This document shows positions 1 to 64,000 of a stretch of DNA of 64,000 nt, piece after piece. This stretch comes from an uncultured Planctomycetaceae bacterium (lineage in GTDB: Bacteria; Planctomycetota; Phycisphaerae; SM23-33): positions 12,106 to 76,105 of the forward strand of contig CAZXSK010000009.1 of assembly GCA_964642855.1 (NCBI GenBank), in the 5' to 3' direction. The notes under the pieces were generated by a model. The model did no database searches, had not been told where the DNA came from, and worked only from the letters and a program-made list of their open reading frames with translations. Positions within the stretch are counted from its first letter, which is position 1. The number at the start of each line of letters is the position of its first letter. The translations under genes and the position numbers were made by a program.

Positions 1-226
1 ATCTGCCGGAGCTGGTCGACGATCTCCTCGGTGACGGGGTTGTAGGTGTTGTCCGTCGTCAAGGAGAACCTACTCCCGGGAGGAGTTCTGCTGTTTCCTG
101 AGTTGGTCCTGCTGCCGCCTCAGTTGCTCCGTGCGCCGGCGCCAGAATTCGAGTTGCTGTCCTCTGGACAATCCTTGCGTTTTCCTTTGCAGGACTTGGG
201 CGCCACGTCTCTTCATCTGCACGCAG

Positions 227-700
227 TCAAATGTCTTTGTCTTCATAGTGCACGACCTCGCGGGGCGACCGGATCTCCAAGCTGCCCCAACCATTCTCTA
301 CATTGACTTCATTATACAGGCGGATGCGATCCAGGTTCACGATATGCCTGAAGTTCCAGCTCACGATCAGTTCACACCGATTGACCGACGCCACCGCGAC
401 ATGGAGAGCATCATCGGCGGAGGATACGCCAACGATCCCGGCCAGCAGGTAGCTCTCCTGGAGCGACAGGGCATGGTCATCGATGTCGAGCAGATGGGTC
501 AGCGGAAGCATCCGCTCGAACAGATTCCGTATATCCTTGGGAGCGGGCTCAAGCTCTTCCTGAACAAGCGCTGAACTCGCAAGTGTGTATCGCTTGTTTC
601 TTACCTCTTGCATGAACATCTCGCTCGGAAGGCGAAATTCGTCGTCGAAAACGCCACCGAAGACAGATGTATCTGCGTAGACCAGCGCTGGACTACTCAT
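227..700 (-). CDS. PIN-domain (VapC-like) protein, possibly catalytically degenerate
   Basis: 157-aa ORF. N-terminal 'LVYADTSVFGG' acidic beta-strand and C-terminal 'DALHVAVASV..CELIVSWNFRHI' match the PIN/VapC core pattern (cf. 'DALIAATA..LVTRNxKDF'). The last catalytic Asp appears replaced (WNFRHI). Start overlaps the stop of the upstream small ORF. Confidence 0.45.
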   Translation of the reverse strand: MSSPALVYADTSVFGGVFDDEFRLPSEMFMQEVRNKRYTLASSALVQEELEPAPKDIRNLFERMLPLTHLLDIDDHALSLQESYLLAGIVGVSSADDALHVAVASVNRCELIVSWNFRHIVNLDRIRLYNEVNVENGWGSLEIRSPREVVHYEDKDI

Positions 701-1019
701 GGCCGTTGCTCTCCCCGGGAAACCCGTCCTTCGGATGCACCTTGACGTCCACGTGCTTGCGCGGCCTGGGGGGTTCGGCGTCCGGGTCGGCGGTATTCCA
801 GCCGGACATCTGCTGCTCGATGTGGTCGCGCAGCGCCTCGGTATCCCGCTGGAGCTTGCGCTTCAGAAGCCACCCACCGATGAGGGCGAACGGCAGGATC
901 ACGATCGCAAGCGCAGCAGCAACCACCACCGCAAGCGCGGTGAAGATGGATCCGATCAGCCAGCCGAAGAACGACTGCCTGCGTGACGGTTTCGGCAGTT
1001 GGATCCGCACCCAGCGCAT
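693..1019 (-). CDS. small single-pass membrane protein (hypothetical)
   Basis: 108-aa ORF with one strongly hydrophobic helix (FFGWLIGSIFTALAVVVAAALAIVILPFALIGGWLL). Its ATG overlaps the etfA stop (ATGA at 1017-1021) and its stop overlaps the PIN start, so it sits in the etfBA transcript. Confidence 0.35.
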   Translation of the reverse strand: MRWVRIQLPKPSRRQSFFGWLIGSIFTALAVVVAAALAIVILPFALIGGWLLKRKLQRDTEALRDHIEQQMSGWNTADPDAEPPRPRKHVDVKVHPKDGFPGESNGHE

Positions 1020-2056
1020 CAGCGGCCTTCCTTTCCGGCGGCGTCGTGGTTCCTGGCCTGGCGGACGGCTTCGGTCAGCGCGGGCAACACAACCATCATG
1101 TCACCCACGATGCCCAGGTCCGCCACCCGGAAGATCTGGGCGTCGGCATCGGTGTTGACGGCGACGATGGACTCGGCCGTCTGCATGCCGGCAAGGTGCT
1201 GGATACTCCCCGACGCCCCCGCGCCGACGTACAGCCTGGGGGTAACGGTCTTGCCCGACAGGCCGATCTGGTGGGCGTAGTCAACCCAGCCTCGGTCGAC
1301 GACGTCGCGCGTGGCGCCGATCGCTGCGCCCAGCACGTCGGCCAGTCCCTGGGCAACGGGCAGGTTGTCAGCCTTCTTCATGCCCCGCCCCACGGTGACG
1401 ACCACGTCGGCGTCCTGCACGCCCTTCTCATCGGGGAACGGCTGGAAGTCCACCCGCCGGACCCGACTTGCCAGCAGCGCTTCGTCCGGTTGATGCCGTT
1501 GGATCATGCCCGTGCGGTTCTCCTGGGCGGGTGCAGGCCGGGTCGAATGCGGCCTGACCGTCGCCATCTGGGGCCTGTGGTCGGGCGTCTTGATCGTGGC
1601 GAGCACGTTGCCCCCGATCGCCGGGCGCGTCTGGAGCAGGTTGCCCGTTTCCGGTTCGATATCCAGCACGGTACAGTCAGCGGTGAGCCCCGCGTGGACC
1701 TTCACCGCGACGTAGGGCAGCAGCGTCCGTCCGGTGGAAGTCGCCGCAGCAAGCAGGATCTCCGGCCTGCGCTGCTCGATGAGTTCGGCAAGGCAGGCCG
1801 CGTAGGGTTCGGGCAGGAAGTGCTCGAGTTGCTCGGCTTCGGTGGCGAGGACCGCATCGGCACCGCGGTCGATAAGTTCCTGCAGGTCGCGGTCGTCGAT
1901 CCGCCGGCCGAAGACAACAGCAGTCAGACTGCAGCCCCGCTTGTCGGCCAGTTCCCGTCCGCGCGTGAGCAGCTCGTGGCTGACGCGCTGCACGCGCCCA
2001 CCTTCCTGTTCGGCAAGGATCCACACGCCTTGATGTTCGTCGGGCAGGTGACTCAC
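1019..2056 (-). CDS. etfA: electron transfer flavoprotein alpha subunit
   Basis: Translation has the EtfA FAD-binding C-terminal domain (..PRLYVGAGASGSIQHLAGMQTAESIVAVNTDADAQIF..). GTG start chosen at 2056 (VSHLPDEHQGVWILAEQ), overlapping the etfB stop (GTGA). Confidence 0.8.
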   Translation of the reverse strand: MSHLPDEHQGVWILAEQEGGRVQRVSHELLTRGRELADKRGCSLTAVVFGRRIDDRDLQELIDRGADAVLATEAEQLEHFLPEPYAACLAELIEQRRPEILLAAATSTGRTLLPYVAVKVHAGLTADCTVLDIEPETGNLLQTRPAIGGNVLATIKTPDHRPQMATVRPHSTRPAPAQENRTGMIQRHQPDEALLASRVRRVDFQPFPDEKGVQDADVVVTVGRGMKKADNLPVAQGLADVLGAAIGATRDVVDRGWVDYAHQIGLSGKTVTPRLYVGAGASGSIQHLAGMQTAESIVAVNTDADAQIFRVADLGIVGDMMVVLPALTEAVRQARNHDAAGKEGR

Positions 2057-2847
2057 AGCAGATCCCTTTCGCGCAGGAACTCGACGAATCGCTCGGCTGC
2101 CTGGGCGACGGCGACATCGTCGCGCGCGACGAGTTTCTCGCATTGGCGGGCGACCTTGGGTCGGTGGATCTTCACCACGCGGGTTGGCGACCCGCCCAGC
2201 CCGAGGTCGGAGGCGTCCACGTCCAACTCGCCCGGGCCCCAGGTGGGAATCTCAGCCCGGCGGGCAGTCTGCTTGCCGCGCAGCGTCGGAAGGCGCGGGA
2301 AGCCGATCTCTTTGACGATGGTCAGCACGGCCGGTAGCTGGACTTCCAGGAATTCGTGGCCGGTTTCGACGGCGCGGCGGACGCGCGCGGACCCGCCGGA
2401 CGGGTGTATGTCACTGACGTAGGTTACGACGGGCAGGTCAAGGAACGCCGCGATCCCAGGCCCGACCTGGCCGGTGTCGCCATCGGTCGCGCGCTCTCCG
2501 CAAAGGATGAGGTCGAACTCGCCCAGCCTGCGTGCCCCGGCTGCGAGAGTGCAGGCGGTGGCCCAGGTGTCCGCCCCGGCGAAGGCACGGTCGCTGAGCA
2601 GCACGCCGTCGTCGCAGCCCATGGCGATGACTTCCCGCAGGGCCGTGCTCGCCTTGGGAGGGCCCATGGTGATGGCGGTGACCGTCGCGTCGCAGGAGTC
2701 CTTCAGGCGCAGGGCGCTTTCTACCGCGTAGAGGTCCAGCGGGTTGACGATGGCTTCGACGCCTTCGCGGATCATCGTGCCGGTCTCCTCGTCCATGCGG
2801 ACGGCCGAGGTCTCGGGCACCTGCTTGATGGGAACCAGTATTCTCAT
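2053..2847 (-). CDS. etfB: electron transfer flavoprotein beta subunit
   Basis: Starts MRILVPIKQVPETSAVRMDEETGTMIREGV.., the canonical EtfB N-terminus. 264 aa. The ORF track extends further upstream, but the ATG at 2847 fits the family length. Confidence 0.8.
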   Translation of the reverse strand: MRILVPIKQVPETSAVRMDEETGTMIREGVEAIVNPLDLYAVESALRLKDSCDATVTAITMGPPKASTALREVIAMGCDDGVLLSDRAFAGADTWATACTLAAGARRLGEFDLILCGERATDGDTGQVGPGIAAFLDLPVVTYVSDIHPSGGSARVRRAVETGHEFLEVQLPAVLTIVKEIGFPRLPTLRGKQTARRAEIPTWGPGELDVDASDLGLGGSPTRVVKIHRPKVARQCEKLVARDDVAVAQAAERFVEFLRERDLL

Positions 2848-3100
2848 GGTCGAAGGCGGGTCTCCTCCAGAATGCCCCGTCGGGGCGTGACGTAGCATCC
2901 CATTTCTAGCGGGCGTGGTGGCAGGGGTCAAGCGATCCCGTGGCCTCCTCCGGCTGGATGTCTCCGCCGGTGCTCCTGAAAGGGTAGTCCGGCGGGGCAG
3001 ACGGACATTGCGCACAAAACCGCCCGGGGCTATTGGCCGGTTCCGAACGGGGATTGTATGCTCTCTTCAGACAGGGCAGCGGGTGCAGGAGGAACAGGGC

Positions 3101-3556
3101 ATGGGCATCTGTAAGCAATTTGTATGCAAGGGCTTGGTTCTGGTCTTGATCGGGCTTGTCGCGGTGTGTCTCACCGGATGCAGCCAAGGCGGGCCTTCCG
3201 CCCACGGGCCCGAGAAGGTCTACATCTGCAGCGACGGTTCCTGCGAAGCTCCGCCCCGGGTCAAACCGGCGGATCAGCAGCTCGATGTCTCTTACTTCCC
3301 GGAACTCGGCGAAAATCCCCCTCCCGAAGCGGCCGCTGTGGCGATGGAGGACCACCGCGGTGTCGAGTGGCTGGACCGGCCGCTGGAGACCCGCGAATAC
3401 GGCTTCTCCGAAGCCGTGAATTTTGATCGCAGACCCGACATGGCCGAGCGTGTCTTCAACCGTGCGGTTGACAGTGGGGTGTGGTTCGGTGTGAACCAGG
3501 CGCTGGGCGGCGGTCCCGCCATGGCAGGCATCCTGTTCGCCGCGAGGCAGTTCTAG
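3101..3556 (+). CDS. lipoprotein, hypothetical
   Basis: ATG at 3101 is preceded by GCAGGAGGAACAGGGC (an SD-like sequence). Signal peptide plus lipobox (LVAVCLTGCSQG). No recognisable domain. Confidence 0.45.
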   Translation: MGICKQFVCKGLVLVLIGLVAVCLTGCSQGGPSAHGPEKVYICSDGSCEAPPRVKPADQQLDVSYFPELGENPPPEAAAVAMEDHRGVEWLDRPLETREYGFSEAVNFDRRPDMAERVFNRAVDSGVWFGVNQALGGGPAMAGILFAARQF

Positions 3557-3572
3557 CCCCCCGTTGGTTGGG

Positions 3573-3896
3573 TTACCGGTCGTCCTCGATCACGACCGCC
3601 GTCCCGAAGGCCAGCAACTCTGCCGCTCCGCTCATCAGCGCCGAGGTGGAGAATCGCATCGCGACCACCGCATTGGCGCCGAGTTGCTCGGCTGATTCCT
3701 TCATGCGGTCGATCGCCTGCTCGCGCGATTCGGCGATGAGCTTGGTGTACTCGGAGATTTCCCCGCCGACCACGTGACGCAGCAGGGCGGTGATATCCCG
3801 GCCGACGTGGCTGGCGCGGATGGTGTTGCCCCACACCACGCCCTTGCTCTCGACGATCCGCTTGCCCTGGATCGTCTCGGTCGTCACGCAGATCAT
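3573..3896 (-). CDS. YbjQ/UPF0145 family protein (heavy-metal-binding-domain-like)
   Basis: ~107 aa starting MICVTTETIQGKRIVESKGVVWGNTI..AVVAMRF..GTAVVIEDDR, typical of the YbjQ family. ATGA overlap with the upstream anti-sigma gene. Confidence 0.6.
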   Translation of the reverse strand: MICVTTETIQGKRIVESKGVVWGNTIRASHVGRDITALLRHVVGGEISEYTKLIAESREQAIDRMKESAEQLGANAVVAMRFSTSALMSGAAELLAFGTAVVIEDDR

Positions 3897-4342
3897 CGCT
3901 TCACCTCTCTGGAGTATCGGTCGGTCTTGCAGGCAGCCAGTCTCTCGCGAAGGACCGACAGGAACAGCACCACCAGTCCGAGAACGCCGACCGAGATCCC
4001 CGCACGCAGCAGCAGGGCGGTGGCGGTGTCTTCGACGACCCAGTGGATGAACCGCGAGGCGATGTACACGGCGATGCCCGCGACCCCCGCGACGAAAAGC
4101 AGCCAGCCGGTGCGACGCTCGAGACGGTTGTACACGCACTGCCAGTAGCGTTCGAGTTGTTCGTCTGTGGGGTCGGCAAAGCTCAGCGACGCCAGGTCTT
4201 CGTTGAGTCTGCGGAACTCGTCGAGTTCGCGACGGAGCTGTTCGTCGCTTTCCAGCTTCTGTTCGAAGGCGGCCTTGTCTTCCGGCGAGAGTTCACCATC
4301 GAGATAGGCCATCATCGTCAGTTTCGGGTCGGTAGGGGTCAT
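3893..4342 (-). CDS. anti-sigma factor (single transmembrane helix)
   Basis: Immediately downstream of an ECF sigma factor with an ATGA start/stop overlap at 4339-4342. N-terminal cytoplasmic helix (MMAYLDGELSPEDKAAFEQKL..) and a C-terminal TM helix (WLLFVAGVAGIAVYIA). Confidence 0.55.
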   Translation of the reverse strand: MTPTDPKLTMMAYLDGELSPEDKAAFEQKLESDEQLRRELDEFRRLNEDLASLSFADPTDEQLERYWQCVYNRLERRTGWLLFVAGVAGIAVYIASRFIHWVVEDTATALLLRAGISVGVLGLVVLFLSVLRERLAACKTDRYSREVKR

Positions 4343-4914
4343 GACATCTCCTCCGCCAGGGCATCGCGAAGGGCGTTGCGGGCGGCATGAAGCCGCGAGG
4401 TCACCGTGCCGATGGGCACCCCCAGATCGGCGGCCATCTGCTTGTAGGACATGTCCAGGAAGTGACTCATGACAATGACCTCCCGGTGGAGGTCGGAGAG
4501 TTGGAGTACGGCCTGCCAGACCTGCTCCTGCCTCTCGGACCGCTGGGCGACCCCGACGGGGTCGTGGTGGGGGTTGGTGTCGGCGTGGATGTCGGTAAGC
4601 TCGGACGTGCCTTTTCCCTTGCGTTTCCGTAGTCGGTCGCGGCAGGTGTTTCGAAGAATGGTAGAGAACCACGTGTAGAACTTCGACCGGCCATCGAATC
4701 GGGCGATGTTCTTCCATGCCTTGACGAAGGCTTCCTGTGAGGCGTCCTGGGCGTCTTCGTGACAGCCCAGCAGCATGCGTGCCGTCCCGGCCGCGGCCGA
4801 TGCGTAGCGCTTGACGATCCGGCTGAAGGCAGCCTTGTCGCCCGCTTTGCATCGTTCGATGAGGGCGACCTCGTCGTCGGGGTTGATCGTCGGTCTGTCC
4901 AGCACGAGTTCCAC
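4339..4914 (-). CDS. ECF (sigma-70 family) RNA polymerase sigma factor
   Basis: 191 aa. Region 2 (..EAFVKAWKNIARFDGRSKFYTWFSTILRNTCRDRLRKRK..) and region 4 HTH (..LSDLHREVIVMSHFLDMSYKQMAADLGVPIGTVTSRLHAARNALR) are present. Confidence 0.75.
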   Translation of the reverse strand: MELVLDRPTINPDDEVALIERCKAGDKAAFSRIVKRYASAAAGTARMLLGCHEDAQDASQEAFVKAWKNIARFDGRSKFYTWFSTILRNTCRDRLRKRKGKGTSELTDIHADTNPHHDPVGVAQRSERQEQVWQAVLQLSDLHREVIVMSHFLDMSYKQMAADLGVPIGTVTSRLHAARNALRDALAEEMS

Positions 4915-5124
4915 TGCTCCTATAGACGCGGTCGGAGGGACCGTTCATCTGCTTCCGTGGCGGATTCTTGCAGGTTTTTCTCCGGGAGGCAAGGGTTCGG
5001 GTGGGGGGAGTGTCGGCTTCTGCAAGGCGCTTGTCTTTGCGGTTGCCCGAAGCTACACTTGGCGGAATCATTGGCAACAGGCCCGCCAGATGGGGCCCGA
5101 ACTTGGAAAGGATGACCTATCGCC

Positions 5125-6351
5125 ATGACCAGCCAAGACGGAACGACTCACCTGTTTACCAGCGAATCGGTGACCAAGGGACACCCCGACAAAGTCGCCG
5201 ACCAGATCTCCGATGCCATTCTCGACAGCCTGCTGAAACACGACCCCAGGGCTCGCGTGGCCTGTGAAACCCTCGTAACGACCGGGCTGGTCGTGCTGGC
5301 TGGGGAGGTGACCGTTCACAACCCCAAGGCCGAGCGGGCGCTGGAACAGGCTGAGGATACCGTTCGAGAAACCATCCGCTCGATCGGGTACGACGACCCG
5401 GCGACCGGTTTTGACTATCGCAGCTGTGCCGTCGTGCGGGCGTTGCACAGCCAATCTGCCGACATTTCCCAGGGCGTGACGGAGGGCAAGGGCGAGCATC
5501 GCGAGCAGGGCGCCGGCGACCAGGGCCTGATGTTCGGCTTCGCCTGCGACGAGACCTCCGCCCTGATGCCCATGCCGGTCTACCTGGCCCATCGGCTGAC
5601 CGAGCGACTGAGCGAGGTCCGCGAAAGCGGCGAGATGCCCTGGCTGAGACCCGACGGCAAGAGCCAGGTAACCGTGGAGTACAAGGACAACGTACCCAGC
5701 CGGATCCACACGGTGGTGCTTTCGACACAGCACACGGAAGACGCCGTGAATCCCAAGACGGGCATGATGACCAAGAAAGCCCGCAAGGAGCTGATCGACA
5801 AGGTCGTCAAGCCGGTGATCGAGGATGAATGCCCCGAATTGTGGAACCGGCAGATGATCTTCCATATCAACCCGACGGGGCGGTTCGTGATCGGCGGCCC
5901 GTACGGCGACGCCGGTCTGACCGGCAGGAAGATCATCGTCGATACCTACGGCGGGCGGGGCGCCCACGGCGGCGGAGCGTTCTCCGGCAAGGATCCCACC
6001 AAGGTGGACCGCTCGGCGAGTTACATGGCCCGCTACATCGCCAAGAATATCGTCGCGGCGAAGCTGGCGAAGGTCTGCGAGGTCCAGCTGTCCTACGCCA
6101 TCGGCGTGGCCGACCCGATCAGCGTCCTGGTCGATTGCGAGGGCACGCAGGTCGTCGATGAGGCGGACATCGCCGGCGCCGTCGTCAAGCTCTTCCCGCT
6201 GAAGCCCAAGGGCATCATCGAGCATCTCAAGCTCGATCGCCCGATCTATGAGGCCACTGCCCACGACGGACACTTCGGCCGCAAGGATCGGAAGTTCACC
6301 TGGGAGAAGACGGACATGGCCAAGAAACTCCGCCAGGCCTGCAAGGCCTGA
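5125..6351 (+). CDS. metK: S-adenosylmethionine synthetase
   Basis: [21 protein letters not shown].., [40 protein letters not shown]. Full-length canonical MetK. Confidence 0.95.
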
Positions 6352-6437
6352 GGGGCGTCTGCTGATACTCGCAAGCCCGGGGGCCGCGATCGCTTCCGGG
6401 CTTGTTCCTTCTCTAGGTCGAAGACAGCGAGAATTCC

Positions 6438-7520
6438 ATGACTTCACGAGAGATCATCCAGACGCTGCTCGCCAAAGACATTCCGGAGCGGGCGGGCGTT
6501 CACGAGCACTTCTGGCCGTTCATCGTCGAGAATGGCTGGGGGGAGCAGGGCGTGGAGAAAGGAACCGACTTCGCCGAGAGATTCGATCTCGACATCGCCA
6601 ACGTGCAGTGGTTCTGGGCACCGGAGCCCAGGTGCGACCTGGCCGGGACGATGGAAGAGACCGACGAGTGGATCGTCCGGCGCGACGGGTGGGGATCGGT
6701 GAAGAAGGAATGGAAGCACAAAGCCGGCACGCCCGAACACGTGGGCTTCACGATCACGTCGCCGGAGATCTGGCGGAGCGATTTCCGCGAGGCGTTCCTG
6801 GCGATCGATCTGCGGCAGCACGTCGACGTGGAAGGCATCGCCTCGACGCTCAGCCGTCTGAAGGCGGGGGAGCGATTCGTGACGTATTCCGTGCCGTCGG
6901 TCTTCGAGGAGATGCGACGGATCCTCGGGGACGTGACGATGCTCGAATCGTTGCTGCTGGAGAAGGACTTCATCCACGAGTTCTGCAAGGCGATCACTGA
7001 CACCGACGTGGCGTACTTCGAGCTGTTGTTCTCCGAGGCAGGCCTGCCGGACGGCATTCACGTCTACGACGATCTGGGCTATACGCAGGCGCCGTTCGCA
7101 TCTCCCGACTGTCATCGCGAGATGGTCCTGCCGTACCACAAGCAGCTGGTTGGCCTGTTCAAGGACCATGGCCTGCCTGTGATTCTGCACACCTGCGGCG
7201 ACTTCCGTCCTCACCTGCCGGCAATCGTGGAGGCGGGGTTCGACTGCATCCAGGCGCTGGAGGCCAAGACGGGCATGAACGCGGTCGACCTGGCGGGGGA
7301 ATGGAAGGACAAGCTCTGTTTCATGGGCAATCTCGACGTGCGTGCCTTCGAGAGCGGCGACCGCGATCGGATTCGCGAGGAATGCCTCGGCAAGCTCAAG
7401 GGCATGGTTGAGCAGCGCGCCCCGTACGTGTTCATGTCCGACCACTCGATCCCGCCGACGGTCAGCGTGGCTGACTACGAATACGCCTTGGGACTTTTCC
7501 GCGAGAACTGCAGGTACTGA
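6438..7520 (+). CDS. uroporphyrinogen decarboxylase (URO-D) family protein, not canonical HemE
   Basis: 360 aa with the URO-D/MtaA-like TIM-barrel pattern (..VILHTCGDFRPHLPAIVEAGFDCIQ..). Lacks the HemE N-terminal PVWxMRQAGR signature. Confidence 0.65.
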   Translation: MTSREIIQTLLAKDIPERAGVHEHFWPFIVENGWGEQGVEKGTDFAERFDLDIANVQWFWAPEPRCDLAGTMEETDEWIVRRDGWGSVKKEWKHKAGTPEHVGFTITSPEIWRSDFREAFLAIDLRQHVDVEGIASTLSRLKAGERFVTYSVPSVFEEMRRILGDVTMLESLLLEKDFIHEFCKAITDTDVAYFELLFSEAGLPDGIHVYDDLGYTQAPFASPDCHREMVLPYHKQLVGLFKDHGLPVILHTCGDFRPHLPAIVEAGFDCIQALEAKTGMNAVDLAGEWKDKLCFMGNLDVRAFESGDRDRIREECLGKLKGMVEQRAPYVFMSDHSIPPTVSVADYEYALGLFRENCRY

Positions 7521-7594
7521 GGACCGACAGCGCGGCCCGGCTTGTCGTGAAGGGCGAAGCGAAGACGGCCCATGCGCGTTGGAGCACAGCGCAT

Positions 7595-7632
7595 GAAAAC
7601 CCCCGCCCTGTCTCAGAGCGGGGGGGAGTGAT
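7595..7632. terminator. GC-rich hairpin between convergent URO-D gene and rpmH, candidate bidirectional intrinsic terminator
   Basis: CCCCCGCCCTGTCTCAGAGCGGGGGGG. On the minus strand the stem is followed by TTTTCATGC. Confidence 0.4.
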
Positions 7633-7692
7633 CTTGTCTTCCGGCCTGGCCTGTATGCCCGGGGCACACGGCAGCCGGCGGCGGTCGTCAGG

Positions 7693-7827
7693 TCAGACGA
7701 CCTGGACCTTTCGGCCTTTGCGTCGCTTGCGGTTGATCAGCTTCCTGCCCCTGGACGTTCTCATCCGTGCCCGGAAGCCGATGCTGCGGGCTCGCTTGCG
7801 CTTGGAAACTCTTCTCGGATAGTGCAT
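7693..7827 (-). CDS. rpmH: 50S ribosomal protein L34
   Basis: Minus-strand translation MHYPRRVSKRKRARSIGFRARMRTSRGRKLINRKRRKGRKVQVV (44 aa) matches the L34 consensus MKRTYQPSKRKRxxxHGFRARMxTxxGRxVLxxRRxKGRK. This small ORF is not in the supplied track. Confidence 0.85.
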   Translation of the reverse strand: MHYPRRVSKRKRARSIGFRARMRTSRGRKLINRKRRKGRKVQVV

Positions 7828-8084
7828 AGGTCACCTCGTCGCTGCTGTGACGGAATCTCTGGTCGGTCAAAGACCCGATAAGATACAGGGCGTTCGGGAA
7901 GGAGGCAAGGGCTTTTTTCGTGTGGCGGCGTCTCGCGACGGGGATTGGCGGGGGAAAGCGCGAAAAACCCGCAAAGTTGCCGAATTGCCTTTGCCGAACT
8001 GCTATGGAAAGGGTTAGAGAATGTCTCTTTCCCGCCCGGGAGGGGGTGAGGTCGTCGAATCTCGACGATGGAAAGGCCACGGTG

Positions 8085-9761
8085 ATGTCCAGGCTGTCCT
8101 GGAAGCACAGATCCTACGAAGAGCTGCCCGCGCTGGCTGTGCGCAGGGGCGAGCTGCGGAGCTACCTTCGGACCATCACCGTCGCATGGATGTATGGCAT
8201 TATCTGGATGACCTGCATCCGCGGCAGCCGGATGGCGAATTTCGGCACGATGCTGGGCTTCCAGGATATCCACTTCGGGCTGCTTGCTGCCTTGCCGTTC
8301 ATCGCGAAGTTCGGCCAGTTGGTCGCTGCGATTCTCATTGAGCGCACCGGGCTGAAGAAGTACCAGTTCCTCCAGTGCGCGACAGTGCATCGAGCGTTGT
8401 GGCTGGTCGTGGCGGGCGTGCCGCTGCTGGCGATGATTCCGGGGATACCCGCCCTGCCCGCACGATGGGCGGTGTGGTCGGTGCTGGTGGTGCTGACGAT
8501 GAGCTGGCTGAGCGATTCGCTGGCCGCCCCGGCGTGGCAGACCTGGATGAGCGACGTGATCCCTCGACGCATCAGGGGAAGGTACTTCGCCACGCGATCG
8601 CGCCTGACACAGATGATCCAGCTGCCGGTGGTGATCGCCCTGGCCGTAATCGCCGACCTGGTCACGAAGACCAATGCCGAGGGAAAGGTCGTCATGACCG
8701 CCGAAGCCCAGCCGGTGTTGCTCTACACGCTGTGCGCGATGTTCGCGGGGGCGGCGATCTGTGGAATGATCGACATCCTGCTGTTTCGCAAGATGCGCGA
8801 GGTGATCCCGACCGTTCCAGACAAGCCCCGTCAGCCCGCCATCGATATCCGCGTGCCGTACGTGCCCGGTCGGCCTTTCGGGCGGATCACCCACGGCGCG
8901 CAGACACTGCTAGCCGTCGGCGAGCAGATGTTTGTCGGCCCGATGCGGGACTCGGTGTTCCGGCGGACGCTGCTGCCCGTGGGAGTCATGTGGTTCGCGA
9001 TGACCGTCTCCGGGGCGTTCTTCTACCTGTACCTGCTGCGGTCGCTGCAGTTCTCCCAGACAGCCACCGACATGCTGTTTATGGTCGTCGGGCCGCTGAT
9101 GGGCGTGCTTGCCGCCAAACGATGGGGCATGCTGCTGGATCGCTGGGGACGACGGCCGGTGATGATCCTCGGAATGAGCCTGACCGTCCTGTCGGTGCTG
9201 CCGTACTTCTTCGCCATGCCCGCCACGCCGAATCCCCAGTTCGTCATCGACGGCGTAAACGGGGTCGCCGGACTGGTCGGACGGATCGCGGGCCGGCCTG
9301 ACTGGGTCTGGCTGACCGACGAAATGCCCATCGGGGCGTGGATGGTCATGTCCTGCTCGATGATCCTCGGTGGAACCGGATGGGGCGGGGCGATGCTGGC
9401 AGTCAACAACATTACCCTCGGACTGGCCGACGGCAAGGGGCGGAGCAAATACGTAGCTGTCTTCACGGTGTTCTTCAGCATCGGCGGGATGCTGGGCGGG
9501 CTCTGTGGAGGTCTGGTCGCGCGGTCGCTGCGCGAGTTCTCGTTCGACAGCAACCCCATCGATCTTGGATACTTCGTGTTCACCAACTGGCACGCCACGT
9601 TCCTGATTTCCTGGGCTGCCAGACTATCGACCGTGCTCCTTCTGTTGCGCATGCCGGACCCCGGAAGCCGGCCGCTTCGCGAGATGCTCCGCGACCTGGT
9701 CACCCACCCCGGCCAGCTGCTCCGGCCCGCTCCACGGCGCCGCCGCAGGGTCGTGCGCTGA
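8085..9761 (+). CDS. MFS-type transporter (12 predicted TM helices)
   Basis: ~558 aa with repeated hydrophobic helices throughout. The D/R-rich loop after TM2 (WMSDVIPRRIRGRYFATRSR) resembles the MFS signature loop. Start codon uncertain; the ORF extends to 7920. Confidence 0.5.
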   Translation: MSRLSWKHRSYEELPALAVRRGELRSYLRTITVAWMYGIIWMTCIRGSRMANFGTMLGFQDIHFGLLAALPFIAKFGQLVAAILIERTGLKKYQFLQCATVHRALWLVVAGVPLLAMIPGIPALPARWAVWSVLVVLTMSWLSDSLAAPAWQTWMSDVIPRRIRGRYFATRSRLTQMIQLPVVIALAVIADLVTKTNAEGKVVMTAEAQPVLLYTLCAMFAGAAICGMIDILLFRKMREVIPTVPDKPRQPAIDIRVPYVPGRPFGRITHGAQTLLAVGEQMFVGPMRDSVFRRTLLPVGVMWFAMTVSGAFFYLYLLRSLQFSQTATDMLFMVVGPLMGVLAAKRWGMLLDRWGRRPVMILGMSLTVLSVLPYFFAMPATPNPQFVIDGVNGVAGLVGRIAGRPDWVWLTDEMPIGAWMVMSCSMILGGTGWGGAMLAVNNITLGLADGKGRSKYVAVFTVFFSIGGMLGGLCGGLVARSLREFSFDSNPIDLGYFVFTNWHATFLISWAARLSTVLLLLRMPDPGSRPLREMLRDLVTHPGQLLRPAPRRRRRVVR

Positions 9762-9832
9762 CATTACGGCTGCCTGCGCTCGATCTTCGAGGCTTGATGC
9801 CCCGCCGTTGGGCGGATACAACCAACGAGCCC

Positions 9833-10444
9833 ATGAGCCACGAAATCGAATGCAAAATCCCGGTCGCCGATCACCAGGCCGTTCTGGCCCGTCTCCGCGA
9901 AGTCGATGCCGAGCATCTCGAAACCGTCCTGCAGACGGATACCTATTACGACTCGCCCGACGGCCGGCTTCGGGAATCGGGCTGCGGGCTCCGCATTCGG
10001 CGGGAGGAACTGCTCCAGCCGGGCAGCCGGAATGACGATCATCGCCCGCTGGTGACCTTCAAAGGTCCGCGTGACACGGACGCGACGTACAAGGTCCGGC
10101 GGGAAACGGAAACGCGTGTCGATTCCGGCGAGGCGATCGACGTCGTGCTGCAGGCGATGGGCGTTCAGCCACGGATGATTATCCAGAAGAGGCGCGCCAG
10201 TTTCCGGGTGGGTCACTGCCAGGTGGAGCTCGACGAGCTGCCCCTGCTGGGTTCGTTCGTGGAGATCGAGGGCCCGGGCGAGTCGGATGTCGAGCAGGCG
10301 ATCGAGATGCTCGGGGTAACCGGCGAGCACGTGCACGAGTCGTATCTCTCCCAGGCGCAATCGCGATGCGGAGAGTCAAACGGCTGTGACAGGCTGACAT
10401 TCGAAGGGTGTGGCGACTGCAGCGAGAGTCAGCAGAACCAGTAG
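9833..10444 (+). CDS. CYTH-domain protein (class IV adenylyl cyclase / triphosphatase-like)
   Basis: Starts MSHEIECKIPV..; an ExExK motif plus later acidic strands are typical of CYTH/CyaB. Confidence 0.6.
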   Translation: MSHEIECKIPVADHQAVLARLREVDAEHLETVLQTDTYYDSPDGRLRESGCGLRIRREELLQPGSRNDDHRPLVTFKGPRDTDATYKVRRETETRVDSGEAIDVVLQAMGVQPRMIIQKRRASFRVGHCQVELDELPLLGSFVEIEGPGESDVEQAIEMLGVTGEHVHESYLSQAQSRCGESNGCDRLTFEGCGDCSESQQNQ

Positions 10445-10488
10445 CGTAGGCCGAAGACGACGATGCAAAGCAGCGGGCCCCCGCAGGC

Positions 10489-11189
10489 CTACAGGCCGTA
10501 CATCAGGATTTGCAACGTGTAGGTATTCACGTGCGCAAGCACCCACCCGATTGGGTTGAACTGGGGCAGGAGCATCGGCACGAGAATCAGCGTCATCAGC
10601 ATCGGCCGGCCGTACTTGAGTTGCCATTCCATGAAAGGCCGGTGACGGTCGATGGGCAACTGTTCGCGCACGATGTGATGGCCGTCGAGGGGGAACAGGG
10701 GCACGAGGTTGAATACGCACAGGGCGACGTTGACGATCATCGTCATCAGCAGCATGAATCCGAACATGTCCACGATCGAGCGGCTGGGAAGAGTGCCGTT
10801 GAACGAGGCCCGAAGCAGCATCCACAGGTCGACCGTCTCGGTCTGGAGAAGGATTCGCAGGACGATCCCAGCCAGCAGCGCGAGGGAGAGATTGGTCAGG
10901 GGACCGGCCAGGGAGACCATGGTGTCGCCCAGTCTTCGGGGATGTAGGTTGGCGGGATTGACCGGGACGGGCTTCGCCCAGCCGAAGCCGATCAGGACGA
11001 TCGCGATCGTGCCGATCGGGTCCAGATGCGCCAGCGGATTGAGGGTGATTCGCCCGGCATTGCGCGCGGTGTCGTCTCCGAACGCCAGCGCCGTTCGCGC
11101 GTGGGCGTACTCGTGGAGGACGAGGCTCAGCAGCAGGGGTGGCAGCAGCAGGAGCTTCTGGAGCAGCCACTGTGGATCCGTGATCGGCA
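10489..11189 (-). CDS. site-2 protease family (M50) zinc metallopeptidase
   Basis: HEYAH (HExxH) in the first TM helix, a later LNPLAHLDP motif, and multiple TM helices. The ORF track extends to 12687, but that extension overlaps kdsD on the other strand and is discarded. Confidence 0.65.
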
Positions 11190-11343
11190 TGGATCCCCTT
11201 TTACTTGACCGCCTCCGGACGAACAAGCATAATGCGGACTTTGGCAGGGGCCCGGGAGGCATCCGGGCGTGCCTGCTTCCGCTGCAAACCAAACTCGCAT
11301 CTACCTTTACCGGCAGGGCGGGGCAACCCGCCGGCCTGCATGC

Positions 11344-12363
11344 ATGACAGAGCCAAACGACATTCCTCATCCGAACCTCGACATCGCACGCGGCGCCCTC
11401 CAGGCTGAGGGAGAGGCAATCGGCGACCTGGCCGGACAGGTCGGAGACGAATTCGCCGAGGCATGCCGGGCCATCTTCGCCTGTCCGGGTAAGGTCGTGC
11501 TGACGGGCATCGGCAAGGCGGGCATCATCGCCCAGAAGATCTCGGCTACGCTGGCGTCGACTGGGACGCTGAGCATCTTCCTGCATCCGGTCGAGGCGCT
11601 CCACGGCGATCTCGGACGGCTGCAGCGTGAGGACGTCGTCGTCGCGCTGTCGCACAGCGGGGCGTCGGAAGAGATCGTCCGCCTTCTGGACCACATCAAG
11701 GCGCGGGGCAGCACGCTCATCGCGGTAACGTCCGACGCAACAAGCCCGCTGGGACAGCATGCCGAGATCGTGGTCTGCTACGGGAAGGTTCGCGAGGCGT
11801 GCCCCCATCAGCTGGCCCCAACCGTATCCACCACCGTCATGCTTGCCCTGGGCGATGCCCTCGCACTGACGGTAATGACAATGCGGGACTTCAGCCCCGA
11901 GGACTTCGCTGCGTTTCACCCGGGCGGATCGCTGGGAAGGAGACTCATCAAGGTCGAAGACGCCATGTGGTTCACCAGGGGAGAGCGGCTGAACGTTGCT
12001 TCCGACAGCCTTACGCTTGGTGAGGCACTCGTGGAGGCAGAGCAGGCTGACATCCGCCGGACCGGGGCGATGCTTCTGGTCGACGATCAGGGGCGGCTGA
12101 GCGGCATCATGACCGACGCGGACCTGCGACGGGTGATCCTGGCCCATCGAGGCCAGGATGTTCTGTCCAGGCCAGTGAAGGAAGTCATGACCACCGACCC
12201 GACACGGGTTCGCGGGACCTCCCTGGCCAGTGAGGCGCTGGCGATCATGAACCAGCGACGCTTCGACGAACTGCCCGTCGTCGACGAAGAGGGCAAGCCC
12301 CTGGGCGTGATCGACGTGCAGGACCTGCTGGGCCTCAAGACCCTGGGGAACGCCATTGACTGA
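11344..12363 (+). CDS. kdsD: arabinose-5-phosphate isomerase (SIS + tandem CBS domains)
   Basis: SIS motif VLTGIGKAGIIAQKISATLASTGTLSIFLHP followed by two CBS domains. Adjacent to kdsC. Confidence 0.85.
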   Translation: MTEPNDIPHPNLDIARGALQAEGEAIGDLAGQVGDEFAEACRAIFACPGKVVLTGIGKAGIIAQKISATLASTGTLSIFLHPVEALHGDLGRLQREDVVVALSHSGASEEIVRLLDHIKARGSTLIAVTSDATSPLGQHAEIVVCYGKVREACPHQLAPTVSTTVMLALGDALALTVMTMRDFSPEDFAAFHPGGSLGRRLIKVEDAMWFTRGERLNVASDSLTLGEALVEAEQADIRRTGAMLLVDDQGRLSGIMTDADLRRVILAHRGQDVLSRPVKEVMTTDPTRVRGTSLASEALAIMNQRRFDELPVVDEEGKPLGVIDVQDLLGLKTLGNAID

Positions 12364-12892
12364 CCTGGCCAAAATCGAACTGCTGATCCTCGACGTCGAC
12401 GGCGTGATGACCGATGGCCGTATCCTGCTGACCGAATCCGGTGAGGAGATCAAAGGGTTCCACGTCCGGGACGGCTCGGGCATCAAGTACTGGATGCGCG
12501 TCGGCAAGAAGGTGGCGATCATCACCGGGCGGGGGTCGCCCGCGGTTTGTCGAAGAGCCGAAGAACTCGGCATCGACCTCGTGCGTCTGAATGCCAAGAA
12601 CAAGCTGCCCGCCCTGGAGGAGATCCTCGGTGAACTGGATCTTGCACCTGAGCAGGTGGCCGTGATCGGAGATGATCTGACGGACATTCCGTCGATGCTG
12701 CACGTGGGCTTCGCCGCCTGTGTCCCCGAGGCGCCCGAGGAAGTGCAGCGAGAGGTGGACTATGTTACCCGCACACCCGGCGGCCGGGGCGCCGTCCGCG
12801 AAGTGATCGAGTACATCCTCAAGCGGACGGGGCAGTGGAACAAGGTGCTCGAGCGATACTACAAGAACAAACCTCCGCGTGAGGCTGAGTGA
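12356..12892 (+). CDS. kdsC: 3-deoxy-D-manno-octulosonate 8-phosphate phosphatase (HAD)
   Basis: LLILDVDGVMTDG.. HAD motif I. ~178 aa. Overlaps kdsD by 8 nt. Confidence 0.8.
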   Translation: MTDLAKIELLILDVDGVMTDGRILLTESGEEIKGFHVRDGSGIKYWMRVGKKVAIITGRGSPAVCRRAEELGIDLVRLNAKNKLPALEEILGELDLAPEQVAVIGDDLTDIPSMLHVGFAACVPEAPEEVQREVDYVTRTPGGRGAVREVIEYILKRTGQWNKVLERYYKNKPPREAE

Positions 12893-15800
12893 TGAAACGA
12901 AGACTGCTTCTGCTCGTGGGGGGGCTGGTTGTGACGGTCGGCTCGCTGGCTGCCTACCAGTTTGCCACGTCCGGCGATATTCAGGTGTTCCGTCCCCGTT
13001 CCGGCGGAGGGAGCGTTACGGAGCGTCCGGACCCCAATGGCCCGGATAACCCCGTAGCCGGCTGGACGGTCATCATTCGTACGGATCCGGAAACCAACCG
13101 CCCGCTGCATCGTATCCGCGTGCGAGACTGGAAGAAGCAGGAGGGCGACCTGTATCTCCTCACCGAGCCGGTTGCTGAGTTTTTCCTTCGCAACGGCCGG
13201 CGTATTCTCGTTCGGGCGGATCGTGGTGAGGGCGTAGCCAGAGAAGTGGCGCGGACGCTGGATCTCAAGCGGGGCAGGCTGGAGGGGAATGTGCGGGCGT
13301 ATTTCTTCCGCTCTCCGGTCAGCAGGAATGTCGACGACCCGAACACCATCGAAGGCGTGCTGCAGGTGCATCTCGACAGCATCGACTTCGACAACGAAGC
13401 CCTTACCCTCGACAGCGACGGACCGGTGCACCTGTTCTCCGATGACGTCGACGTGCAAGGCCGGGGGCTTACGATCCGGTACAACGAGGCGCCTCGTGAA
13501 CTGGCGTTGCTTCGCCTGGCTCATGGCGATCGGCTTCGACTGCTCAATGCGCCGACCGGTCTTGGCGCGTTTGGGCTGCCGGGAGATGGTCAGACCAACC
13601 GGGAAGATCCCAACGCGCAGACGTCCGATGCCGTCGATCAGACGCAGGACGGTGACGAGCCCGAGGCGACGACGGACCAGCAAAATGCGGCCGCCGAAGC
13701 CCGCGAGGCGCAGAATCGGTACATGGCGACCTTCTCCCAGAACGTGCGCGTCGTGTCCGAAGATGGATCCATGACCGGGGCGGACGTGCTTTCCCTGGTG
13801 TTCGAAATGGGGGAAGGCTGGGCAGGCGCCGAGTCGTCCGGTGATACCGGTCGAGCCGGCGGGAACGGCCAGGCCGATACGGACCGCGATGAATCAGGCC
13901 CGGGTCGTCGAGAAGGCTCTTCGCAGACCGGTGGCCAGGAGGATCCGAACACGCAGGTCGTCGACATCCTCTGGACCGGGCCGCTGGAAATCGTGCCCAA
14001 AGGCTACGTCCCGCAACCGCAACGCGGTCGATATACGATCATCGCTTCGGGCGACCAACTCAAGCTGGACAGCAAGGAGATCAGCGCTGTCTGCGAGAGC
14101 CTGCACTACCGGACCCCGCAGGAGGTGGGTTTCCTGAGCGGATCGCGCGGCACGCCCGTGAGGCTTGCGCTTCCGGACGGTCAGCACGTAACCTGTCGCA
14201 GGATAACCTTCGACCGCTCCAAGAGCGAGATCTACCTGTCCGGACCGGGGGTCATGAGGCAGCTTCGCGTGGCCGATGCAAATGCACGGACCGTATCAAC
14301 AAGTGACCCCAATGCCTACGACGTGATCGCCTGGGAGGGTCGCGTGCAGGCATACTTCGAGGAGGTATCCTCTGCGGATTCGGCATCGGAAGCGTCCGGC
14401 CAGATTCGCATCAAGCGGGCTGTCTTCGAGGAGGGCGTGCGTTTCCGGAGGGCCGGTTCGGCGGACTATGTGTTGTGTGACAAGCTGGACGTGAGCATGA
14501 CTCGAACGGCCGAGGGCAAGACGTACGCCACCCGCGCGATCGCGGAGGGCAACGTGGAAGCCCGCCAGGGGACCGACGAGATCCTCGCCGGCAGCATGGA
14601 CCTGACCTTCGCCCCTGCAGACGCGTCGACCGAGAGTGGGGACGAGGGGGTCAAGGTCTCGCGAATGGAAGCCCGCGAGGACGTTCGCATCAAGAGCTTT
14701 CGTGACGATCCGAATCTGCCCGTTGTGATCCGTTGCGATTCGCTGGACGCCGACCGCGTGCGCAACACCGCGCTGCTGAAGGGCAAGCCCGCCGAGGTCC
14801 TCCAAGGCAGCCAGAAGATCACCGGCGGCACGATTCGTCTGGACCAGGGAGACGCCAGGAAGGGCGACGAGACCATGCGAGTCGAAGGCGAGGGACTGCT
14901 CCGATTCCTGGTCGATCGGGACGCGTCCGGCGGGAAGCTCGACCAGCCCCGGCCGGTGAAGATCGAGTGGAAGAAAGGAATGGTCTTCCAGTCCGACGGG
15001 CTGAAGGCGGATTTCAATCGGGACGTTGTCCTCACAACCGGCACCGACGAGTTGAAATGCCGGACCATGACTGTTGAGTTCCTGGAGCCGAACGAGCCGA
15101 CGACCGAGGAGGATCGAGACTCCACGGATCACAGTGGCCTGGGGATGGACATCCGGATGTATCGTAATCTGCGTCTCAAGACGGTGACGGCCCGCAAGGA
15201 TGTGTCCTTGAAAGGCAAGCGGGAGAACGAGAAGGGCAAGCTCCTTCGCCGTCTGACGCTGCTGACGCCGGAAGACGTGGTCTACCACGCTGCGGACCGG
15301 TCGGCACGGGTGAAGGGCTCGGGGCGGCTGCTGATCGAGGACTATAACCCGCCGAGTCGCAGCAAGTCCGGCGAGGATACCCGGGACGAAGGATACCTCG
15401 TGAGCCCGTCGTGGACCGCCTTTCAGTGGTCCGACAGCATGTCGCTGCAGGAGGAAGACCTGACGGTAACAATGACTGGCGACGTGGGCATGGTGCATCG
15501 CAGCGGCGATCAGGTGGTACTCTCTGACGACCTCGACCTGGCTTTCGACAAGGACAAGCTCCCCGATGGCAGGAAGACGGTTCTGGGCTGCGACCAACTC
15601 GTGGCTGTGTTCTCCCGTGCCGACGCGAACTCCGCCGATCCGAACCAGGTCGGGGTCGATAAGGCCATCGGACTGGAGGAGGATTTCAGCGGCCGGCTTG
15701 AACGCCTGGAAGCCCTTCGCGACGTGACGTTGCGGGACGGTTCGGCTCTCGTGGAGGATTGCCAGCGGATGCTGTACGACCGCGCCGATGACATCGTTCG

Positions 15801-15969
15801 GCTGGACGGGTACCTGCCCGAGAAGGGGCAGAGGCCCAGCAACGTTTCCCTACGATACGAAGACCGCAAGAGCGGCGCGATCCGCAAGGTTCTGGCCCCG
15901 CAGGTGATCTGGCATCCCCGAGCGAAGACCGCCCGGGCGATCAATGTTTCGGGTACCGGAGGGATCTGA
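12892..15969 (+). CDS. large membrane-anchored periplasmic protein with LptC/LptA(OstA)-like beta-jellyroll repeats
   Basis: ATG overlaps the kdsC stop (TGATG). N-terminal TM anchor (RRLLLLVGGLVVTVGSLAAY) followed by ~1000 aa. The strand pattern recurs several times, e.g. ..GNVRAYFF.., ..AEGNVEARQGTDEILAGSMDLTF.., ..TGGTIRLDQGD... The position after kdsD-kdsC is where lptC-lptA sit in other Gram-negatives. Confidence 0.5.
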   Translation: MKRRLLLLVGGLVVTVGSLAAYQFATSGDIQVFRPRSGGGSVTERPDPNGPDNPVAGWTVIIRTDPETNRPLHRIRVRDWKKQEGDLYLLTEPVAEFFLRNGRRILVRADRGEGVAREVARTLDLKRGRLEGNVRAYFFRSPVSRNVDDPNTIEGVLQVHLDSIDFDNEALTLDSDGPVHLFSDDVDVQGRGLTIRYNEAPRELALLRLAHGDRLRLLNAPTGLGAFGLPGDGQTNREDPNAQTSDAVDQTQDGDEPEATTDQQNAAAEAREAQNRYMATFSQNVRVVSEDGSMTGADVLSLVFEMGEGWAGAESSGDTGRAGGNGQADTDRDESGPGRREGSSQTGGQEDPNTQVVDILWTGPLEIVPKGYVPQPQRGRYTIIASGDQLKLDSKEISAVCESLHYRTPQEVGFLSGSRGTPVRLALPDGQHVTCRRITFDRSKSEIYLSGPGVMRQLRVADANARTVSTSDPNAYDVIAWEGRVQAYFEEVSSADSASEASGQIRIKRAVFEEGVRFRRAGSADYVLCDKLDVSMTRTAEGKTYATRAIAEGNVEARQGTDEILAGSMDLTFAPADASTESGDEGVKVSRMEAREDVRIKSFRDDPNLPVVIRCDSLDADRVRNTALLKGKPAEVLQGSQKITGGTIRLDQGDARKGDETMRVEGEGLLRFLVDRDASGGKLDQPRPVKIEWKKGMVFQSDGLKADFNRDVVLTTGTDELKCRTMTVEFLEPNEPTTEEDRDSTDHSGLGMDIRMYRNLRLKTVTARKDVSLKGKRENEKGKLLRRLTLLTPEDVVYHAADRSARVKGSGRLLIEDYNPPSRSKSGEDTRDEGYLVSPSWTAFQWSDSMSLQEEDLTVTMTGDVGMVHRSGDQVVLSDDLDLAFDKDKLPDGRKTVLGCDQLVAVFSRADANSADPNQVGVDKAIGLEEDFSGRLERLEALRDVTLRDGSALVEDCQRMLYDRADDIVRLDGYLPEKGQRPSNVSLRYEDRKSGAIRKVLAPQVIWHPRAKTARAINVSGTGGI

Positions 15970-16002
15970 CGCAAGGATCGGTTGATCTGGCCGGGCGTGT
16001 TG

Positions 16003-16851
16003 TCAGGGGGCGTCGGCGTCGGCAAGTGACTCGTTCAGCGACCCGCTACGGAAGCCCGACAGATCGAGCGACACGTAGCGGTAGCCTGCCTCGTGCAGAC
16101 GACGGACGATCAACTCACGGTTTCCCATCGCATCGGCCAGCCGATCTTCCGGCACCTCGACCCGTGCGACGCTGTCGTGGTCGCGTACGCGACAGATATC
16201 GAAACCCAACGCCCGCAGGCTCGCTTCCGCGCGGTCGATCCGTGAGAGTTTCCCCGAGGTGATCTCGCTGTGGTAGGGGACTCGGCTTGCCAGGCATGCC
16301 ATCGACGGCGCTCCTGCTGTGGGAAGCCCCAACGCTCGGGAGGCGGCGCGGACGTCGCCCTTGGTCAGGCCCGCCTCAAGAAGCGGCCGGACGACACCGA
16401 GTTCCTCCTCCGCCTTGAGGCCCGGCCTGTAGTCGCCGATGTCCGATGCATTGGTGCCGCTGAGCACGGCCTGGATGTCGAGCTTCTCGGCCAGCGCGGC
16501 CAGTTGAGAAAAGATATTCTTCTTGCAGTGATAGCACCGGTCGGGCGGGTTGCTTGCGAAGGCTGGATCGGCGAGGGGATCGATGGCGACTCTCTCCAGG
16601 CCGCCAACGAGGTCCCGTGCCAACGCCTCGGCGCGGTCCTGCTCGAAGGCCGGGAAGATCTCGCCCGACGCGGTGGCTGCACGCACCTTGCTCCTGTTGA
16701 GCGTCCCCGCGGCAAGCTTCAGCACCAGTGTGGAATCCACCCCGCCAGAGAGAGCAACCAGAACGCTGCCGCACCGGGCGATACGATCCGCCGCGGCCCG
16801 GACCTTTTCTCGCAGGAGAGGATCTCCGATGTTCTGCAGGATCGCGTTCAT
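16003..16851 (-). CDS. PP-loop ATPase, LarE-like ATP-dependent sulfur transferase family
   Basis: SGGVDS PP-loop motif, with a conserved Cys in ..SMACLASRVPY.. as in LarE/TIGR00268 proteins. Confidence 0.6.
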   Translation of the reverse strand: MNAILQNIGDPLLREKVRAAADRIARCGSVLVALSGGVDSTLVLKLAAGTLNRSKVRAATASGEIFPAFEQDRAEALARDLVGGLERVAIDPLADPAFASNPPDRCYHCKKNIFSQLAALAEKLDIQAVLSGTNASDIGDYRPGLKAEEELGVVRPLLEAGLTKGDVRAASRALGLPTAGAPSMACLASRVPYHSEITSGKLSRIDRAEASLRALGFDICRVRDHDSVARVEVPEDRLADAMGNRELIVRRLHEAGYRYVSLDLSGFRSGSLNESLADADAP

Positions 16852-16871
16852 GCGATATCCTAGCCGTCCGA

Positions 16872-18176
16872 TCAGGAGAATTCGCCGATGACGTCGCGAT
16901 GGGCCTGCATGCAGGCATCGATTGCATCGTGACCGGCTGGTTTGTTCAGGACGGTCGGGTCTTCCTCGATGCATTCGTGAACCAGCGCGCGGTCGCGGGT
17001 TCTGGCTGCCCGGACGATGCGGTCCGTCTGCCTGGCGGCGTCTTGCAGATAGGGCTGGACTGTTTCGGGAATCTGTACGGTTTCGATTACAAGACCTTCG
17101 GCCGACGCTGCGGCCGGGGTCTCCACGAACACGCCTTCCGGCAGTTGCGGAATCTGACCGGTATTGACCGTGTTGACCGCGTCGAAATCGGTCTGGCAGG
17201 CGCCGAGCAGTGCGGCTACCAGATCCATCGGTCTTTCCCACGAACCTCCTTCGACGAGAGGCCGGTAGGGCTTGCTCCCTTCGGCGATCTGCCTGAGCAT
17301 GCCGACGCGTCGGTTGACCTCGTCGGCCGAGCCGTGGGAGGAGTGTCCGCGGTTGGTTGCTCCTTCGCGAGGGGGCAGGAAATCCTGGGTATGGTGATCG
17401 TTGGGCACGAGGAGATAGCCGGTCTCGCGGAGCATGTCATCACCCAGTTGCCATCCCGAGGTCCCACCGGCAGCCAGCTTCTCTCGCAGCGCAGGCAGCA
17501 GATCCTCGCCGGTGTTGCGGTCCCGAATCTTGACCGCCCACGAGAAGTGGTTCAGGCCGCCGAAGGTAACGTCCCATCGCTCACGGGCCTCGGTGAAGGG
17601 GTGGCTGATCCTCCCGCCTTCCAGGAGGCGATGGACCATGGCGTAGCCTTCCAGCGCTGCCGAGCAGAACCCCACCGTGCGGATTCCGTCTTCGTGCATC
17701 GCCTGGCAGACACGCGGCAAGGGGTTGGAGACCGTCAGGAACATTGCATCCGGGCAGGTCTCCTTCATGTCGCAGGCCAGGTCGCGCATGAATGCGATTT
17801 GTCGCAGGGAGTAGCTGATGCCGGCCACGCCCCCGAACTCCGTGACGAGCAGGTCAGCATCCTGTTCGGCCATAACTCGGCAGTCGGTCTCGAACCGCTG
17901 TCGCAGCTGGGGAGCCGCGCAACAGAGGACATAGCTCGCGCCGTCAAGGGCTTCACGGCGGTCCGTGGTCTCGGTGACGCGCACGTCCAGCTGCAGATCG
18001 TCGGCGACCCGTCTGGTCACCGCGGCCATGGCGAGGAGCATCTCGCGGGAGACGTCCATCATGGCCAGCTCCACGTTCTGCAACTTCCGGCGCACGAGGG
18101 CGTCGCGAAGGACGCCCGGGCCGAAGACAAAGCTGCCCGCCCCGATGACGGCGATTCTTGTTGGTTGTTGTGGCAT
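16872..18176 (-). CDS. glycoside hydrolase family 4 (NAD+/Mn2+-dependent glycosidase)
   Basis: N-terminal Rossmann motif RIAVIGAGSFVFG, a ..CAAPQ.. region, and the TVSNP motif (FLTVSNPLPRVCQAMHEDG) typical of GH4. Confidence 0.7.
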   Translation of the reverse strand: MPQQPTRIAVIGAGSFVFGPGVLRDALVRRKLQNVELAMMDVSREMLLAMAAVTRRVADDLQLDVRVTETTDRREALDGASYVLCCAAPQLRQRFETDCRVMAEQDADLLVTEFGGVAGISYSLRQIAFMRDLACDMKETCPDAMFLTVSNPLPRVCQAMHEDGIRTVGFCSAALEGYAMVHRLLEGGRISHPFTEARERWDVTFGGLNHFSWAVKIRDRNTGEDLLPALREKLAAGGTSGWQLGDDMLRETGYLLVPNDHHTQDFLPPREGATNRGHSSHGSADEVNRRVGMLRQIAEGSKPYRPLVEGGSWERPMDLVAALLGACQTDFDAVNTVNTGQIPQLPEGVFVETPAAASAEGLVIETVQIPETVQPYLQDAARQTDRIVRAARTRDRALVHECIEEDPTVLNKPAGHDAIDACMQAHRDVIGEFS

Positions 18177-18312
18177 TGGTGTTTTCCGTCGCTCCCGGCT
18201 GAAAGCGGCAATTCCGGGATCATACCCGCCATCGCCGGGGGATGCAAAAGGGTTGCCCGGCCGGGCTGCTCCGGCTAGGTTGTTGGCCGACCAGAAACCC
18301 GGGAGGCACCCG

Positions 18313-19440
18313 ATGGCATCGAAGACCGGTGTAGACGGCAGAACATTCAGCAATCGCAGGCGCGCGGCGTTGCGTCGGATCCGCAAACGGGCGGGCAGCG
18401 CGGTGGACGCTGCGCTGATCACACGCCCGGTCGACGTGGGGTACCTCAGCGGCTTCTCGGGTGAGGACAGCGTGTTGCTGGTCGGTAAGGGCTTTGCGGT
18501 TCTGGTTACGGACGGCCGGTACGATGAGCAGGCAAGCGGCGAGTGTCCTGGCGTGGAAATCTGTGTCCGTTCGGAAGGAATGATCAAGGCGATCGGTCAG
18601 CAGGTACGATCGCGCAAGTTGACGCATCTGGCGATCCAGAGCGATCACGTGACGCTGGGTTGGTCGGAGCAGTTGGGCAAAGAGGTGGGGAACAAGCGGC
18701 TCAAGCCTGTTCGCGGGGGCACGCTGGAGCTTCGTGAGACGAAGGACGACAGTGAAATTGCCGCAACACGCAGGGCGATCCGTGCGGCAGAGAAAGCGAT
18801 GCGCGATCTCCTGGCTGGTGGCAGGAAGGCATTCGTGGGGCGCAGCGAACGGGAAGTCGCCGGGCAGCTGGAGTACCTGATGCGCAGGCATGGGGCGTCG
18901 GGGGCGTCTTTCGACACGATCGTTGCGGCCGGTCCGCATGGATCGCTTCCTCACTACCGCCCCGGGGATACGAAAATCCGGAAGGATCAGGCGGTGCTGG
19001 TCGACTGGGGTGCGGTGGTAGATGGCTACTGCAGCGACTTGACCCGGGTGGTCTTCACCGGTAGAATCCCCCCGAAAATCGCGGAAGTCTACCAGGTGGT
19101 TCTCCGCGCCCAGCGTGCGGCGATTTCGAGCATTCGCCCGGGCGTTGCGGGCAAGACAGTTGATGCCGCCGCACGAGAAGTGATCGCGTCGGCGGGTTAC
19201 GCAGATCGGTTCACCCACGGCTTGGGACATGGCGTGGGACGGGAGATACACGAGGCCCCGTCGGTGGGGCGGACGTCCGACGTTCGCCTGCGGTCGGGAA
19301 TGGTGGTGACGGTGGAGCCGGGCATCTATCTGCCCGGGGTCGGCGGTGTGCGGATCGAGGACGATGTCCTGGTAACGCCCGACGGCGCAAAGAAACTCTC
19401 CTCGCTGCCACGTTCGATGGAGGCGATGGTGCTGCCATGA
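18313..19440 (+). CDS. pepP: Xaa-Pro aminopeptidase (M24B)
   Basis: Creatinase-like N-terminal domain plus the pita-bread C-terminal domain, with HGLGHGVGREIHEAP and ..VTVEPGIY..VRIEDDV... Confidence 0.8.
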   Translation: MASKTGVDGRTFSNRRRAALRRIRKRAGSAVDAALITRPVDVGYLSGFSGEDSVLLVGKGFAVLVTDGRYDEQASGECPGVEICVRSEGMIKAIGQQVRSRKLTHLAIQSDHVTLGWSEQLGKEVGNKRLKPVRGGTLELRETKDDSEIAATRRAIRAAEKAMRDLLAGGRKAFVGRSEREVAGQLEYLMRRHGASGASFDTIVAAGPHGSLPHYRPGDTKIRKDQAVLVDWGAVVDGYCSDLTRVVFTGRIPPKIAEVYQVVLRAQRAAISSIRPGVAGKTVDAAAREVIASAGYADRFTHGLGHGVGREIHEAPSVGRTSDVRLRSGMVVTVEPGIYLPGVGGVRIEDDVLVTPDGAKKLSSLPRSMEAMVLP

Positions 19441-19982
19441 GCGAGCGCAGCAAACAGGCCACCGGGAAAGGTGCAAGGAAGCGAATGAACATCAAGGAAA
19501 TCAAGCAGCTCGTGAAGATGATGGTCGACTGCGACCTGAGCGAGCTGGATATTACCGACGGCGAGCACAACCGCGTGCATCTCAAGCGTGGCGGCCAGGA
19601 TCAGCCGATCGTGATGGCCGGTCCCCCGCAGGCGGCCCAGCCGATGCCCATGGCTCCGGCGGCGCCCCAGGTTGCGGCGACCACCGAGGCGTCGTCATCG
19701 GTCGAGGCGGGGGGGCAGCAGGAGGCCCCTGCCAGCGAGGGGCTCCTGGAGGTCAAGAGCCCGATGGTGGGGACGTTCTACTCCTCGCCCAGTCCCGACG
19801 ACGACGCGTATGTGAAGGTCGGCGACAGCGTCGGGGACGACACGGTGGTGTGCATCGTCGAGGCGATGAAAGTGATGAACGAGATCAAGGCCGAGTGCAG
19901 CGGCACGATCGCCGAGGTCTGCGTTCAGAATGCCCAGCCTGTCGAATACGGCCAGGTGATGTTCAAAGTCAAGCCCGCGTAG
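19437..19982 (+). CDS. accB: biotin carboxyl carrier protein of acetyl-CoA carboxylase
   Basis: Ala/Pro-rich linker, then the biotinyl domain with EAMKVMNEI (biotinylated Lys). ATGA overlap with the pepP stop. Start could also be 19485. Confidence 0.85.
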   Translation: MSERSKQATGKGARKRMNIKEIKQLVKMMVDCDLSELDITDGEHNRVHLKRGGQDQPIVMAGPPQAAQPMPMAPAAPQVAATTEASSSVEAGGQQEAPASEGLLEVKSPMVGTFYSSPSPDDDAYVKVGDSVGDDTVVCIVEAMKVMNEIKAECSGTIAEVCVQNAQPVEYGQVMFKVKPA

Positions 19983-20003
19983 GTTCGGCGAAGGGAGCAA
20001 TCC

Positions 20004-21350
20004 ATGTTTTCCCGAATTCTGGTCGCCAACCGAGGCGAGGTCGCGCTGCGGATCATTCGGGCGTGCAAGGAACTGGGTGTCGAGAGCGTGGCGATCTTCT
20101 CCGAGGCCGATCGCGACGCGAGCTATCTCCATCTGGCCGACGAGCGGATCTGTATCGGTCCGGGACCGTCAGCGGAGAGCTATCTGAATATTCCGCGGAT
20201 CATCGCAGCGGCGGAAATTGCCGACGTGCAGGCGATCCATCCCGGGTACGGGTTCCTTGCCGAGAACGCCCATTTCGCCGAGGTCTGCCGCGACTGCAAG
20301 ATCGAGTTCATCGGCCCGAGTGTCGAGAGCATGCAGTTGCTTGGAGACAAGATCAAGGCCAAGGAAATCGCGCGCAAGGCAAAGGTGCCGATGGCCCCGG
20401 ACTCTGCGGGCGGCGTCGACAGCGTCGAAGACGCAGTGAAGATCGCCGAGAAGATCGGCTTCCCCGTGGCGATCAAGGCTGCCGCGGGCGGTGGGGGGCG
20501 AGGCATCCGCTTCGCGCACAACGAGACCTCCCTGCGGAGTCTTTTCAAACAGGCCCAGGCCGAAGCGGAGATCGCCTTCGGGGACGGCCGGCTTTACATG
20601 GAGAAGTGCATCGAGAACTTCCGCCACATCGAGGTCCAGGTTCTCGGTGATCATCACGGCAACGTGGTGCATCTGTTCGAGCGTGAGTGCTCCGTCCAGC
20701 GTCGCAGGCAGAAGGTTGTCGAAGAGACCCCGTCGCCCGGACTCACCGAAGAGAAGCGCCGGGAAGTCTGCGAGGCGGCGGTTCGCCTGGCCAAGGCCGC
20801 AGATTACCACAATGCAGGCACGGTCGAATTCATGCTGGACCAGGACGACAACTTCTACTTCCTGGAGGTCAACACGCGGATCCAGGTCGAGCACCCGATC
20901 ACCGAAATGGTTACGGGACAGGACCTGGTGCAGTGGCAGTTGAAGGTGGCATCGGGCGAACCGCTGACGATCAAGCAGGAAGACATTCGCCAGACCGGCC
21001 ACGCTATCGAGTGCCGCATCAACGCAGAGGACCCGGACAATGGCTTCCGGCCTTCGCCGGGACCGGTGGAAGCGTTTGTGGCTCCGGGTGGCCTGGGGGT
21101 GCGGTGGGATTCGCACGTGTACCAAGGCTATGTGATCCCCCCGACGTACGACAGCCTGGTGGGCAAGCTCATCGTCTACCGCCCCACGCGTGACGACGCG
21201 ATCCGTGTGGGCAAGCGAGCGCTGGACGAGTTCGTGATTTACCCGACGAAGACAACGATCCCGCTGTGCAGGCGGGTACTCAACCACGAGCGATTCGTGC
21301 AGGGCCGATGGGACACGACCTACATCGAACGGGAAATGCTGAACCAATGA
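20004..21350 (+). CDS. accC: acetyl-CoA carboxylase biotin carboxylase subunit
   Basis: [25 protein letters not shown].., an ATP-grasp domain, and ..[14 protein letters not shown]... Canonical 448-aa AccC. Confidence 0.95.
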
Positions 21351-21414
21351 CAACCGCGTGGCCTCGGCCGGGGCCGCGGGTATCTTCTTCGCTCGTAACA
21401 CAAGGATTCCAACC

Positions 21415-22638
21415 ATGAGTATGATCAAAGGCAACGCAGTCATAGGCCAGTCCGGCGGACCAACCGCGGTGATCAACCAGTCGCTGGTAGGCGTGGTCGA
21501 GACGCTGAAAGGGTGTCGTCAGATCCCCAAGATCCTGGGCGCGCACCACGGCGTCGCGGGAATCGTGAAGGACGATTTCATCGATCTCAAGAAGCTCGAC
21601 AAGAAGACACTCGAGCTGATCGCCGGCACGCCGGCCTCGGCGTTGGGCTCCAGTCGGGACAAACCCGACCAAGCCTATTGTGAAAAGATCTTCGAGATCT
21701 TTGAGAAGAACGACGTGCGGTATTTCTTCTACATTGGCGGGAACGACTCGGCCGACACCGCGCGCATCGTCAACGAGATGGCCAAGGATCAGGGCTACGA
21801 ACTGCGATGCTTCCACGTGCCCAAGACCATCGATAACGATCTGCGCGTGACCGACCATACGCCGGGCTACGGCTCGGCTGCGAAGTTCGTGGCTTCGGCG
21901 TTCATGGGTGAAGACCGCGACAACGCGGCCCTGCCGGGCGTGAAAGTGTCGGTGGTGATGGGACGCAATGCCGGCTGGCTGACCGCGGCCAGCGTGTTGG
22001 GACGGATCGACGACAAGTGCGGCCCGCACCTGGTTTACGTTCCGGAGGTCCCGTTCGACGTCAAGAAGTTCACCGACGATGTCGCCAAGGCGTACGACAA
22101 GCACGGACGCTGCCTGATCGCTGTTTCCGAGGGCATCGCCGACGAGACGGGAACCCCCATGGCGGTGAACCTGGCCGAGCGGTTGGGGCACACCGTCGAA
22201 CGCGACAGCCACGGCAACGTGCAGCTTTCCGGCTCGGGTGCCCTGGGTGATTTCCTGGCTGAGTTCATCAAGAAGAACGTATCTTCGGGCAAGCGGGGCA
22301 AGAAGCTTCGCGTCCGGGCGGACACGTACGGCTACCTGCAGCGTTCGTTCGCGGGGTATGCCAGCGAGGTCGACCAGAAGGAAGCCCGAACCTGCGGACA
22401 GAAGGCCGCGGAGCTGGCCTTGAAGGGTGACATCGACGGCACGATCGTCATGAAGCGTGCGAAGGGCACCGCCTACAAGATCAGTTACCAGCGAGCGGAG
22501 CTTCAGGAAGTCGCGCGGGAGACCAAGGACCTGCCCAAGAAGTTCATCAACAAGGCGGGTAACAACATCACCGGAGCGTTCGTGAAGTACGCACTGCCGC
22601 TGGCAGGCAAGATGCCCGAGATCGGCAAGCTGTTCTAG
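21415..22638 (+). CDS. pfp: 6-phosphofructokinase (PPi- or ATP-dependent, PFK group)
   Basis: GGPTAVINQS.., ..YIGGNDSADTA.., ..PKTIDNDL.., ..MGRNAGWL... ~407 aa. Confidence 0.85.
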   Translation: MSMIKGNAVIGQSGGPTAVINQSLVGVVETLKGCRQIPKILGAHHGVAGIVKDDFIDLKKLDKKTLELIAGTPASALGSSRDKPDQAYCEKIFEIFEKNDVRYFFYIGGNDSADTARIVNEMAKDQGYELRCFHVPKTIDNDLRVTDHTPGYGSAAKFVASAFMGEDRDNAALPGVKVSVVMGRNAGWLTAASVLGRIDDKCGPHLVYVPEVPFDVKKFTDDVAKAYDKHGRCLIAVSEGIADETGTPMAVNLAERLGHTVERDSHGNVQLSGSGALGDFLAEFIKKNVSSGKRGKKLRVRADTYGYLQRSFAGYASEVDQKEARTCGQKAAELALKGDIDGTIVMKRAKGTAYKISYQRAELQEVARETKDLPKKFINKAGNNITGAFVKYALPLAGKMPEIGKLF

Positions 22639-22657
22639 GTCCTGCCGATTCGCCAGA

Positions 22658-22690
22658 TAAATCAGAAGCCCCCGCTCCGGCAAGGAGTGG
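22658..22690. terminator. intrinsic terminator between convergent pfp and apgM
   Basis: AGCCCCCGCTCCGGCAAGGAGTGGGGGCT hairpin followed by TTTT. Confidence 0.55.
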
Positions 22691-22737
22691 GGGCTTTTCG
22701 TATCGATGTCCGGCTTGGTGTTCGACGGCGGGGTCGG

Positions 22738-23949
22738 TCAGGCGCCGAATTTGTCGAGCTTGCCCGCGTGGGCCATCATCAGGCCCATGATCTCCTTGGC
22801 GTAGATGGTTCCGATCTGGCCGCTGCGACAGTGGATGTCGTCGAAGGGCATGCCGTCACCGCCCCGCATGTTGGGTCCGTTGAGCAGCAGGGGAACCGGA
22901 TGCCAGCTGTGGGACATCATGCTCGGGGGGGTGGAGTGGTCACCCGTGATGACCAGCACGTCCGGTTTCCCGGCCAATTCACCAATGGCGGCGTCCATCT
23001 CCTCGATCCGCTGCACCTTGGCATCGAGATCGCCGTCCTCGCCGGTCTTGTCGGTGTACTTGAAGTGGGCAAAGACGAAGGTGTGATCTTCCAGCGCCTT
23101 GGCCGCATGGATGCAGACATCCTTGGCGGTTGTGGGTTCGGACACCACGGGGATACCCACGAGTCTCGCCACGCCCCGGTACATGGGGTAGCCCGCGACC
23201 GCAGCCGGGTTGACCTGGTAGCGATCCGGGAACCGCGGCCAGTCGGGGAACTTGGCAAAGCCTCGCGCGAGAATGAAGTTGGCTTTCTCTTCGTCTTTAA
23301 GGATATCGCGGACCTGCCCGAGAAGGTCAGCCACGATGCTTGCGGTTTTTGAATCGGCGTGTTTCCCGCGGTCCGGAGCGAGGGGTTCTTCTCCGGTGGC
23401 CTGGGGGTCGGTCTCACCGATGTTGTCGTCAAGCCCGTCGCCACGGAGGACCATCAGCGCCCGGTGCTCGGCGACGGTTTCAAAGAGCACTTCCACGCCC
23501 TCGGGGCACTTGATGCCATCACGGATCTTCTGGAGGACGCGCTTGTTCTCATCGTCGCCAATGCGGCCGGCTCGGCGGTCGGACACCTTGCCGTCCGCAT
23601 CGAGCGTGCAGAAGTTCAGCCTGGCTGCGACGTCGCGATCTTCCAGCGGGAACTCGATGCCCAGTGCGCTGAGTACGCCGCGGCCCACTTTGTAGAGGAT
23701 CGGGTCGTAGCCGAAGAGTCCGAGGTGGCCCGGGCCCGAGCCCGGGGTGATTCCCTGGGCGACCGGGATCGACTGGCCGAGGGCGCTGTTCCTGGCGAGC
23801 TCGTCGAGGTTGGGGGTCTTGGCGATCTGAAGGGCAGTACCCTTGCCGTCGTTGTCACAGTCTCCCACGCCGTCCATGACCAGCAGGCACATGGTCTTGT
23901 CGTTGGCCGAGGCCAGGGAGCTCAGCAGGTTGCCGTATGTATCTTCCAT
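22738..23949 (-). CDS. apgM: cofactor-independent phosphoglycerate mutase, archaeal/ApgM type
   Basis: 403 aa. ..CLLVMDGVGD.., ..VLVITGDHSTPP.. and overall similarity to the ApgM (2,3-BPG-independent, alkaline-phosphatase superfamily) layout. Confidence 0.8.
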   Translation of the reverse strand: MEDTYGNLLSSLASANDKTMCLLVMDGVGDCDNDGKGTALQIAKTPNLDELARNSALGQSIPVAQGITPGSGPGHLGLFGYDPILYKVGRGVLSALGIEFPLEDRDVAARLNFCTLDADGKVSDRRAGRIGDDENKRVLQKIRDGIKCPEGVEVLFETVAEHRALMVLRGDGLDDNIGETDPQATGEEPLAPDRGKHADSKTASIVADLLGQVRDILKDEEKANFILARGFAKFPDWPRFPDRYQVNPAAVAGYPMYRGVARLVGIPVVSEPTTAKDVCIHAAKALEDHTFVFAHFKYTDKTGEDGDLDAKVQRIEEMDAAIGELAGKPDVLVITGDHSTPPSMMSHSWHPVPLLLNGPNMRGGDGMPFDDIHCRSGQIGTIYAKEIMGLMMAHAGKLDKFGA

Positions 23950-24067
23950 CTCTCAGTATCCTTCTTGCTTGGGAACACGAGCGGTTGCGAACGTCGGCCG
24001 GGTAGTCTATCAGCCGCGCCGGTGCTTTTCTACGCCCAGGTCGGCAAAAGCGGAACTCCCCCAGGCC

Positions 24068-24607
24068 TCAGCGGATGGGCTTCTGGCCGTGTTTGTCCCG
24101 CAACTTCTGTGCGGCGGTAAACAGTTGAGGGTCCTGCTTGAGAAGGGAGATCAGGTTGCTGGTGGTGATGCCAAGCCACCCTGCGGCGTCGGAAAGCCTC
24201 GCTTCGAAGGTTTCCACGACGTCGAGCACCCGCGCGGTGACAGGCCAGAACCGGTGATCCTTTCTGCCGATCTGGATATGCTTCCGACCGGTGGCCTGTC
24301 CGCCCTTTCGCACGTGGATGCACTCTGCCAGTTCCGGAGGGGGCGTGCCTCCCGGGTCGATCGGTGCCCGCATCTGGCAGGCGATGGTCGCCCTCAGTCT
24401 GCGCACGGCCAGCCGCTTGTTGTCGTGCTGGGACCGGGACTGGTCTCCGTGAGCTGACAGACCGGTAGGCTTGTGACGCAGGCGCACGGCTGAGGAGACC
24501 TTGTTTCTATGTTGTCCGCCGGGCCCAGACGCCTTATAGGTGTCGACCTCGCATTGCTTTAGGAGCTGCTGGTCAGAGAGCCCGAGAAAATCTCGGTGTG
24601 TGCACAT
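24068..24607 (-). CDS. arfB: ArfB-like peptidyl-tRNA hydrolase (class-I release-factor GGQ domain) with C-terminal extension
   Basis: GGQ motif in ..ASGPGGQHRNKVSSAV... 179 aa, about 40 aa longer than typical ArfB. Confidence 0.65.
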   Translation of the reverse strand: MCTHRDFLGLSDQQLLKQCEVDTYKASGPGGQHRNKVSSAVRLRHKPTGLSAHGDQSRSQHDNKRLAVRRLRATIACQMRAPIDPGGTPPPELAECIHVRKGGQATGRKHIQIGRKDHRFWPVTARVLDVVETFEARLSDAAGWLGITTSNLISLLKQDPQLFTAAQKLRDKHGQKPIR

Positions 24608-24827
24608 GGAAGCAATGATAGGACGGGTCCGGGGCCAGATACAATGGTCAAAAAGGTCTTGGGTGCATGCTGAGGGCTTTTCCGGGTTGTCGGGTTTCGG
24701 GCCCTGCAGTACAATGGGCTCATGCCCTGGAGGGGGCAAACCGGAGGGCAGCAGGAGCGGCCGATACCGGGCTTCTCCCGCACTGCCAATACCTTGCGAC
24801 ACTGCTCATACATCTGGATATCGTGCC

Positions 24828-26189
24828 ATGACCGACAGGCCAACCAATGAATGGATGGACCCGGAATCCCGGGTGGACCGTGCTCACGAACTGTACAAGG
24901 AGGGACGCTGGAGAGAGGCCGCCGACGAGCTTCGCCAGGCGATTCGGGTGAATCCCAATAACGCCTCGTGGCATTTCAACCTGGGTCTGACCCTCGAAGC
25001 CATGGAGGAATATGACTTCGCGTGTGACGCATTCCGTAGCGCCTTGCAGCTCCAGCCTGACGATGTCGAGACGCTCAATTGTCTCGGAGTGAACCTCACC
25101 CGCGTGGGTAAATACGCCGAGTCGCTCGACTGTTTCAAGGCGATCGAGAAGATCGATCCCTCGTACGAGCCGTGCTACTGCAACCGGATCGTCACGTACA
25201 CTGAGATTGGTCGGCATGACGACGCCGAGGTGATGTTCTACCTCGCCAGGCTGTTCGTCGATGAGTGCCCGCTGTGCTTCTACAACGTTGGAAGCAGTTT
25301 TTACGAGCGGGACGACCTTCGCCGGGCCGTCTACTGCTGGCAGCAGGCGCTGCGGATCGACCCGGGTCATCCCCATGCCAACGCTCGTCTGGCCGAGGCG
25401 TACTGGCGCAACGGTGAACTCAATAAGGCCAAGCACCATTACGAAGCCGAACTGCTGATTAACGCGCGCGACGTAGCTACGTTGACCGATCTCGGCGAAT
25501 TGCTGCTTGAGATGAAGCAGCCCGCCAAGGCGGAAGAAGCCCTGCGACGGGGGATGGAGATCCAGCCGGGCGATCAGGGGGCACGCTACCAGTGGGCCCG
25601 CATGCTCATCGCCCGCGAGCGCTACGACGAGGCCTCGCGTTGTCTGCAGAAACTCCTGGCCGAGCAAAAGGACTATCCGGGAGCGAACGCTGCGATGGCC
25701 AAGGCGTTGATTCGCCAGGAGAAGATCAACGAGGGCGCCAAGTACCTGGTAGCCGAACTGAAACGATGCGGCGACGACGCGGACATGATGCACGAGGTCG
25801 GCGAGTTGCTGATCGAGGCCCACATGACCCGCCAGGCGATGGACGTGTTTCGCAAGCTGGTACGGATTCGTCCGGACGATCCCTACGCCCAGCACAACCT
25901 TGCTGTCAGCTGTTTCATGCTCGATCGAATGGACGAGGGCATCATCCACTGTCGACGGGCACTGAAGATCAAGCCGGACTATCCGCTGGCCCTGTACAAC
26001 ATCGCCCTGGCGTATCATCGCAAGGGAGATGTCTCGCGGGCTCGTCGGTATGTGTCCAAGGCTCTGGAACTGGACCCGACCGACGAGCACGCCACCAAGC
26101 TGGCGGGAAAGCTTGTGCCCAAGGGGTTCCTTGGGCGGCTTGTCGCGAAGATCCAGGGCGATCAGCCGGGCGAGATCCAGGGACGATAG
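24828..26189 (+). CDS. TPR-repeat protein
   Basis: ~453 aa of consecutive 34-aa TPR motifs (W-LG-Y, A-F-A-P patterns). Start at 24828 chosen over the longer ORF-track start. Confidence 0.6.
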   Translation: MTDRPTNEWMDPESRVDRAHELYKEGRWREAADELRQAIRVNPNNASWHFNLGLTLEAMEEYDFACDAFRSALQLQPDDVETLNCLGVNLTRVGKYAESLDCFKAIEKIDPSYEPCYCNRIVTYTEIGRHDDAEVMFYLARLFVDECPLCFYNVGSSFYERDDLRRAVYCWQQALRIDPGHPHANARLAEAYWRNGELNKAKHHYEAELLINARDVATLTDLGELLLEMKQPAKAEEALRRGMEIQPGDQGARYQWARMLIARERYDEASRCLQKLLAEQKDYPGANAAMAKALIRQEKINEGAKYLVAELKRCGDDADMMHEVGELLIEAHMTRQAMDVFRKLVRIRPDDPYAQHNLAVSCFMLDRMDEGIIHCRRALKIKPDYPLALYNIALAYHRKGDVSRARRYVSKALELDPTDEHATKLAGKLVPKGFLGRLVAKIQGDQPGEIQGR

Positions 26190-26367
26190 TTTCTCAGAGA
26201 ATCTGCTTTGTGCGGTCAGAAGCGCGGCGGGCGCCTTACCCCGCCGCGTTTTCCTGCGCCGTCAGTCACTGGCCAAGGTTGCCAGCATGCCGGTATACTG
26301 GCCGGTGCGATGATAGCGGGTCATTGACTCCGCCGCCGAATCCGAGAATCTCCAGAGAGAACAGACC

Positions 26368-27300
26368 ATGCCCGTATACGTCGTAAGCGAACCGTTGAAT
26401 GAATCGAGCATCGAGTACTTGAGCCAGCAGGGCGAGGTGATCCGTACGGATCCGGATGGCGTTCTGGACGCCATCGGTCCGGCAGATGGTCTCGTGGTGC
26501 GGACCTATACCCAGGTCAATGAGGAGCTTCTTGACCGGGCGCCCAACCTGAAAGTGGTCGGACGAGCTGGAGTCGCCCTGGAGAACATCGACATTTCCGC
26601 TTGCCGAGCGCGGGGCGTGGAGGTCGTGCATACCCCCGCCGCCAATACCCTGGCCGTGGTGGACTACACCATGCGAATGATCATCGAGTTGAACCGCCGT
26701 TTTCCAGAGATGACCGGTCCCCAGCCGGCCGAGGAATTCCATGCGTCCCGCAAGTTCACTTACGGGCGGTTTCTGGCCAACGCCACCTTGGGCATCGTTG
26801 GCGTGGGCCGGATTGGCAGCCGGGTGGGCAGGGCCGCCGTCGGCCTGGGAATGAACGTTCTGACCAACGACATACTCGATATCGATCTGGACTATCCCCA
26901 CCAGGCCGTGGACAAGGAAACGCTTTACGCCCAGAGCGATATCGTGACCATCCACGTTCCGCTGACCGAACGGACCGAGAAGTTCATCGACGCCGACGCG
27001 TTGAGCAAGTTCAAGGAGGGGGCCCAGTTCATCAACTGCGCCCGCGGGCAGTGTGTCGACTACCATGCGCTCGCCGAGGCGATACGCGTTGGGAAGATCG
27101 CTGCTGCGGCGATCGATTGCCACGACCCCGAGCCGCCGCCTGCGGACTATCCGATGTACGGCCTGGAGAACGTGATCCTGACTCCCCACATTGCCGCCCG
27201 GGTCCCCGACGCCGTGCAGAACATGTGCGACGTCGTCTACGACGTGGTCCGCGTGGTCAAAGGCGAGTCCCCCGAGTATCCTGCGCCCGGCGAGAAGTGA
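26368..27300 (+). CDS. D-isomer-specific 2-hydroxyacid dehydrogenase (phosphoglycerate-dehydrogenase-like)
   Basis: NAD-binding GIVGVGRIGSRVG, a catalytic ..CARG..D.. region, and ..LTPHIA... Confidence 0.8.
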   Translation: MPVYVVSEPLNESSIEYLSQQGEVIRTDPDGVLDAIGPADGLVVRTYTQVNEELLDRAPNLKVVGRAGVALENIDISACRARGVEVVHTPAANTLAVVDYTMRMIIELNRRFPEMTGPQPAEEFHASRKFTYGRFLANATLGIVGVGRIGSRVGRAAVGLGMNVLTNDILDIDLDYPHQAVDKETLYAQSDIVTIHVPLTERTEKFIDADALSKFKEGAQFINCARGQCVDYHALAEAIRVGKIAAAAIDCHDPEPPPADYPMYGLENVILTPHIAARVPDAVQNMCDVVYDVVRVVKGESPEYPAPGEK

Positions 27301-27861
27301 GCAAGGCGGCACGTTCGGAATGAATGCGCATAAAAAAGCGCCAGCCACCTGGCAGTTGCGCAGGGGGAGACGCAACAGACCACACGGCGGCTGGCGGTAT
27401 CGGTTCGCCTCGGCGCGCACAACCAAGCCTGCAGAACCGTGTTGAGTTCAGGGAAACCCAAGCCGGCGGGCTCGGAACAGAAGACAGTGCGCATCCAAAG
27501 GCGATAGCAATTCTTGTTTTCAAAGCCCGGTTGAAACCTCCCGAGCCAACGGGAGTATACAGTACATCCACTACGCGGGCAAACCAGCCGCGATTTTCGT
27601 TACTTTTTTTTTCGCATCGAGATAGAACGATCGTTCGAACGGAAAATGCTTTCAATAGCAGGCTTTCCGCGATTCGCTCTTCACGCCCGAACTCCCACCG
27701 AAGTCGCTTCCGAAATGGTGTATCTGTCCGGTGATCCTCCCACAAGAGAAAGTTCTTCCAGACCGTGGTATCTCACCTTCTCGGTCTTGTTCGCGCGCAA
27801 GGCATCCGGTCTGTCCGGAGGCGGTCGCACCCCGACCAGACCGGCCGATCGGTACTCTTGT

Positions 27862-28455
27862 TCACTCTGCGGGATGCGGTTCGTGCTTTCCAGCTGCGCC
27901 GGCCTCTGCTGCTTCATCGCCCGGCCGCTCGCGTTCTCGGCGGGGCCTGGTCAGCCAGAGCACCAATACACCGACCACCACAATGGGCACGACCCAGTAG
28001 GCTCGTCTTGTCGCGGTGATTTCGGGTAGCGTGGCATTGCCGTAGTTCAGGACGCTCTCGATCGGCTGGACGATGAATGGCGCCAGCAGGATGAAGCCCA
28101 GAGCGCCGGCGAACATGCCCAGCACGCTGATCAGCGCATCAAAGCGTCCGGAAGCCGCGCACGCCAAACCGGTACCGGGGCAGTAGCCGGTCATGCCGAA
28201 GCCCAGACCCAGGAAGGCTCCCCCTATAAGGTTCGCAAGAAGCACGGCCGGTTTGACGCTGAAGTTGGCCTGGCCCGCCAGTTGGAGCAGCCACGTGCCG
28301 GTCATTCCGACCAGCACGAACACCGCGATGGTTCGCATGGCGTGGAAGTCCTTCAGACGCAACGTGCCGATGATCTTGTCAGGGTCTGCAAGGCTGGCCA
28401 GCACCAAACCCGCTCCGAAGATTCCGCCAACGATCAGTGGAATCAGAATGTCCAT
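27862..28455 (-). CDS. YeeE/YedE-family membrane protein (half-size; sulfur-compound transporter component)
   Basis: ~197 aa, multiple TM helices, Gly-rich motifs (..GGAFLGLGFGMTGYCPG..) with a conserved Cys typical of YeeE/YedE (TsuA-like). Confidence 0.6.
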   Translation of the reverse strand: MDILIPLIVGGIFGAGLVLASLADPDKIIGTLRLKDFHAMRTIAVFVLVGMTGTWLLQLAGQANFSVKPAVLLANLIGGAFLGLGFGMTGYCPGTGLACAASGRFDALISVLGMFAGALGFILLAPFIVQPIESVLNYGNATLPEITATRRAYWVVPIVVVGVLVLWLTRPRRERERPGDEAAEAGAAGKHEPHPAE

Positions 28456-28468
28456 GGTGTCCCTTTCG

Positions 28469-28999
28469 TTATTCGATGTCGGGGGTCTTGGGATAGAAGA
28501 TGCGCGCCGCCAACATTCCCACGCCGAACAGGCCGATGGTAAACGGTACCACCGACAGCGACAGCTGTGCCCATCCGCTGGCGAACTGCCCGCTCGTACA
28601 GCCATGGGCGAGTCTTGCTCCCAGCAGGATGAAGAACCCGCCGATGAAGCACACGATCAGTCGTCCCCCGGCCCCACGGTGGTTGGCTTTCCACCACGCG
28701 GTATTGATCGACGGTTTCCAACGGCCGACCGCTGCGGCTGCGATGATGGCCCCGGCGATCAGGCCCACATCCAGCCACCATCCGTAGCTGAGTGTCTGGT
28801 ACTTCTCCGACTTGATAATGGGGTGGTCCTGTGCGTACCGAGGCGCCATCTTGTGCAGCGCGATCCCCTCGGCGACCACGAACTGGGTCGACACGCCCAG
28901 GGGTTTCTTCAGGTATACTGCCAGCGTCTGGGTCAGACCCAGCAGTAGTCCCCCGATGACCCAGGGGAGCACGGCTTTGCGGACAGTGGGTGCGGGCAT
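28469..28999 (-). CDS. YeeE/YedE-family membrane protein (half-size partner)
   Basis: ~176 aa. ..LAHGCTSG.. conserved-Cys motif and TM helices. Adjacent to its paralog on the same strand with a 13-nt gap. Confidence 0.6.
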   Translation of the reverse strand: MPAPTVRKAVLPWVIGGLLLGLTQTLAVYLKKPLGVSTQFVVAEGIALHKMAPRYAQDHPIIKSEKYQTLSYGWWLDVGLIAGAIIAAAAVGRWKPSINTAWWKANHRGAGGRLIVCFIGGFFILLGARLAHGCTSGQFASGWAQLSLSVVPFTIGLFGVGMLAARIFYPKTPDIE

Positions 29000-29228
29000 T
29001 CGGTTGCTCCTTGATCTTGTAGATTCCCTTTCCTGGTGAGTGGACCGGGTGGGCGAAACACGTAGCCCCACCCAGTGGCATCCCTCTAACCTGTGAAATT
29101 GTAGCAGCTAACCAACCGCGTGGACCAAGAGCAGCCTCTACTGGCCTGCAAGGACAACGGGCTGTCACCTCGATTGCTTTCTTCCCCGATGTTCCCTACG
29201 ATGCAGCCTTTCCAGCCGGAGACTCGCG

Positions 29229-30353
29229 ATGAATCCACGCCACAGGTATGTCAGAACCCTCACGTTCGGGAGCCCTGATCGGATCCCGTTCCAGCCCGGT
29301 TGGGGCAGGGAATCGACTCACGCCCGGTGGCGTCGGGAGGGTGTCCCCGAAGACCGAGACCCGTACGACTTTCTTCGGGAGGTGCTGGGGATCGAACGGG
29401 AGAACACTCAGCCCCCGATAGAACTGGGCGTCGACTTCCGACTGATGCCCCAGTTCGAGGAGAAGGTACTCGAACATCGCGATGGCCATTACGTCGTACA
29501 GGACTGGAAGGGCAACGTCTGCGAGATCTCCGATGACTTCGACGTGACCTATTTGAGACAGGCGAAAGACTTCGTCACGCGTCGATGGGTCCGCTGTCCC
29601 GTGGAAACGCGCGAGGACTGGCAGGAACTCCGGAAACGCTACCAGTTGGACGAGCCCGGCCGGTTTCCCGACGACTTCGTGGAGCGATGCACCCAGGCCA
29701 AAGGCCGCGACTGGGTCTTGCAGGTTCATTTTCCGGGACCGTTCTGGATCATGCGGGAGTGGTGTGGCTTCGAGGGGCTGTGCATGATGATGGTCGAACA
29801 GCCCGACCTCGTCGATGAGATGAGCGATTTCTGGCGGACGTTTGTCTCCGGAATGCTCGAGCGGATCTGTCGGCACGTAACTCCGGACGCTGTCTTCATC
29901 TCCGAAGACATGGCCTACAAGGGCAAGTCGATGATCTCGATGGACATGGCCCGTCGGTTCTGCATGCCATGCTGGCGTGTCTGGTCCGGGCAGCTCAAAT
30001 CGGCGGGGGTGCCGATTATCGACATGGACAGTGACGGCTACGTCGGCGAGTTGATACCTCTCTGGATCGAAGCGGGAATCAACGTGTGCGATCCTCTGGA
30101 GGTAGCGGCTGGTTGCGATATCGTCGAAATGCGACAGCGGTTCGGCCACTCGATCGCGTTCCGGCAGGGCGTGGACAAACGTGCCATCGCCGCCGGCGGC
30201 CAGGCCATCCGCGACGAACTCAGCCGGGTCGAGCCAATCGTGCGCGACGGCGGGTACATCCCCGGCTGCGACCACGGCGTGCCGCACGATATCTCCTGGC
30301 CCAACTTCGTGGACTACTCTCGCCGGCTTGCTGAGATGACCGGCTGGCTGTAG
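29229..30353 (+). CDS. uroporphyrinogen decarboxylase (URO-D) family protein, second paralog
   Basis: 374 aa with a URO-D-like barrel (..VFISEDMAYKG.., ..GYIPGCDHGVP..). No HemE N-terminal signature. Confidence 0.65.
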   Translation: MNPRHRYVRTLTFGSPDRIPFQPGWGRESTHARWRREGVPEDRDPYDFLREVLGIERENTQPPIELGVDFRLMPQFEEKVLEHRDGHYVVQDWKGNVCEISDDFDVTYLRQAKDFVTRRWVRCPVETREDWQELRKRYQLDEPGRFPDDFVERCTQAKGRDWVLQVHFPGPFWIMREWCGFEGLCMMMVEQPDLVDEMSDFWRTFVSGMLERICRHVTPDAVFISEDMAYKGKSMISMDMARRFCMPCWRVWSGQLKSAGVPIIDMDSDGYVGELIPLWIEAGINVCDPLEVAAGCDIVEMRQRFGHSIAFRQGVDKRAIAAGGQAIRDELSRVEPIVRDGGYIPGCDHGVPHDISWPNFVDYSRRLAEMTGWL

Positions 30354-30488
30354 CGGCTCGGACTGAGAGGCGGCACCATGCTCGTGCAGGGTCCAGTGTC
30401 GAGGCGATCTGCACCTCGATGTATTTGCCACCGATGCCGGGCTCTGGTACGCTCTTTGGCTTGCGATGAACCCCATGAGGAGACACCG

Positions 30489-32579
30489 ATGAACGGAACG
30501 CTTGCATACAGGATTCTGTCCGACCATCTCGTGGAAGGGGAGATGACCCCGGGCAGCGAGATCGGCATACGCATCGACCAGACCCTGACCCAGGACGCCA
30601 CCGGGACGACCGCCTTCCTGCTGCTGGAAGCGATGGAAGTCCCGCGCGTGCGGACGGAAACGTCGGTGAGTTACGTCGATCACAACATGGCGCAGTTCGG
30701 GCCGGAAAACCACAACGACCACATGTACCTCCAGTCGATCGCGACGAAGGTGGGTGCATATCACAGCCGGCCGGGCAACGGCATCTGCCACCAGGTGCAC
30801 CTTGAGCGGTTTGGCCAGCCGGGTAAGACGCTGCTGGGCTCCGACAGCCACACGCCAACCGGCGGGGGGCTGGGCATGGTCGCCATTGGTGCCGGCGGGT
30901 TGGATGTCGCCGTGGCGATGGGCGGCGGGCCGTTCTACACCACCTGCCCCCGTGTGATCGGCGTGGAGCTGACCGGCTCGCTCCAGCCGTGGGTCGCTGC
31001 GAAGGACATCATCCTTCGGCTGCTGAGCATCCTCAGCACGAAAGCCAACGTTGGTTGCGTGGTGGAGTACTTCGGCGAGGGCGTGAAGTCCCTGCCCGTT
31101 CCCGCGCGGTCGACCTGCACAAACATGGGGGCCGAGCTGGGCGTGACGACCAGCCTGTTCCCGTCCGATGAAGTAACGAAGCAGTTCCTGCAGGCCCAGG
31201 GGCGTGGCGACGTGTGGCACGAAATGAAAGCCGACGACGGCGCAGCTTACAGCCGGATCACCAAGCGCCAGCATGCCGAGCGGGACGCGAAGTTCATCGA
31301 GAACATCAAGACCTTCTGCACCGATGTGGACGTCTCCCAGCCGGATGCCGAAGGCTTCGTGGAAGTGAGCTTCTCGAAGGTGGTGATCAATCTCGACGAG
31401 CTCGAGCCCCTCGCGGCCGCTCCCGGTTCGCCGGACAATATCGTGCCCGTCCGGGAGATCGCGGGCAGGAAGGTCTCGCAGGTGGCGATCGGCTCGTGCA
31501 CGAACTCGAGCTTCCAGGACCTCACGCTGTGCGCGACGGTGCTGAAAGGCCGGACCGTGAACCCGAACGTGGAACTCGGTGTGGCCCCGGGCAGCCGGCA
31601 GGTGATGGCCATGATCTCGCGAACGGGCGCGCTGGGCGAAATCGTCACCAGCGGTGCCCGGGTGCTGGAAAGCGCGTGCGGGCCTTGCATCGGCGTGGGC
31701 TTCTCCCCGGCCGAGGACGCCGTCAGCCTGCGTACGTTCAACCGGAACTTCTTCGGGCGAAGCGGCACGAAGAACGACACGGTGTTCCTGGTGTCCCCGG
31801 AGACCGCCGTGGCGGGCGCGGTAACGGGGGAGATCACCGATCCGCGCGAATTGGGCCGCCGGAAGGGCATCGAGTATCCGCGTGTCGACGCGCCGGGGGA
31901 GTTTCTCATCGACGATTCACTGATCCTCCCGCCCCTGGACGAGCAGCAGGGCGCCGAGGCGGAGATTGTCCGCGGGCCGACGATCGTCAAGCCGCCGGCC
32001 GGCGAGAAGCTGCCCGACACCATCGAGGGACAGGTGGTGCTGAAAGTGGGCGACAAGATCACGACAGATCACATCATGCCCGCCGGGGCATTCCTGAAGT
32101 ATCGCTCGAACGTGCCCGAGTACGCGAAGTACGTGTTCAATTGCTTCAACGAAGAGGGCTCGCCGTCGTTCGCTGACCGCGCGCTGAAGGTGCGGGAGCA
32201 GGGCAAGGCCGGCGTGATCGTTGCGGGCGACAGCTATGGGCAGGGCTCGTCTCGCGAACACGCGGCGCTGTGTCCGATGTACCTGGGCATCCGCGTGGTG
32301 CTTGCCAAGGCGATCGAGCGGATCCACCAGGCGAACCTCGTGAACTTCGGCCTGCTGCCGCTGACGTTCGCCGCGGAGGGCGATTACGAAAGCATCCAGC
32401 CGACCGACGAACTGGTCGTGATCGACGTGCAGAAGGCGATCGAATCAGGCCGGACGGTGACCGTTCGCAACAAGACGCGCGACACAGAGTTCACGGCCAA
32501 TGTCACGCTGTCACCGAGGCAGCGGCGCATCCTGGCGGCAGGAGGTCTCCTACACTTTACCAGGGAAGCCAGCCGATGA
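30489..32579 (+). CDS. aconitate hydratase (aconitase family, ~700-aa short form)
   Basis: ..SDSHTPTGGGLGMVAIGAGG.., ..IGSCTNSS.., ..CGPCIG.. (the three Fe-S Cys ligands), and a swivel domain with ..SREHAA... Confidence 0.8.
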   Translation: MNGTLAYRILSDHLVEGEMTPGSEIGIRIDQTLTQDATGTTAFLLLEAMEVPRVRTETSVSYVDHNMAQFGPENHNDHMYLQSIATKVGAYHSRPGNGICHQVHLERFGQPGKTLLGSDSHTPTGGGLGMVAIGAGGLDVAVAMGGGPFYTTCPRVIGVELTGSLQPWVAAKDIILRLLSILSTKANVGCVVEYFGEGVKSLPVPARSTCTNMGAELGVTTSLFPSDEVTKQFLQAQGRGDVWHEMKADDGAAYSRITKRQHAERDAKFIENIKTFCTDVDVSQPDAEGFVEVSFSKVVINLDELEPLAAAPGSPDNIVPVREIAGRKVSQVAIGSCTNSSFQDLTLCATVLKGRTVNPNVELGVAPGSRQVMAMISRTGALGEIVTSGARVLESACGPCIGVGFSPAEDAVSLRTFNRNFFGRSGTKNDTVFLVSPETAVAGAVTGEITDPRELGRRKGIEYPRVDAPGEFLIDDSLILPPLDEQQGAEAEIVRGPTIVKPPAGEKLPDTIEGQVVLKVGDKITTDHIMPAGAFLKYRSNVPEYAKYVFNCFNEEGSPSFADRALKVREQGKAGVIVAGDSYGQGSSREHAALCPMYLGIRVVLAKAIERIHQANLVNFGLLPLTFAAEGDYESIQPTDELVVIDVQKAIESGRTVTVRNKTRDTEFTANVTLSPRQRRILAAGGLLHFTREASR

Positions 32580-32611
32580 GCTGATGCTCCCCGCGAAAGG
32601 AAGGTGGAGGC

Positions 32612-33442
32612 ATGAAACCAATCGCTGACGTGTCCGGCCGGCGGGGTCGACCATTACTGAGCTTCGGTCCGCTGCTGCTGATTATCTGCGTGGCGGCCGG
32701 GGGGTGCGGGCTGCAGAAGCCCACGGTATCGCTGGGCGGGATCAAGCTGGCGGGAATCGATTCCGACGGCGTGACACTCGATCTGCAGATGGACGTGAAC
32801 AATCCCAACCCCATCGGCGTGCCGCTGAAGGAAATGACGGCCGATCTGGTAGCCGGTGAGACCACGCTGGCGCGGATCGCCGACGTTGAGCAGGACCTTG
32901 CGATTCCGGCGATGGGCTCAAGACGCGTGTCGATTCCGGTGCAGGTTCCGCTGTCGACGCTGGCGAAGCTGGGCGGCAGGCCGTCGATTGGCGACGTTGT
33001 GGACTACGAGCTGGCCGGGAGTTTCGTTTTCGAGGCCATCGGTGCCCGGCTTCCCGTGAATTACCAGAAGCAGGGGCGGCTTTACCGTCCCCGGCTGCCA
33101 CGGTGGTCGTTCAAGCGCATCGAGATGCCCTCGTCTGCGGGCGGCCCGGCCAGGTTGGTCGTGACACTGACCAACCCCAACGCCTTTTCGCTGCCGGTAG
33201 GGAATCTCGCGGGCACGTTGAGCCTCAGCGGGGAAGACGCCATCCGCATCGGCCAGCCTTCGGTCAGCTCGGTCGGGCCGAAGGAATCGGCCGAGGTCGA
33301 GATCCCCATCGAGTTGAGCCTGCGGAAGCTGCTGACTGCGTCGAAGCTGCTGCTGAAGGAACGAGCGTTCGACGCGGCCTTCCAGCCGAAGCTGGAGATA
33401 CCCTCGCCGATATCGCTGATTGCGGGGCCGGCCGATGAGTAG
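32612..33442 (+). CDS. lipoprotein with tandem LEA_2/WHy-like domains
   Basis: Signal peptide plus lipobox (AAGGCGL). Two repeats of the ..G-V-L-L-V-NPNP/NPNAFSLPV.. pattern characteristic of LEA14-like (LEA_2) domains. Confidence 0.45.
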   Translation: MKPIADVSGRRGRPLLSFGPLLLIICVAAGGCGLQKPTVSLGGIKLAGIDSDGVTLDLQMDVNNPNPIGVPLKEMTADLVAGETTLARIADVEQDLAIPAMGSRRVSIPVQVPLSTLAKLGGRPSIGDVVDYELAGSFVFEAIGARLPVNYQKQGRLYRPRLPRWSFKRIEMPSSAGGPARLVVTLTNPNAFSLPVGNLAGTLSLSGEDAIRIGQPSVSSVGPKESAEVEIPIELSLRKLLTASKLLLKERAFDAAFQPKLEIPSPISLIAGPADE

Positions 33443-33472
33443 CTGCTGCCCGGTCGGTCTGGAGGGCCTGCA

Positions 33473-34024
33473 TTGAGCAAACATGCTTCCCCGATCGTGG
33501 CGATCTTCGGCAGCAACGATCCGGCCGAAGGCGATCCCGCCTGGGAGGTAGCTCGGCGTGCGGGGGCTGCGATCGCTTCGCTCGGGTACACCGTCGCCAA
33601 CGGAGGGTATGGGGGAACCATGGAAGCCTCCGCTTGCGGGGCACGCGAGGCGGGCGGTCGCGTGGTGGGCGTGACGTGCAGCATCTGGTCGTCGACGCCG
33701 AACTCGTACCTCGACGAGACGATCGTCACCGGTTCGTTGGGCGAGAGGCTTGCGACGCTGGTGGAACTCGCCCGCTCCGGCGGATACGTGGTGCTTCCCG
33801 GAGCGACGGGGACGCTGGCGGAACTGGCCACGGTGTGGGAGCACGTCGGCAAGGGGCTCCAGCCGGCGGTTCCCATCGTGTGCGTGGGCGATTTCTGGCG
33901 ACCGCTGATCGACATGATGGCCGCTGCCCGCCGGAGGACACGTCGATGGGTGGCGATGGTGGACGACCCGGCGCAATTGGGCGAGCATTTTCCCCGGGCA
34001 AGTCTGTCTGGCGACAAGGGATAG
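33473..34024 (+). CDS. LOG family protein (cytokinin riboside 5'-monophosphate phosphoribohydrolase-like)
   Basis: ..VFGSN.., GGYGGTMEA, ..PGATGTLAEL.. motifs of the LOG/TIGR00730 family. Confidence 0.8.
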   Translation: MSKHASPIVAIFGSNDPAEGDPAWEVARRAGAAIASLGYTVANGGYGGTMEASACGAREAGGRVVGVTCSIWSSTPNSYLDETIVTGSLGERLATLVELARSGGYVVLPGATGTLAELATVWEHVGKGLQPAVPIVCVGDFWRPLIDMMAAARRRTRRWVAMVDDPAQLGEHFPRASLSGDKG

Positions 34025-34048
34025 GTCGCGATACAATCGGAGGTCGAC

Positions 34049-35005
34049 ATGGATGCCAAACACCTTCTGATCTTTGTGGGGCTTCTGGCGATGCTGGCCG
34101 CGGCGATCGGGCCCGGCTGCAAGCCCGCCTCGCCCGATGCCTCTGCAGGGCCGAACGGACCGGTCCGGCCTGCCGACCCGAACCTTTCTCGGCTTCTGCT
34201 GGAGCGTCCCGAGTCGCCGGTGGTTGAGGCTACCGACGCCACGCCGTCTCGGCTGCCGGCGCCCGATCTGCCCAAGGAGGGCGAGACCCTGGTCGATCGG
34301 GCTGCGAAGATGAGCGTCGACGCCAATGGCTGGCCGGTGCTGGGTTTCCTCGACGAGCAAGTCGCGCGGGGGGCGTCGCTGCGAGTGCTTCCCTGCGTGC
34401 TTCGCGAGAAGATGGAGCTCCTGGCCGAGCGCGAACCCAACGCCACGTTCCACATGTCCGGCGAGATCACCCGAACCGGCGATCGGGCCTACCTGCTGCC
34501 GATGCGGGCGAGCGTGTACCGGTCGCGGAAGGACGATTCGCAGCAGCCGGACCCGAACAATACGGCCGAGGCAGTCGACGCCAACGGGCCATCGACCCCC
34601 GAAGACATCATGGACGAGTTGCTCAAGGACGCCCCGGACAAGCCGGTGCGTCTTCCCGATGCCAACACGCCGGCCGATCCGAACGACAGCCGGGATGAGG
34701 GCACGCTGGGGACCGTCCGGCAGAGGCCCCCCAAGAGTTTTGTAGCCGACCGTCTGGTGTATATTTCCCCCGAAGCTGACGACGATTTCTGGTGGCTGGC
34801 GAGATTCGTGGGTGACAATACGCTGAATGAGGAACCGCTTCGGCTGCTGCCGAACCGCAAGCTGATGCGGGCGCGGGCGATCGTGTCTGAGCGCAAGCCC
34901 CTCGGCGTGCGGTTCACGGTGTCGGGCGTGGTGACCCGATACCGCGGCCGGCGGTATCTGCTGATCCGGAAGGTGCTGGTCCATCGAGACATGGGCCAGC
35001 TCTAG
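34049..35005 (+). CDS. hypothetical secreted/lipoprotein
   Basis: Signal peptide (LLIFVGLLAMLAAAIGPGC). Low-complexity Pro/Asp-rich regions. No recognisable domain. Confidence 0.4.
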   Translation: MDAKHLLIFVGLLAMLAAAIGPGCKPASPDASAGPNGPVRPADPNLSRLLLERPESPVVEATDATPSRLPAPDLPKEGETLVDRAAKMSVDANGWPVLGFLDEQVARGASLRVLPCVLREKMELLAEREPNATFHMSGEITRTGDRAYLLPMRASVYRSRKDDSQQPDPNNTAEAVDANGPSTPEDIMDELLKDAPDKPVRLPDANTPADPNDSRDEGTLGTVRQRPPKSFVADRLVYISPEADDDFWWLARFVGDNTLNEEPLRLLPNRKLMRARAIVSERKPLGVRFTVSGVVTRYRGRRYLLIRKVLVHRDMGQL

Positions 35006-35034
35006 GGACCCATGCCAGCCTCCGTTGGGCGAAC

Positions 35035-36768
35035 ATGACTTTCACGCACCCGTGGAACCTGCTGGGCCTGATCCCCGTGGCCGGGGTTGCGATGTGGTCG
35101 CTGCTGCGACCCGGGAGACAGCACGTTGTGGTCGGTTCGCTGTCGCTGTGGCGACAGGCCCTCCAACGGCTGGAATCCTCGGGGCGTCGGCGGACGCGTC
35201 GCATGACGGCCAGTTGGCTGCTCCTGCTTGGCGGGGCGGTCGTTGCGGCGATCGCAGCCGCCGGGCCGGTGTGGACCCGGGACGTTCCCCGGCGGCGGAT
35301 CTCGCTGCTCGTGTGTCCGTCGGCGGAACTGGCCGGGGAAGGCGGGATGCAACGCCTGCGATCGGGCGGCGAGGCATTGCTCGATCGGCTGGGTCCGGAG
35401 GATCGTGTTCGCCTGGTGGCCCCGTCCGGCCTGAGGCAGGACTCGACGGAGGAACTCACGCCCGCCGAGGCGCGCGGAACGCTTGCTGCGCTGCGGGCGG
35501 TTCCCGTGGCGGCGGCGGATCTTGTTGCCTCTCTTCCATCGATCGAAGCGGGTTGGGCGTGCTTTCTGGTGCCGCGAGGCCAGGAGTTGTCCCCCGGTCC
35601 GGAACGGGCGGTCGTTGCCGTCGAGCCGGCCTTGCCTCCCGCCACCTTCAGCCGACTTGCCGCAACCGTGGACGACGGGCAGGTGCATCTGCTGGCCTCG
35701 GTACGGAACCATACCGATCGGGAGCTGCGCCTGGCGGTTGTTGTGAGCGATGCGGAGAATCCATCCGGGGGTGTCCTGGCGAGTGATCTGCGAACGGTCG
35801 CGGCCGGACGGAGCGAGCCCGGGATACTGACCTTCCCCGACGGCGCCCGGTCGCTTCGGGTGGACGTGCACGTCGAGGCGAAGCCACGATCCGGCAGGTG
35901 GGGCACGTCAGGATTTCTCCGGCGCGTCGAGACCAGCCCCGTGCGGGTGGCGCTGATCGGACGCGACAGCCCGGCCGTGCGGAGATTCGTGGACGCCAGC
36001 GATCAACTCCGTCTGGCGGGGGATCCGGGCGAGGCGGACGTGGTGATCGCCATTGCCGCCGACGCGCCCGACAGGACGCCGGCGCTGCTGATCGATCCGC
36101 CGACGTCGCCGGCGGGATTCCGGCGCGGCGAGGAGACCGGGCCGGTGCGGTTGTCCACAGCCGACGTCCGTGAAGACGAACTCCTCCAGCACGTGGATCT
36201 GTCCGCAGCGGCGGTCCGGACGGTCCGGCCATGGGTTTCCGTCGGCGACAGCGAAACGGTGGAGACGGTCCTGTCGATCGGGCAGGGCGCGTTGATCGTT
36301 CGACGCCGGCCGGGAGAGGGAACCGCCGGGCGGGTCTACGTGGCGATGGACCTCTCCCGGGAGAACACGAACCTGGCTGTTTCGCACGCGCTGTTGATCT
36401 TTCTGGCCAACGCGATCGACGCGCTGACCCCGGACTCGCCCCGCGAGGTTGGCTACCGGACGTGGTCGCCCTACGATTCTCCCGGACGCGACAGCCTGGA
36501 AGCGATCGTCGTTCCCAGACAGGCGGAGGCCGGTCCCTGGCCGGCGCCGGGGCTGTACCGTTCGCCCGACGGGGCGATGGTCGCGATCAGCCTGACCGGC
36601 CTTGCCGGCGGAGATCAGGGCGACGGCGTGCCTTCCGGGACAACCGCGATGCAGGTCGCCCTGCCCGAACCCGCTGCCGCGCGGACGGCCTGGCCGATCT
36701 GGCCGCTGGGTGCATTGCTTGCCGGATCGCTGTGGCTGGCGGGCTGGTTCTGTCGGGCCGTGGAGTGA
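35035..36768 (+). CDS. BatA_N (N-terminal double-transmembrane domain) membrane protein
   Basis: MTFTHPWNLLGLIPVAGVAMWSLLR.. matches the BatA/TIGR02226 N-terminal double-TM signature. Second TM follows (SWLLLLGGAVVAAIAAAG). C-terminal TM present (WPIWPLGALLAGSLWLAGWF). Confidence 0.5.
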   Translation: MTFTHPWNLLGLIPVAGVAMWSLLRPGRQHVVVGSLSLWRQALQRLESSGRRRTRRMTASWLLLLGGAVVAAIAAAGPVWTRDVPRRRISLLVCPSAELAGEGGMQRLRSGGEALLDRLGPEDRVRLVAPSGLRQDSTEELTPAEARGTLAALRAVPVAAADLVASLPSIEAGWACFLVPRGQELSPGPERAVVAVEPALPPATFSRLAATVDDGQVHLLASVRNHTDRELRLAVVVSDAENPSGGVLASDLRTVAAGRSEPGILTFPDGARSLRVDVHVEAKPRSGRWGTSGFLRRVETSPVRVALIGRDSPAVRRFVDASDQLRLAGDPGEADVVIAIAADAPDRTPALLIDPPTSPAGFRRGEETGPVRLSTADVREDELLQHVDLSAAAVRTVRPWVSVGDSETVETVLSIGQGALIVRRRPGEGTAGRVYVAMDLSRENTNLAVSHALLIFLANAIDALTPDSPREVGYRTWSPYDSPGRDSLEAIVVPRQAEAGPWPAPGLYRSPDGAMVAISLTGLAGGDQGDGVPSGTTAMQVALPEPAAARTAWPIWPLGALLAGSLWLAGWFCRAVE

Positions 36769-36874
36769 TGGAGCGCGCGGGAAAAGAGTTACACCGGCCT
36801 CGCCCTCCAACCGGCCTGCCCGAGACAGCGCCCCCGAACGGACAGCAGCCGCTACGGAATCGAGAGGATGTACC

Positions 36875-37921
36875 ATGCCTGACGACCGCGAAGCGATGCT
36901 CTGGAAGACGGAGGACGATCACCTGCGCTGTGTGCTCTGCGCGCACCGGTGCCGGATCCCCGAGGGAGAGGTGGGCTTCTGCCGCGTCCGCCGAAACGAG
37001 CAGGGCACGCTGCGCCCCATCACGTACGGCCGGCTTGTGGCGGCGAATGTGGACCCCATCGAGAAGAAGCCGCTCTTCCACTTTCTGCCCGGCAGCAGGA
37101 GCCTGTCAATTGCGTCGGCTGGGTGTAATTTCCAGTGCGAGTTCTGCCAGAACTGGCAGATATCGCAGGCCCCGCGCGACGGACGGGAAGGGATCGGACG
37201 CGAGGCGACTCCCGAGCAGATTGTCGCAGCGGCCGGTGAAAACGGCTGCGCGTCGATCAGCTACACGTACACCGAGCCGACGGTGTTTTTCGAGTTTGCC
37301 TACGACTGCGCGACGCTCGCAAAGGAGCGGGGGATCGGCAACTGTTTCGTCTCCAACGGCTACATGACGCCCGAGGCGGTCGCGGAGGTCGCCCCGGTGC
37401 TCGACGCGATCAACGTGGATCTCAAGGCGTTCCGCGACGAAACGTACAAGCAGGTGATGAAGGCGCGCCTCCAGCCGGTGCTGACCTGCCTGGAGTCTCT
37501 GGTGAAGGCGGGGGTCTGGGTGGAGGTGACCACGCTGATCGTGCCCGGCATGAACGATTCGCGCGAAGAGCTTTCGGACATCGCGGGCTTCATCGCCGAG
37601 AAGCTCGGCCGGCACGTGCCGTGGCATGTCAGCCGATTCCACGCCGACTACAAGATGGATCACACGCCCACCACGCCGATGGAGACGCTGGAGACAGCGT
37701 GCGAGGTCGCGGGCGAGAAGGGGCTGCGACACGTGTACTGCGGCAACGTTGCAGGTCACTCGGGCGAGAGCACGTACTGCCCCCGTTGCGGCGAGATGCT
37801 CATCCGGCGGATGGGATACCAGATCCGCGACAACCGCCTGGCCGAAGGGGCGACGTGCCCGGCGTGCGGCGAGCCGATCCGCGGGGTGTGGCAGCTGCCC
37901 GCCCCCCAGCCCGGCCGGTAG
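36875..37921 (+). CDS. radical SAM enzyme, AmmeMemoRadiSam-system type (PflA-like activase fold)
   Basis: N-terminal Cys cluster (CVLCAHRCRI..C), a CNFQCEFCQN CX3CX2C radical-SAM motif, and a C-terminal zinc-ribbon (CPRCG..CPACG). ~348 aa. Confidence 0.7.
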   Translation: MPDDREAMLWKTEDDHLRCVLCAHRCRIPEGEVGFCRVRRNEQGTLRPITYGRLVAANVDPIEKKPLFHFLPGSRSLSIASAGCNFQCEFCQNWQISQAPRDGREGIGREATPEQIVAAAGENGCASISYTYTEPTVFFEFAYDCATLAKERGIGNCFVSNGYMTPEAVAEVAPVLDAINVDLKAFRDETYKQVMKARLQPVLTCLESLVKAGVWVEVTTLIVPGMNDSREELSDIAGFIAEKLGRHVPWHVSRFHADYKMDHTPTTPMETLETACEVAGEKGLRHVYCGNVAGHSGESTYCPRCGEMLIRRMGYQIRDNRLAEGATCPACGEPIRGVWQLPAPQPGR

Positions 37922-37987
37922 AAAACGCCGAAGACGCAGGACAGCCCTGCGCCTCCGGCGTCTGGTTGATCGTTGCGGTGTTGCCAG

Positions 37988-40393
37988 CTACTGCTGCTCT
38001 TGCTCGAGGCCTTCGTCGTCGGTCGGGTCGTAGGTGTCGACCTGCAGATCGGCGAAGCGCGTCTTGCCCATCCTGAGGATGGTCAGGCGGACCTTTTCTT
38101 TGCCGTCCTGCTTGGCCTGGGCGATCCGGTCGCGAAGCTGGCGGACGCCCGTCACGGGCTTGTCGTCGATCCGCGTGATGATCTCGTTCGGCCAGATCTT
38201 GGCGACCAGTGTCGGCGAGCCCGGCTCGACCTTTACGATGATCACGCCGGGGTCGTCCTTCTCGAGCTTGAGTCCGGATCGGACCTCGTAGGTGAGGTTC
38301 TTGACGGTCAGCCCGAGCTTGCGGTTCTGCCAGCGGGTGGCGGACTCAAGATCCGGCGGGGCCATCTCGATCTTGTAATCGATCGTGTCGGTCTTCCCGC
38401 CGCCTTTCTCGTCGCGCCGGTAGTAGGTGATCGTCACCTTCTTGCCGATGCCCACCGCGTCCATCGCGCGGGTAAGGAAGCTCTGGCGGCTTTTCCAGAC
38501 CTGCGGGGCCGGGCCTTCGTCGCCGCCGCCTCCGTAGTATCGGTACCGCCATCCGTAGTCGCGGTCCTGCACGTAGTCGCTGCTGAACTCGAACGGATAG
38601 GGCATGGTCTCGGCCTTGGCCTTGAGGAGGATGTCCCCCACCTCGATGCCCGCCTTGGCGGCCGGGCTGTCAGGATAAACGACATTGACCATGAACCCGA
38701 TCTGGCCGTCCTTGGTGGGCTTCTCGACCTTGAGCTTCTCGGCGAGGTCCTTGTTCATGCCCACGTACTCGACCCCGAACCACGCGCGCCTGCGGGCGAG
38801 TTCTCGCGGCTTGACCTTGATCTTCGGATCCATGTGCTTGTCCGGCTCGGACAGCGCCTTGCGAAGCGAGTCGACCAGGAAGATCCGCTGCTCGGTGATC
38901 TGGTTGCCGTAGTAATACCTGCGGGAGGCTTCCAGGCGTCTGGCTTCCTCGTCCTCGATGCGTTCCTGCACGAACAGGCCGGCGAGCCTGCCGTCGAAAG
39001 TCAGCAGCAGTTCGCCTCCGCGGAGGCCCCGCATGGGGTACCAGTGGTACTTGCCCTCGTAGCCGCGCTGTTTGCCGATCAGCCGGTTGGTCTTGAGGTC
39101 GAGGTACTTGGCCCCGAACTTCTTGCGCATCGTGCCGACCCAGAACGGTTTCATCCGTGGCAGGTCGGATTTCGCCATCGCTACCGCGCCGGGGACCTTG
39201 CTGCCCTCGGGCATGCGGACCACGAACGCCGCGAAGCTCTTGTAGGCGCCCACGAAGTCCAGGGGCGTTCGGCGGGAGTTGGAGTGCTTCAGGAAAAGGC
39301 TGCTGATCTGGTCGGCGGTTTCCCGCTCGAGGTTCATCGGCACGAGGATGTCCCGATCGCTGATGGCGATTCCGTACAGTTCAACTTCCCGCCCCGAAGC
39401 GCCGCCGTAGCCGTAGTCGCTGTCTCCGCTGGAACGGAGTTTCAGGATGATCTCCTGGATCGCGGGAGTCAGCTCCTTGCGGATCGACTCCTTGGTCTTT
39501 TCGAGCTTGTCCGTGGAAACCCCGTCGGCCTTGACGAGGTCGGGCCCGAGCCAGAGGGCTTCTTCCTGTTTGACGTCGAAATACGATCCGGCGGAAAGCC
39601 CCACCGGCTTGCCGTCCTTACGGGCGACGATCCCGGGCTGGCCTCCTGCGCCGGAGTAGCGGTAGCTCGACCGATACCCGTAGAAGACGTTGTGCACCTT
39701 CCCCCGTGCGTAGCGCACGGTGGGGGGCAGGGGGCTGAAGCGCAGCCGCCACTCGTCGTCGACCTGGCTCATGCCCGCTTCCTGCAGCGAGGTCATCACG
39801 CCGTCGGAGAGAGGGGCGAACTCCAGGGGCCTGGTGGCTTTGGTGCCGGCCTTGTCGAGCTTGAGGATCATCGCCGGGGCGTCGATCAGGAGTTTCTCGC
39901 GCGTGGCGGAAAAGGTCTTGCCGCCAATGGTCTCGACCTCGACCTTCTTGATGAACCGCTGCTCGATGCCGTCGTCCCCGATAAGCACCTTGCCCTCGTC
40001 TAGCACCACGCCGACGGTCTCGGCCGGGCGTTTCTTGTCGATGTACTCGCTGTAGAGTTCGTTGATCTGCCAGTCCTGCTGCTGGACGTCGACGCTCTCG
40101 CGGGTGTCCTTCTGGTACCAGGTGCGGACGATCACGAACCCGTCCCGGGCTGCGCTGAGAAGCTCCTGCGGGATCAGCTCATCGTTGGCGTCCTTCTTGG
40201 TCTTCTCGTCGCCGGTATCGTTGGCGGAATCTTCTTCCGAAGTGTCGGCGATTTCGACGGTGACTTCTGCGTCGGGCTGGTCGTCCGGCGCGGAGACGAC
40301 TTCTCCGTCTTGTCCGAATGTCGAACCCGCCACTGCCAGGAGCAGGCAGAGCATCCAGGCGATGGAACCGGTTGCGTTTCGCTTGTTTGTCAT
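37988..40393 (-). CDS. secreted PDZ-domain protein (HtrA-partner, probably non-catalytic)
   Basis: Signal peptide (IAWMLCLLLAVAGSTFG). Two C-terminal PDZ-like segments (..GFMVNVVYPDSPAAKAGIEVGDILL.. and ..GVIIVKVEPGSPTLVAKIWPNEIITRIDDKPV..). No GNSGGP serine-protease motif. 4-nt gap to upstream htrA. Confidence 0.6.
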   Translation of the reverse strand: MTNKRNATGSIAWMLCLLLAVAGSTFGQDGEVVSAPDDQPDAEVTVEIADTSEEDSANDTGDEKTKKDANDELIPQELLSAARDGFVIVRTWYQKDTRESVDVQQQDWQINELYSEYIDKKRPAETVGVVLDEGKVLIGDDGIEQRFIKKVEVETIGGKTFSATREKLLIDAPAMILKLDKAGTKATRPLEFAPLSDGVMTSLQEAGMSQVDDEWRLRFSPLPPTVRYARGKVHNVFYGYRSSYRYSGAGGQPGIVARKDGKPVGLSAGSYFDVKQEEALWLGPDLVKADGVSTDKLEKTKESIRKELTPAIQEIILKLRSSGDSDYGYGGASGREVELYGIAISDRDILVPMNLERETADQISSLFLKHSNSRRTPLDFVGAYKSFAAFVVRMPEGSKVPGAVAMAKSDLPRMKPFWVGTMRKKFGAKYLDLKTNRLIGKQRGYEGKYHWYPMRGLRGGELLLTFDGRLAGLFVQERIEDEEARRLEASRRYYYGNQITEQRIFLVDSLRKALSEPDKHMDPKIKVKPRELARRRAWFGVEYVGMNKDLAEKLKVEKPTKDGQIGFMVNVVYPDSPAAKAGIEVGDILLKAKAETMPYPFEFSSDYVQDRDYGWRYRYYGGGGDEGPAPQVWKSRQSFLTRAMDAVGIGKKVTITYYRRDEKGGGKTDTIDYKIEMAPPDLESATRWQNRKLGLTVKNLTYEVRSGLKLEKDDPGVIIVKVEPGSPTLVAKIWPNEIITRIDDKPVTGVRQLRDRIAQAKQDGKEKVRLTILRMGKTRFADLQVDTYDPTDDEGLEQEQQ

Positions 40394-40397
40394 GGCC

Positions 40398-41960
40398 TTA
40401 CTCCTCTTTCAGGTAGTCTTTGGACCAGTCGAGAACGATCCAGTTCTTCCGGCTGTGGCGCTTGATCGTGATGAGCACCTTCTTCTCGACGAGTTTCTTG
40501 TCGTTGACCAGTGCTTCGTAGGCCTTGCGGACGTCGTCGAGCGTTTTGACGGGCGTATCGCCGATCTTGAGGATCACGTCGTCTTCGTTGAGGCCTGCGT
40601 CGGATGCGTTGCCGGGGTACCGCACGCCCTGGATGTACACGCCGCCTTCGGGCTGGAAGTAGTGCAGCGTGGGATTCTTGTACTGCGAGATCTCCTTGAC
40701 GGTCATGTTCCACCGCTTGCAGTCGAAGTCTTCGCCCTCGAACTTGCCACGGATGATCGGCGTGAGGGTGAACGTCTCGACCTTCCTGCCGCCGAGGTCC
40801 CAGCCCTTGACGCGATCGGAGATCGCCATCGCTTCCTCCACGGTCAGTGCGGGTGAGCCATTGGGATCGGTGCCGGCTTCGTCCGAAGCTCCGGACTCCC
40901 TGACCATGACATTGGCATCGGCCGAGGCGGAGCTCTTGCGGGCGACCACCACGCCAACGGGATCGTCGACCGAGAGGTCGGCCAGCATTCTTTCAATGGC
41001 CGGGAGATTCTCGACGTATTGTCCCTCCACGGTCCGGTCGCCGACCAGCAGCAGGATGTCGCCGTCGAGCAGGCCGGCCTTCATCGCCGGCGAATCACTG
41101 TCGACGCTGCGGACCAGCACGCCGTGGTCGGAGTTGGTGAACGTGTTGGAGTTGAAGTCGTTCAGTGCCTGCAGCTGCAGGCCGGTGTAGGCCCGCTGGA
41201 CCTTGACCGGCCATTCGTTGGGGTCGGTGTTCTCGGCGCGGGCCCGCAGGCGGGAGATCACGTCCTTGACGACGTTGGAGGGGATCGAGAACCCGATGCC
41301 GTCGGCGTAGCCACCCATGCCCAGGGTGTTGATGCCGATGATCCGGCCGTTGATGTCCACCAGCGGCCCGCCGGAGTTGCCCGGGTTGATTGGCGCGTCG
41401 GTCTGGAACCAGAGGTTGAACCTGTGCTGCGACGAGAAGCCCAGGTACCGCCGGGTATTGGAGACGATGCCCTGGGAGATGCTCCGCTGGAACCCAAAGG
41501 GCGAGCCCAGCGCCATGGCGACCTGGCCTTCCTCGACCCGGTCGCTGTCGCCGAACCTGGCAACGGCCAGGGGGGCGTGGCCTTCGGGCAGCTCGAGCTT
41601 CAGCAGCGCCAGGTCGGTTTCGGGGTCGAGCCCGACGACCACAGCCGGGACCTGCTCCTTGTCGCCCAGCACGCAGTTGACCTCGATGGCCTTTTCGGCG
41701 ACGTGGTTGTTGGTCACGACGTACCCGTTGGCGTCGATGATGACACCCGAGCCGTAGACCTCCATGCGTTCGATCTCGCCGCCTTCAAAGCTTTCCTGGA
41801 TCGGCTTGACGAACACAAGCGCCGGATACACGCGGTCCTTCGCGACGGCCTTGGCTTCCTCCAGGTTCACCTGCTTCCTGCCGGTCGGGTCGCAGCCTGT
41901 CGAAAGGGAGAGTATCCCCCCGGCCAGGACCCCAAACAGGACCATTCCGCGCTTGCTCAT
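40398..41960 (-). CDS. htrA: HtrA/DegP-family serine protease with two PDZ domains
   Basis: His (..VVTNNHV..), Asp (..DLALLK..) and Ser (..GNSGGPLV..) of the trypsin-like triad. Lipobox (LSLSTGC) after the signal peptide. Confidence 0.85.
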   Translation of the reverse strand: MSKRGMVLFGVLAGGILSLSTGCDPTGRKQVNLEEAKAVAKDRVYPALVFVKPIQESFEGGEIERMEVYGSGVIIDANGYVVTNNHVAEKAIEVNCVLGDKEQVPAVVVGLDPETDLALLKLELPEGHAPLAVARFGDSDRVEEGQVAMALGSPFGFQRSISQGIVSNTRRYLGFSSQHRFNLWFQTDAPINPGNSGGPLVDINGRIIGINTLGMGGYADGIGFSIPSNVVKDVISRLRARAENTDPNEWPVKVQRAYTGLQLQALNDFNSNTFTNSDHGVLVRSVDSDSPAMKAGLLDGDILLLVGDRTVEGQYVENLPAIERMLADLSVDDPVGVVVARKSSASADANVMVRESGASDEAGTDPNGSPALTVEEAMAISDRVKGWDLGGRKVETFTLTPIIRGKFEGEDFDCKRWNMTVKEISQYKNPTLHYFQPEGGVYIQGVRYPGNASDAGLNEDDVILKIGDTPVKTLDDVRKAYEALVNDKKLVEKKVLITIKRHSRKNWIVLDWSKDYLKEE

Positions 41961-42200
41961 ACGCCGCTCCTTCATGTCAGCAAGGTTCGAGAACTTGAGT
42001 CGGCCCGAACGCTCCCGGACGGGCCGTTTCGATGCGAAGGCATCCCCGCTGCGTGCCATACCGGATTATGCACGCCTCCGGGGGGCAGGCAAGGAGAACC
42101 TTCAGCAGTAAGACGCGTGAACCCCCTGACTTGTTCTGCTCGCATGAGAACGGGCCGACGGGAAAGCCCCGCCGGCCCGGGTGTGTCTGGGCGTGGAGTA

Positions 42201-44837
42201 CTACTTGCCCATCTTCTCGAACTCGATGTTCCCGTCCTTGTCGAGGGAAATCACCTGATCGCCGACCACTACCTTCCCGCCCTTGACTTCCGCCTTGGGG
42301 GCGTCGTCTGCCGTCGGGAAGTAAAGCGTCAGCGTCTTGCCGTCGAGCTTCACGCGCTGGCCATCGGCCTTGCCGGTGGTCACCAGCAGCACGTCGGCGC
42401 CACTTCTGCCGGTGAAGTCCACGCCGAAGGCGGTTCCGTTGGCAACCGTCAGCGAACTGGTATCGCCCTGGGGGGTGTGCGACCAGTGGCGAACGCGTCC
42501 GCTCTTGACCGAGCCCCAACTGATGTGCTTGCCCATCGTGTTGATGCGCAGCGCCTTGTCGGGTTTGGCAGCCATGTAGCCGCTGGTTCGTTCGGTCAGG
42601 AGGGTGATGACCGTGTCCTTGCCGTCCTTCCAGCGATTTCGCCAGGCGTAGAAGCCCCAGTGGCTGTCCCGGAAGCAGTGGGGCAGGACCTCGGCGGGGT
42701 TCCTGGCCTTGACGTCGGTCGGCCAGTTGACGAAAGCCGATACCGCGAACTGCGGGTACTTGCTGGCGGTGTCGTAGGGATGGCCTGCCTGGGCATCGGA
42801 TTCGGCGAGGAACTGCTGGTAGTACCACTTGAGGGCGGACTTCTCGTCGGGCTGGACGCCCGCGAAGCCCACGGCGAAGTAGCCTGCACCGCTCTGTCCG
42901 CTGCGCGCCCAGACATTGTGTCCGTAGCTGCCGCGGATCGGCCAGAAGTCAGGCCGGCCGTTGCGGATGACCGTCTGGTAGATCCACTTGAGGGTCATCA
43001 TGCGGGCGTTGGAGCGTTCGACGTTGACAAAGTCGATGCCGGCGACGTTCTTCCAGGCCTGCATGGCACTGATGAATGCGATCTGCGAGGACATCGAGCC
43101 CGTGCCGTCGCCCTCGGCGAAGAATCCGCCGTCGCCGAAGCCCTGGCTGAGGTTGCGGATCATGCTGGATCGGGCGACCTTGAGCAGCGTGTCGATTTTG
43201 TCCTGGTCGACCCATTTCTCGCCGGTGACAGCAAGCAGCGCCAGCGACGCGCCGCCGACCTGCATGCCGAAGTGGTTGCTGGAGGGAGGCATCGTTCCCC
43301 GGGCGAGACTTTCCAGATCGATCGCCTTGCCGGAGTCTTCCTCGTCTTCTTCCTTGTCCTTCTTGCCGCCTTCGGAGTATTCCGCCAGGGCGAGCGTGAA
43401 CTTCTTGCGGGTTTTCTCGTCGAGGGCGTCGTAGAGCAGATCGTAGGCGACGGCATACCAGCCGATCGACGGACCGGCGCGAAGCGCGCCGCCGGGCTTG
43501 CGGAAGCTGTAGCGGTCGTCGCGATCGCGCTGCCCCTCGAGGGCTTTCTCGAAGCAGATCTTGCCGAACTCGGCGTACTTGTCCTTCTGGGTGAGCTGAT
43601 AGAGCAGCCCGTAGCCGGCGGCATGTCCGATGGTATACGCACCGGGCTTGTCGAGTACGGAATTGCTGTACCCGCCGCCCATGTAGGCGTGGGTGGCGTC
43701 GGAGAAGACCTTCGTCATCGTCTCGCCTTCCTTGCCGTCCAGCAGGTAGCCCAGACGCTTGAGGATCGCCTTGCCCTCGGAGGTTTCCATCTTCTTGCGA
43801 AGTGCGCCCAGATCGCTCCGGCGGAACAGCAGCCGCGGGTGCTCGCCGGCCTTGGGAGCATCGTGGCCTTTGAGTTCGCGATACCAAGGCCTGTTGTCCG
43901 GCGCGGCGAGGGTGTCCAGCCCTTCCCGCCACGTGCCGTCAAAGCTGCCCTCCACGACCTGGTCTTCCTTGCCTTCGATGGAAACGGTGGCCTTGTAGGT
44001 GCCCACGATCAGGTTGCTGAGATACCTGCCCTCGAATTCGTAGGTGTACACGCAGGGCACCATGTCGAGGGTCATCGTGGGGATGACCACCTTGCCCTCG
44101 AACCGGTTGCGGGTCATCGAGATTTCACTGCTGGCCGCTTTGACGGGCGTCCGCTGATAGGCGCGGAACTTCTGACTGAGCAGCCCGTGGCTGAGGGAAT
44201 GGATCTTCTCGCCGTCGTCGGCGCTGACCCAGACCACCATGCAGCGGTTGCCGTACGAGGGTTTTCCCCCCACCAGCGCGCCCTGCATGTTCATCGTCAG
44301 CGTCACGTCTTCGGGCAGCGTGAAGGGCTCCTGCGGATTGCTCCAGCCGGTGACTTTGCCCTTCCTGCTGAAATCCTGCACGCTGGCGTCGTCGCTGGTG
44401 ATCTCGACGACCTCGTAGGTGCCCGAGATCTTATGGTCGTCGCTGACCTTGGCGTCGATGTCCACGGTGATGTAGAACGGCTTGTGATCGATCGGAATCC
44501 ACAGGTCGGGGGTGAAGTGGACCTTGAACTTGCCCTTCACCCGGCCGTCCTTGATCGGCACGTCGGAGAGGTCCGCGTAGTACCAGCTGCGGTTGTAGGT
44601 CTTCTTCGCGCCGCGTTTGTCGGGGTCCCGGCTGGAGCCTACACAGCCGAGCCACTGGCCGTTTTCCTCGCGCGTGTAAATCGAAAGCGGCTTCTTGCCG
44701 CCCTTGAAAAGCCCCAGCAACCGGATCTCCCAGCCTCGGGCGGTCTTCTTCTCATCATCGGCTGAATCGTCAGCCAGGCAGACGGAGGTGCCCAGCAGGA
44801 TCAGAAGCGCCGGCGTCAGCATTCCCAAACGTTTCAT
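42201..44837 (-). CDS. secreted polysaccharide-lyase-like protein (alpha/alpha toroid + beta-sandwich; heparinase II/III-like)
   Basis: 878 aa with signal peptide. Lys/Asp-rich composition typical of secreted CAZymes. Tentative resemblance to heparinase II/III-type lyases, but no decisive motif located by eye. Divergently placed next to sulfatase + GH28. Confidence 0.35.
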   Translation of the reverse strand: MKRLGMLTPALLILLGTSVCLADDSADDEKKTARGWEIRLLGLFKGGKKPLSIYTREENGQWLGCVGSSRDPDKRGAKKTYNRSWYYADLSDVPIKDGRVKGKFKVHFTPDLWIPIDHKPFYITVDIDAKVSDDHKISGTYEVVEITSDDASVQDFSRKGKVTGWSNPQEPFTLPEDVTLTMNMQGALVGGKPSYGNRCMVVWVSADDGEKIHSLSHGLLSQKFRAYQRTPVKAASSEISMTRNRFEGKVVIPTMTLDMVPCVYTYEFEGRYLSNLIVGTYKATVSIEGKEDQVVEGSFDGTWREGLDTLAAPDNRPWYRELKGHDAPKAGEHPRLLFRRSDLGALRKKMETSEGKAILKRLGYLLDGKEGETMTKVFSDATHAYMGGGYSNSVLDKPGAYTIGHAAGYGLLYQLTQKDKYAEFGKICFEKALEGQRDRDDRYSFRKPGGALRAGPSIGWYAVAYDLLYDALDEKTRKKFTLALAEYSEGGKKDKEEDEEDSGKAIDLESLARGTMPPSSNHFGMQVGGASLALLAVTGEKWVDQDKIDTLLKVARSSMIRNLSQGFGDGGFFAEGDGTGSMSSQIAFISAMQAWKNVAGIDFVNVERSNARMMTLKWIYQTVIRNGRPDFWPIRGSYGHNVWARSGQSGAGYFAVGFAGVQPDEKSALKWYYQQFLAESDAQAGHPYDTASKYPQFAVSAFVNWPTDVKARNPAEVLPHCFRDSHWGFYAWRNRWKDGKDTVITLLTERTSGYMAAKPDKALRINTMGKHISWGSVKSGRVRHWSHTPQGDTSSLTVANGTAFGVDFTGRSGADVLLVTTGKADGQRVKLDGKTLTLYFPTADDAPKAEVKGGKVVVGDQVISLDKDGNIEFEKMGK

Positions 44838-45123
44838 CGTTCACTCCTCGAGTGCTTTGTTGTCAGCGTGTGCATCTTGCGTGGATCGCACCCCATGAAT
44901 ACCACAAAACGGGCGCTGGTTCCGAACCTGTTACGCAAATCGCGCCGCGTCGTGCGCGGAATTATCATGAGTCTTCCCGCGGGCGGATCTCTTTTGCAGG
45001 TGTGGGTTGCCCGTTGGACCCGCAGGCGATATGGTGACTGATTCCCCGAGCGCCAGCCTCTCGTGCTGCGGGGCGAACACGCCGCGGGCCAGCCTCTTTG
45101 CAAGCTCAGAAAGGATAGCCGTC

Positions 45124-46638
45124 ATGCCCGACCGTCGACCGCCGAACCTGCTGTTCATCTACACCGACGAGCAGCGGTTCGACACGCTCGCCTGCTATGG
45201 GAACCAGAAGATCCCCATGCCCAATCTGAACCGATTCTCCGAGTCGGCGACCGTGTTCGAGAAGGCCTATGTCACCCAGCCGGTGTGCACGCCCTCGCGG
45301 GGTACCATCCACACCGGCCTGTACCCGCACTCCCACACATGCGTGCAGAACAACATACCGCTGCCCGACAGCGTGCCCTGCCTGCCCGAGATGCTTGGCG
45401 GCGAATACATCTGCGCGCATCACGGCAAGTGGCATCTCGGCAACGAGATCTACGCCCAGCACGGCTTTCCCGAGTGGATGGGGACCGAGGACACCTACCA
45501 CCGGTTCTACTCCAACGATCACGACGAATATGCCGATCGCTCGTCGTACCATCACTGGCTGACCAGCAGGGGGGTCAAGCCCTGGGAGGTCGATCGCGTC
45601 GGCGCCGACGCGGAAGTCGTGCGGAACCGGTTCTTCCGCAACCAGATCCACCAGTTTCCCGAGGAGCACTGCCGACCGACCTACCTGGCCGAGACGGCCA
45701 GCCATTTCCTGCGCGGGCACATGGACTCGCCCTTCGTGCTCTACGTCAACTTCCTCGAGCCGCACATGCCGTTTCACAGCTGTCGCGACGATCAGCTCGC
45801 TCCCGGAGACGTGGACCTGCCCGTCAACGCGATGGAATCACCAGCCGAGGATACGCCCCTGCGGCTGCAGGTAGCTGCGGAGAAATATCGCCGCAACGGG
45901 TATGGCGACCAGGAACAGCTGGCGAACGAGGCGCAGTGGCGCGATCTCGTCGCCCGCTACTGGGGCATGTGTTCGCTGGTAGACACCGCCGTTGGGAAGA
46001 TTCTCGACACACTGCAACAGACCGGCCTGGACGAGAACACCATCGTCGTGTTCACCAGCGACCACGGCGACATGATGTCCAGCCACAATCTGCTCGGGAA
46101 GGGCGTGATGTACGAGGAGTCGGTGCGCGTGCCGCTGCTGGTACGAACGCCCGGCCAGACCAGCAGCAGCCGGGTCTCCACGCCCGTAAGCAACGTGGAT
46201 CTCGTGCCCACGCTGCTGGACCTGATGAACCAGCCCCAGCCCGACCACCTGCAGGGCCGGTCGCTGCGACCGGCGCTGGAAGGCGACGAATCCGCCTGCC
46301 GGCGCGACGTGTTCGTCGAGTGGAACAAGGACACCGATCCCGACGAAGTCCGCGTTCCCGACTTCGCCGAGCAGTTCGGCCCGAAGGACCGCTGCGCCGC
46401 CTCCATGGTCGCCGATGTGCGGTCGATAATCTCCCCGGACGGCTGGAAGCTGAACGTCTCCACCGCCGGCGAGCATGAACTGTACGACCTGAACTCCGAT
46501 CCGCACGAGCGGACGAACCGGATTGCGGACCCGGGTCAGGCGGATCGCGTGGGCGAGATGTTCGCGCGGATCCGCAACTGGCAGGAGCAGACCGACGACA
46601 AGCTGGACCTGCCCGACCCCTCACAACAGGTGAAATAG
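45124..46638 (+). CDS. formylglycine-dependent sulfatase (arylsulfatase family)
   Basis: ..LLFIYTDEQR.. and the C-T-P-S-R formylglycine motif (PVCTPSRGTIHTGLYPH). ..FTSDHGDMM... No signal peptide at the chosen start (ATG at 45124); an upstream start is possible. Confidence 0.85.
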   Translation: MPDRRPPNLLFIYTDEQRFDTLACYGNQKIPMPNLNRFSESATVFEKAYVTQPVCTPSRGTIHTGLYPHSHTCVQNNIPLPDSVPCLPEMLGGEYICAHHGKWHLGNEIYAQHGFPEWMGTEDTYHRFYSNDHDEYADRSSYHHWLTSRGVKPWEVDRVGADAEVVRNRFFRNQIHQFPEEHCRPTYLAETASHFLRGHMDSPFVLYVNFLEPHMPFHSCRDDQLAPGDVDLPVNAMESPAEDTPLRLQVAAEKYRRNGYGDQEQLANEAQWRDLVARYWGMCSLVDTAVGKILDTLQQTGLDENTIVVFTSDHGDMMSSHNLLGKGVMYEESVRVPLLVRTPGQTSSSRVSTPVSNVDLVPTLLDLMNQPQPDHLQGRSLRPALEGDESACRRDVFVEWNKDTDPDEVRVPDFAEQFGPKDRCAASMVADVRSIISPDGWKLNVSTAGEHELYDLNSDPHERTNRIADPGQADRVGEMFARIRNWQEQTDDKLDLPDPSQQVK

Positions 46639-46641
46639 CCG

Positions 46642-48129
46642 ATGAATGTGTTCAACGTACTGGAGTACGGTGCCGTCGGCGACGGCGAAACCCTCAATAC
46701 CCGTCCGATCCAGAAGGCGATTGACGCAGCCGCGGTTGAGGGCGGCACGGTGGTGGTTCCTCCGGGAACCTTCCTGACGGGTACGATCGAACTCCGCAGC
46801 CACGTGACGCTGGAACTCTCCCAGGGCGCGACCGTATTGGGGTCTCCGAACCTGGACGACTACACCGCCCACAGTTGGGGCCACCACGACGACCGCACGC
46901 CGTATCACCTGGTCTTCGCCGAGGACGCCCACCACGTGACGATTACCGGCGAGGGGGAGATCAACGGCAACGGCGGGCATTTTCAGGAGCCCGACCGCGA
47001 GCACGACTGGGCGTTCTATCGCGAGATCCCCATGAGGCCCACGCCGATGGTGGAGATCTCACGGTGCACGGACGTGCGGGTGGAGAAGGTTCGTCTGCGG
47101 GATCCGGGCGGCTGGACGTTGCACCTGCACGACTGCGACCGGGCATTCATCCACGCCGTCACAATCGACAACTCGATGTTCTGGCCCAACAGCGACGGCA
47201 TCGACCTGACGGGCTGTCACGACACGATGGTCAGCGATTGCCTCATTCGCACCGGGGATGATGCGATCGCGCTGAAGACCACCATTGACAGCCGAAGCTG
47301 CGAGCACATCACCGTGACCAACTGCGTGCTGGAGACGTCGTGCGCTGCCCTGCGGCTGGGATTTGAATCTGACCAGGACTTCCGCAACTGCAGCTTCAGC
47401 AACATCACGATCAAGAACTGCTCGCGGGCGATCGACCTGGTGACGTTCGCCGGGGGAGATATCGAGTACTGCAGCTTCACGAACATCGTCGGGCGGTGCA
47501 TGAGCGGCTGGCCGCTGGACCGACCCATCGAGATCTATTCGTCGATCACCACCACGCCCTACAAGTGCCGCATTCCGGAGCATCCAAACTGTGGCAGGGA
47601 GTACCCGGACAGATCGGCCGGGAAGATCCGCGGGATCACCGTCACGAACCTGGATCTCGAAACGTGCGGGCGGATCATGATGGCCGCTGGAAGTGGGGGC
47701 CAGGTCAGCGATATTTCTCTCGACCACATCCGGCTTCGCTATCCGATGATCGAGGATCCTCATCCGCTTGGGCTCCGGGCGGGGTCGAAGACCTTCTACA
47801 GGGAGTTCGACGACCTGCGAAACGCTCGCTATGCCATGGTGGCTGAGAACATCAGCGACCTGCGCGTGGCCGACTACCGCGTGCACTGGCCTGCGTATCC
47901 CGTGGACCCGGGGCGCGTGGAGTTGCTTCGGTCGGACAACCGCAATGCCAACCCGGAGTACTTCGGCGACCTGGACAAGGTGATCTCGGGCGAGTCCGCC
48001 CCTGCGTTCGGCGCTCTCTGGGCCCGCAATGTCACGGGCAGGGCGGACATCCGCGGCCTGACGGGATCGGTCGAAGACGCCGAGCCGGTCGACGTCGAGG
48101 GCGGCGATCTGCAGATCGTCGAGGCATGA
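46642..48129 (+). CDS. glycoside hydrolase family 28 (polygalacturonase-like beta-helix)
   Basis: NSDGIDL, ..RTGDDAIALK.., a G-H-G-like region and repeated beta-helix rungs. 4-nt gap after the sulfatase. Confidence 0.75.
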   Translation: MNVFNVLEYGAVGDGETLNTRPIQKAIDAAAVEGGTVVVPPGTFLTGTIELRSHVTLELSQGATVLGSPNLDDYTAHSWGHHDDRTPYHLVFAEDAHHVTITGEGEINGNGGHFQEPDREHDWAFYREIPMRPTPMVEISRCTDVRVEKVRLRDPGGWTLHLHDCDRAFIHAVTIDNSMFWPNSDGIDLTGCHDTMVSDCLIRTGDDAIALKTTIDSRSCEHITVTNCVLETSCAALRLGFESDQDFRNCSFSNITIKNCSRAIDLVTFAGGDIEYCSFTNIVGRCMSGWPLDRPIEIYSSITTTPYKCRIPEHPNCGREYPDRSAGKIRGITVTNLDLETCGRIMMAAGSGGQVSDISLDHIRLRYPMIEDPHPLGLRAGSKTFYREFDDLRNARYAMVAENISDLRVADYRVHWPAYPVDPGRVELLRSDNRNANPEYFGDLDKVISGESAPAFGALWARNVTGRADIRGLTGSVEDAEPVDVEGGDLQIVEA

Positions 48130-48190
48130 GAAAGCCCCTCGGAGCGGGCTTTTGTCATCTGTGGAACGCGATCACCAACGCCCACGAACG

Positions 48191-48688
48191 TCAGCCTGCC
48201 TGCCTCGGAACATGGCGGCGAGACAAAGGCTGTTTGCCAACGTATCCAGGGCCGGAGATAAGCAGACGGTCCCCCTTGGCGTCGTACTCGATGATGCTGT
48301 CGCACCCAAGCCAGTAGGGTTGGTCTTGCGGGGAATCCAGCAGAAGATGAACGTGCCCCCCATCGCCCAGACTCAACTTCCACCGGCCGATCTCGGTCGG
48401 TGATACGTAATCGGACTCGATATCTTTGTGGTATTCGCCCGTGGCAAGGAAACGATACACGACCTCCTCGGCCATTGGCCCGTCCCCAAGCGTTTTGACC
48501 CAGGCCTCCTGGGTTATGACCTCTCTGAGATGCTCCAGGCGTTGGCGATGGGCAGGTTGATGGACCGATGTACCTGGGCGATTGGGTGACGTCAAGCGGT
48601 GTCCGCAACCCCCCGGGAGGCAGAGTGCAATGACGCTTGCGGTGAGCAGGGCGACGGTTGTACTTGATCTGCAGCCGTTCATGACCAA
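48191..48688 (-). CDS. hypothetical lipoprotein
   Basis: Signal peptide plus lipobox (LCLPGGCG). No recognisable domain. Confidence 0.35.
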   Translation of the reverse strand: MVMNGCRSSTTVALLTASVIALCLPGGCGHRLTSPNRPGTSVHQPAHRQRLEHLREVITQEAWVKTLGDGPMAEEVVYRFLATGEYHKDIESDYVSPTEIGRWKLSLGDGGHVHLLLDSPQDQPYWLGCDSIIEYDAKGDRLLISGPGYVGKQPLSRRHVPRQAG

Positions 48689-48946
48689 TACGACGCGTCA
48701 GATTGGGCGCGAGTTCCCATCGTAACAGAATCCAGAGGATGTCTACTCTGGGTGGCGGCGAGACAAAGCTCTTGCCGGGAGGGATGGCCGTCGACACAGC
48801 CAACCGGCGGAGAACTGAGCAGGTAGCGCCCTTCGGGCTCAGGAGACCCTAGGAGAGCGGCGGAGGGTAGGGCTTGCAGGGGCGTTGGCACCGGGCGTCA
48901 GCACCTTTGCTATCCTTTCCAATCACTACTGCTTTCCTGCTCTGTT

Positions 48947-48974
48947 GAAAAAAGCCCCTTTCCAGGGGCTTTTC
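48947..48974 (-). terminator. intrinsic terminator downstream of tRNA-Ala (bidirectional hairpin)
   Basis: AAAAAAGCCCCTTTCCAGGGGCTTTT: a perfect 7-bp GC stem flanked by an A-run and a T-run. Confidence 0.6.
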
Positions 48975-48977
48975 CAA

Positions 48978-49050
48978 TGGAGCCGAGGGGATTCGAACCC
49001 CTGACCTCTTGAGTGCGATTCAAGCGCTCTCCCATCTGAGCTACGGCCCC
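48978..49050 (-). tRNA. tRNA-Ala (anticodon CGC)
   Basis: Minus-strand GGGGCCGTAGCTCAGATGGGAGAGCGCTTGAATCGCACTCAAGAGGTCAGGGGTTCGAATCCCCTCGGCTCCA. Folds into a cloverleaf with the G3:U70 Ala identity pair, anticodon loop AUCGCAC and T-loop GTTCGAATC. CCA is not encoded. Confidence 0.9.
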
Positions 49051-49147
49051 GTGGGGAATTGCGTAGTATATCGACGGTCTCTGCGGGTGGGAAGGGGGAA
49101 TTTCCCCGCAGGCGCAAAAGCCAGCCCAACCCGCTGTCGGAGGGCGT

Positions 49148-50203
49148 TTACAGTTCCGGGCCCGTGACCGGATCGGAGTATTTCTCGAAGAGCTTCTGCA
49201 GCCGGGGCTGGGTGTTGTCCAACTCCAGCGACCGCTGCCATGCGTCCAGCGCCTTGTCCTTGAGTTCCTTGCGCGACTGGTCGTGGAGGTACATGCTCAT
49301 GTACGCCACGCCGATGCCCCGGTACGCCGGGGCGCTGTCGCGGTTGATCTCGATGGCGCGGTTGTAGGCTTCGAGGCTCTTCTCGTACTCCCGCAAGTAG
49401 AACTGGCAGAGGCCTTTGAGCTCCCAGGGAGACGAATCCTCCGGGGCGAGACTGGCCGCTTTCTCGAAGTGCTCGATCGCGATCTCGAAGGAACGCTTCG
49501 TGCCCTGTCTCATGCATGTCGAGCCGAGGTTGAGATAAAGCTCCGGCTGGGTGTTGTCCAGCTCCAGCGATCTCTTGTAAGCGTTCAGGGCCTTGTAGAG
49601 CTTGTTCTGACTGTCGTAGATCGTGCCGAGGTTGCTGTACGCCTCGGCCGACTTCGGTTGGACCTCGATCGCCTGCTTGCAGTAGAACTCCGCCTGGGCG
49701 TACTTGCCCATCTGGAAGTAGCACGCGCTGATGTTCAAGTTGGCGTCGTAGTCATCCGGCTCGAGGGTCAGTGCCCGCAGATAGATCGCCACGGCGTCGG
49801 AGAGGTACTTTTTGGCTTTCTCGAATGCCCCGGCCGCTTCGGCGAGTCGCTGGTACATCACGCCGAGGTTGTAGTGAGGCCGGAACGCGTACGGATTGAC
49901 CTCGCAGGCCTTCTCGTAGCTTCGGGCGGCGAGTTTGTTGCTGCCCCGACGGCGGTGGATGTCACCCATTGCTTCGTGGGCGACCGATAGGGTGTCATCG
50001 GCCTGCACTGCGCGGTTGAGCTCTACCAACGCCTTGCCCAGTTCGCCGCGCTCGCGGTGCAATTGGCCTTGGACGTAGTGCTCGATGGCTATATCGGTAT
50101 CGCTCGGCGTCGCAGGCAGGTTGCACCCGCCCACGCCGAGCGCCACGCAACCGACGCAGATTACCACGGTCGTGAGCCAGGTTGCCTGTCTTTGATAGGA
50201 CAT
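49148..50203 (-). CDS. TPR-repeat lipoprotein
   Basis: Signal peptide plus lipobox (VALGVGGC), then ~9 TPR motifs (..AEAYSNLGTIYDSQNKLYKALNAYKRSLELD..). Confidence 0.6.
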   Translation of the reverse strand: MSYQRQATWLTTVVICVGCVALGVGGCNLPATPSDTDIAIEHYVQGQLHRERGELGKALVELNRAVQADDTLSVAHEAMGDIHRRRGSNKLAARSYEKACEVNPYAFRPHYNLGVMYQRLAEAAGAFEKAKKYLSDAVAIYLRALTLEPDDYDANLNISACYFQMGKYAQAEFYCKQAIEVQPKSAEAYSNLGTIYDSQNKLYKALNAYKRSLELDNTQPELYLNLGSTCMRQGTKRSFEIAIEHFEKAASLAPEDSSPWELKGLCQFYLREYEKSLEAYNRAIEINRDSAPAYRGIGVAYMSMYLHDQSRKELKDKALDAWQRSLELDNTQPRLQKLFEKYSDPVTGPEL

Positions 50204-50340
50204 GAACTTCTCTCTCTCGGGCTTGTCAAAGTCCAGCACGTATGTAACTATCGGACGGACACGCGTCAAGACATTGCGATTTTGCCCGCTCCAGAAGCAG
50301 AGTTGCCCGCCGGGCCGATGCAGAACGTACGTGTCGAACC

Positions 50341-50715
50341 ATGAAGAAGTTTCCATTTTCCAGCTGGTACCGCCTGCGGAAGCCCGGCGAGATCGCCCGG
50401 GTTTTCGAGGCCGGCAGCCGTACCAACGACGCGCGCATCACGCTACAGGCCATGCCGCGCGAAGCGCCCGGCCCCTCGCGCTGCGCCGTTGCGGTCGGTA
50501 GACGTCACGGCCAGGCCGTCGTGCGGAACCGCCTCAAGCGAATCTGTCGCGAGGCGTTCCGGCTGACAAGACCGGTTCTCCCCGAGCCGTGGGATTACGT
50601 GATCATTCCCCGGCGCGGACGCACGCTTACCGTCGAGGGCGTCGGAGAATCTCTGCGAGTGCTCGCTGGCCGGCTTGCCGGCCAGAAGAATGATTCGCAA
50701 GGATCGGAGTCATGA
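50341..50715 (+). CDS. rnpA: ribonuclease P protein component
   Basis: ..[16 protein letters not shown].., ..[28 protein letters not shown]... Basic ~124-aa protein with the RnpA RNR-like motif. Confidence 0.8.
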
Positions 50716-51041
50716 CCGGTTCGGACGACATGCCGGGCCCCGGCGAGACCCGCACCGCCCTGGGTCGCCTGGCCGGGACGGTCTTGTCGCTTCCCGCCCG
50801 CACGCTGATCGTTTTGGCGAGGATCTACCAGATGACGCTCTCGCCCCTGGTTGGGCGCCAGTGCAGGTATCTGCCCACTTGCAGCAACTACTTCATCGAA
50901 GCCGTGGACCGGTGGGGCGCCATCCGCGGCGGGCTGCTGGGCGTCTGGCGGATCCTGCGATGCCATCCCTTCGCCAGGGGAGGCTACGACCCCGTGCCCG
51001 GGAACAGGCAACCCCGGGACGGGCGGGAGAATTGCGGCTAG
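50712..51041 (+). CDS. yidD: membrane protein insertion efficiency factor
   Basis: ..[38 protein letters not shown].. is the hallmark YidD motif. 4-nt overlap with rnpA. Confidence 0.8.
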
Positions 51042-52257
51042 TTGTCGGGGAAGTCGGGGTCCTTCCAGACGTACTCGCCCTTGGGGTTCACGTACGCCCA
51101 CCGGCCGTCGATCTCCACCCGCATCAGGCCGGAGCGCATGTTCCCAGTGATATCCCACGTGGGCTTGACGATCCACTCGCCCTTGCGGTCGATCAGCCCC
51201 CACTTGCCGGATCGGCCGGCGGGAGCAACCCCGTGGTGGAAGCTACCCGCGTTGTCGAAAGCAGGCGCGATAACCCACTTGCCGGACCTGTCGATGTACC
51301 CCCAGCCGCGGTCGGTTTCCACAGCGGCCAGGCCGTTCTTGAACCAGTACGCGCCTTGGTACTTCGCCTCGATTGCGAGCCTGCCGTTGGGATCGATGTA
51401 GCCGTAGCGCAGCTCGTTCTGATCGGTCGTCCTGCCCACAACGGCCAGTCCCTGGGAAAAGCTGTAGGCCTGATCCCACTTGAGGGCAATCGCCAGCTCG
51501 CCTTGCGTGTTGATGTATCCCCATTTGCTCCCGTCGCTCACGGCCGCCAGCCCCTGGGTGAAGCAGTAACAGTCGTCGAATACGGGCTTGACGATCCACT
51601 TCAGCGAATTGGCGTCGGCACGGATGAATCCCCACTTCTCGTCCTGTTTGACCGGCACCGCGCCGCAACTCGCCCAGCCGACGTGATCGAACCGCGGGGA
51701 CACCACCAGCGACCCGTTGGGGTCGACCAGGCCCCACTTGCCGTCGATGGACACGCCGATTCGCGCGTTGCTGTATCTCGACAGCCGGACCGCATCGAAG
51801 ACCGGCTCGACGACCCACCTGCCGTTGGGGTCGATGACCCCGAAGCCGGATTTCTCGCCGACGGCAGCACGGGCGGCGCGGAACTCCTCGCATACCCGGT
51901 CGCTGGTGAGCGTTGAGGTGACCGTGCCTTTTCGATCGATGTAGCCATACAATACGGGACTCTCCACCTTCTTGCCGTTGGCATCGAAGTACGAGGGTCT
52001 CTGGGTGCGGACAAGGAACCGATTACGCCAGGCCATGCAATTCGGGTCGGGCATGAGCTTCGTCGGCCCCTTGGCGAGGACCAGGCCAAGAGACTCCGGG
52101 GAGTTCGGATCGCTGGCGTCGTCGCTGTCCGCTACGACGGCCGGCTCGATGTTGACCGAGTCGGCGGATTGGGCGTGCGCCCGGCAGATCACGACACAGG
52201 ACAGCGCAACAAGAAGCACAACTACCGGCCGGCGGCCCTTACGGCTACGTCTGCACA
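51038..52257 (-). CDS. secreted WG-repeat (KWG) protein
   Basis: Signal peptide, then at least 8 repeats of the ..KWGYIDxxGxxVIxPxFD.. pattern. Confidence 0.55.
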
Positions 52258-53393
52258 TCCAGGATTCCTCTCCGTTCGCGGAATTCATCCCAACTGCTGA
52301 GTACGATCTTCTCGAATCGCTTCCGCCACCGCGCGGAGCTGAACTGCTCGGCGTGGCTGCGCAACTGTTGGACGTTCAACGAGCCGAGGATGTTCTCCAG
52401 TTGCTCCACGCCCTGGCGGATCGACGACTCGTCGGGCTGGGCGAACAGCACGCCGGTTTCGCCGTGGATCACCGTTTCCCGCGCTCCGCCCTTGGCCAGG
52501 GCGACCACGGGCGTTCCGCAGGCCATCGCCTCCAGGGGCACCAGGCCGAAGTCTTCCTCCGCGGCGAACACCAACCCGCGGGCCCGCTGCATGCAATCCA
52601 CGACGGCCTCGTCGTCGACGGCCCCGAGGAGTTCGATGTTCCCCGCTCCGCGTGCCATCCGGCGGATGCGGGGCATCTCCGGGCCGTCGCCGATGACAAC
52701 GAGCCGGCGGCCGGGCATATCCGTAAACGCGCGCACCAGGAGGTCCGTCCGCTTGTAGGGCACCATCCGCGAGACGGCGAGGTAGAAGCCCTCCTTCGAT
52801 CCGCCGGGGCGAAAGTGGTCGATGTCGATCGGGGAGTTCAGCACCGTCGATTCGCGGCGGTACGCCTTGCGGATGCGACCGGCGACGAACCGGCTGATCG
52901 CGATGAACCGGTCCACGCCATTTGCGCTGCGGGCGTCCCAGTTGCGCATCCGGTGCAGAAGCCACCGAACGACGAGGCTTCGCAGGCCGCGGTCGAGGCC
53001 CGCACCGGAGAGGTACTGGTGCTGGAGGTCCCACGCGTAGCGGATCGGCGAGTGACAGAGGCAGACGTGCAGCTGGTCCGGGCCGGTAATCACACCCTTG
53101 GCCACCGCGTGGTTGTTGGAGATCACCAGGTCGTAGGCGGACACGTCGAGCTGTTCGATCGCCAGGGGCATCAGCGGGAGGTAGCTTCGATATTTCGATC
53201 GGGCCCGGGGGAGCTTCTGGATCAGCGTGGTCTGCGCCCGCCTGCCTCCCAGCTGCTCGCGTCGTGTGCGGTCGTCCAGAAAGTCGACGACCGCGAAGAG
53301 GTCTGCTTCCGGGAAGACCCGGAGCATCTGCGCGAGCACTTTCTCGGAGCCCGCGAACGTGGTCAGCCACTCATGGACAATCGCGATACGCAT
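52245..53393 (-). CDS. glycosyltransferase family 4 (GT-B)
   Basis: MRIAIVHEWL.. N-terminal domain and the C-terminal EX7E-like region (..EDFGLVPLEAMACGTPVVA..). Confidence 0.75.
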   Translation of the reverse strand: MRIAIVHEWLTTFAGSEKVLAQMLRVFPEADLFAVVDFLDDRTRREQLGGRRAQTTLIQKLPRARSKYRSYLPLMPLAIEQLDVSAYDLVISNNHAVAKGVITGPDQLHVCLCHSPIRYAWDLQHQYLSGAGLDRGLRSLVVRWLLHRMRNWDARSANGVDRFIAISRFVAGRIRKAYRRESTVLNSPIDIDHFRPGGSKEGFYLAVSRMVPYKRTDLLVRAFTDMPGRRLVVIGDGPEMPRIRRMARGAGNIELLGAVDDEAVVDCMQRARGLVFAAEEDFGLVPLEAMACGTPVVALAKGGARETVIHGETGVLFAQPDESSIRQGVEQLENILGSLNVQQLRSHAEQFSSARWRKRFEKIVLSSWDEFRERRGILDVQT

Positions 53394-53645
53394 GGAAGGG
53401 CAGGTCCTTTTCGGCCGAGGGTATGAAGATCCGGTGAGGGTAGAACCACGGGCCCGTGAAAGTCAAGATCGCATCGCCACAACGCTTACGATAGCATTGA
53501 CGGGAAGCGGTGGACTTTCTATTCTGAACGTCCCTTTGTCCGGCTCGATGTCCGGGCCGGTCGGGATTCGCGGGGTGGTCGCAGGTCGCTGCCAGCCCGT
53601 TCGCTGTCGATGGTTTCGTACGCCTCAGCCGCAAGGAAATGCCCG

Positions 53646-55121
53646 ATGGAGCCCATTCAGCCGATGGACGATGACAGGCAGTACCGCCCCGAGGAATCGC
53701 TCGACGCGGACCTGCAGAAGGAACTCGACGACGCCCTGGGAGAGGCCAGCCTCATGGACCTGGTCGAGCAGCAGGAGAAAAGCTCGCCGGCACAGGGCGG
53801 GGCGATCGAGGGCATCCGCAAAGGACGGGTGGCCGCGATCCAGGACGGCGATATCTTCGTAGACTTCGGCGGCAAGACGCAGGGCATCCTGCCCGTTTCG
53901 CAGTTCGAAGAGGAGAAACTCCCCTCCGAGGGCGACATCATCGAGTTCACCGTCGAGGGCGTCGACGAACGCGACGGGCTGCTGATCCTCTCGCGCAAGG
54001 GCGCGGTCCTGCAGGCGACCTGGGACAACCTCCAGGTCGGCAAGGCCGTCGAGGGCAGGGTGACGGGGCTCAACAAGGGCGGCCTGGAGATCGACCTCTC
54101 CGGAATTCGCGCCTTCATGCCCGTCAGCCACGTCGAACTCGGACACATCGACGACCTGACGCCCTATCTCAACCAGAAGCTCAAGGCCGAGGTCATCGAG
54201 CTCGACCGCAAGGACAACAAGGTGGTCCTCTCGCGGCGGGCGATGCTCCAGCGCGAGCAGGCCGAGAAGGCCCGCCAGACCATGGAGTCGCTCAGCGAAG
54301 GCGACGTGGTCGAGGGCGTGGTCAAGACCATCATGCCCTACGGTGCGTTCGTCGACATCGGCGGCGTCGACGGGCTGGTGCACGTCCGCGAAATGTCCCA
54401 CGGGCACGTCAACAAGCCCGAGGACGTCGTCAAGCCCGGGGAGAACGTCACCGTCAAAGTCGTCGGCATCGATACCGAGAAAGACCGCATCGCCCTGAGT
54501 CTCAAGGAACTCCAGGCCGACCCGTGGAAAGACGCAGCCGAGAAGTGGCCCGTCGATTCCATCGTCACCGGCCGGGTGGTCAAGCTCATGGACTTCGGTG
54601 CGTTCGTCGAGCTCGATACAGGCGTCGAAGCGCTGGTTCCCATCAGCGAGATGACTTACGAACGTCGGATCGGCCACCCGCGCGAGATCGTCAGCGAAGG
54701 CGAAGTCATCAAGGCGAAGGTGCTGAAGGTCGAACCAGGCCGCAAGCGGATGAGCCTGTCGATCAAGCAGGTCGAGGGCGATCCGTGGACCGGTGCGTCG
54801 GTGCGGTGGCAGGAAGGCAGCATCGTCGAGGGCAACGTGGTCCGCACCGCGGATTTCGGGGCGTTCGTGCAGCTTGCACCGGGCGTTGAGGGACTGGTGC
54901 ATATCTCGGAACTCTCAGCCGGGCACGTTCCCAGCGTCCGCGACGCGGTGCGTGAGGGCGACCTGGTGAAGGTCAAGGTGCTCAGCGTCGACGAAGACGC
55001 CCGGCGGATCGCGCTGTCGATCAAGCAGACCACCGAAGAAGGCCAGGCCGAGACGACCCTCAACCTGCCCCAATCCAAGCCACGCAAGCGCAAGAAGCCC
55101 CTCAAGGGCGGGCTGGACTGA
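53646..55121 (+). CDS. rpsA: 30S ribosomal protein S1
   Basis: Series of S1 OB-fold repeats (..[20 protein letters not shown].., ..[20 protein letters not shown].., ..[17 protein letters not shown].., ..[17 protein letters not shown]..). SD-like AAGGAAAT upstream of 53646. Confidence 0.85.
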
Positions 55122-55195
55122 AATCCGCCCCGCCGGCGTGATCCTTCCGCCCGGACGCTGGTTGCCGCGCGGTGCGTGTGGTAGCCTTGGCAGCC

Positions 55196-56554
55196 ATGAG
55201 TAACGGCAACCAACCGAACATCCTGGTGTTCTTCACCGACCAGCAGCGATGGGACACCGTCGGGGCGTACGGCCAGCCGCTGGACGTGACGCCGAATCTT
55301 GACCGCATGGCCCGCGAGGGCGTGCGGTTCGACCGCGCGTTCACCTGCCAGCCGGTATGCGGACCGGCGCGGGCATGCCTGCAGACCGGCAAGTACGCCA
55401 CCGAAACCGGCTGCGTCCGCAATCACATCGCCCTGCCCACCGACGAAACCACCCTCGCACACCTGCTCGGCGGGAAGGGGTACCAGGCTGGGTACATCGG
55501 CAAATGGCATCTGGCGTCGGGCCCGGGCGACGATCCGGACTACCGCACCAGTCCCGTGCCCCCCGAACGACGCGGCGGGTACGACGACTACTGGCTGGCG
55601 TCGGACGTGCTGGAGTTCACCTCCCATGGCTACGACGGGCACATGTTCGACGGCGATGGCAACCGCGTGGAGTTCCCGAAAGGACGGTACCGCGCCGACG
55701 CCATGACCGATTTCGCCATCGATTTCCTTCGCGAGAAACGCGACCCGGATCGGCCTTTCTTCCTCTTCCTGTCCTACATCGAGCCGCACCACCAGAACGA
55801 CAACGACCGGTACGAAGGCCCGCACGGGTCGAAGGAGACATTCGCCGATTTCGTCCCGCCTGCGGACCTGGCAGCCATGGGCGAGCAAGGCGACTGGCGC
55901 GAAAGCTACCCGGACTATCTCGGGTGCATCCACAGCCTCGATGCCAATCTCGGACGCCTCCGCGACGAACTGGAAACCCTCGGCCTGGCCGATGATACGC
56001 TGGTGATCTTCACCTCGGACCACGGCAGTCATTTCCGCACGCGGAACCGCGAATACAAACGATCGTGTCACGAAGCCTCCATACGCATCCCGCTGGTCAT
56101 TCAGGGCCGGGGGTTCGAGGGCGGAATCGTTCGGGACGAACTGGTCAGCCTGATCGACCTTCCTCCCACGATCGCCGCAGCCGGTGGGGTGGCTGTACCT
56201 TCCAGCATGAAAGGCCGGCCGCTGCAGGATCTCGCAGCCGGGCGCGCAGAGGACTGGCCAGGGGAAGTATTCCTGCAGATCAGCGAAGATCACGTCGGGC
56301 GGGCGATCCGCACCGACCGCTGGAAGTACGAGGTCTGGGTGCCATCCGACGAACGTTGGTCGGACCGCGGCAGCTCGACGTCCGCGGTGTACCACGAGAA
56401 GCACCTGTTCGACCTGCACGCCGACCCGAACGAACTGCACGACCTGGTGAACGAACCGGATCTCCAGCAGGTTCGTAGCGAACTGGCAGAGACCCTCAAG
56501 CGACGAATGGTTCAGGCGGGGGAGTCGGAGCCCCAGATCCTCCCCGCGAGCTGA
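55196..56554 (+). CDS. formylglycine-dependent sulfatase
   Basis: ..ILVFFTDQQR.., a C-G-P-A-R motif (QPVCGPARACLQTG), ..FTSDHG... Confidence 0.85.
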   Translation: MSNGNQPNILVFFTDQQRWDTVGAYGQPLDVTPNLDRMAREGVRFDRAFTCQPVCGPARACLQTGKYATETGCVRNHIALPTDETTLAHLLGGKGYQAGYIGKWHLASGPGDDPDYRTSPVPPERRGGYDDYWLASDVLEFTSHGYDGHMFDGDGNRVEFPKGRYRADAMTDFAIDFLREKRDPDRPFFLFLSYIEPHHQNDNDRYEGPHGSKETFADFVPPADLAAMGEQGDWRESYPDYLGCIHSLDANLGRLRDELETLGLADDTLVIFTSDHGSHFRTRNREYKRSCHEASIRIPLVIQGRGFEGGIVRDELVSLIDLPPTIAAAGGVAVPSSMKGRPLQDLAAGRAEDWPGEVFLQISEDHVGRAIRTDRWKYEVWVPSDERWSDRGSSTSAVYHEKHLFDLHADPNELHDLVNEPDLQQVRSELAETLKRRMVQAGESEPQILPAS

Positions 56555-56566
56555 CCAACTCAGGAG

Positions 56567-57685
56567 ATGTCCATGGAAACACAGAACAACGCCAATACCA
56601 GCGATTCGGGCGGGCAGGCTGACCCTCCGCCCGCCCAGACGGTGCGGGAAGTGCACTACCCGCAGAAGAAGTCAGGCGGGATACTGAAGAAGTTCTTCAT
56701 CAGCTTGCTCGGGCTGGTGTTCCTCGTCTCGATCGTGATGAACGTGTACCTCGCTGCGATTATCGCCCAGACCTACGCAGGTCCGCTGGAGACGGTGGTT
56801 CTCAAGGACGGCACGCCCGAGCAGACCGTCGCTGTCTACCGCGTGCGGGGAATCATCCATGCAGGCTCAGCGGCGGAGTTCCGCAGGTTCTTCCGCACTG
56901 TCGAAAAGAACGAGAACATCAAGGCCGTTGTGCTTCGGGTGGAGAGCCCCGGCGGGACGATCGGCGCGTCCGACCAGATCGGCGAGATGGTCCGGCGGAT
57001 CCGCCAGTCCGGCAGAAAGGTTGTCGTGTCGATGGGATCGGTCGCCGCCAGCGGGGGATACTACATCTCCGCCCCGGCCGACTACATCATGGCCGAGTCG
57101 TCCACCATCACCGGCAGCATCGGCGTGATTGCCGAATGGTTCGTGCTCAAGGGCACGCTGGACAAGATCGGAGCCGAGCCGGTCGTCATGAAGTCCTCGG
57201 ATGCGTCGCGATGGAAAGACGCGATGAGCATGGTTCACAAGCCCGACGAACTCCAGCGACAGCACATCCAGGAGATCCTCGACGCTTCGCAGGCGCAATT
57301 CGAGAAGTTCGTTCGCGAGGGGCGCGGCGACCGTCTCGAACCCAACGAAGTTACGCTGACCTGGACCGACGCGGAAACCGGCAAACAGCGCACCCGCAAG
57401 GAGACCGAACCGTTCAACGGCAAGGTGTATCGCACCGCCGAGGCGATCCGACTGGGGCTGGTCGATGCAACTGGCTACGAGCCCGACGCGATCGAAAAGG
57501 CCGCCGAGCTGGCCGGGCTCGCCGAGCCGCGGGTCGTTGAGTACCGCATGCGGCAGGGAGTGATGGGTGCTCTGCTGTTCGGGCCGCAGGGTAAGGCCCC
57601 AAGCCCGCCGGACCTTTCGATTTCGCCCGAGACGCTGGATCGGTTCCGTTCCCCGAGGCTGCTGATGCTCTGGCGGGCGGAGTAA
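56567..57685 (+). CDS. sppA: signal peptide peptidase SppA (S49 family)
   Basis: N-terminal TM, then ..IKAVVLRVESPGGT.., ..SMGSVAASGGYYIS.. (Ser nucleophile), and a Lys general base region. Confidence 0.8.
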   Translation: MSMETQNNANTSDSGGQADPPPAQTVREVHYPQKKSGGILKKFFISLLGLVFLVSIVMNVYLAAIIAQTYAGPLETVVLKDGTPEQTVAVYRVRGIIHAGSAAEFRRFFRTVEKNENIKAVVLRVESPGGTIGASDQIGEMVRRIRQSGRKVVVSMGSVAASGGYYISAPADYIMAESSTITGSIGVIAEWFVLKGTLDKIGAEPVVMKSSDASRWKDAMSMVHKPDELQRQHIQEILDASQAQFEKFVREGRGDRLEPNEVTLTWTDAETGKQRTRKETEPFNGKVYRTAEAIRLGLVDATGYEPDAIEKAAELAGLAEPRVVEYRMRQGVMGALLFGPQGKAPSPPDLSISPETLDRFRSPRLLMLWRAE

Positions 57686-57695
57686 CGGACGCATC

Positions 57696-59969
57696 GTGGC
57701 GCGGGCCCGGTTATTGTGCGCGTTGATCCTGGTGGCCCTGTGGCTGGGGACGGCACGTGGCGCCCACGCCGACCAGCGCCCATCCGTGCCGCCCAGCCGG
57801 CAGGAGGTCGACCAGGCCGTTCGGAAAGCCACCGCCTTCCTGCTGGATCAGCTCGACGGCAACGGCATCTGTAAGAAGGAGTTCAAACCAGGCAATGTCC
57901 GCTACCCGGGCAGGACGGCGCTCTGCGCGTACGCCCTGGCCGGGGCGGGCGTCAAGCCGCGCAACGAACCCAAGCTGGAAAAGGCGCTGGAGTGGCTCGT
58001 CCGCCAGGAGCCCAACGGCGTGTACCCCGTGGCGATGCGCACGTGCGCCCTGGCCGCTTCGGTCGAGCGCAAAAGACTCCGGCAGTTCCGCAAGTTCATC
58101 GCCCGCGACGCCAAGTGGCTTGTCGCAGCTGCGGGGGACAAGGGCCAGTACACCTACGGCCCGCTCAACGGCTCCGAGAGCGATTTCTACGACAACTCCA
58201 ACGCCCAGATCGCCGCGATGGCGCTCGGGGCGGCTGCCGACGTGGTCGACGTGCCGCTGAAACACTGGCAGCGCGTCCGGCAGTGGTGGCAGGCCCAGCA
58301 ACAGCCCGACGGCGGGTGGGCCTATCGCGTGCCGCGCGGTACGTTCCGTGTCAAAAGTTACGGGTCGATGACCGCGGCCGGGCTTGCGACGCTGCTGATC
58401 TGCTCGGAGCATCTTTCCAGCCGGGAGGTCGTCCGGTGTGCCGCCTCGCCGGCGGACAAGTCGATCGACGAGGCAATGGGGTGGCTGGAGAAGAACTACA
58501 CCGTCCGCGAGAATCCGGGCAAGGGGGTGCAGTGGCAGTACTACTGGCTGCTGGGCCTGCAGCGCGTCGGCAAGGCAAGCGGCAGGCGGTACCTCGGCGG
58601 GAAGGACTGGTACGCCGACGGGGCGAAGCTGCTGCTCTCCCGGCAGCGGAGTGACGGCAGTTGGGGGCTGGGCGATCGTATCGCCGAAACCGCCTTCGCG
58701 CTGCTGTTTCTTTCGCGCGGCAGGCAGCCGGTGATCGTCAACAAGCTGCAGTACCCCGGCCGATGGAACACGCGTCCGCGGGACGCATCGAACTTCGCCC
58801 GGTGGATGTCACACGCCTTCGAGACGCCCACGAACTGGCACGTGGTAGACGCCAACTCGCCGCTGGAGCACCTGCAGGAAGCGCCGCTGCTGTACGTCTC
58901 CGGGGCCGGACCGATCCAACTGACCGACGCGCAACTGGCTAGGCTCAGGCGGTACGTGCTTCGCGGCGGGATGATCGTCTCGGAAGCGGCGTGCGGCAAC
59001 GGCGACTTCACGCTCGACATGCAGCGGATCTATGAGAAGATCCTGCCCGAGTGGAAACTGACGACCGTGGCCGAGGACTCCGCGCTGCGGTCCGTGCAGT
59101 ACGAGCTGGACAAGCCCCCCGTGCTTGCGATTTCCAACGGCGTTCGCACGCTGGCGGTGCACGCCCCGCGCGAGCTGTCGCTGGCGCTGCACTTCTACCG
59201 CGAGGAGGACGACCGCGAGATTTTCGAGACGCTGGCCAACGCGTACATGGCTGCGACCGACAGCGAGATCCGCCTGCCCGGCGACGTGCCCGCCTGGCCG
59301 GCCGACCCGAACGGAAAGCCCGGGAAGACCCTCACGGTTGCGCGGGTAAAACACGAGGCCAACTGGAACCCCGAGCCCCTGGCGTTCGATCGGCTGGCTG
59401 GGATTCTCCGGCGCGACCACGGCGTGGGGTTGAAGGTCACCGGTGGCGTGCCGATCGAGAAGCTCGACCCGGGCAAGCATCCGCTGGCGGTGATGACCGG
59501 CACGCGGTCGCTGAAACTCTCGGCTGGGCAATCCAGGGCGCTCAAGGCGTACCTGCAGAAGGGCGGGACGCTGATCGTCGACGCAGCCGGGGGATCGAAG
59601 CCGTTCGCCACCTCCGTCGAGGAGCAGATTCTCACGCTCCCCGACGCCGCCGCGCAGACGCGCCTGCTGCTCAGCGATAAGGTCTTCTCCCGGGGTCTAA
59701 TGCCGATGAAGTCCGTGACCTACCGGCGCGACGTTGCCCTGCGCATGAGCGAGCGAACCCGCAACCTGCCCCGGGTGGTCGGCGTCGCCAGCGGAGGGCG
59801 GATGGTCATCTTCTACTCGGCCGAAGACCTGACGGCCGGCTTGGTGGGCTACCGTCATGCGGGAATCCGCGGGTACGCGCCGAAGTCCGCAACCGCGATC
59901 ATGGCCAATCTGCTGCACTACGCGAGCAACCAGGAGATCGCCGATTCGTCGCTGCTGGGCGGTGAATGA
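57696..59969 (+). CDS. secreted protein: prenyltransferase/terpene-cyclase-like alpha/alpha-toroid repeats + C-terminal DUF4159-like domain
   Basis: Signal peptide (LLCALILVALWLGTARGAHA). QxxDGGW-type repeats (..QQPDGGWAY.., ..RQRSDGSWGLGD..) as in squalene-cyclase/prenyltransferase beta-subunit folds. The C-terminal region (..LLYVSGAGPIQLTDAQLARLRRYVLRGGMI..) resembles DUF4159. Confidence 0.5.
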   Translation: MARARLLCALILVALWLGTARGAHADQRPSVPPSRQEVDQAVRKATAFLLDQLDGNGICKKEFKPGNVRYPGRTALCAYALAGAGVKPRNEPKLEKALEWLVRQEPNGVYPVAMRTCALAASVERKRLRQFRKFIARDAKWLVAAAGDKGQYTYGPLNGSESDFYDNSNAQIAAMALGAAADVVDVPLKHWQRVRQWWQAQQQPDGGWAYRVPRGTFRVKSYGSMTAAGLATLLICSEHLSSREVVRCAASPADKSIDEAMGWLEKNYTVRENPGKGVQWQYYWLLGLQRVGKASGRRYLGGKDWYADGAKLLLSRQRSDGSWGLGDRIAETAFALLFLSRGRQPVIVNKLQYPGRWNTRPRDASNFARWMSHAFETPTNWHVVDANSPLEHLQEAPLLYVSGAGPIQLTDAQLARLRRYVLRGGMIVSEAACGNGDFTLDMQRIYEKILPEWKLTTVAEDSALRSVQYELDKPPVLAISNGVRTLAVHAPRELSLALHFYREEDDREIFETLANAYMAATDSEIRLPGDVPAWPADPNGKPGKTLTVARVKHEANWNPEPLAFDRLAGILRRDHGVGLKVTGGVPIEKLDPGKHPLAVMTGTRSLKLSAGQSRALKAYLQKGGTLIVDAAGGSKPFATSVEEQILTLPDAAAQTRLLLSDKVFSRGLMPMKSVTYRRDVALRMSERTRNLPRVVGVASGGRMVIFYSAEDLTAGLVGYRHAGIRGYAPKSATAIMANLLHYASNQEIADSSLLGGE

Positions 59970-60127
59970 GGATTCCCGCGTTCGGCCCGGGTCGTTGGAG
60001 CAGCAGACCTGCCCGGCGACCCGCCCAAAGACCGCGGGGAAATTCTCTGGCGATTCCTTATACTTGAGCAGGGGCTGCAAGTAGCTGAATCGAGATCGGA
60101 ATCAGGCGAGGGACCGGGAGAAGAGCA

Positions 60128-62377
60128 ATGAAACAGATGCTACAGGGCGTAGTTACCATCGCGCTGGTCTGCTGCATGGCAGCCGGGGCGCTGGCGGCGG
60201 ACGACGAACGAAACGATCGGGTGTTGATCCTGCTGGCCGACGGATACAACTCCGGAGAATTCTGGCTGCCGTACCGCACGCTGCAGGCGGCGGGGTACAC
60301 CGTCGACATCGCCGGCCCGGAGAAGGGCACGATCGAGGCGGGCAGAAAGAGCCGCGACCAGGACACCACGGCCAATCTCTCGCTGGACGACGTCAAGCCG
60401 GGCGACTATGTCGGGCTGGTGATCCCGGGCGGATACTCGCCGGGCAACCTGGAGAAACACGAGCGGGCGCTGGAGATCTGCAAGGCGTTCGACAAGGCGG
60501 GCAAGCCGATCGCTGCGATCTGTCACGGCCCGCGTCTGCTGATGCGGGCGGGGGTGATGAAAAGCCGCGTCGGCACGTGCCTGGCCAGTGTGAAGGACGA
60601 ACTCGCCGACGCCTGGAAAAAGGGCGAGTACGGCAAGTACCTCGACCAAGCCGTCGTGGTGGACGGTAACCTCGTGACCAGCCGGTACCCCGGCGACCTC
60701 AAGCCGTTCTGCCGGACAATGCTCGAGACGTTCGCCGAGGCGGGGGGCTTGCAGGCGTCGCAGGTCGGCGGGGGGGCTGTGGTGGTCGCTCCCGAGATGG
60801 ACGGCCATCACCGCTGGCTGTACACGCGTGTGCTGGACATTCTCGGCGTCGACGCCAAACTCGTGCGGAACGACAAGGACATCGCCAAGCTCCTCGCCGA
60901 CGAAGGCTTCGCAGCCGGCGAGAGCGTTTCGCTGCTGGTGGTCCTCGGCGGGAAGGGCGGGCAGGAACTCGCCCAGGGCGAGGCGTTCGGCAAGTTGCTG
61001 AATGAATTCGCCGGCAAGTCGTCGACCACCGGCATCCTGGTCAGCAAGCCGATGGCGGCGGCGCTGAAGGCGTCGGAATCGGGCGAGAAGGCAGCGAAGG
61101 TCCGGCGTTTCGACGGAGACGGCGAGGCGCTGCGGGCAATCTTCACCGAGGCGGGCAAGCACTCGTCGGGCCGGCAGGTGGTAGCCGGGCCGTCCCCCGT
61201 GCGTGCCATCGTGCAACTCGACAGCGGTTTCAGCGATCGTGCCTGGGCGGGGCTGGTGACGATGTTCGGTCGCCATGGCGTCGAGGTCACCGAAGTCCGC
61301 AGCAAGCGCGGCGGCTGGATTACGGGCAAGGCGGGCCTGCCCGTCCACACCCGCGAGATGAAGAAGGGCCAGCAGTTCTCGATGACCCGGACGGCCGACC
61401 TGCTGAAGATCGCGGGCATTCCCGTGCTGATCACCTACGGCGAGCTGCCCGAAGACAAGCTCGAAGCGATGCGGAAGGACCTTCGCGCCGCGGCTGATGA
61501 GTTGGGCAAGGCGGTCGATGCCGCGCCCGTGAAGCTCTCCGACGCGACGGCCGTGATCGCGCTGCGGTCGGGTTATGACGGCCAGACCGTGCTCGGCGCG
61601 ATGACAGCTCTTTCCCGCGCGGGTCACAAGGTTGCCCTGGTGCACCACAACAAGCAGGCGGTCACGGGCGTCAATGGCGTGACGCTGGTGCCGACGGCTA
61701 CGTACGACCAGAAGCCCGGCGACGACAAGGGCTTGTTGGTGGTGGCCCCGGGCGGATACTACCCGGAGAAACGCAAGGCCCGCCAGGCCGACCAGCCCGA
61801 GTGGGTCGCCGCTCAGGACCAGCTCGACCGGCAGCGCATCGATTGGCTGCTCGCCCGGTGGGACCGCGGCGCGACGCTGCTTACCGTCGGGTACGACGGC
61901 TTGATGATCGGCCGGAACAAGGAATTCAAGGGCAAGAAATTCTCCGCCCCGGACCAGACGGTCTGGAGCTTCGGCCGGACGGGGGGCAGGTATTCCGAAG
62001 ACCCCGTCCGCATCACGGCCGAGCGTTTGATCTCCTGCAAGGGTCCGGACGCCTTGGGGCAGGTGATGAACCTGCTGGCCGATAGCGACCTGCTGCCGCA
62101 GAGCACGGCGAGCAGGCCGGTCGACAAGGAGTGGATTTCCGACGAGCTGGTCATCTGCGTCGACAGTAGCGGGGGTTACGCGATCGACGGTAAAGAGCTT
62201 TCTGAAAAGGAGATCCGTGCAAGGATGGTCCGGCTCGCCAAGGGGAATTCGGACCTGCCGATCATCGTGCGGCTGGAGAAAGATGCCCCTTTTTCCGCCG
62301 CGGCGAAGGTGATGGCGGCGATCAAGGAGGCCGGTCTGGCCAAGGAAGGGAAGGTCAAGCTGATCACGGGCGGTTGA
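60128..62377 (+). CDS. secreted protein: three tandem DJ-1/PfpI-like (class I glutamine-amidotransferase-like) domains + C-terminal ExbD/TolR-like domain
   Basis: Signal peptide (VTIALVCCMAAGALA). Domain 1 has the nucleophile elbow ..IAAICHGP... Domains 2-3 keep the fold pattern but lack the Cys (..LVVLGGKGG.., ..LLTVGYDGL..). The last ~75 aa (..LVICVDSSGGYAIDGKELSEKEIRARMVRLAKGNSDLPIIVRLEKDAPFSAAAKVMAAIKEAGLAKEGKVKLIT) match the ExbD/TolR periplasmic-domain pattern. Confidence 0.55.
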   Translation: MKQMLQGVVTIALVCCMAAGALAADDERNDRVLILLADGYNSGEFWLPYRTLQAAGYTVDIAGPEKGTIEAGRKSRDQDTTANLSLDDVKPGDYVGLVIPGGYSPGNLEKHERALEICKAFDKAGKPIAAICHGPRLLMRAGVMKSRVGTCLASVKDELADAWKKGEYGKYLDQAVVVDGNLVTSRYPGDLKPFCRTMLETFAEAGGLQASQVGGGAVVVAPEMDGHHRWLYTRVLDILGVDAKLVRNDKDIAKLLADEGFAAGESVSLLVVLGGKGGQELAQGEAFGKLLNEFAGKSSTTGILVSKPMAAALKASESGEKAAKVRRFDGDGEALRAIFTEAGKHSSGRQVVAGPSPVRAIVQLDSGFSDRAWAGLVTMFGRHGVEVTEVRSKRGGWITGKAGLPVHTREMKKGQQFSMTRTADLLKIAGIPVLITYGELPEDKLEAMRKDLRAAADELGKAVDAAPVKLSDATAVIALRSGYDGQTVLGAMTALSRAGHKVALVHHNKQAVTGVNGVTLVPTATYDQKPGDDKGLLVVAPGGYYPEKRKARQADQPEWVAAQDQLDRQRIDWLLARWDRGATLLTVGYDGLMIGRNKEFKGKKFSAPDQTVWSFGRTGGRYSEDPVRITAERLISCKGPDALGQVMNLLADSDLLPQSTASRPVDKEWISDELVICVDSSGGYAIDGKELSEKEIRARMVRLAKGNSDLPIIVRLEKDAPFSAAAKVMAAIKEAGLAKEGKVKLITGG

Positions 62378-62541
62378 GTGTCGGCCGGGCGGATCCGGAG
62401 GGGGAGGTCACGGCTTTCGGCAACCGTCTGGCATGCGGAGACTTCCGCGCTCGACAGATCGCCTTCGCTGCGGTAAGGTAAATTCGTGAAAGGGGCGAAA
62501 TTTGCGCCCTAACGAGCAGTCCTGGTGAGTGTCTGGATTCC

Positions 62542-63141
62542 ATGGAGCATCGCGGAGCGGGCGAACAAGGCACCGAAGACGCCGCATTGGTACGCGCTGT
62601 CCTTGCCGGAGAGCTCAGTGCCTTCGACGCGCTGATGAAGCGATATCAGCGGCGGGCGGTCGCGGTGGCCTACCGGCTCCTGAGCAACCGGGACGACGCC
62701 ATGGAAGTGACGCAGGACGCATTTCTCAAGGCCTTTGACAAGCTGAAAACCCTCAGCAAACCCGAGCGTTTCGGGCCCTGGATGCTGAGGATCGTCTCCA
62801 ACCTGGCGCTGAATCGCAGGCGGTCGCGGGCACTGAGACAGATGGCTCCGCTGGAGCAGGCATCGCCCGGTGACGATGAAGGACGGGGCGAGATCAACCG
62901 CCCCGACCGGCGGGAGGACGGGCCCGAACAGGTCGCCCGAGGCCATGAGACCAAGGTCCTGATCGAACGGGCACTGTCCGAACTGCCCGAAACCCAACGC
63001 CAGGCGCTGGTGTTGTTCAGCATCGAGAAGATGCCCCAGAAAGACGTGGCCGAGATCCTCGGCCTGAGCGTGGAAGCGGTGAAATGGCACGTGTTCTCGG
63101 CGAGAAAGAAACTCAAAGGCAAGCTCGACGAGATCCTGTGA
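62542..63141 (+). CDS. ECF (sigma-70 family) sigma factor
   Basis: Region 2 (..AFLKAFDKLKTLSKPERFGPWMLRIVSNLALNRRR..) and region 4 (..LPETQRQALVLFSIEKMPQKDVAEILGLSVEAVKWHVFSARKKL..). Confidence 0.75.
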   Translation: MEHRGAGEQGTEDAALVRAVLAGELSAFDALMKRYQRRAVAVAYRLLSNRDDAMEVTQDAFLKAFDKLKTLSKPERFGPWMLRIVSNLALNRRRSRALRQMAPLEQASPGDDEGRGEINRPDRREDGPEQVARGHETKVLIERALSELPETQRQALVLFSIEKMPQKDVAEILGLSVEAVKWHVFSARKKLKGKLDEIL

Positions 63142-63160
63142 TCGGGAGCGTGATGCGAAG

Positions 63161-63769
63161 ATGAGCGAACGACCGGATACCCACGATGTTGAATTCCTGC
63201 TGTGCCAGTACCTCGACGATCAGCTGTCGAGAAGGCAGCGGCAGGCGCTGGAGACCCGGCTGGCCGAAGAGCCCGAACTGCGGGAACAACTCCGCAAGTA
63301 CCAGACTCTCGACGACCACCTGGCCGACCTCGGCGAAGAAACTCCCGTCGGGATGGACTTCGATTCGATGCGAACCGACGTCCTCGCGGCGGTGGAGAGG
63401 AAAATCATCATGCAGGGCCCGCCGAAGCGCAGGCCCTGGATCATCCGCCTGGGTGTGGGAGCGGCTGCGGCGGCTGCGATTCTGCTTGCCGTGGTCAGCG
63501 TGGTGTTCCTGATGCCCGGCGGCGGAGAAGAAACGTCCAGTCAGCCGGTCGCCAGCAGCGACATGCTCCGGGCAGAGGGTTCCGGTGGCGGAGAGGGACA
63601 GGCCTCCGCGTCGGTCCGCGAGATGGGCTGGGAAGAGCTCTCGCTTTCGGCCGAGATCGACGAGACGACGATGGACGAAGACGTTCCTTCGGGCACGATC
63701 ATCCTTTCGATCGGGTCGGAGCAGACGCCCGAGGACATCCATGGCGGCATGCCCGTGATGATGGAATGA
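63161..63769 (+). CDS. anti-sigma factor (single TM)
   Basis: Directly follows the ECF sigma gene with a 19-nt gap. N-terminal ..LLCQYLDDQLSRRQRQALETRLAEEPEL.. anti-sigma helix motif, one TM (LGVGAAAAAAILLAVVSVVFL), and an acidic C-terminal tail. Confidence 0.5.
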   Translation: MSERPDTHDVEFLLCQYLDDQLSRRQRQALETRLAEEPELREQLRKYQTLDDHLADLGEETPVGMDFDSMRTDVLAAVERKIIMQGPPKRRPWIIRLGVGAAAAAAILLAVVSVVFLMPGGGEETSSQPVASSDMLRAEGSGGGEGQASASVREMGWEELSLSAEIDETTMDEDVPSGTIILSIGSEQTPEDIHGGMPVMME

Positions 63770-63842
63770 CCCCGACGCACACAACAGACCCGTCCGGCGG
63801 GATGGAGAACACCCGGTGACGAAACCTGCAGGAGACGCACAG

Positions 63843-64000
63843 ATGAGCTTTCGATCCATGGTAATCCTGGCTGCGGCCGGGGCGTGGCTTCTGGTGCCGG
63901 CGCTGGCGGCCGGCCAGTCCGACGACGTAAAGGTCCAGCAGGCCCTGGACAAGCCCGTCGAGTACACGGTCGAGGACGCACCCATCGAGGAGGTCTTCAC
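63843..64000 (+). CDS. secreted protein, 5' fragment (runs off window)
   Basis: MSFRSMVILAAAGAWLLVPALAAGQS.. signal peptide. Truncated by the window end. Confidence 0.3.
   Translation, partial: MSFRSMVILAAAGAWLLVPALAAGQSDDVKVQQALDKPVEYTVEDAPIEEVF

Follow-up and report, generated by a model that had tools for sequence, protein, structure and literature searches.

A giant gene linked to kdsD and kdsC in a Phycisphaerae bacterium encodes a predicted single-chain LptC–LptA-type bridge

In Escherichia coli, the slot after kdsC is held by lptC–lptA–lptB. There, LptC and LptA are separate proteins that convey lipopolysaccharide (LPS) over the periplasm, and the copy number of LptA in the resulting bridge, as well as its stable or dynamic state, is still debated. 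In the planctomycete DNA analysed here (a 64-kb stretch, hereafter the window), kdsC is instead followed by a single gene of 1025 codons. What is the product of this giant gene, and could it stand in for the missing Lpt genes? The original prediction, made from the sequence alone, was that of a fused LptC–LptA bridge. We find that Lpt family matches, the predicted fold and conserved gene order support this interpretation, and that the giant protein is probably the single-polypeptide periplasmic arm of the LPS transport (Lpt) machine.

Gene order around the giant gene

The kdsD, kdsC and giant genes lie in tandem on the + strand, below a candidate promoter:

11205..11233, + strand: Sigma-70-like promoter match TTGACC-17-CATAAT, upstream of kdsD
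11344..12363, + strand: kdsD, arabinose-5-phosphate isomerase (SIS + CBS), Kdo synthesis step 1
12356..12892, + strand: kdsC, Kdo-8-phosphate phosphatase (HAD-IIIA), TTG start
12892..15969, + strand: giant LptC/LptA-like gene, 1025 aa plus stop

The reading frames and junctions proved to be as first described. The kdsD frame begins with the ATG at 11344, an alternative GTG at 11269 being possible, and its product contains both SIS and CBS domains. This product scores 284 bits with the NCBIfam KpsF/GutQ model TIGR00393 (cut-off 203.7) and 270 bits with the KdsD equivalog model, which is under that model's strict cut-off. The 5′ end of kdsC overlaps the 3′ end of kdsD by 8 nt, and the kdsC product reaches 174 bits with TIGR01670 KdsC (cut-off 107). 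At the following junction, TGATG, the giant-gene ATG (12892) shares its A with the TGA stop of kdsC (12890–12892). The giant gene ends with a stop codon at 15967–15969 and hence specifies 1025 aa, or 1026 if read from the GTG at 12889; the NCBI record holds an identical 1025-aa protein. The promoter match agrees with the consensus at 10 of 12 positions (one site found, 0.3 expected) and is a possible operon promoter, by consensus match only, planctomycete promoters being poorly known.

The giant gene belongs to a large family, which at 50% identity falls into more than 200 clusters (E <1e-30), nearly all of 1000–1250 aa. Codon-position GC is typical of coding DNA (GC3 0.77, GC2 0.46), and there are hundreds of full-length homologues; on these grounds, together with the conserved gene order, we rejected a spurious high-GC ORF. 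In all 22 related loci with upstream DNA, kdsD (50–66% identity) lies directly upstream of the giant gene, and in 11 of these kdsC was located between the two by tblastn, so that the order kdsD–(kdsC)–giant is kept in every related locus examined. Close relatives show an ATGA or TGATG start/stop overlap at the giant gene, and in a distant subfamily the neighbourhood reads lolCE–lolD–kdsD–giant. Carriers of the kdsD-linked gene include the cultured Fontivita pretiosa (B-254, complete genome), whose homologue lies at about 3,104,020–3,107,250 of NZ_CP191258.1.

As had been noted at the outset, no lptB follows. The gene 3′ of the giant gene (16003–17241) is PP-loop/NAD-synthase-like and runs on the minus strand, and a tblastn search with E. 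coli LptB found no ABC ATPase in the 64-kb window. The window contains no lptB, lptF/G or lptD, and none of these was found in the flanks (~10 kb) of the giant gene in five annotated relatives. The lack of an adjoining Lpt ATPase would suit a different function, namely an OstA-fold bridge for some other envelope lipid or glycolipid that works independently of LptB2FG, in the manner of AsmA, TamB or YhdP. Against this, linkage to kdsD/kdsC is universal and suggests that the cargo is a lipid that contains Kdo, namely LPS.

Module map and Lpt family matches

The β-strand motifs that had been singled out in the giant protein are present (GNVRAYFF at aa 132–139, AEGNVEARQGTDEILAGSMDLTF at 551–573 and TGGTIRLDQGD at 644–654), and there is one hydrophobic segment only, aa 4–24. 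Profile self-comparison resolves ~3.8 tandem modules of ~200 residues after an LptC-like domain, giving the following map:

12901..12963, + strand: N-terminal hydrophobic segment, aa 4–24 (AlphaFold helix 2–27)
12964..13062, + strand: linker, aa 25–57, variable, Pro/Gly-rich, predicted disordered
13063..13572, + strand: Module 0, LptC-like beta-jellyroll, aa 58–227, 13 predicted strands
13573..13704, + strand: linker, aa 228–271, acidic, low-complexity, predicted disordered
13705..14415, + strand: Module R1, aa 272–508, LptA-like repeat
14416..15003, + strand: Module R2, aa 509–704, matched directly at sequence level by LptA, LptH and the LptD N-terminal domain
15004..15696, + strand: Module R3, aa 705–935, LptA-like repeat with three disordered loops
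15697..15966, + strand: Module R4, aa 936–1025, partial (~80%) repeat, C-terminal end

The repeats are supported by self-alignment of residues 278–809 with 509–973 (probability 99.3, E 1e-20), of 705–1024 with 278–668 (probability 96.5), of R3 with R2 (96.8%), of 353–462 in R1 with 586–734 (96%) and of 939–1014 in R4 with 383–445 (90%). R1 also contains a Gly/Ser/Asp-rich disordered loop (aa 308–352).

Direct sequence evidence for an Lpt protein is centred on R2. The Pfam family PF03968 (LptA/LptD_N) matches the giant protein at 42.2 bits (cut-off 20.4) and R2 scanned alone at 32.7 bits. It is matched by 46 of 46 diverse family members, in homologue P0012 towards the C-terminus (aa 1007–1109 of 1154). 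In the PDB, the only well-supported matches of the family profiles are LptH, LptA and the LptD N-domain, at profile positions of about 546–702. The NCBIfam LptA match lies at aa 606–667, also in R2, and the LptA equivalog TIGR03002 scores 32.2 bits (cut-off 71.7). Since that cut-off is missed, and since the protein is 1025 aa long, multi-module and anchored, we do not regard it as a strict LptA orthologue. The modules other than R2, scanned singly, gave no Pfam match, nor did a sequence profile of the C-terminal third give a match in the PDB; R1, R3 and R4 are thus linked to Lpt only by the internal repeats and by structure prediction.

At the N-terminus, family members carry MKRR, then 18–22 uncharged residues and then a conserved Tyr/Trp. 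From this pattern, we read the hydrophobic segment aa 4–24 as a predicted uncleaved signal anchor (TM helix) resembling that of LptC. In the AlphaFold model, pLDDT falls below 50 over aa 19–57, and alignment occupancy is low in the aa 25–57 linker. A possible signal-peptidase site after residue 20 (SLA/A) raises the alternative that the signal peptide is cleaved and that the protein is only a long, soluble substitute for LptA, LPS being delivered by a separate LptC encoded elsewhere. Small residues are however absent from the would-be cleavage position in several members (e.g. P0005, P0007), and neither the length of the family's hydrophobic run nor its conserved aromatic end favours cleavage.

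The domain that follows the anchor bears on the same alternative. At E<=0.01, the LptC family PF06835 is found in 17 of 46 family members; for homologues with coordinates printed, the match is placed in the N-terminal domain, as in P0004, P0007 and P0008 (23.8–30.2 bits, cut-off 21, residues 59–201, ~33% identity). The giant protein's own N-domain gave no Pfam LptC match, whether the whole protein or Module 0 alone was scanned, and the NCBIfam LptC model TIGR04409 remained below cut-off (12.3 bits versus 38). Alignment of the N-domain with LptC by hhalign was colinear over 169 columns with 17% probability, the LptC set being nearly all enterobacterial and >80% identical. PF03968 is thus above cut-off in the giant protein, and PF06835 in homologues, not in the protein itself. 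For the N-domain of the giant protein, whose own match is sub-threshold, we base the probable LptC-like identity on these homologues, on the anchor and on where the gene lies.

Failure of the LptC models on the N-domain fits a soluble LptA substitute, as do the IMG and PGAP names of family members, which are mostly LptA (automated annotation places them in the LptA/OstA family). Nevertheless, homologues match Pfam LptC in exactly this domain and the gene occupies the position of E. coli lptC, and we consider such a substitute unlikely.

No other Pfam family was detected in the 46 members (E<=0.01), apart from one weak OstA_2 match in a single member (E 0.0036). AsmA, AsmA_2 and TamB (DUF490) gave no match in the giant protein (E<=1) or in any of the 46 members (E<=0.01). 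A generic adhesin or β-helix was rejected, there being no such Pfam matches.

Predicted fold and comparison with known systems

AlphaFold modelled the full giant protein as a helix (residues 2–27) followed by ~59 strands (pLDDT 70, pTM 0.56), and residues 690–1025, modelled separately, gave pLDDT 76 and pTM 0.74. In Foldseek searches, the confident matches of the full model were LptA, LptH, LptC and LptD, with LptA, LptC and LptH at probability 1.0 and a TM per target of ~0.6–0.7. The 690–1025 model retrieved LptA first, and also LptH and LptC, at probability 1.0; its TM per target was 0.66–0.71 for most E. coli LptA chains and lower for others. The models (pLDDT 70–76) thus predict an LptA-type β-jellyroll fold that can be superposed on solved LptA and LptH, with an N-terminal helix, β structure throughout and Lpt matches that extend to the C-terminal third.

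By E-value, the top Foldseek matches were full-length LptD chains (1e-7), as might be expected if the giant protein were the LptD of this lineage, with an N-terminal jellyroll and a large C-terminal outer-membrane barrel. This reading is largely refuted and appears barely tenable, because the alignments are globally poor (TM 0.10–0.18, rmsd >30 Å), the PF04453 LptD barrel has no match in the giant protein or the 46 members, and the C-terminal third matches LptA, not a barrel. Moreover, the LptA-like module is repeated in the C-terminal half and the N-terminus is of the anchor type. The C-terminal residue across the family is usually Arg, not aromatic, and there is therefore no outer-membrane-barrel signal. 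The giant protein shares PF03968 with the LptD N-terminal domain, where the family profiles match LptD residues of about 25–115, but it has neither the 26-strand C-terminal barrel nor the β-signal.

Another Foldseek match is the LPD-3 bridge-like lipid transfer protein (E 7e-4, probability 0.63), which could speak for the transport of another lipid. In AsmA-like TamB, YhdP and YdbH and in the multi-MCE protein LetB, a long anchored polypeptide carries repeats that determine how far a lipid conduit reaches between membranes. An N-terminal anchor followed by ~1000 residues of β groove resembles the TamB/YhdP design, and the giant protein is analogous to this whole group in its single-chain anchored layout, as judged from general knowledge and the Pfam scan. 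There is, however, no detectable homology, the fold being an OstA jellyroll as opposed to a β-taco or MCE rings, and the context of the giant gene suggests LPS, not phospholipid. Given that AsmA, TamB and DUF490 matches number 0 of 46 and that every confident sequence and fold match is an Lpt protein, we regard an LptB2FG-independent bridge for another lipid as distinctly improbable.

The closest parallels to the proposed LptC–LptA bridge are its presumed counterparts in E. coli. LptC (PF06835, a bitopic inner-membrane protein of 191 aa) likewise begins with a single TM anchor and continues as an OstA-type jellyroll, its gene too comes directly after kdsC, and the N-domains of the homologues match Pfam LptC. 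In contrast, the giant protein is more than five times longer, its own N-domain is under the LptC thresholds, its gene has no lptA–lptB downstream and its later jellyrolls are part of the same covalent chain. E. coli LptA and Pseudomonas LptH (PF03968) are soluble periplasmic jellyrolls of about 160–185 aa that oligomerise head to tail. The giant protein shares with them an R2 over the Pfam cut-off, fold matches at probability 1.0 with TM of about 0.6–0.7, and repeated A-x-G-x-V strand motifs in head-to-tail units. Whereas LptA/LptH units associate non-covalently, the giant protein concatenates about four ~200-aa units with disordered insert loops; it is also membrane-anchored and under the NCBIfam LptA equivalog cut-off (32 versus 71.7 bits).

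A proposed single-chain bridge and its significance

A fused, elongated LptC–LptA(n) bridge of about five LptC/LptA-type jellyroll modules is well supported computationally, and this one polypeptide most likely takes the place of two separate E. coli proteins, LptC and LptA. Through its N-terminal TM helix, it would be anchored in the inner membrane and pair there with an LptB2FG extractor whose genes lie elsewhere. LPS would be handed from the extractor to the LptC-like jellyroll and then follow the four or so covalently joined LptA-like modules, which may form one continuous head-to-tail hydrophobic track over the periplasm, ~15–25 nm long. At the outer membrane, the C-terminal edge of the giant protein would dock the N-terminal jellyroll of LptD, R4 presumably being the docking edge. 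As in the E. coli bridge, ATP hydrolysed at the inner membrane would push LPS along. Here the gene itself would fix how many units the bridge has, a number that in E. coli depends on LptA oligomerisation, and the start/stop overlap with kdsC would couple giant-gene expression to Kdo synthesis.

In E. coli, monomeric LptA suffices, and a minimal four-jellyroll assembly is put at an estimated ~16 nm in a periplasm of ~21 nm (PMC5575297). That a wide periplasm is the reason for the length of the giant protein, as originally suggested, is unsupported; in Phycisphaerae, the internal membrane invaginations of other planctomycetes appear to be absent (PMC12673574). The same 2025 review of the phylum does not mention Lpt, and an outer-membrane marker survey of planctomycetes from 2012 was confined to LptD and BamA (PMC3422733). 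A search of the open-access literature brought up no account of a giant or fused LptC/LptA protein from Planctomycetota. The LptA/OstA family naming is already known from annotation; no paper on the multi-module architecture was found in that literature. In such genomes, LptC and LptA may escape detection when hidden in a protein of ~1000 residues in which only one module is recognizable by sequence.

Tentatively, Phycisphaerae may have no separate LptC and LptA, the whole LPS bridge being one polypeptide of genetically defined length, a natural molecular ruler whose module number sets or matches the distance from inner to outer membrane. A natural single-chain LptC–LptA(n) would be a bridge of fixed stoichiometry, attractive for cryo-EM of the complete LPS conduit. 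One could then read from the gene how many units the Lpt bridge has and whether it is continuous, and study both on one stable particle. Experiments are feasible in F. pretiosa B-254, a carrier that is in culture and completely sequenced. It would also become possible to set module number against periplasm width from lineage to lineage, and a bridge of this kind would help to explain how the planctomycete envelope is constructed.

Gene order around the giant gene

ORF calls in the window place kdsD, kdsC and the giant gene head to tail on the plus strand, and the next gene lies on the opposite strand as originally predicted:

11344–12363, plus strand: kdsD, KpsF/GutQ-type arabinose-5-phosphate isomerase (TIGR00393, 284 bits, cut-off 203.7; SIS and CBS domains)
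12356–12892, plus strand: kdsC, KdsC-type Kdo-8-phosphate phosphatase (TIGR01670, 174 bits, cut-off 107)
12892 (ATG)–15969, plus strand: giant gene, 1025 aa (ORF call)
16003–17241, minus strand: PP-loop/NAD-synthase-like gene

kdsC begins with TTG and shares 8 nt with the 3' end of kdsD; the A of the giant-gene ATG (12892) is the final base of the kdsC TGA stop. The ORF calls and the TIGR00393 and TIGR01670 matches thus bear out the predicted gene order and its TGATG junction. Codon-position GC (GC3 0.77, GC2 0.46) is typical of coding sequence. The claim that no lptB follows also held, since tblastn with E. coli LptB detected no ABC ATPase in the entire 64-kb window; neither LptD nor LptF/G was found among its ten largest other ORFs. 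A sigma-70-like promoter match lies at 11205–11233 in the gap preceding kdsD. Between the CYTH gene and kdsD there is an M50 (site-2 protease family) gene (10489–11259, minus strand), which is missing from the corresponding position in a syntenic relative, L001.

Relatives of the giant gene occur in Phycisphaerae metagenome-assembled genomes (MAGs) and in Fontivita pretiosa B-254 (order Tepidisphaerales; complete genome), whose 1076-aa homologue passes PF03968. Upstream DNA is available for 22 related loci, and in every one kdsD directly precedes the giant gene; tblastn detected kdsC between the two in 11 of the 22 and did not detect it in the remainder, including Tepidisphaerales-type relatives. 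Because an ATGA junction of giant-gene ATG and kdsC stop recurs in close relatives, the overlap is conserved, and with it possible translational coupling. The order MFS, CYTH, kdsD, kdsC, giant gene, PP-loop gene, M24 peptidase, accB, accC is common to the window and a relative whose giant protein is 32% identical. A distant subfamily (22% identity; loci L003/L004, 6730–13063) carries a lolCE–lolD–kdsD–giant cluster, an outer-membrane-biogenesis neighbourhood joining lipoprotein release, Kdo synthesis and an Lpt-like bridge. No lptB, lptFG or lptD was found within ~10 kb of the giant gene in the relatives examined.

Elsewhere in the window, an 878-aa protein (42201–44837, minus strand), which has no Pfam match and whose N-terminus resembles a signal peptide, lies beside an HtrA-like Trypsin_2 and PDZ protease (40398–42059, minus strand) and an 801-aa PDZ-only protein (37988–40393, minus strand). 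The region 37988–44837 may be a cluster for periplasmic quality control that includes an uncharacterised partner. At 57696–62377 (plus strand), a 757-aa DUF4159 protein precedes a 749-aa protein with an unusual combination of an N-terminal DJ-1/PfpI domain (aa 31–200) and a C-terminal ExbD/TolR-like domain (aa 656–739).

Sequence family and module layout

The giant protein matches one Pfam family, PF03968 (LptA/LptD N-terminal domain; 42.2 bits, cut-off 20.4). Against the NCBIfam LptA model it scores 32 bits (aa 606–667), below the cut-off of 71.7, and by this score is not an LptA equivalog; the LptC model gives a sub-threshold 12 bits (aa 85–113). The motifs cited in the original prediction are present at aa 132–139, 551–573 and 644–654. 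When 1.84 billion cluster representatives were searched exhaustively with HMMER, 1063 reached E≤1e-3 and 202 of these reached E≤1e-30; nearly all of the best 150 are full-length. Homologues come from Phycisphaerae MAGs and span 1000–1250 aa. Annotation pipelines already label some of them LptA, LptC or 'LptA/OstA family'; we found no description of this architecture in the open-access literature.

Of 46 mutually diverse members scanned with Pfam, every one matched PF03968 and 17 matched PF06835 (LptC; E≤0.01). In three homologues (P0004, P0007 and P0008) PF06835 exceeds the Pfam cut-off at residues 59–201, directly behind the anchor, and PF03968 matches mid-protein over nearly the whole model; in another, P0012, the PF03968 match is C-terminal (aa 1007–1109 of 1154). 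The only other match was a weak OstA_2 in one member (E 0.0036), so that AsmA/TamB, adhesin and LptD-barrel signatures are all absent from the 46. That the giant protein is an OstA-fold conduit for a different lipid, acting like TamB or YhdP, is quite improbable; TamB and YhdP are an analogous single-chain bridge design but unrelated to the giant protein. A separate search found a 286-aa enterobacterial protein (P0177, ENA contig, 5.4 kb) with both PF06835 and PF03968, which could be a natural LptC–LptA fusion or an assembly/frameshift product.

Repeats were detected by profile–profile self-comparison of a 126-sequence family alignment. Residues 278–809 aligned with 509–973 (probability 99.3, E 1e-20, 395 columns) and residues 705–1024 with 278–668 (probability 96.5), and segment-by-segment comparisons agreed. 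The resulting layout is:

aa 4–24: anchor
aa 25–57: variable linker
aa 58–227: LptC-like module
aa 228–271: acidic disordered linker
aa 272–508: module R1
aa 509–704: module R2
aa 705–935: module R3
aa 936–1025: module R4, ~80% of one module

Scanned one by one against Pfam, R2 alone was recognised, the others being linked to it through the internal repeats. Cys401 (97% of the 126 members) and Cys900 (83%) are highly conserved and distant in sequence. The insert loops at aa 228–271 and 308–352 (window 13573–13947) are acidic and Gly/Ser-rich here and Pro/Thr/Ala-rich in relatives; the length of such disordered loops explains much of the family's size spread.

Predicted fold and the two ends

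Family profiles compared with all PDB sequences gave well-supported matches to LptH, LptA and the LptD N-terminal domain, confined to profile positions ~546–702. An AlphaFold2 model (12-sequence alignment; mean pLDDT 70, pTM 0.56) predicts a helix at 2–27 and then ~59 beta strands, with disorder at 19–57, 228–271, 308–352, 735–751, 821–833 and 911–933. Foldseek against the PDB matched the full model to LptA, LptH and LptC at probability 1.0 (target-normalised TM ~0.6–0.7). Since its output gives no query region, aa 690–1025, for which no sequence-level match to solved structures was found, were modelled separately (pLDDT 76, pTM 0.74). The top confident matches were again LptA, LptH and LptC (TM per target 0.66–0.71 for most E. 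coli LptA chains), and the jellyroll character thus reaches the C-terminus. With the Pfam score above cut-off, the fold match makes the giant protein an OstA/LptA superfamily member.

The best Foldseek E-values for the full model were to full-length LptD chains, yet with globally poor alignments. Family C-termini are mostly Arg, not aromatic, and PF04453 matched neither the window protein nor the 46 scanned members; because of these two features an LptD-like barrel was rejected, and LptD orthology is very improbable.

At the other end, the predicted single N-terminal hydrophobic segment was recovered at aa 4–24 as the sole one. Family N-termini consist of MKRR, 18–22 uncharged residues and a conserved Tyr/Trp; the −3/−1 small-residue pattern is not kept, several members lacking small residues at the would-be cleavage position. 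Conservation of the run and the Tyr/Trp but not of the cleavage pattern speaks for an LptC-like signal anchor that stays uncleaved. A possible SLA|A cleavage site is present in the window protein itself, as would suit a long LptA that is cleaved and soluble and works with an LptC encoded separately elsewhere, an unlikely arrangement.

A candidate single-chain Lpt bridge

Four jellyrolls are estimated at about 16 nm, giving ~4 nm per jellyroll (PMC5575297). With ~4.8 modules of 12–14 predicted strands each, compared with 15–16 in LptC and LptA, the giant protein would measure, very roughly, ~15 nm by strand count or ~25 nm by residue count. The suggestion that this length matches a wide periplasm is not supported by the evidence gathered here. 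A 2025 review describes planctomycete periplasms as seemingly extended and Phycisphaerae as apparently lacking internal membrane systems (PMC12673574); we found no measurements of periplasm width in the literature.

The homology, fold, repeats, anchor and Kdo-gene linkage observed here are best accounted for by a single-chain LptC–LptA(n) arm of the Lpt machine, which the giant protein probably is. We infer LPS as the cargo, a continuous groove, the bridge length and the following partners. The transmembrane helix and the LptC-like module would be positioned at an LptB2FG extractor whose genes lie elsewhere. The periplasmic track would consist of the four LptA-like modules, and the N-terminal jellyroll of LptD would be the docking site for the C-terminal edge. 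The E. coli bridge runs from inner to outer membrane as LptF/G, LptC, LptA and LptD, the same order as the modules from N- to C-terminus. The closest working likeness is LptC with an LptA oligomer, which here would be fused into one chain.
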